DNA of 24,000 bases from an uncultured beta proteobacterium (GTDB lineage: Bacteria > Pseudomonadota > Gammaproteobacteria > Burkholderiales > Casimicrobiaceae). The translations under genes were made by a program, and so were the position numbers. The notes below the pieces were generated by a model. That model did no database searches and was not told where the DNA came from. It worked only from the letters and a program-made list of their open reading frames with translations. Below, in pieces: positions 1-24,000 of this stretch. The DNA lies in NCBI GenBank assembly GCA_963728935.1, contig CAVSMC010000001.1, forward strand, positions 3,121,591-3,145,590. Direction: 5' to 3'. How positions within the stretch are numbered: the first letter of the stretch is position 1; each line of letters starts with the position of its first letter.

Positions 1-286
1 CGATCCGCTCGGCCACGTGCAGCGGATGATGATACGGAAGCGGGATGACGCCGAGCCCGAGACGAAGCCGCGACGTTCGCTGCGCGAGCGCCGCGAGCAC
101 GAGCTCGGGCTTCGACGAATGCGAATAGCCCGGCATCAGATGGTGCTCGACGAGCCATGCGCCGTGAAAGCCGAGCCGGTCGGCGAGCTCCATCTCCGCG
201 AGCGCATCGGCGTAGACTTCCGATTCGCTTCGACCGAGCTGCGGCGGCACGGAGAGCTCGTAGAACAGATCGAGCAGCAGTTCGAT
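1..286 (-). CDS. LLM-class (luciferase-like) flavin-dependent oxidoreductase, 5' portion only (gene continues left of the window)
   Basis: My own minus-strand translation; the ORF is absent from the track because it runs off the edge. It reads ..(R)IELLLDLFYELSVPPQLGRSESEVYADALAEMELADRLGFHGAWLVEHHLMPGYSHSSKPELVLAALAQRTSRLRLGLGVIPLPYHHPLHVAERI. The FYEL, GFxxxWxxEHH and GxGVxxLPxxHP patterns are typical of LLM N-termini. The start is uncertain because there is no ATG or GTG. GGAGA (287-291, minus) lies 6 nt before CTG 278-280, and an in-frame TTG at 332-334 is the alternative. Confidence 0.7.
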   Translation of the reverse strand, partial: MELLLDLFYELSVPPQLGRSESEVYADALAEMELADRLGFHGAWLVEHHLMPGYSHSSKPELVLAALAQRTSRLRLGLGVIPLPYHHPLHVAERI

Positions 287-306
287 TCTCCGATCGAGGT
301 GGTGTC

Positions 307-1161
307 GTGTCGAGCCTAGCCGAACTCGCGCCAACCCGCTACGACGATCCGCTCGCGCGCATCGACTGGAGCTTGGTCGACCGCGACTGTTGGTGGATGC
401 CGCCTGCCGCGCTGTCGCTCGCCGGCGTACCCGAGTTCGAGGCGCTGCCGTTGCGTGTGCGGCAGCGTTTGTCGCACGTCGAGTACGTACATTTGCTCGA
501 AGCCGGCTTGTGGCTCGAGTCGATGTTCATGGCTCGGCTCGCTTCGCTCGCGCACCGCAGCGGCGACGTCACGCGTCGCGTGCGTCTGCTGCAGGAAGTG
601 CGCGAAGAGGCTGGCCACAGTCTGATGTTCGTCGAGCTCTTGCACCGAAGCGGCTTCGGCGTCACGGGCGATCACGGGATCGCGCTGCGCTTGGTCGATC
701 GGCTCGGACGCCTGCTGCCGAGCAACTCGGCGCTGTTCTGGGCGATGGTGGTCATCGGCGAGGAGCTTCCCGACCGGCTCAACCGCAGGCTTGCGCGCGG
801 CGTCGAGGACGCGACGCTATCGTCGGTGGTCTTTCGCATCGCTCAGATCCACACGCGCGACGAAGCCGCGCACGCCGCTTACGCTCGAACGCAGTGCGAG
901 CCGCCCGTCACGCAAGCTGCGCGGTGGCAACGGCGGTTGCTCGCGCCGGCGCTATCGGTCGCGATCGACCTCTACGCGCGCTACGTCTACTTTCCGTCGG
1001 CGGCGATCTTCGAGCGCGCAGGCCTTGCGCCGGCGACACGCTGGCGGGATCGCGCGCTCGCGAATCCGGTCCGCCGGGCGCAAGTTACCGAGATGTTGCG
1101 GCCAACGCTCGAGTTCCTGCGGCGCAACGGCTGGCGCGTGTCGAGCCGGTACGAAAAGTAG
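307..1161 (+). CDS. AurF-like (p-aminobenzoate N-oxygenase family) non-heme diiron oxygenase
   Basis: This is the ORF 157..1161 frame. The conserved family opening YDDPLARIDWSLVDRDCWWMPPAALSLAGVPEFEALP forces a start upstream of about 330. GTG 307 has GAGGTGG (295-301) 5 nt upstream. Diiron-type ExxH motifs are present: EVREEAGHSLMF and HTRDEAAHAAYA, plus LSHVEYVHLLEAG. The ATG at 157 is rejected because it gives an Arg-rich extension antisense to the LLM gene. Confidence 0.7.
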   Translation: MSSLAELAPTRYDDPLARIDWSLVDRDCWWMPPAALSLAGVPEFEALPLRVRQRLSHVEYVHLLEAGLWLESMFMARLASLAHRSGDVTRRVRLLQEVREEAGHSLMFVELLHRSGFGVTGDHGIALRLVDRLGRLLPSNSALFWAMVVIGEELPDRLNRRLARGVEDATLSSVVFRIAQIHTRDEAAHAAYARTQCEPPVTQAARWQRRLLAPALSVAIDLYARYVYFPSAAIFERAGLAPATRWRDRALANPVRRAQVTEMLRPTLEFLRRNGWRVSSRYEK

Positions 1162-1229
1162 GGTCAGACTCGACTTTTCGGAAAGTAGGGTCAGACTCGA
1201 CTTTTCGGAAATTCGAGTCTGACCCTACT
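1156..1229. repeat. REP-like element: a 27-bp perfect tandem duplication followed by an inverted copy, forming a long hairpin between convergent genes
   Basis: Unit aagtagggtcagactcgacttttcgga occurs at 1156-1182 and again at 1183-1209. The arm agtagggtcagactcga (1184-1200) pairs perfectly with tcgagtctgaccctact (1213-1229), giving a 17-bp stem and a 12-nt loop. The element starts inside the last codons of the diiron oxygenase gene and ends 3 nt before the stop of the FadL-family gene. Confidence 0.85.
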
Positions 1230-1232
1230 TTC

Positions 1233-2579
1233 TCAGAACCGGTACGCCCACTGCACGCCGAGCGACCATTGATACATCTCGATCTTTTCCTGCATCGCGG
1301 CTTGCGCGGCCGGCGGGAAGAAATTGTTGAACAAGCTCGACCCCTGCAGCTCGTTGTTGAACGCGTACATGAACGCGCCGGTCACCTCGTTCTTCGGATC
1401 CCACTTGTACGTTGCGCCTAGCGTCAGATGGTCCTTCACCACGCCGGGTGCGAGGATGTTGAACGTCACGTCGCTCGAGCGGATCGGGTTGTCGCTGTGG
1501 TTGTAGCCGCCGCGAAGCGTCCACTGCGAGTTGAGCTCGTATTGCACGCCGACCTTGAAGGCGTCGATGTCCTGCCAACCGAAGCCTGCGCCGTTCGATC
1601 CGCCGAGGCATGCCGATGCATCGCCGCCGACGCACTGTAATATGAGGTTGCCCGCGTTGCTGACGGACTTCGAATCGCTGTAGTTGATTCGCTCGTAGTC
1701 GAGCGCGACCAGCCATTGCGGTGTGGGCCGTACGGCGATTCCGACGCCCCAGTTGGATGGAATGTCGAACCCGCCGTTTTCGGCGAACAGGCCCTTGTAT
1801 TTGTCGAAGTTCTCCATGCTGATCTTCGACTGGTACGTCGCGCCGATCGCGAACTGCGGCGTCAACTGTCCGTAGTAGCCGACACGCACGCCCCATCCCG
1901 TCGAATCGTCGTACCCGCGGTTGGTGACGTTGCCGGGGCTCGTCGAAAGCCCGTCGAACGCTTGCACGCCTTCAGCCCGGAAACGCTGATAGGCGAATAG
2001 CGGCGAAATCCCGATCGAGTGGTCGGGGTGGAACTTCCAGGCGATCGTCGGCGCAATGACGAGTTGCGAAAGATCGACGCCGAGCTGGCCGTTGCCGCAG
2101 AGAAGGTTGTACGGGCCGGGCGCCGGGTTGAAACCTGTTCCCGGACCTGTCGCCGGACCACACGCGCCGGGCGAGGGGAGTTGACCGCCCGGATAGTCGG
2201 TGTTCATGCCGCCGTTGCCGTACACGGTGATACCGAGCGCGACGTCGGGCCGCACCATGTGGTTGTACGCGACCTCGGGGATGCCGAAATAGTTGCTGTC
2301 GCTGTCGGCCGATCCGTTGAGGCCGAATCCTGCGCCGTCGGTACGCTCGGCCTTGCGCCAGGGGCTGAACAGGTCGATGCCGAGCGCAAACTGATTGCCC
2401 GCATACGCCATCGTCGCCGGATTGTTGGCGCCGCCGAACGCATCCCCCGTAACGGCGATTGCCGCGCCGCCCATTCCCTTGGCCTTCATCCCATAGCCGT
2501 GGGCGAAGTAGCCGTCGGTTGCATGCACTGCGAGCGGCAGCATCGCCGCGATCGCCGCGGCAAGTAGCTTGATTTTCAT
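1233..2579 (-). CDS. FadL/TodX-family outer-membrane transport protein for hydrophobic compounds
   Basis: 448-aa ORF. It has a signal peptide, MKIKLLAAAIAAMLPLAVHA|TDGYF. The family-typical opening GYFAHGYGMKAKGMGGA is present. The protein is Gly/aromatic-rich in beta-barrel style and ends in a C-terminal ...WAYRF (terminal Phe). GAGGAAG lies 6 nt upstream of the ATG. Confidence 0.85.
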   Translation of the reverse strand: MKIKLLAAAIAAMLPLAVHATDGYFAHGYGMKAKGMGGAAIAVTGDAFGGANNPATMAYAGNQFALGIDLFSPWRKAERTDGAGFGLNGSADSDSNYFGIPEVAYNHMVRPDVALGITVYGNGGMNTDYPGGQLPSPGACGPATGPGTGFNPAPGPYNLLCGNGQLGVDLSQLVIAPTIAWKFHPDHSIGISPLFAYQRFRAEGVQAFDGLSTSPGNVTNRGYDDSTGWGVRVGYYGQLTPQFAIGATYQSKISMENFDKYKGLFAENGGFDIPSNWGVGIAVRPTPQWLVALDYERINYSDSKSVSNAGNLILQCVGGDASACLGGSNGAGFGWQDIDAFKVGVQYELNSQWTLRGGYNHSDNPIRSSDVTFNILAPGVVKDHLTLGATYKWDPKNEVTGAFMYAFNNELQGSSLFNNFFPPAAQAAMQEKIEMYQWSLGVQWAYRF

Positions 2580-2616
2580 TATTGCTTCCTCAGTGTTGTT
2601 GAAACCGTGAACCTGG

Positions 2617-2641
2617 CGGCCGCGGCGGGTAGGCGCGGCCG
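2617..2641. other. GC-rich stem-loop in the 70-nt gap between the DsrE-like and FadL-family genes
   Basis: cggccgcg (2617-2624) pairs with cgcggccg (2634-2641), giving an 8-bp stem and a 9-nt loop. No U-tract follows on the minus strand, so it is not a canonical intrinsic terminator. It may be an mRNA processing or stability element. Confidence 0.4.
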
Positions 2642-2649
2642 GAATCGAA

Positions 2650-3267
2650 TCAGATGAAAAGCGTCACGTCGGCGTCCTTCGCCATCGGCAGGAAGGATGC
2701 CGCACCGACGTATTCCTTGACGTCGGGAATGAACTGTTCGCGTTTGTAACCGAAGAGGTCGACGGTCATTTGGCATCCGATGAAGTTGACGCCCGCCTCG
2801 AGGCACAGCTGACGCAGCTCGCCGATCTCGGCGACGCCCTTGTTCTTGATCGTCTTTCTCATCATCTTCGTTGCGAACGCCTCGTAGGCCGGAATCAGCG
2901 ACTGCACGGCGTTCGGTATGTTCCAGCGGATCGATTTGAACCAAGCCGGTCCCATCGGCATCTTCATCGGCATCGCCGGATTGCCGAGCGGGCTCACCTT
3001 GAGTTTCCTCAAGTCCTTCTTCAGCAGCTCGAGGCCGTAGAAGGTGAAGAAGACCGAGACGTCCCAGCCGAGCGCGGCCGCGGTCGACGACAGGATGAAC
3101 GGCGGGTACGCCCAGTCGAGCGTCCCTTTGGTCGCGATGATCGTCATCGAAGGCGTTTTCGCCGCCTTCAGCTCGGCGAGCTTCGCTTCGAGCCTTTGCG
3201 CCAGCAGCGCGTCGATTCGCGCGTCGATCAGCCGTTCGAGATCGATCGTTTCAGGTAGCGTCGCCAT
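2650..3267 (-). CDS. DsrE/DsrF/DrsH-like sulfur-relay family protein
   Basis: 205-aa ORF. The core MTIIATKGTLDWAYPPFILSSTAAALGWDVSVFFTFYGLELLKK ... GVNFIGCQMTVDLFG is the pattern I recognise for DsrE-like proteins, with a conserved Cys in IGCQMT. GAGGAG lies upstream of the ATG. Confidence 0.75.
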   Translation of the reverse strand: MATLPETIDLERLIDARIDALLAQRLEAKLAELKAAKTPSMTIIATKGTLDWAYPPFILSSTAAALGWDVSVFFTFYGLELLKKDLRKLKVSPLGNPAMPMKMPMGPAWFKSIRWNIPNAVQSLIPAYEAFATKMMRKTIKNKGVAEIGELRQLCLEAGVNFIGCQMTVDLFGYKREQFIPDVKEYVGAASFLPMAKDADVTLFI

Positions 3268-3306
3268 GCGCGTCTCCTCGGTCGCAACAGTGTCGAAATG
3301 ATGCTA

Positions 3307-3322
3307 ATACTCCCGGGGGGTA
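3307..3322. promoter_or_regulatory. CsoR/RcnR-type operator-like site (G/C tract flanked by AT-rich inverted ends), about 40 bp upstream of the DsrE-like start
   Basis: ATACTCCCGGGGGGTA. The minus strand reads TACCCCCCGGGAGTAT. It resembles the TACT-G6-N-AGTA and TACCC..GGGTA operator classes and is the weaker match to the other two sites, with a centre one nt longer. Confidence 0.4.
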
Positions 3323-3403
3323 AGCGCAAGCGTGCAGCAAGGGGCATTGACTTGCGACAAGGCTCCGCGATTCGATGTCGTACGGTGACAACAAATCGAC
3401 GGC

Positions 3404-3419
3404 ATACCCCATAGTGTAT
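3404..3419. promoter_or_regulatory. CsoR/RcnR-type operator-like palindrome upstream of the DsrE-like/FadL genes
   Basis: ATACCCCATAGTGTAT shares both 6-nt arms (ATACCC ... GTGTAT) and the 4-nt spacing with the site at 4325-4340. Confidence 0.5.
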
Positions 3420-3551
3420 GGTGCGACTTGATAACGCAGTCGCTCGTCACGCCGCGGCATCGCGCCGCGCGGACCCAATGCACGTCAGCGGAGTCGCCGG
3501 AGCGCGCTTGCAATCACGCCTATCGACGACTCGGAGAGCGGGCGGCCCCGC

Positions 3552-4145
3552 TCAATGCTGCGGAAAGCTCGCGACGATGTTCACGTGCGTCGCGATGTCG
3601 ATGCCCGGAACGACCGCGACGCCGCCACGATCGGCGCACGATCCCGAACCGCCGCCCATGGCGTGATGGACGAAGCAGAAGCGGGCGATCGCGCGGAGCT
3701 CGAGCAGATAACCCGACCGCACGTCGCCCTCGGCGACAGGCGGTGCACCGAGCCAGTGAAAGTGCGCGTACGCGCCCGGCTGGGGAATGTCGGCGCGTTC
3801 GACAAGCCACACGGGGTGATCGTCGTCGACCTGGTAAAGGAACACAGCGTTCGCGGGCAGGCCATCAAGGGTCCAGCCGACGTCACAGGTGTTGGTCGAG
3901 CAATCGTCATGCGTCGCGATCCGAAGACCGTCCTCGGTGGTCTCGCCGGTGTAATGCACGTACAGGAAGCCCGCCAGTGCATCCGCGCCTTTCACACGCG
4001 TCTGCTGGTGGGTGTCGATTTCGTTGCCGAACAGAAAGTCGTATGGCGAAGCGTGGTCGCGCCACGGGTATCCGGCCGCAACCGCTCCGCCGGTCATCGT
4101 GAACGCCGCAACAGCGAAGAACATCGAACGGACGGCGTGCCGCAT
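3552..4145 (-). CDS. secreted or periplasmic protein of unknown function
   Basis: This is the ORF 3552..4169 frame. I prefer ATG 4143-4145 because GAGGGGG lies 5 nt upstream, whereas the track start at 4169 is a TTG. It has a signal peptide, MRHAVRSMFFAVAAFTMTGGAVAA|GYPW. The mature part is well-mixed in composition (..AHFHWLGAPP.., CSTNTC) and I do not recognise the family. Confidence 0.7.
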   Translation of the reverse strand: MRHAVRSMFFAVAAFTMTGGAVAAGYPWRDHASPYDFLFGNEIDTHQQTRVKGADALAGFLYVHYTGETTEDGLRIATHDDCSTNTCDVGWTLDGLPANAVFLYQVDDDHPVWLVERADIPQPGAYAHFHWLGAPPVAEGDVRSGYLLELRAIARFCFVHHAMGGGSGSCADRGGVAVVPGIDIATHVNIVASFPQH

Positions 4146-4324
4146 GGTGGCCCCCTCGGTGGTTGACAATCACCGGCGTTGGGCAATCTTCTCGCCTTCC
4201 GGGTTCCGCGACGGTTTGCCACCCGAGCGGCATCGACCGGAGCTTCCTTTCGATGGTGAGGCCGTCGTGACCGGTCTCGGCCTCGCGGAGGCGCAGAAAT
4301 GGACGACCGGCCGACACCCGCAGG

Positions 4325-4340
4325 ATACCCACGGGTGTAT
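4325..4340. promoter_or_regulatory. CsoR/RcnR-type operator-like palindrome overlapping a -10-like TATACT, upstream of the regulator gene
   Basis: The site is ATACCCACGGGTGTAT, with arms ATACCC and GTGTAT and a G/C-rich centre. TATACT at 4337-4342 lies 30 nt upstream of ATG 4373. Confidence 0.55.
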
Positions 4341-4372
4341 ACTAAAACGCTGAAATTGGCACGAGACAAGTG

Positions 4373-4657
4373 ATGATCGACACCGACAAATCGGCGTTGC
4401 ACGAAGCCGAATCGAAGCGGGCGATGGATGTGCGGCTCGCGCGCGTCGAAGGCCAGGTCCGCGGGGTGCGGCGAATGATCGCCGGCGACGAGGATTGCGA
4501 GGACATCGCGCTGCAACTCGCCGCCGCGCGCAAGGCGCTCGACCGGGCGTTCTACGAGATGGTGTCGTGCATGATCCGCGCCGAGGCTCCCGCCGGCGCG
4601 GCGGCGCGCCGCGAGCACGCGAAAAAGGTCGCCGATTTGCTCGCGCGGTTCGGCTAA
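4373..4657 (+). CDS. CsoR/RcnR/FrmR-family (DUF156) transcriptional repressor with an atypical two-Cys sensory site
   Basis: RLARVEGQVRGVRRMIAGDEDCEDIALQLAAARKALDRAF matches the family signature RLxRIEGQxRGxxxMxxxxxxCxDxxxQxxAxxxAL. The protein is about 94 aa and all-helical. Its stop TAA (4655-4657) overlaps the next gene's ATG (4657-4659). Confidence 0.85.
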   Translation: MIDTDKSALHEAESKRAMDVRLARVEGQVRGVRRMIAGDEDCEDIALQLAAARKALDRAFYEMVSCMIRAEAPAGAAARREHAKKVADLLARFG

Positions 4658-7545
4658 TGGCCGTGACCTCGGCTCAACCGGCGTCGAACGATGGCGCGCA
4701 AGTGCGCACGACGACCTGCTACATGTGCGCGTGCCGCTGCGGCATCCGCGTTCACCTGCGCGACGGCGAGATCCGCTACATCGACGGCAATCCGAATCAT
4801 CCGCTCAACAAGGGCGTGATCTGCGCGAAGGGCGCGTCGGGGATCATGAAGCAGCATTCGCCGGCGCGGCTCACGCGGCCGCTTCGGCGCAAGGCGGGCG
4901 CCGAGCGCGGCGCGGGCGAGTTCGAGCCGATTTCGTGGGACGAAGCGTTCGCGACGCTCGAATCGCGGCTCGCGAACATTCGCGCGAACGACCCGAAGAA
5001 GTTCGCGCTCTTCACCGGCCGCGATCAGATGCAGGCGCTGACCGGCCTTTTCGCGCGCCAGTTCGGCACGCCGAACTACGCGGCGCACGGCGGCTTCTGC
5101 TCGGTCAACATGGCCGCCGGCATGATCTACACGATCGGCGGATCGTTCTGGGAGTTCGGCGGCCCCGACCTCGATCGCGCGAAGCTGTTCGTGATGATCG
5201 GTACCGCCGAGGACCATCATTCGAATCCGCTCAAGATCGCGATTTCGAAGTTCAAGCGCGCCGGCGGCAGGTTCGTCTCGATCAATCCGATCCGCACCGG
5301 CTATTCGGCGATCGCCGACGAGTGGATCCCGATCAAGCCGGGGACCGACGGCGCGCTGCTGCTCGCGATCATCCACGAACTGCTCGCGACCGGACTCTAC
5401 GACCGCGACTTCCTCGTTCGCTATTCGAACGCCGGTCAGCTCATCGACTGCGACGAAGCGAGCGCCGATTTCGGGCTGCACGTCGCCGACGCGGCGAGCC
5501 CGGAAGTCAATCCGATGTATCCGCGCAACAAGCTATGGTGGGATCGGCTGACGCGGCGCGCCGTCGCGACGCACACGCCGGGCGCCGACCCGAGCTTGTT
5601 CGGCTCGTTCACGCTGCCCGACGGCAAGACGGTGAAGCCCGCGCTGCAGCTTCTCGACGAGCGCGTCAAGCATTGCACGCCGGAATGGGCGGCGGCGATC
5701 ACCGGCATCGCCGCGGCGACGATCCGCCGGGTTGCGCACGAGATGGGCATCACGGCGCGCGACCAGAAGATCGAGCTGCCGATCGCGTGGACCGACTCGT
5801 GGGGCGTCGAGCACGAAACCGTTACCGGCAATCCGGTTGCGTTCCACGCGATGCGCGGTCTCGCGGCGCACTCCAACGGATTCCAGACGATTCGCGCGCT
5901 CTCGATCCTGATGTCGCTGCTCGGCACGATCGACCGGCCCGGCGGCTTCCGTCATCGGCCGCCGTTTCCGCGCGCGATCCCGCCGAGCGCAAAGCCGCCG
6001 AACGGTCCGCACGCGATCAAGCCGAACACGCCGCTCGCAAGCCTCGCGCTCGGCTGGCCGGCGAGCCCGGACGATCTGTTCGTCGACGACAACGGCGATC
6101 CGGTTCGCATCGACAAGGGTTTTTCCTGGCACTACCCGCTGTCGGTGCACGGTCTGATGCACGATGTCGTGACGAATGCGTGGCGCGGCGATCCATACCG
6201 CATCGACACGCTGCTGATCTTCATGGCGAATCTCGCGTGGAACTCGACGATGCATACGACCGAGATCCGCCGGATGCTGAACGACAAGGATGCCGACGGC
6301 GAGTACAAGATTCCGTTCCTCGTCGTCTGCGATGCGTTCCAGTCGGAGACGACCGCATTCGCCGACCTTGTGCTTCCCGACACGACGTACCTCGAGCGAC
6401 ACGACGTGATGTCGATGCTCGACCGGCCGATCTCCGAATACGACGGTCCGGCCGATTCGGTCCGCGTGCCGGTCGTGCCGCCTGCGGGCGAATGCAAGCC
6501 GTTCCAGGAGGTGCTGATCGAGCTCGCGAGTCGCTTGAAGCTGCCGGCGTTCACGAGGCCCGACGGCGCGCGCAAGTTCCGCGACTATCCTGACTTCATC
6601 GTCAACTACGAGACCGAGCCGGGATCGGGCATCGGCTTCCTGTCCGGCTGGCGCGGCCCCGACGGCGACCAGTTCATGAAGGGCGCGCCGAATGCCGATC
6701 AGTGGAAGCATTACGCGGACAACGATTGCGTCTTCCACCATGAGCTGCCGCCGTCGTACCGCTACATGCGTAACTGGAACAAGGGTTACATGCAGTGGGC
6801 GCAGCGCGTGCGTCTGCGCCGCTTCGACGACCCGGTGCTCATCCAGATCTACTCCGAGGTGATGCAGCGCTTTCGACTCGCGGCGCAAGGCAAGCGACCG
6901 GGGCGGCAGCCGCCGCCGGCGTTGCGCGAGCGCATCGAGCGATATTTCGATCCGCTGCCGTTCTATCACGAGCCGCTCGAGGTCGCGCTGACCGATCGCG
7001 CACGCTATCCGCTCGCCGCGGTGACGCAACGGCCGATGGCGATGTATCACGCTTGGGATTCGCAGAACGCGTGGCTGCGCCAGATCCATGCGCACAACTA
7101 CCTGTTCGTCAATCCGGCGACGGCGCGCGCCGCTGGCATCGACGACGATGGATGGATGTGGGTGGAATCGGCGTGGGGCAAGGTCCGTTGTCAGGCGCGC
7201 TACAGCGAAGCGGTGGAGCCGTCGACGGTATGGACGTGGAACGCGATCGGCAAGGCGCCCGGCGCGTGGCGACTGTCCGAAGACGCGAACGAGTCGCAGC
7301 GCGGCTTCCTGTTGAATCACCTGATCGCCGGCGAGCTACCCGTCGACGGCGGCACGATGTCCAATTCCGATCCGATCACCGGGCAAGCCGGCTGGTACGA
7401 CGTGCGCGTTCGCATCTATCCGGCCGCGGCGGACGAGCCGAAGACGACGTGGCCGCAGTTCGACTCGACACCGGGCGCACCCGGAACGCAGACGCCGCGA
7501 AAGCGTTGGCAAGCGTTCTTCCGCGGCCGGCTGCAAGGCGAATGA
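4657..7545 (+). CDS. soeA: Mo-bisPGD (molybdopterin) oxidoreductase catalytic subunit without a Tat signal; SoeA-like (sulfite dehydrogenase, quinone)
   Basis: The true start is MAVTSAQPASNDGAQVRTTTCYMCACRCGIRVHLRDGEIRYIDGNPNHPLNKGVICAKG, which carries an N-terminal Cys cluster for a [4Fe-4S]. The protein is 962 aa. There is no RRxF(L/V)K twin-arginine motif in either the chosen or the extended N-terminus. It is followed by ferredoxin and membrane-anchor subunits. CDS confidence is high. The SoeA assignment rests on architecture plus the absence of a Tat signal and needs a homology search. Confidence 0.75.
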   Translation: MAVTSAQPASNDGAQVRTTTCYMCACRCGIRVHLRDGEIRYIDGNPNHPLNKGVICAKGASGIMKQHSPARLTRPLRRKAGAERGAGEFEPISWDEAFATLESRLANIRANDPKKFALFTGRDQMQALTGLFARQFGTPNYAAHGGFCSVNMAAGMIYTIGGSFWEFGGPDLDRAKLFVMIGTAEDHHSNPLKIAISKFKRAGGRFVSINPIRTGYSAIADEWIPIKPGTDGALLLAIIHELLATGLYDRDFLVRYSNAGQLIDCDEASADFGLHVADAASPEVNPMYPRNKLWWDRLTRRAVATHTPGADPSLFGSFTLPDGKTVKPALQLLDERVKHCTPEWAAAITGIAAATIRRVAHEMGITARDQKIELPIAWTDSWGVEHETVTGNPVAFHAMRGLAAHSNGFQTIRALSILMSLLGTIDRPGGFRHRPPFPRAIPPSAKPPNGPHAIKPNTPLASLALGWPASPDDLFVDDNGDPVRIDKGFSWHYPLSVHGLMHDVVTNAWRGDPYRIDTLLIFMANLAWNSTMHTTEIRRMLNDKDADGEYKIPFLVVCDAFQSETTAFADLVLPDTTYLERHDVMSMLDRPISEYDGPADSVRVPVVPPAGECKPFQEVLIELASRLKLPAFTRPDGARKFRDYPDFIVNYETEPGSGIGFLSGWRGPDGDQFMKGAPNADQWKHYADNDCVFHHELPPSYRYMRNWNKGYMQWAQRVRLRRFDDPVLIQIYSEVMQRFRLAAQGKRPGRQPPPALRERIERYFDPLPFYHEPLEVALTDRARYPLAAVTQRPMAMYHAWDSQNAWLRQIHAHNYLFVNPATARAAGIDDDGWMWVESAWGKVRCQARYSEAVEPSTVWTWNAIGKAPGAWRLSEDANESQRGFLLNHLIAGELPVDGGTMSNSDPITGQAGWYDVRVRIYPAAADEPKTTWPQFDSTPGAPGTQTPRKRWQAFFRGRLQGE

Positions 7546-7567
7546 GCGCCGGCCGCCGCCCGCTGTC

Positions 7568-7637
7568 ATTCCCGCGAACGCGGGAATCCAACGTCGTTGT
7601 CGACCGAAAGTCGCTGGGTCCCCGCGTTCGCGGGGAC
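7568..7637. repeat. Pair of REP-type GC hairpins in the soeA-soeB intergenic region
   Basis: Hairpin 1 is attcccgcg-aa-cgcgggaat (7568-7587). Hairpin 2 is gtccccgcg-tt-cgcggggac (7618-7637). Each has a 9-bp perfect stem. Their spurious translations give the ..PAFAG(M/T)T.. strings seen in track ORFs, which is typical of a dispersed repeat family. Confidence 0.8.
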
Positions 7638-7656
7638 GACAAACGGTGACGCACAC

Positions 7657-8388
7657 ATGACGCAACTCGCGCTCGTCATCGACTTGAACGTCTGCGTCGG
7701 TTGCCACGCGTGCGTGACGAGCTGCAAGGAATGGAACACGTCGGGGGAGGCCGGTGCGCTCGCCGACTTCAATCCGTATGGCAAGGATCCGACCGGAACG
7801 TTCTTCAACCGTGTTCAGACGTTCGAGGTCGGCGAGTACCCGAACACGCAGACCGTGCATTTCCCGAAGAGCTGCCTGCACTGTGAGGACCCGCCGTGCG
7901 TTCCGGTGTGCCCGACCGGCGCATCGTACAAGCGCGCCGAAGACGGCATCGTGCTCGTCGACTACGACAAGTGCATCGGCTGCAAGTACTGCGCGTGGGC
8001 GTGTCCGTACGGCGTGCGCGAGTTGGACGAGCGGCAGCAGGTGATGAAGAAGTGCACGCTGTGCGTCGACCGTATCTACGACATGTCGCTCGAGGCCTTC
8101 GATCGCAAGCCAGCGTGCGTCAAGGCGTGTCCCACCAGCGCGCGCCTGTTCGGCGACATCCACGACCCCGATTCCGAAGTATCGCAGGCAATTCGCGAGC
8201 GCGCCGGTTACGCGCTGATGCCCGAGTGGGGTACGAAGCCGGCAAACCATTATCTGCCCCGCCGGCGCACGACTCCCCAGATCGAGACGGACCAACTCGT
8301 GCGCGCCGACAATCCGCTGAAGATCGACGGCAAGTTGCCGAAACCGCGCCAGGACGACGCGGCGCTCGACGACGTCACGTCCTGGTAG
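7657..8388 (+). CDS. soeB: 4x[4Fe-4S] ferredoxin subunit (DmsB/PsrB-like); SoeB-like
   Basis: The start is MTQLALVIDLNVCVGCHACVTSC. It has four Cys clusters: CVGCHACVTSC, CLHCEDPPCVPVCP, CIGCKYCAWACP and CTLCVDR..CVKACP. The track start at 7597 is rejected because it lies inside the REP hairpins. Confidence 0.85.
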   Translation: MTQLALVIDLNVCVGCHACVTSCKEWNTSGEAGALADFNPYGKDPTGTFFNRVQTFEVGEYPNTQTVHFPKSCLHCEDPPCVPVCPTGASYKRAEDGIVLVDYDKCIGCKYCAWACPYGVRELDERQQVMKKCTLCVDRIYDMSLEAFDRKPACVKACPTSARLFGDIHDPDSEVSQAIRERAGYALMPEWGTKPANHYLPRRRTTPQIETDQLVRADNPLKIDGKLPKPRQDDAALDDVTSW

Positions 8389-8402
8389 CAAGAGCCATCG
8401 AC

Positions 8403-9344
8403 ATGCACCCCGCATTCTCCGTTGTCTTCCTCACCACCCTGATCGGCGCCGGACAGGGATTGTTCGTCGCCCTCTACGCCGCGCAGTGGGGCGAACGGCA
8501 CGGATGGCTCGTTGCCGGACCCGACCGCGACTACGTCATCGCAGGTGCGCTCATCTCGATCGCGCTTACCGCAGCAGGGCTCGTCGCGTCGCTCTTCCAT
8601 CTCGGCCGGCCCGAGCGCGCGTGGCGCAGCGCCGCGAAATGGCGCACGTCGTGGCTTTCACGCGAAGTGATCGCGCTGCCGGCTTTCCTCGGCGCGAGTT
8701 CGCTCTACGCGGCCGCTGCGTATGTTGGCTTCGATGCGCCGCTCATCGCGGGCGCTCCCGCGCTTATCGCGTGCATCGCGCTGTTCATCTGCACGGGCAT
8801 GGTGTACGCGGGCATCCGCTTCCTTCGCGAATGGGCGAGTCCGCTGACGCTCGTCAACTTCCTTTTGATCGGCTGTGCGTCGGGGTTCACGTTCGCCTCG
8901 GCGCTGTCGGCGCTGCTCGCGCCGTCGCTGTTCCGCTTTCACGCCGCCGGCGCCGCCGTACTGACCGCGGCGGCGCTCGTCTCGCGCGCCGCGTCGCTCG
9001 TTCGCAACGCCCACCTCAAGCCGAAATCGACGCTGCAATCGGCGATCGGCATCAAGCATCCGCGCATCGTTCAGATCGCTCAGGGGTTCATGGGCGGCTC
9101 GTTCAATACGCGCGAGTTCTTCCACGGCGCGAGCGCCGGCGCGTTCCGCTCGATCAAGTGGCTCGCGCTCACCCTTGCGTTCATGGCGCCGATTGCGCTG
9201 CTCGTTGCCGCGCTGGCGGCATCGGCGCCCACGTTGGCGATCGCCGCCGTCGTCGTCCAATGCGCCGGGCTCGTCGCCGAACGCTGGTTCTTCCTGGCGC
9301 AGGCGAACCATCCGCAGAACTTGTACTACCAGGCCATCGCGTAG
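8403..9344 (+). CDS. soeC: polytopic membrane anchor subunit (DmsC/NrfD-like); SoeC-like
   Basis: The start MHPAFSVVFLTTLIGAGQGLF lies 14 nt after the soeB stop. The protein is 313 aa with multiple hydrophobic helices and the motif FHLGRPERAWR typical of these anchors. Confidence 0.8.
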   Translation: MHPAFSVVFLTTLIGAGQGLFVALYAAQWGERHGWLVAGPDRDYVIAGALISIALTAAGLVASLFHLGRPERAWRSAAKWRTSWLSREVIALPAFLGASSLYAAAAYVGFDAPLIAGAPALIACIALFICTGMVYAGIRFLREWASPLTLVNFLLIGCASGFTFASALSALLAPSLFRFHAAGAAVLTAAALVSRAASLVRNAHLKPKSTLQSAIGIKHPRIVQIAQGFMGGSFNTREFFHGASAGAFRSIKWLALTLAFMAPIALLVAALAASAPTLAIAAVVVQCAGLVAERWFFLAQANHPQNLYYQAIA

Positions 9345-9538
9345 CGTGACGAGCGTAACGGACGGTGCGATCGCGGCGACGACGTTTGCCGCCACTATCG
9401 CCCCTGCATGCGCGGGGAATCGCGCCGCGATCGAAGCGCTTTTCGACCGCCGCGCCGGCGCGTGATCCGGCAGGGCTCTTGCCTCGCTCGCGCCGCGCGG
9501 GTCTAATGATGGCGTTCGTCTCGATCACGGGGACCGCC

Positions 9539-9964
9539 ATGTCGATACGCTCGATCCGCTCGATCGTCCAGGGTCAGACGCCGATCACCGCGCCGAAAAC
9601 GGCGATCGTAGCCGACGTCGCACGGCTTATGCGCACGCACAACGTCGGCTCGATCATGGTAGTCGACGGCACGCGGCTGATCGGCATCTTCACGGAGCGC
9701 GACGCGTTGTTCCGCGTGCTCGCGGGCAATCGCGACCCGGGCGCCACGAAGCTCGGCGAGGTGATGACGCCGCAGCCGCAGACGATCCATCCCGACGAGC
9801 CGTTCCTGCGCGCGCTTCGGATGATGCACGAGGGCAAATTCCGCCACATGCCCGTCGTCGAATTCGATCGGCCGCTCGGCATGGTCTCGGTGCGCGATGC
9901 GCTCGACGAGGATCTGCACGAGCTGCGCGCCGAGCTCGAGCAGCGCGAGGAGATGCGCGAGTAG
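9539..9964 (+). CDS. CBS-domain pair protein
   Basis: The sequence reads MSIRSIRSIVQGQTPITAPKTAIVADVARLMRTHNVGSIMVVDGTRLIGIFTERDALFRV ... VMTPQPQTIHPDEPFLRALRMMHEGKFRHMPVV..PLGMVSVRDAL. It contains two CBS motifs. The start is chosen at ATG 9539, and ATG 9506 is an alternative. Confidence 0.8.
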   Translation: MSIRSIRSIVQGQTPITAPKTAIVADVARLMRTHNVGSIMVVDGTRLIGIFTERDALFRVLAGNRDPGATKLGEVMTPQPQTIHPDEPFLRALRMMHEGKFRHMPVVEFDRPLGMVSVRDALDEDLHELRAELEQREEMRE

Positions 9965-10017
9965 AGACTGTTCGCCGCGCGCTCCCGCGCCGAACACGAC
10001 GGAAGCTCCGCGCGCCG

Positions 10018-11379
10018 CTAGCCGTCTGCGACCCGTTGCCGTTGCCGCAACGAGTACCAGTCGAGCTTGCGCGTGAGCGCCATCGCGCCCGCGAGCACCG
10101 CGAAAACGAGCAGCGAGCCGAGCAGCAGCGCGTTGTCCTCCGACATCAGCAGGCCATACAGCGCGCCGTACAGCGACGTGAACAGCAAGGCGAACGCAAG
10201 GCCGCGCCGCCAGCCGCCCAGAACCGCGGCGAGATAGTGAGCGAGCAGCGCAATGCAAGCGAGCGACGCGACCGCGTATGCGATCGGGAACGCGATATGT
10301 TCGGAAAGGCCGATCAGCAGAAGGAAGAACGTCGCTAGCGCAAGACCGACCAACAGGTATTGCGCGGGATGGATCGGCAGCTCCTTCAAGAGCTCGAACA
10401 GCGCGAAGCAGCCGAACGTGAGCCCGATGAACAGGAAGCCGTATTTCAACGCACGATCGGACAGCGAGTAGACGTCGATTGGATCGATGAAGCGCACGTC
10501 GATGCGGTCGGCGCATACCGATTGCGCGCACGCTGACCTGCCATCGAGTTGTGCAATGAGCTGTCGCTGCGCATTGGACGCAAGCGAGGTGGCGTTCCAC
10601 TGCGCGCTGAAGCCGTCCGCGCGTCGCTGCTGCGAGTCGGGCAGCGGCAGGAACTGTCCGCCGAAACTCGGATGCGGCCAAGCGGAGCGCAAGCTCGTGC
10701 GATCGTCATCGGCAAGCGGGACGATCGACAACGACTCGGTGCCGTGCAGCGCGATGTCGATCGAATAGGCGAATCGCTGCGGCGTCGACGGATCGAACGG
10801 CGTCACTTCCGCGTGCACGCCGTTGGCGGCGCGATCGAGGCCGCTGCCGCGCTCGAACGCGATCGCCGCGCCGTTCCAGACGAGCGACGGCGCGCCGATC
10901 AACCCGCGCGGATCGGCGAGCACGATGCCGACCGTCGGCTTGCCGAACACCACGCGCGAATCGGTGCGCGTGCGCTCGACGTCGGGCGGGCGATCGAGCA
11001 CGAATTCGCCGCGCACGATTGCATGCCACGTGAAAACGCGCACGGCGAACAACCCGCGCGATTTCGTTTCGATCGCCGCGTCGCCGTCGATCGAACGGCT
11101 CGCGGGAAAGAAGTGGGCGACGTGCTCGACCCTGCGCCGCTCGACGTGATGCGTACGTCCGTCGATCACGGGCTCTTCGAACTCCTCGACGTACGGCACT
11201 GAAAGGATCGGTCCGGCGACGAGCTGCGAGCCGTAGCTCGCCGACGCGATCTCGCGTACGACCGCCTGTTGGCGGGCCGCGCGCTCGCCGACGATGCCGT
11301 CGATCATCCGCAGCGCAATCCCAAGCAACACTAACAGCGTCACGATCAACGCCGCTTTGATCAGCAATCCTTTCTGCAT
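10018..11379 (-). CDS. creD: cell-envelope integrity inner-membrane protein CreD
   Basis: The opening MQKGLLIKAALIVTLLVLLGIALRMIDGIVGERAARQ, the motif SAWPHPSFGGQFLP, and the C-terminal helices YLLVGLALATFFLLLIGLSEHIAF all parallel E. coli CreD (..NWPHPSFLGDFLP.., ..YLLVGLSLVMFYLLLLALSEH..). The 52-codon upstream extension in the track is Arg/His-rich and rejected. Confidence 0.85.
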   Translation of the reverse strand: MQKGLLIKAALIVTLLVLLGIALRMIDGIVGERAARQQAVVREIASASYGSQLVAGPILSVPYVEEFEEPVIDGRTHHVERRRVEHVAHFFPASRSIDGDAAIETKSRGLFAVRVFTWHAIVRGEFVLDRPPDVERTRTDSRVVFGKPTVGIVLADPRGLIGAPSLVWNGAAIAFERGSGLDRAANGVHAEVTPFDPSTPQRFAYSIDIALHGTESLSIVPLADDDRTSLRSAWPHPSFGGQFLPLPDSQQRRADGFSAQWNATSLASNAQRQLIAQLDGRSACAQSVCADRIDVRFIDPIDVYSLSDRALKYGFLFIGLTFGCFALFELLKELPIHPAQYLLVGLALATFFLLLIGLSEHIAFPIAYAVASLACIALLAHYLAAVLGGWRRGLAFALLFTSLYGALYGLLMSEDNALLLGSLLVFAVLAGAMALTRKLDWYSLRQRQRVADG

Positions 11380-11607
11380 CGCCGCGTTCGTCCTGCTCCG
11401 GTGCATGCAGCATGTCCGACGGTGATGTCGGGAGCGTGGCGATGCATGGCCGAATTGTGTTGACGGAAGGGCTATCCGCAGGCAGTCACCGCGAAACCCC
11501 GGGATGGATCGTCGGTCAGTACCTGTACGCACCAACAGGCCGCTGCGAGCGCGCTTATCCGTGAAGCGCAGCGGGTTTCTTCGGTTTCGCAGCGTCGAGG
11601 TCGTGTC

Positions 11608-12951
11608 ATGTCATCGCGCAGCATCCTTCTTGTCGCCGCGGTCGCCGCCACCGTCGCGGGTTGCGGTCAAACGGCGCATTTGCCGATTACGGCGGGCATG
11701 GGTCCCAGTCCCGAGCTGCCGCCGCCGCAGAAGTCGCTGATTCCGACCGTAAACATTGCGCCGGCGAAGGGCTGGTCCGCGGAAAGCAAACCGGCGGCCG
11801 CGCCGGGTCTCGCCGTCAACCGCTTCGCCGACGGTCTCGAGCATCCGCGTTGGGTGTACGTGCTGCCCAACGGCGACGTGCTGATCGCCGAATCGAACGC
11901 GCCGCCGAAGCCGGAGGACGGCAAGGGCATCAAAGGCAGGATCTACAAGGCCGTGCAGAAACAGGCGGGCGCGGGCGTGCCAAGCGCAAATCGCATCACG
12001 CTGCTGCGCGACGCCGATGGCGACGGAGTTGCCGAAACGCGCAGCGTATTCCTGCAGGGCCTTCATTCGCCATTCGGCATGGCGCTCGTCGGCAACGAGC
12101 TGTATGTCGCGAACTCCGACGCACTGGTGCGCTTTCCGTACCGCGAAGGCGAAACGACGATCAGCGATTCGGGTACGAAGGTCGTCGACTTGCCGGCGGG
12201 TCCGCTCAACCATCATTGGACGAAGAACGTGATCGCGAGCGCTGACGGCTCGAAGCTGTACGTGACCGTCGGTTCCAACAGCAACGTCGCCGAGAACGGC
12301 ATCGACAAGGAGGAGGGCCGCGCCGCGATCTGGGAAGTCGACCCGAGGAGCGGCTCGCATCGCGTGTTCGCGTCCGGCTTGCGCAACCCGAACGGCATGG
12401 CATGGGAGCCCACGACCGGTGCGCTATGGACGGCGGTCAACGAGCGCGACGAGCTCGGCAGCGATCTCGTTCCCGACTACATGACGTCGGTGCGCGACGG
12501 CGGGTTCTACGGCTGGCCGTACAGCTATTACGGGCAGCACGTCGACGACCGTGTCAAGCCGCAACGCCCCGATCTCGTTGCGAAGGCGATCGTCCCTGAT
12601 TACGCGCTTGGCCCGCACACTGCTTCGCTCGGCCTCGCGTCATCGCGCGGGACGAGCCTGCCGGCGCAGTTTCGCGACGGCATGTTCATCGGCCAGCACG
12701 GCTCATGGAACCGCATGCCCAAGAGCGGCTATAGGGTTATCTTCGTGCCATTCGCGAACGGCCGGCCGTCGGGACCGGCGATCGACGTGCTCGCCGGCTT
12801 CGTCGACGACGACGGCAAAGCGATGGGGCGGCCCGTCGGCGTCGCAATCGACAGGCGCGGCGCGTTGCTCGTCGCCGATGATGTCGGCAACGTCATCTGG
12901 CGCGTCAGCACCGCGGCACCGGGCACGACCGCTTCAGCCGCAGCGCGCTGA
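11608..12951 (+). CDS. PQQ-dependent sugar (sorbosone/glucose) dehydrogenase family lipoprotein
   Basis: It has a lipobox, [12 protein letters not shown]|C. Beta-propeller motifs are present: [45 protein letters not shown], and [25 protein letters not shown]. Confidence 0.85.
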
Positions 12952-13054
12952 GGCATTCGCTTTCTCAGCGCGAAGCGCGGGCGGGCGGCAATGATCGCCG
13001 CCGGTCCGCGCGCGGGGTAACATGTCGTGACCCTCACGCAGGAAGGAGCGGATC

Positions 13055-14077
13055 ATGAGCATTCACGACGAACTCGCGGCGACCATCAAGAAGCTGACCG
13101 CGCCAGGCAAAGGCATCCTCGCGGCGGACGAGAGCATGCCCACGATCACCAAGCGCTTCACGGCGGTCGGCATCGAATCGACCGACGAAACGCGGCGCGC
13201 CTATCGGAACCTGCTGTTCACCGCGCCGGACGCCGACCGCTATCTCGCCGGCGTCATCCTGTTCGAGGAGACGCTCGATCAGAAGGGCGACGACCAGACG
13301 CTCTTCGCCGAGGTGCTCAATCGGCGCGGCATCGTACCCGGGATCAAGGTCGACAAGGGAACCGTCGCGCTGCCGAACGCGAGCGGCGATCTCATCACGC
13401 AGGGCCTCGACGGATTGGGCGAGCGCTTGAAGACGTACAAGGCAAAGGGCGCCCGGTTCGCCAAATGGCGTGAGGTCTATCCAATCACCGATCGCAATCC
13501 GACCCGGCTCGGCATCGAAGCGAACGCCGAGGTGCTCGCGCGCTACGCGACGATCTGCCAGGATCAGGGGATCGTTCCAATCGTCGAGCCCGAGGTGCTG
13601 ATCGACGGCGACCACACGATCGAGCAATGCTACGAGGCGACCGACGCCGTGCTGCACGCGGTGTTCCACGCCCTGCATCGGCATCGCGCGATCCTCGAAG
13701 GGCTCGTGCTGAAGCCGAACATGGTGCTGCCCGGCAAGGAGCGTCCGCCCAAGGCGAGCCCCGAGACCGTTGCCCGAGCGACGCTCGACGCGCTCAAGCG
13801 CAACGTTCCTGCGGCCGTTCCGACGATCAACTTCCTGTCCGGCGGGCAGGCGCCTGTCGAGGCGACCGCGAACCTCAACGCGATGAACGCGATCGGCGGA
13901 GCGCCGTGGATCCTGTCGTTCTCGTACGCGCGCGCGTTGCAGGACGACGCGATGCGCACGTGGGCAGGCCGCACGGAAAACGTGCGCAACGCTCAGGAGC
14001 TCTTCCGCCGCCGGCTCAAGATGAACAGCCTCGCGCGCGACGGCAAGTGGAACGACGCGGCAGAGAAAGCTGCCTGA
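13055..14077 (+). CDS. fba: fructose-bisphosphate aldolase, class I (eukaryotic-type)
   Basis: The sequence GKGILAADESMPTITKRF...GVILFEETL...PGIKVDKG...IVEPEVL...LKPNMV... contains classic class I FBA blocks, including the Schiff-base Lys region LKPNM. AGGAAGGAG lies upstream of the ATG. Confidence 0.9.
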   Translation: MSIHDELAATIKKLTAPGKGILAADESMPTITKRFTAVGIESTDETRRAYRNLLFTAPDADRYLAGVILFEETLDQKGDDQTLFAEVLNRRGIVPGIKVDKGTVALPNASGDLITQGLDGLGERLKTYKAKGARFAKWREVYPITDRNPTRLGIEANAEVLARYATICQDQGIVPIVEPEVLIDGDHTIEQCYEATDAVLHAVFHALHRHRAILEGLVLKPNMVLPGKERPPKASPETVARATLDALKRNVPAAVPTINFLSGGQAPVEATANLNAMNAIGGAPWILSFSYARALQDDAMRTWAGRTENVRNAQELFRRRLKMNSLARDGKWNDAAEKAA

Positions 14078-14150
14078 CGCAGCGCCTCGTATCCGTTGTC
14101 TTCTTCTCCTGCGGCGCGATGAGGGCCCCCTGTCCCGCGGCGCTATGAGC

Positions 14151-14183
14151 GCGACCCTCTCCCGCTCCGCGGGAGAGGGTCGC
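14151..14183. repeat. REP-type hairpin downstream of fba
   Basis: gcgaccctctccc (14151-14163) pairs perfectly with gggagagggtcgc (14171-14183), giving a 13-bp stem and a 7-nt loop. No T-tract follows, so it may or may not terminate transcription. Confidence 0.75.
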
Positions 14184-14582
14184 GGTGAGGGCTTATCCGC
14201 TCAAGCGCCCGACCGACTTGCCGGTCGTCTCGAAGATCGTCGCGAGATCGCCCTTCGCATGCAGTAGCCGAAGAACAGGGACAGAAAGAATCCAAGGCAA
14301 CGCGCCGGCGACCACGGGCCCGCGTGCGGCGAATGCGCATCGTTTGAAGCGTTGGAGGGCTTCGGCGCGACGCTGGCTCAAAGCGAACGCGCCGGCGACC
14401 CTGCGATCCCGCCGTAGCTGACAAAGCGCGACGAGACGCCCCGAGCGTCGCTCGGGCGGATTATTCACGTTGACGCGCCGCTGCCGCGGGTAGACGATCA
14501 ACCGGCTTTGCGCACTGTCATCTACAGCTTGCTTTCCGGCGAGCGCGTGGGCACCATACTTCGACAAATACCGGGAGGGACC

Positions 14583-15776
14583 ATGGCGCGGTCATCAGCG
14601 TCGCATCGCGCGGCGAGATCCGCCACAGTCAGGAAACCCGTCGCGCGCGCCGCGTGGCCGTCCGGCGTCGATCTTTCCGGTCTGGCCGTTTTCGAGCGAC
14701 TTTTCGTGCGCATGCCGGTGCGGCTGCTGCGCGCGCGCAACAACGCGATCGACCAGCTGTTCTACGACGTCGATGCGATTCCGCCGGCGAAGCGGCGCGA
14801 GCTCCTGCAATGGTCGGACCCCGACGGATCGATCGTCGTCGTGCATCCGGGCAGCGCAGACGCGCGCGAAGTCGCTCACTTCACGCAGTTCGATGCGTTC
14901 GTCGCATGGCGCGAGCGCAATCCGATCGAGATCGTCGCGATCGCCGGCGTCGGAAGCTCGGCGCTCGGCACCGCGGCGCTCGCTGCGAACGTCGCCGATG
15001 CGTTGGGCAAGCCCGTTGCCGGGATCGTCTCCGGATACGGCGTCGCCGACGCGGTGACCGAAGGGTTGGTCGGATGGTTCGTGCTGCGCCCCTACAACCG
15101 GCTGCGCCAGCTCGTCGATGGCTGGCTTGCGCTGTTCGAGCCGATGCTCGCCGCGGTGAGCGCCGACACGCAGCCCAACGGCGACCCGCAACGGCTCGTC
15201 ACATACGTGCGCGGCCTTCCCGAGACGGACACGCTCGATGCGCTGCTGTGCGAGCCGCGCACGCGCCTCGATACACTCGTCGGCCACAGCAAGGGCAATC
15301 TCGGCATCGCCGCGGCGCTCGACAATCTGCCATCGGCCCGCTCGCGCGCGCTGTGTCCGAAGCTGTCGGTCGTCACGCTGGGCGCGCTCGTGCAACTGCC
15401 GGCGACGCTTCGCGACGCGCGTCAGTTCATCGGCATGCTCGATGGCTTCGGGCTCATCAATTCGATTCTGCCGCAAGTCTCGACGGTCGTTCCGTGGGCG
15501 ACACATTCGCTCAACACGCGATGGCCGTTCCATTTGGCGGCGATGCAGACGCTCGCAGCGAACGACGCGATGTCGCGCGCGGCGTTCGATCGTGCGGCGC
15601 ACGCAGTATCCGACGCGATGCAAACGCCGGCGTCGTTTGCGCGCCATTGGATCGACGCGTGCGCGGGCGCGGCGGCGGCGTTCGAGGGCGCGCTCGGCGA
15701 AAGCGTGCGATCGCTGCGGCAGGGCGCGCAGCACGCGGCGTCGAGGGCACGTGCAAACGTCCATCGAACCACGTGA
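14583..15776 (+). CDS. orphan alpha/beta-hydrolase-fold protein (putative Ser esterase/lipase), first gene of the hydrolase cluster
   Basis: The ATG at 14583 is preceded by GGGAGGG. The nucleophile elbow LVGHSKGNLG is a GxSxG motif. Candidate acid and His residues lie downstream (MLDGFG, WATHS). The strand-like blocks IVVVHPG, IVAIAGVGSS and VVTLGA are present. There is no signal peptide. Confidence 0.7.
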   Translation: MARSSASHRAARSATVRKPVARAAWPSGVDLSGLAVFERLFVRMPVRLLRARNNAIDQLFYDVDAIPPAKRRELLQWSDPDGSIVVVHPGSADAREVAHFTQFDAFVAWRERNPIEIVAIAGVGSSALGTAALAANVADALGKPVAGIVSGYGVADAVTEGLVGWFVLRPYNRLRQLVDGWLALFEPMLAAVSADTQPNGDPQRLVTYVRGLPETDTLDALLCEPRTRLDTLVGHSKGNLGIAAALDNLPSARSRALCPKLSVVTLGALVQLPATLRDARQFIGMLDGFGLINSILPQVSTVVPWATHSLNTRWPFHLAAMQTLAANDAMSRAAFDRAAHAVSDAMQTPASFARHWIDACAGAAAAFEGALGESVRSLRQGAQHAASRARANVHRTT

Positions 15777-15830
15777 CGAAGGGGAAGAGGGCGTTATCCC
15801 GAGGTTGTCCCACCTGAGTGAGGCCTTGAC

Positions 15831-17825
15831 ATGAATTACACATATGAACCTTCGCACGGCCCCATGGGGAGCATCGTCTCCATGGACCCGCGCTTGCAGA
15901 AGCTCGTGAGCTTCCGCGCGCTCGGCTTGCGCAAGCGCGCCACCACATCGACCGCGGTCGACGAAGTTGCGATCGTCGCCAAGGTGACCGACGTCGCCAA
16001 GTGGGAAGCGCTCTCCGAGGTCGAACCTGGAACGGTCGTCGGCACGACCGACGCCGACGGCACGACGATCGTCACCGGACGTATCCCGATCGCTCGCATC
16101 GAGCACGTGCGCACGCAACCGTTCGTGCAGAGCCTGAAGGCGGCGCGGCGGTTGAAACGTACGCTCGCGGCGACCACACAGGAGACGCTCGCGCGACCGT
16201 CGCTCCTTCCGGCGGGAAACAAGGCGAAAGGCGGTAAGGGCGCGATCGTCGGCATCGTCGATTTCGGCTGCGACTTCGCGCATCAGAACTTCCGCGACGC
16301 GGGCGGCAAGACGCGCGTGCGTGCGATCTGGAACCAAGCGGGCACGCCCGGCGCCGGCGGCAGCCCGTTCAACTACGGGCGGCTGCATCGCAAACCCGAG
16401 ATCAATCAGGCGCTCAAGAAGGCCGATCCGTACATCGCGCTCGGCTACGGACCCGATCCGAGCGAGCCCGCGCACGGCACGCACGTGATGGACATCGCGT
16501 CGGGCAACGGTCGGGGCACCGGCGTTCCCGGCATGGCGCCGCAGGCGGAGATCGTCTTCGTCGAAGTGTCGTCGAGCGACATTGCATGGAGCGGCGAGGA
16601 GGCGGTCGGGCAGTCGTTCGGTGACTCGGTGCAGCTTCTCGAGGCGCTGACGTTCATCTTCATCGAGGCGGCCGCGACGCCGTGCGCGATCAATGTGAGC
16701 CTCGGCACCAACGGCGGGCCGCACGACGGCACGACGCTCGCCGAGCAGGGGATCGACCGGTTGCTGCGCCAGCAGCCCAATCGCGCGGTGTGCATCGCGG
16801 CGTCGAATTCGTACGCCGACGGCATCCACGCCGCCGGCATGGTTCCGCAGAACGGCACGTACGATCTCGGCTGGAACGTCGCGTCGAACGACCAGACCGA
16901 AAACGAGCTCGAGCTCTGGTACCCGGGCGCATCGAGGCTCGCCGTCGAGCTGATGACGCCGACCGGCGCGACGATTGCGATGGTGCAACCGGGCGCGAGC
17001 GGGATGGTGATGGCGAACGGTCAGCCGGCGATCTTCATCGCCAATCGGCTGAACGATCCGAACAACGGCGACAACACGGTCGGCATCTTCATGACCGATC
17101 ACGCGCAGGGCGGTCGCTGGATCGTGCGTCTGCATGGCGATCAGACGCTCGCCACGCCTTTCCATGCATGGGTCGAGCGCGACGACTTCGGCCAATCGAG
17201 CTTCGACGCGCCGACCGACAATGGCTACACGGTTGGCTCGATCTCGTGCGGGCACGAGACGATCGTCGTCGGCTCGTATGACGCGCACAAGACCGAGACG
17301 CCGCTCTCCTGGTTCTCGAGCGCGGGACCGACGCGCGACGGCCGGCAGAAGCCGGAAGTTTCTGCGCCGGGGCACGCGGTGATCGCGGCGGCGTCGCGCA
17401 GCGTCAACGGCACGACGAAGATGTCGGGCACCAGCATGGCCGCGCCGTGCGTCACCGGGCTCTGCGCGCTCGTGCTCGCCGAGGCGAAAGCGCGCAACAG
17501 GACGCTCGCGATCGCCGACCTGCGAAGCGCCGTCGTCGACACGGCGCGGCGCGATCCGCCCGGTGGCACGGTATGGGACAACCGCTACGGTATGGGACGC
17601 GTATCGGCGAAGGCGGCCGTCGCGCGCGCGGGTACGACCGCGCAACCGGTCGCCGGGGTGCGCAGACCGCAGACACGGCCCGCGGTCATGTACGCCCCCG
17701 AAGCGCCGGTCGCGCTCGCAGGACGTGCAAGCGGCCGCGGAATGAAGCCGACGACAGCGCAGGCCGATGTCCGTCCGGCGGCGAAGCCGAGGCAGCGTGG
17801 GAAGCCCGCGAACCGGCGTGTCTAA
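15831..17825 (+). CDS. S8 (subtilisin-like) serine peptidase, signal-less, with an N-terminal I9-like prodomain and a basic low-complexity tail
   Basis: The catalytic triad occurs in D-H-S order: VGIVDFGCDFAH (the Asp codon is 16260-16262), HGTHVMDIASG and SGTSMAAPCVTG. The oxyanion Asn is in LGTNGGPHDG. The N-terminus MNYTYEPSHGPMGS.. has no hydrophobic leader. Confidence 0.9.
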   Translation: MNYTYEPSHGPMGSIVSMDPRLQKLVSFRALGLRKRATTSTAVDEVAIVAKVTDVAKWEALSEVEPGTVVGTTDADGTTIVTGRIPIARIEHVRTQPFVQSLKAARRLKRTLAATTQETLARPSLLPAGNKAKGGKGAIVGIVDFGCDFAHQNFRDAGGKTRVRAIWNQAGTPGAGGSPFNYGRLHRKPEINQALKKADPYIALGYGPDPSEPAHGTHVMDIASGNGRGTGVPGMAPQAEIVFVEVSSSDIAWSGEEAVGQSFGDSVQLLEALTFIFIEAAATPCAINVSLGTNGGPHDGTTLAEQGIDRLLRQQPNRAVCIAASNSYADGIHAAGMVPQNGTYDLGWNVASNDQTENELELWYPGASRLAVELMTPTGATIAMVQPGASGMVMANGQPAIFIANRLNDPNNGDNTVGIFMTDHAQGGRWIVRLHGDQTLATPFHAWVERDDFGQSSFDAPTDNGYTVGSISCGHETIVVGSYDAHKTETPLSWFSSAGPTRDGRQKPEVSAPGHAVIAAASRSVNGTTKMSGTSMAAPCVTGLCALVLAEAKARNRTLAIADLRSAVVDTARRDPPGGTVWDNRYGMGRVSAKAAVARAGTTAQPVAGVRRPQTRPAVMYAPEAPVALAGRASGRGMKPTTAQADVRPAAKPRQRGKPANRRV

Positions 17826-18051
17826 AATCACCGGCAGCATCTCGGCGACGCCGCTTCCCGGCGCCGCCGAGACCGTCAGCGTCATCGTGAAGGTTGCGAA
17901 GCCCGGCTACGTACCGCCGGGCTTTCGCGTTCGCGCGCGCGTCGACGAGCAGATGTTCACGGCGGATTGCGACGGCGCCGCGCTCGAGCGCGTCGAATCC
18001 GACCCCGACGTCGTATCCGTCGCGCTTGCGCGCAAGCTGCAATCGTCGTAG
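17818..18051 (+). CDS. small (about 77 aa) I9/prodomain-like protein, paralogous to the N-terminus of the adjacent S8 peptidase
   Basis: The frame is open from 17767. Candidate starts are ATG 17767 (59-nt overlap with the S8 gene), GTG 17818 (8-nt overlap, chosen) and GTG 17887, which would cut the first beta-strand. VSVIVKV...AALERVESDPDVVSVALARKLQ aligns with the S8 residues VAIVAKV...ARIEHVRTQPFVQSLKAARRLK, with 9 of 22 identical in the second block. Confidence 0.55.
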   Translation: MSKITGSISATPLPGAAETVSVIVKVAKPGYVPPGFRVRARVDEQMFTADCDGAALERVESDPDVVSVALARKLQSS

Positions 18052-18072
18052 CGCATTCGACTGCAAAGGCGA

Positions 18073-20742
18073 ATGGATACCGAAATCGGCGACGCCGCCT
18101 GCTACACCGACGAAGCCGCCCGCGTCGGCCGCCGGCGCACCGCCCTTGGTCTCGATGCGGACCAAGCCCGCCGTGCGCTCGCGCTGTCCGGCGGCGGAAT
18201 CCGCAGCGCGACGTTTGCGTTGGGCGTGCTGCAGGCGCTTGCACGCAAGCCGCTCACGGCTAACCAGGCGCCGCAAGATGCGCGTACGCTGCTGTGGAGC
18301 TTCGATTACTTGTCGACCGTGAGTGGCGGCGGCTACATCGGCTCGTTTTTCGCAAGCCTTTTCGTTCCCGGCCGGCTCGACTTCACCGCGCCTGCGCCGG
18401 TGCCGGCCGCTCCGCTTGCCGGCGCCGCTCCTGCGGCGGCACCGACCGCAGCCGCACCGACGGGCGTGCCGCAGGCGAGCATCGACGCGGCACGCCGCGC
18501 CTACGACGTCATGGCGTACGAGCCGCCGGGTCGCATCCGCGCGACGGAGAATTACGCGACCGGCAATCCCGGGCGCGGACCGCTCGCGTGGTTGCGGGAG
18601 AACGGACGCTACCTCACGCCGACCGGCGCCGGCGACCTGCTCTATGGAATGGTGCTCGCGATCCGCAACTGGCTCGCGGTCCATTACGTGATCGGCACAT
18701 TGTTCGTGTTCGGACTGTCGGCGATCGCGCTCGCGCGCGGCGCGCTGATGTTCGTCGATTCGGTCGGCGATTACGAGCAGGCGCTGCTGCCCGCGTCTCC
18801 CGAGGGCGGCTATTGGTGGTGGAGCCTGCTGTGGTGGCTGCCGATCGCAATGGCCGCGGCATGGGTCGTGCCGGTCGGCGTCGCATTCTGGCTCACTCAT
18901 CCGCGGTCCTCCGGCTCGGTCAGGGACCCGCCGCGGCCGCTCACCGTTGCATCGACGGCAGCGGTTGTCCTCGGATTGATTCTTGCCGGGGTCGCCGTCT
19001 GGGCGGCCTGGCCCGACGGCATCGACGGCATTCTCGAGCGCGTGACCGATCCTTACGGCAACGTCCATTGGACCAACCCGCCCGCGCTGTCGGCCGCGAT
19101 CGCATCGGTGATGGCGTTGTTCGGCTTCGTGTTCTTCGTCGGCTCGCAGCGGCAGGCGGCGAGCATTTCCGATCATCGCGTCATCCTCACCCGCGAGCTC
19201 GCCCGGGCGTTCAAGTGGACGATCGCGCTCGCGCTCGTCGCATTGGTCGACTCGCTTGGCCAGAGCGCGTATTTGTGGCTGATCGAGGGCGGCGTGAAGC
19301 AGCTCGCGCCGATGTCCGTTCTCGTCGCGGCGATGTGGTTGATACGAAAGGCCGCTTTCGTGCTCGACGAGCGGGCGAAGCCGGGATGGCTCGCGAAAGT
19401 GCCGCTCGGGATCGGCGCGACCGCACTCGGCGCGTTGCTGCTGGTTCTCGTGGCGGTGATCTGGGAGTTGCTCGTTCACTGGCTGCAGTGGCGCGGCAAG
19501 CTGCCCGACCCGGTGGCGCTCGTCGATCCGCAGCGGCTCGTGATCCTGCTCGCGCTGACGCTGATGGCGTTCGTGCTCGCATGGACGGCCGGCCGCTTCC
19601 CGGGATTCGTCAACCTGTCGACGCTGCAGTCGCTGTACGGCGCGCGGTTGACGCGCGCGTATCTCGGCGCGTCCAACGGCCGCCGGTTCGCCGCCGGAAC
19701 GCAGGGCAACGACATCCGAAGCGTCGCCGAGCCCGATGCGCGGGACCAGTTGACCCACGCTCAGTACTACGCGCCCGACGTGCTCGCGCCGTTGCACATC
19801 GTCAACGTGACGGTGAACCAGACGAGCGACCCGGCCGAGCAACTGACGCAGCGCGACCGCAAGGGGCGGCCGCTCGCGATCCTTCCGTCCGGATTCACGA
19901 TCGACGGCACGTTCGCGCCATTCCGCGCCGTGGCCACACGCAGCGAGCTCGACACCGAGCTCACGATGGGCGAATGGATCGGGACGTCCGGAGCCGCGTT
20001 CACCACCGGCCTGGGTCGCGCGACGAACCTCGGCATCTCGCTCGTGCTCGGTCTCGCGAACGTGCGCCTCGGCGTGTGGTGGCGCTCGGGCTGCGGCGTC
20101 GATCTCGCGCGCGGGCTCGACCGCTTGTTCGAGAAGGTCTTCCGCAGCCAGTCGTTCCTCGCGCAGGAGCTGATCGCCCAGTTCCACGGGCTGCGGCGGA
20201 CATGGCAATACCTGTCCGACGGCGGTCACTTCGAGAACACGGGCATCTACGAGCTGTTGCGGCCGGAGCGCGACGTCCGCTCGATCGTCGCCTGCGACGA
20301 CGGCTGCGACCAGTCCTACGGATTCGGCGATCTCGCGAACCTCATTCGTCTCGCGCGGATCGACTACGGCATCGAGATCGAAGTCGACGCGGCCGCTGCA
20401 GCCGATCCCGTGCTGGGCGAGGTGTTCGGCACGATGGCGGAGTTCGCGAAGCGCAAGCGCAACGATACGAAGTGTGCGCTGCTGTTGAACGTTTACGACA
20501 CCAGACCGGTGCGCGCCGCACAACCACGGTGCCGGATCATCGTGATCAAGCCGCGGATGGTGAAAGGCCTTGCAATCGACGTCGCGAACTATGCCGCGTC
20601 GCACGAGCTCTTTCCGCAGGAGCCGACGTCCGATCAGTTCTTCGATGAAGCGCAGTGGGAAGCGTATCGCAAGCTCGGCATGGAGCTTGCAACGCGCGTT
20701 ATCGATTGCTGCAGGCGCAGCGCGGCCACGCCGCTGCTCTGA
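18073..20742 (+). CDS. patatin-like phospholipase with a polytopic transmembrane insertion between the catalytic Ser and Asp
   Basis: The oxyanion motif is LSGGGIRSATF (18187-18204). The nucleophile is in STVSGGGY, with Ser84 at codon 18322-18324. The catalytic Asp is in YLSDGGHFENTG, with Asp716 at codon 20218-20220. Between them lie about 8 hydrophobic helices (about 18637-19595), for example WWWSLLWWLPIAMAAAWVVPVGVAFWL and VPLGIGATALGALLLVLVAVIWELLV. Confidence 0.9.
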   Translation: MDTEIGDAACYTDEAARVGRRRTALGLDADQARRALALSGGGIRSATFALGVLQALARKPLTANQAPQDARTLLWSFDYLSTVSGGGYIGSFFASLFVPGRLDFTAPAPVPAAPLAGAAPAAAPTAAAPTGVPQASIDAARRAYDVMAYEPPGRIRATENYATGNPGRGPLAWLRENGRYLTPTGAGDLLYGMVLAIRNWLAVHYVIGTLFVFGLSAIALARGALMFVDSVGDYEQALLPASPEGGYWWWSLLWWLPIAMAAAWVVPVGVAFWLTHPRSSGSVRDPPRPLTVASTAAVVLGLILAGVAVWAAWPDGIDGILERVTDPYGNVHWTNPPALSAAIASVMALFGFVFFVGSQRQAASISDHRVILTRELARAFKWTIALALVALVDSLGQSAYLWLIEGGVKQLAPMSVLVAAMWLIRKAAFVLDERAKPGWLAKVPLGIGATALGALLLVLVAVIWELLVHWLQWRGKLPDPVALVDPQRLVILLALTLMAFVLAWTAGRFPGFVNLSTLQSLYGARLTRAYLGASNGRRFAAGTQGNDIRSVAEPDARDQLTHAQYYAPDVLAPLHIVNVTVNQTSDPAEQLTQRDRKGRPLAILPSGFTIDGTFAPFRAVATRSELDTELTMGEWIGTSGAAFTTGLGRATNLGISLVLGLANVRLGVWWRSGCGVDLARGLDRLFEKVFRSQSFLAQELIAQFHGLRRTWQYLSDGGHFENTGIYELLRPERDVRSIVACDDGCDQSYGFGDLANLIRLARIDYGIEIEVDAAAAADPVLGEVFGTMAEFAKRKRNDTKCALLLNVYDTRPVRAAQPRCRIIVIKPRMVKGLAIDVANYAASHELFPQEPTSDQFFDEAQWEAYRKLGMELATRVIDCCRRSAATPLL

Positions 20743-20866
20743 ACACAGTTGCCGGCAGTGAGCATTCCGTTTCGTTTGTAGTCATCGGGATGCCATCATC
20801 CGCGCGTAACTTGGTGAACCGATCGGTGATTTGCCGCTCATAGTGACTCGTAGCAGGAGGTGCCGA

Positions 20867-21088
20867 ATGCATTCACCGGACGATTGCCATCAAGCGGCCG
20901 CCCACCATTACGAGCTCGCGGCTCGACATCACCGCGCCGCCGCCGAGCATGCGGCGGAGGGCGATCTCACGCTCGCCGAGGAGTTGATGCGGCTTGCCAA
21001 CGGCCACGCGGCGCGCGCGGGCAGGTTCGCGCTCCGTGCCGCCGTGCAAATACCGCGCGGCGCGAACGACGAAATCGACGACGATTAG
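20867..21088 (+). CDS. small His/Ala-rich helical protein of unknown function
   Basis: AGGAGG (20855-20860) lies 6 nt before ATG 20867. The 73-aa sequence is MHSPDDCHQAAAHHYELAARHHRAAAEHAAEGDL... with an acidic tail NDEIDDD. The HHxxAAxHH periodicity resembles small His-rich proteins I have seen in beta-proteobacteria. Confidence 0.6.
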   Translation: MHSPDDCHQAAAHHYELAARHHRAAAEHAAEGDLTLAEELMRLANGHAARAGRFALRAAVQIPRGANDEIDDD

Positions 21089-21611
21089 CTCAGCTAGACG
21101 GCTAAGGCGCGCGTCGCACGCGGATCTCGTGCCACGTGCGATCGCGGGCGAGTGAACGCGAGTTTTGGCGAGCTCCGGCATGTGCGTAGCGTCGCGATGT
21201 TGCTTGCCAGCCGTCGAGCGCGCTCGTTCTTCGGCGTCACCTGTGTTGTTTGCGAGGTGGTTAGCAAAAGTGCTAACTCCCACCTCGGACATGACCCATC
21301 GTCCGCACGGACGAGCTTGAGCCAAAATGACGCGCTTTGCGAGTGCGTTTTTGGCCCTTGCGCCGGTGCACTCGCCATCGTTTCGTGGCGATGCGAACGA
21401 GCTCGAGCTGTCTGGGGAGCGCCGTCGAAGCCGCGCGCTGAAGGCGTTCCTAGCACCGTGGTTCACGTCAAAGCGAGCGGGGCAGGGTCGGCAGCCCAAG
21501 TTCGCAATTTTGCGAACAGGTCCTTAGTTAGGCTATGCGATTCCTGTAGCCGATTCCAAATCAGGTTCAGAGCGACGTCAATGCCATGTACGTCTGTTTT
21601 CGACCCCCCGA

Positions 21612-21968
21612 TTACTTGCCTTCCGTCTCCGGCAACGGATTGAGTTGCATGACCTCGATGGACGCCCGCGGGATTCCGAAGTGTGGGTGGCCCTCGAAGG
21701 CTCTTGCGGCCGCATCGTGCGATTCGGCTTCAAGGATGGCATAGAGCATGATGTCGTTTCTCGTGTCCGCGACGCCTTCTGCCGTTACACGCTTGGTCTT
21801 GCCCACACCGGCGCCCTTGTCGGCGAATAGCTTGGCGTGATCCGCCATCCAGTTCCTCCAATCCCGCATCATCTTCTCCTCCGCCTCCTTACGCTTTTCG
21901 GCGGGGGTCTTCATCCATTCGTCTATCACCGCGGCGGGCGCAGTGTACAAGACAAGGAATCTGCTCAT
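21612..21968 (-). CDS. small hypothetical protein (possible ferredoxin-like alpha+beta fold)
   Basis: 118-aa ORF with GGAAAGGAG upstream of the ATG. Its composition is sensible: MSRFLVLYTAP...IMLYAILEAESHDAAARAFEGHPHF...IEVMQL. GC is lower than in neighbouring genes. I do not recognise the family. Confidence 0.65.
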   Translation of the reverse strand: MSRFLVLYTAPAAVIDEWMKTPAEKRKEAEEKMMRDWRNWMADHAKLFADKGAGVGKTKRVTAEGVADTRNDIMLYAILEAESHDAAARAFEGHPHFGIPRASIEVMQLNPLPETEGK

Positions 21969-22184
21969 ATCCGGGCTCCTTTCCCGAGGGGCGATAGCCC
22001 GCGCTCACGTTTGGCCCGGGCCTACGAGGCATTGGGCATGATCGTCAAGGCCGGAGTTCCTCGGGATCAAGAATTAGTCGTAGCAAAGTCCGCTGCGGCG
22101 CCGGTGAGGAGCATATCCGGGTCGGAAACAGGAAGCTGTCCGACTTACTTTAAACTTAGCCAAGGTGGGCACGCGCGACCGCAC

Positions 22185-23783
22185 CTACGTCGCCGCGCGT
22201 CGTCGCGATGCGTGTGCACCGATGCGCAGCGCGGCAGCGACTTCACCTGCGGCGCGCTGGCCGCTTTCCACCGCCCCGTTGAGATAGCCCGACCACGATT
22301 CCGACGTGTGCTCGCCGGCGAAGTGCACGTTGCCCTCGTGCTCGTGCAGCGCGCCGTTGATCGTCGTGTATTGGCCCGGTTTCAGCAGCGAGTACGAGCC
22401 GAGCGTCCACGGATAGCGTTCCCACGCATTGCGGATCACGCGTCCGTTCCACAGCGACGCGAGGCCCGGCAGCGCGCGCTCGAGATCGGCCAACGCGTCG
22501 CGCGCACGCTCGTCGGGCTCGCCGTCGCCGGCGCGCGTCGCCGTGCTGCCGCCCGAGTAGAAGTTGAGGATGCCGGCAGGCCCCTGCTGCGCGCGCGTCG
22601 CTTCCCAGCTCGTCTGGAACGTGCCTTCGACGCGCGTCTCGCCGTTGGCATTGCGCCGCTCCCACGCGCGCTCGCTGAACTGTAGCTGCAGTTTCGTGTT
22701 GCGGCCCATGCCGAGCTCGCGGACCGCTTTGAGCTTGCGTGGCGTGAATCCGGCGGCGTTGAGGTCGACCCGACGCAACAGCGTGAATGGCAGCGCGAGA
22801 ATCACGCGATCGGCAAGCTCGTCGTGCGTCGATTGATCGCGCGCGAACGTGAGCCGGCAGCGCCCGTCGCCGCGGCGCGCGATCGCGAGCAGCCGCTGCG
22901 ATGTCACGACGCGATCGTCGAGTCGTGACGAGAGCAGGCGAACGATCTGATCGTTGCCGCCGCGCACGTGATAGCGCTGGTCGGACTCTTCGTACGGCGA
23001 GAAGCGGTCACGGGGCGACCCGCGCAGCAGCGCGACGACCGACACGGCACTGATCTCGTACAAGTCGCCGCCCAATTCCTCGATGTACGCGTTGGCGAGC
23101 AGCCGGCCGAGCGGCGAAGCGAGACCTCCGGGAACGCGCGTTGCAATCCAGCGATCGGCGGACATGCGATCGAGCGCGCGCTGTGCCGCGGTCGCACGCT
23201 TGTACGTGGGAAGATCTTCGCCGAGCGCCTTCGCGTCGATATCCAATGCGGGCAGCATGCGCCGGAAGTCCGCGGTCGCCGCGTCGAGCGAGTAGCGACC
23301 GTCGCCGAACACGAACACGGGCCCGGAACCCTTCGCTTCGGCTTCGAGCAGGTCGTCGAGCTCGAGGCCGAGCTCGACGACGAGCGCGCGAATTTCCTCA
23401 TGGACCGTGTCGATCAGCTCACCGCCCCGCTCGGCGATCTGGTTGTCGAACGCGCGCAGTTCGGACCAGCAACGGCCCCCGGCGCGCGGCGACGCGTCGT
23501 AGATCTCGGCGATGATGCCGGCTTTGCGAAGCTCGTACGCGGCGGTGAGCCCGGCGAGGCCGGCGCCGACGACGACGATCTTCGGGGCGACGGCGGCGCG
23601 CGCCGGTGTCGGCCATGCGCCGAACGGCAGCGCGGCGGCGCCGGCGATCGCGAGCGTCTGTTTGACGAATGCGCGGCGTGACGGTGATACCGCGGCGGTA
23701 TCGTGGTCGGGTGCTTCGTGCGCGCGAGCGCGCGCATCGCGCGCGATGCGCTGCACGAGACGCATGAGTGGCGATTGTGCCAT
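22185..23783 (-). CDS. Tat-exported flavin-containing amine oxidase family protein
   Basis: The twin-arginine leader is SRRAFVKQTLAIAGAAALPF..ARA|AV. The FAD dinucleotide fold is KIVVVGAGLAGLTAAYEL...YDASPRAGGR. The C-terminal block is VHFAGEHTSESWSGYLNGAVESG. Confidence 0.85.
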   Translation of the reverse strand: MAQSPLMRLVQRIARDARARAHEAPDHDTAAVSPSRRAFVKQTLAIAGAAALPFGAWPTPARAAVAPKIVVVGAGLAGLTAAYELRKAGIIAEIYDASPRAGGRCWSELRAFDNQIAERGGELIDTVHEEIRALVVELGLELDDLLEAEAKGSGPVFVFGDGRYSLDAATADFRRMLPALDIDAKALGEDLPTYKRATAAQRALDRMSADRWIATRVPGGLASPLGRLLANAYIEELGGDLYEISAVSVVALLRGSPRDRFSPYEESDQRYHVRGGNDQIVRLLSSRLDDRVVTSQRLLAIARRGDGRCRLTFARDQSTHDELADRVILALPFTLLRRVDLNAAGFTPRKLKAVRELGMGRNTKLQLQFSERAWERRNANGETRVEGTFQTSWEATRAQQGPAGILNFYSGGSTATRAGDGEPDERARDALADLERALPGLASLWNGRVIRNAWERYPWTLGSYSLLKPGQYTTINGALHEHEGNVHFAGEHTSESWSGYLNGAVESGQRAAGEVAAALRIGAHASRRRAAT

Positions 23784-23798
23784 CGGCTGTCGGCCGCG

Positions 23799-24000
23799 CT
23801 ATGCGCGTTGCGCCGATTCGAGCATTTCTCGCGTCGCGCGCAACCCCGATTCGAGCGCGCCCTGCATCCATGAATGCGTGAGCGACGCGTGCTCGCCGGC
23901 GAAATGGACGCGGCCCTCCGGTGCGACGATCGTTGCCTGCATTTCGCTGTGCTGGCCGGGCAGGAACAGCGTAAACGCGCCGCTCGACCAAGGGTGGTTG
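23799..24000 (-). CDS. flavin-containing amine oxidase family protein, C-terminal fragment (gene starts right of the window)
   Basis: My own minus-strand translation reads NHPWSSGAFTLFLPGQHSEMQATIVAPEGRVHFAGEHASLTHSWMQGALESGLRATREMLESAQRA*. It parallels the C-terminus of the 22185..23783 product (VHFAGEH..S..GA.ESG). Its stop lies 15 nt before that gene's start. Confidence 0.75.
   Translation of the reverse strand, partial: NHPWSSGAFTLFLPGQHSEMQATIVAPEGRVHFAGEHASLTHSWMQGALESGLRATREMLESAQRA

Follow-up and report, generated by a model that had tools for sequence, protein, structure and literature searches.

Four co-directional genes in a Casimicrobiaceae genome, encoding a subtilase, a prodomain-like mini-protein and two lipase- or esterase-like proteins, as a probable juxtaposition of three autonomous units

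Four co-directional genes occupy positions 14583-20742 of the window, by which we mean the whole stretch of 24,000 nucleotides that was analysed. Gene A (14583..15776, + strand) specifies a 397-aa orphan serine-hydrolase-like protein with a GHSKG motif; gene B (15831..17825, +) a 664-aa cytoplasmic subtilase (S8); gene C (17818..18051, +) a free-standing mini-protein of 77 aa, paralogous to the prodomain-like region of B; and gene D (18073..20742, +) an 889-aa lipase of the patatin/cPLA2 superfamily. The ORF calls leave gaps of 54, -8 and 21 nt between them. The start codon of C is a GTG within GTGTCTAA, where the gene overlaps the stop codon of B, and other gene callers give C a length of either 84 aa or 77 aa. 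No terminator-like sites were found on the + strand between the genes; D itself contains a weak one at 19253, and in total fewer sites were counted than shuffling would predict. With gaps as short as -8 and 21 nt and no terminators inside the run, the genes are likely to be co-transcribed, and the promoter region 5′ of A probably drives the entire run. The initial annotation had described the same packing, gaps and motifs and had seen no hairpin terminator between the genes, and the ORF calls, alignments and terminator scan agree with it. It had also taken the proteins to be non-secreted, and A, B and C showed no hydrophobic, signal-like segment at the N-terminus.

Metabolic genes lie on both flanks of the cluster, the GC content is lower on its right side (0.61 over 20743-22185), and the window locus contains neither mobility genes nor defence neighbours, much as first described. 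A small conserved ORF (20867..21088, +; ~73-76 aa) stands outside the cluster as its right-hand syntenic boundary, and is kept in relatives L081, L164, L085 and L171 whether D is present or absent. On the other side, the palindrome CTGTCATCTACAG (14515..14527, +) is found within a conserved region 5′ of gene A. The block TTCACGTTGAC...CTGTCATCTACAG...GGGAGG..ATGGCGCG is common to the window, L081, L084 and L085, even with A deleted, and has a single occurrence in the window; the palindrome is a candidate operator. A perfect 20-nt inverted repeat brackets the cluster (left arm 14642..14661, right arm 21000-21019). It was matched in 0 of 200 simulated sequences and is not conserved in the relatives.

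Gene A has no library match in Pfam, NCBIfam, PADLOC or PHROG. Its family has at least 243 members, in the alignment of which GHS236KG, D287 and H308 are invariant and follow one another in the order of an alpha/beta-hydrolase. The AF2 model (pLDDT 80.5) is built of alternating strands and helices, and Foldseek returned only weak matches to esterases, cutinases and the LCAT elbow (E>=0.03, TM<=0.4). The earlier assignment of an alpha/beta-hydrolase thus keeps its invariant catalytic residues, while a Pfam match is absent and the structural matches are weak; a serine hydrolase of the esterase or lipase kind, with the triad Ser236-Asp287-His308, is plausible.

The subtilase B belongs to Pfam PF00082 (Peptidase_S8; E=4e-30, 105.7 bits against a cut-off of 21.8). 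D144, H215 and S535 (GTSMAAP) are invariant in a family alignment of 18 sequences and stand in the order of the subtilase triad. An N-terminal prodomain-like region (~41-110) is followed by a catalytic domain that is Csp-like and contains an insertion; the C-terminal tail is basic. A PDB profile search aligned residues 133-603 with CspB (4I0W) at E=6e-49, an alignment that takes in all of the catalytic region and its insertion and is the best among solved structures, and CspB is also the top NCBIfam match of B. Like the Csp proteins (CspB, CspBA/CspC), B is cytoplasmic or non-secreted and carries an N-terminal prodomain. However, B scores only 109.7 bits against NF040809, for which the cut-off is 1250, its hosts (Betaproteobacteria, Actinomycetota, Acidobacteriota and others) do not form spores, and no SleC-type substrate lies nearby. 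Csp loci lack an extra free-standing prodomain paralogue, whereas the B locus has C. By sequence, then, B is nearest to the clostridial Csp germination proteases and is best called Csp-like, not a Csp. Homologues with 55-65% identity occur in Actinomycetota, Acidobacteriota, Planctomycetota and Nitrospira, and 31 plasmid records carry the family.

For gene C no Pfam match was found at E<=0.1, I9 (PF05922) included, nor any other library match. Profile-profile comparison with hhalign nevertheless aligned the C family with residues 41-110 of B (prob 72%, E=3e-5), a match consistent with the I9-like character first ascribed to the mini-protein. The family comprises 279 clusters at 50% identity, all of small proteins, and the domain ends at the C-terminus, which lies ~2 residues or less from the cleavage site of Csp prodomains. 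The gene is under constraint (dN/dS = 0.28). A homologue of C is found directly 3′ of the S8 gene, on the same strand, in ~64 of 80 S8 loci from metagenomic sequences of several phyla, and the link between subtilase and mini-protein that had been proposed is thereby upheld. The remaining neighbours of the pair are unrelated housekeeping genes, and a lipase neighbour is absent in most loci. The contexts of the pair include plasmids, Tn3 and integrases; on one plasmid, from Sphingobium, a Tn3 transposase adjoins it. On this comparative evidence the pairing of B with C is the sole conserved link among the four genes, and the two, functionally linked, form a widespread, horizontally mobile two-gene module.

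Stand-alone subtilase inhibitors of the propeptide type offer the closest analogy for C, which is probably a trans-acting inhibitor or chaperone. The yeast protein PBI2 is a stand-alone propeptide-like subtilase inhibitor. Like these inhibitors, among them SUB1-ProM of the MEROPS I9 type, C is a small homologue of a subtilase prodomain encoded beside its cognate subtilase; unlike them, it has no Pfam I9 match and is homologous to the N-terminus of B itself, and the B+C pair is bacterial, cytoplasmic, operonic and horizontally mobile. SUB1-ProM of Plasmodium is a stand-alone propeptide-like protein that acts as a potent, selective trans inhibitor of the neighbouring subtilase (PMC6993865), and the prodomain of CspB stays bound, occluding the active site (PMC3567191). 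From these two precedents we surmise that C could act in trans on mature B, inhibiting it by binding with the C-terminal tail of C placed in the substrate cleft. Such binding would keep the cytoplasmic protease latent, and activity would be released upon loss or titration of C. In a putative toxin-antitoxin-like reading, the small partner would neutralise a toxic protease; what the comparisons show for the two is pairing, mobility and homology.

Gene D carries the motifs of the patatin/cPLA2 lipases (the oxyanion motif GGGxR, the nucleophile motif GxSxG and the DGG aspartate). SGGGIRS, VS84GGG and D716GG (S39-G42, R44, S84-G87, D716-G718) are invariant in the family alignment. The Pfam scores are below the gathering cut-offs for both Patatin (PF01734; 23.1 against 27.7) and PLA2_B (PF01735; 15 against 23), and precomputed PF01734 matches are borne by many of its homologues. 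Its hydropathy profile has seven peaks between residues 200 and 507. The AF2 model (pLDDT 79) found human cPLA2 (cPLA2-alpha, 1CJY) as its best Foldseek match (E=9e-4, prob 1.0), together with 5IZ5, a GIVD cPLA2. D shares GGGxR, GxSGG and DGG with cPLA2-alpha, ExoU, CapV and PlpD, but its catalytic domain is split by a polytopic helical membrane insertion of ~300 residues (~200-507), which separates the Ser84 and Asp716 halves; the literature search returned no paper on this architecture. The locus of D, moreover, has no cyclase of the CBASS type, no secretion apparatus and no autotransporter domain, and D is a solitary chromosomal gene. The initial domain calls were right: B is a subtilase of family S8, C a mini-protein of prodomain-like character and D a polytopic lipase of the patatin/cPLA2 kind.

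Homologues of D number more than 4800. A scan of ±10 kb around 80 species-level loci found D solitary in 79, with A or C in none of the 80 and an S8 gene in L001 alone, where it belongs to another family; a conserved four-gene module is not what these loci contain. Beyond the clade the neighbours of D are unrelated regulators, transporters and housekeeping genes, and copies of D that stand beside an S8 gene have the same length and architecture as solitary ones.

The initial annotation could name no defence system for the cluster, and PADLOC gave the same result: only B is matched, in its catalytic core, by the generic 'subtilase' model (E=1.5e-22) and weakly by IetS (E=7e-4), and there is no match for A, C or D. 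No PADLOC-listed system is therefore present. IetAS, reportedly the work of Gao et al. in 2020, resembles B, as do other protease defence systems, in having an S8 protease that lacks a signal peptide. No IetA ATPase lies in or near the cluster, however, and B is an S8 of another family whose partners have no PADLOC match. CBASS with CapV does not fit either, since there is no cyclase, neither D nor its neighbours are matched, and D is polytopic.

All four genes occur together only in the closest relatives and at the same chromosomal site, which is bounded by GSDH-FBA on the left and the small ORF ... amine oxidase on the right. The order A-S8-mini-D is found in the window and the P0003 contig. 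Slightly more remote relatives differ at this site: L164 has A-S8-mini and lacks precisely D (window 18047->20814), and L081/L082 have A-D, 21 nt apart, and lack precisely the S8 and mini-protein genes (15739->18121). L085/L086 retain only a remnant of A, almost gone in L085, with S8-mini intact and D absent, and in L084 A is internally deleted. The retained genes are under purifying selection (dN/dS 0.15-0.40), and their dS values (0.33-0.75) are similar to those of the flanking FBA and GSDH genes (0.55-0.77). Together these values argue for vertical descent followed by independent losses and not for the decay of one system. S8 has the same dS as the flanks; A-S8-mini-D is accordingly the apparent ancestral order, and the region is not a recently acquired island. 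Away from the clade, A or D was near an S8 gene in 0 of ~76 loci, and A is solitary in four unrelated contexts (L165, L167, L175, L176). We therefore favour, with some reserve, the reading that three autonomous units, namely A, the B+C pair and D, have come to lie side by side in this lineage and are probably co-transcribed. Against this reading, the -8 and 21-nt spacing and the lack of internal terminators imply a co-transcription that often goes with shared function. Two further loci types also weigh against it: a Casimicrobiaceae S8 with its own prodomain paralogue, 3′ of which stand an SGNH-like gene and a homologue of D, and a co-evolving PLD-like gene in seven loci of the S8+mini type.

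The proposal of the initial annotation amounts to a single obligate system of the abortive-infection or toxin kind, made up of all four genes, in which a subtilase held by the mini-protein licenses the patatin by proteolysis and the alpha/beta-hydrolase is a further component. Their co-directional, tightly packed arrangement without internal terminators speaks for it, as do the hydrolase nature of every gene, the lack of a secretion signal in any, the repetition of the four-gene order in the closest relatives and the generic 'subtilase' and weak IetS matches in PADLOC. The gene-neighbourhood comparison, however, went the other way: A, the S8+mini pair and D live apart beyond the clade, and the homologues are not syntenic elsewhere, an outcome that the annotation itself had named as contrary to it. 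Each unit is singly missing at the site in some relative while the rest remain under purifying selection, D is common as a solitary chromosomal gene, A, C and D are without PADLOC matches, and the locus has neither mobility genes nor defence neighbours nor, with dS equal to that of the flanks, the mark of a recent island. The comparative data thus largely refute such a system, and we consider it very improbable. A defence role is weakly suggested for the S8+mini pair only, by its occurrence on plasmids, its Tn3 contexts and a single Septu neighbour. Scarcely better placed is a lipid-turnover operon in which the two lipases A and D form a membrane-lipid remodelling core and S8+mini came to lie between them as a passenger. 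The direct adjacency of A and D across 21 nt in L081/L082 would suit it, as would several esterase or lipase genes close to D: in a sister clade D is translationally coupled to a 269-aa esterase-like gene (GDSW...GGND...LHPN), a Lipase_3 gene lies 3′ of D in L174, and an SGNH-like homologue is close to D in L036. But the 269-aa protein has no Pfam match, A is kept without D in L164, L165, L167, L175 and L176, D is kept without A in 80 species loci, and the apparent ancestral order misfits a recent insertion into an A-D pair; this operon is improbable.

A less remote, though still doubtful, alternative regards S8+mini as a mobile licensing module, mostly solitary, that has been recruited repeatedly beside lipid or phosphodiester hydrolase effectors. 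Its mechanistic half, which we think equally doubtful, holds that protease freed from the mini-protein would process or regulate the effector, which would be the cPLA2-like D in two clades and, in a further clade, a PLD-like protein. The plasmid, Tn3 and integrase contexts of the pair fit it, and so does a second family: other Casimicrobiaceae loci (L083, the same as L001, and L172/L173) carry an S8 gene of a different family, accompanied by a prodomain paralogue of its own (mini against N-terminus, blastp E=1e-5), then the SGNH-like gene and the D homologue. Two unrelated S8 families of the same design, an S8 with a free prodomain paralogue, thus adjoin D homologues in two clades. Any S8 lies within 10 kb in only 2 of ~85 D lineages, so that the chance expectation is low. 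An S8-mini-PLD triad is kept in seven loci with matched divergence (S8 60-70%, PLD 51-65% identity), and one such triad is two genes from Septu PtuA (E=3e-201). On the other hand, in L081 (dN/dS 0.26) and L174, where S8+mini is missing, D remains intact and subject to purifying selection, and it is solitary in 78 further species. S8+mini is likewise intact without D in L164 and L085 and mostly has no lipase neighbour, the equal length and architecture of D beside S8 and alone tell against the idea, and the PLD-like protein may be a nuclease, as its DrmC-like PADLOC matches indicate.

Under the favoured reading of three autonomous units, D is a patatin/cPLA2-type acyl hydrolase with a Ser-Asp dyad that resides in the inner membrane and needs no protease partner, and we propose that it would act alone in most Beta- and Gammaproteobacteria. 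Its fold and genomic context suggest that its role is most likely membrane-lipid turnover or remodelling. The second S8 pair and the PLD triads suggest, in addition, that the recruitment of S8+mini pairs to lipid or phosphodiester hydrolases may exceed what chance would give.

Four genes lie on the + strand between positions 14583 and 20742 of the window: gene A (14583-15776, 397 aa), whose product is hydrolase-like; gene B (15831-17825, 664 aa), which encodes an S8 subtilase; gene C (17818-18051, 77 aa), a mini-protein gene whose GTG start lies within GTGTCTAA and overlaps the gene B stop; and gene D (18073-20742, 889 aa), which encodes a patatin/cPLA2-like lipase. The GC content of the window is about 66%, and the real ORFs are overlapped by many spurious ones. 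Our analysis confirmed the positions in the initial annotation, with intergenic gaps of 54, -8 and 21 nt for A-B, B-C and C-D, and bore out its observation that no terminator-like hairpin separates the four genes on the + strand, where the region has fewer such sites than expected from shuffled sequence. No N-terminal hydrophobic segment was found in A, B or C. To the left lie metabolic genes (AurF-like, FadL, DsrE, a molybdopterin oxidoreductase with Fe-S and DmsC subunits, CBS, CreD, GSDH and a class I aldolase, FBA); to the right, the GC content drops to 0.61 immediately after gene D, and the flank carries an amine oxidase gene.

The initial annotation had read the four genes as one protease-gated phospholipase system of conflict or defence. 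Related genomes provide a natural deletion series that bears on this reading. The relatives keep the same flanks, running from the Mo-oxidoreductase to GSDH-FBA on the left and comprising a small ORF, DnaJ, MerR_2 and the amine oxidase on the right. The window and the P0003 contig have A-S8-mini-D with no break. Locus L164 retains A-S8-mini and lacks precisely D (break in window coordinates 18047 to 20814), whereas L081/L082 retain A and D, 21 nt apart, and lack precisely S8 and the mini-protein (15739 to 18121). In L085/L086 gene A is cut to its start and a fragment, the S8-mini pair is intact and D is absent (14077 to 15777 and 18053 to 20781), and in L084 a copy of A with an internal deletion of about 750 nt (14944 to 15693) stands upstream of an intact S8-mini pair. 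The dS values of the retained genes (0.33-0.75) are similar to those of the flanking FBA and GSDH (0.55-0.77), with dN/dS ratios of 0.40 (A), 0.15-0.18 (S8), 0.28 (mini-protein) and 0.26 (D); each surviving unit is kept under purifying selection. Most simply, A-S8-mini-D was the ancestral arrangement of a small clade, and the losses then occurred independently. Such losses, together with purifying selection on what remains, argue for three autonomous units and not for interdependent parts. We also examined the indel junctions for scars of precise excision, an idea that was dropped; the junction sequences are not alignable.

Neighborhood surveys point the same way. For gene D we took one genome per species, giving 80 loci with D at 40-54% identity in Cupriavidus, Pseudomonas, Aquabacterium, Variovorax, Accumulibacter and Casimicrobiaceae. 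Searches with tblastn and HMMs within 10 kb on either side found A in 0/80, C in 0/80 and an S8 gene solely in L001. The neighbors of D are unrelated (IclR, AraC, OPT, TauE, LysE, DUF3087, SLT, methyltransferase), and clustering recovered lineage-specific ones and nothing else. The S8-mini pair was surveyed by a metagenome scan that yielded 80 S8 loci. In about 64 of these the gene directly downstream is a C homologue in the same orientation, and most of the others end at a contig edge; neither A nor D was present in any S8 locus outside the window's clade. The mini-protein and a PLD-like gene were the only neighbors recovered by clustering, the others being unrelated housekeeping genes (lipoyl synthase, lactate permease, CorA, biotin carboxylase, ThiF and YebC).

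A single four-gene system is therefore unsupported, since relatives at the same site lack individual units and the units occur apart elsewhere. The domain calls and the link between S8 and the mini-protein hold, as does the earlier statement that the set matches no named defence system: PADLOC matched no model beyond a generic subtilase core, and scans of the four proteins against Pfam, NCBIfam, PADLOC and PHROGs gave generic S8 matches and nothing else. IetAS differs in having an ATPase, which is absent here, and CBASS in having a cyclase, likewise absent, and a soluble patatin. The closest known counterparts are the Csp proteases for B, the I9-type stand-alone propeptide inhibitors for C and the cPLA2/patatin lipases for D. 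A literature search for a patatin-subtilase system found nothing relevant, and the Aravind paper on conflict systems mentions S8 in a different context and nowhere else. A defence role for the four-gene cluster is not supported, and the “all-hydrolase defence system” leaves the list of candidates; close packing and thematic likeness do not make a system.

A single transcript, starting in a conserved region upstream of gene A, probably covers the three units. This block (approximately 14440-14590) contains a palindrome, CTGTCATCTACAG (14515-14527). Deletion of A has left the palindrome and its flanking sequence in place: both are shared by the window, L081, L084 and L085. The palindrome is a candidate operator or promoter serving the whole gene run. 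The LexA consensus of beta- and gammaproteobacteria has arms spaced by 8 nt; those of CTGTCATCTACAG are 5 nt apart, and its identification as a LexA box was rejected. About 70 nt 3′ of the aldolase gene, a hairpin with a perfect stem of 16 bp and a loop of 3 nt (CGCGACCCTCTCCCGC ggg GCGGGAGAGGGTCGCG, 14150-14184) probably serves as that gene's terminator and forms the left limit of the cluster's transcription unit. A Rfam scan of the whole window gave no matches.

Two arms of 20 nt that form a perfect inverted repeat (CGCGCGCGCCGCGTGGCCGT and its complement, at 14642-14661 and 21000-21019) bracket nearly the entire cluster. The left arm falls within the 5′-end of gene A, a poorly conserved stretch, and the right arm within the small conserved ORF that follows D. 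Such a repeat occurred in 0/200 Markov-simulated sequences of 7.5 kb, and L164, L081 and L085 do not share it. In L081 and L164 the small ORF is separated from the amine oxidase gene by DnaJ/CbpA-like and MerR_2 genes; the window has neither, and carries instead about 1.2 kb at 61% GC (20957-22222) with no Pfam or PHROG match. This segment is a second indel hot spot, adjoining the cluster.

The product of gene A matched nothing in the libraries, which included Pfam, NCBIfam, PADLOC and PHROGs. Its family has invariant GHS236KG, D287 and H308 in alpha/beta-hydrolase order, from which an esterase-like enzyme may be predicted. The AF2 model is confident (pLDDT 80.5); a Foldseek comparison with the PDB gave weak esterase, cutinase and LCAT-elbow matches, none stronger, and the sequence profile found nothing significant there. 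Gene A stands alone in Casimicrobiaceae, Massilia, Teichococcus and one further MAG.

Gene B encodes a genuine subtilase, which matches Pfam S8 with E=4e-30 and in which D144, H215 and S535 are invariant. The family profile matches clostridial CspB (4I0W) with E=6e-49 over residues 133-603, a span that includes the insertion carried by Csp proteases. The NCBIfam matches to CspBA and CspC fall far under the cut-offs, so the protein is Csp-like and not a Csp. Homologues with 55-65% identity occur in Actinomycetota, Acidobacteriota, Planctomycetota and Nitrospira; in the phage collection the S8 matches were distant, all below 28% identity. The C-terminus (window 17690-17825) is a Lys/Arg-rich, poorly conserved tail of 40-70 residues, common to B and its proteobacterial and planctomycete homologues and missing from the actinobacterial ones.

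Genes B and C form the only real module among the four. Gene C had no match in the same libraries (Pfam, NCBIfam, PADLOC and PHROGs among them). A 60-sequence alignment of its family matches B residues 41-110 (hhalign probability 72%, E=3e-5), and an exhaustive search returned 279 clusters at 50% identity from many phyla. All are small proteins in which the conserved domain finishes at or near the C-terminus. By approximate alignment arithmetic, the end of C would correspond to about B residue 111 and the first residue of mature CspB to about residue 113. C thus appears to be a prodomain paralogue whose end coincides with that expected of a cleaved prodomain. After its cleavage, the prodomain of CspB remains bound, blocking the active site sterically (PMC3567191), and in Plasmodium a stand-alone propeptide-like protein, encoded beside subtilase genes, is a potent trans inhibitor (PMC6993865). 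Because of these two precedents and the position at which C ends, we infer that C may be a trans-acting, product-like inhibitor or chaperone-inhibitor holding a cytoplasmic protease latent; C would bind B and inhibit it, with any trigger a further presumed step. The pairing of B with C, their homology and their mobility are observed, the pair being present in 31 plasmid records. On plasmid p1 of Sphingobium fuliginis (L170, 12249-17731 in the record) it directly follows a Tn3-family transposase and resolvase and precedes IS66/IS21, and looks like transposon cargo. On Bacillus cereus megaplasmids the family occurs as a tandem S8-S8 arrangement beside integrase, tyrosinase and endonuclease genes.

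Gene D most likely encodes an autonomous inner-membrane acyl hydrolase. Its motifs SGGGIRS, VS84GGG and D716GG are invariant, and its own Pfam Patatin score is sub-threshold. Seven hydropathy peaks fall within residues 200-507, and the AF2 model (pLDDT 79) places a helical block at about 186-532 between two alpha/beta halves. The best match of the model is human cPLA2 (1CJY, E=9e-4, probability 1.0), followed by GIVD cPLA2; the sequence profile had no significant match in the PDB. There are more than 4800 homologues, including proteins of Cupriavidus and Pseudomonas. In the literature on membrane-embedded cPLA2-like bacterial enzymes we found no description of the polytopic architecture.

Some protease pairs lie beside D homologues or PLD-like genes. 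The D clade nearest to that of the window is Casimicrobiaceae-like (approximately 55% identity); there, D shows translational coupling to a 269-aa protein that carries the motifs GDSW...GGND...LHPN, has no Pfam match and is read here as SGNH-like. In L083 (the same locus as L001) and L172/L173 these two genes are preceded by a different S8 of 501 aa, which the B-family HMM matches no better than E=1.6e-4. The 73-aa protein that follows this S8 is a paralogue of its N-terminus (blastp E=1e-5), and both end in ...EPxVRRxLH. Two unrelated pairs of an S8 and a prodomain copy thus adjoin D operons, and in both clades the pair is variably present among genomes. At the sister locus L174, the 269-aa gene, D and Lipase_3 are present and the S8 pair is missing, with a C25-like gene on the other side; the L083 cluster (5613-12670) also includes a C25/gingipain-like 532-aa protein (Pfam E=1.5e-9). 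A conserved triad of S8, mini-protein and PLD-like gene occurs in seven loci (L168, L148, L149, L150, L154, L157 and L160), with co-diverging members (S8 60-70% and PLD 51-65% identical); the PLD-like protein is approximately 534 aa long, weakly resembles NAL1_N at its N-terminus and gives DrmC-like PADLOC matches. In L168 (Rhizobium leguminosarum pR132503, record positions 37524-43548) the triad is preceded by two hypothetical genes and followed, two genes on, by a Septu PtuA.

These loci hint that protease pairs of this design may be linked to lipid or phosphodiester hydrolases in a facultative, modular way; the reading is tentative and rather unlikely, and the hints do not rescue the four-gene system. 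The wider proposal is also rather unlikely: that subtilases with a free-standing copy of their own prodomain constitute an undescribed mobile “latent protease” module, repeatedly captured by hydrolases attacking membranes or nucleic acids (polytopic cPLA2-like lipases in two clades via two S8 families, PLD-like enzymes in a third), the window being one instance of a modular, protease-licensed conflict or abortive-infection effector system.

The series A-S8-mini-D, A-S8-mini, A-D and S8-mini at one chromosomal site amounts to a set of natural knock-outs, and forms a basis for genetic tests. The D family is a very large, uncharacterised group of cPLA2/patatin-type lipases with polytopic membrane insertion. 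The pair of S8 and prodomain paralogue, widespread, mobile and itself uncharacterised, is a candidate addiction or defence module and offers a simple two-gene model for how a bacterial intracellular subtilase may be kept latent.
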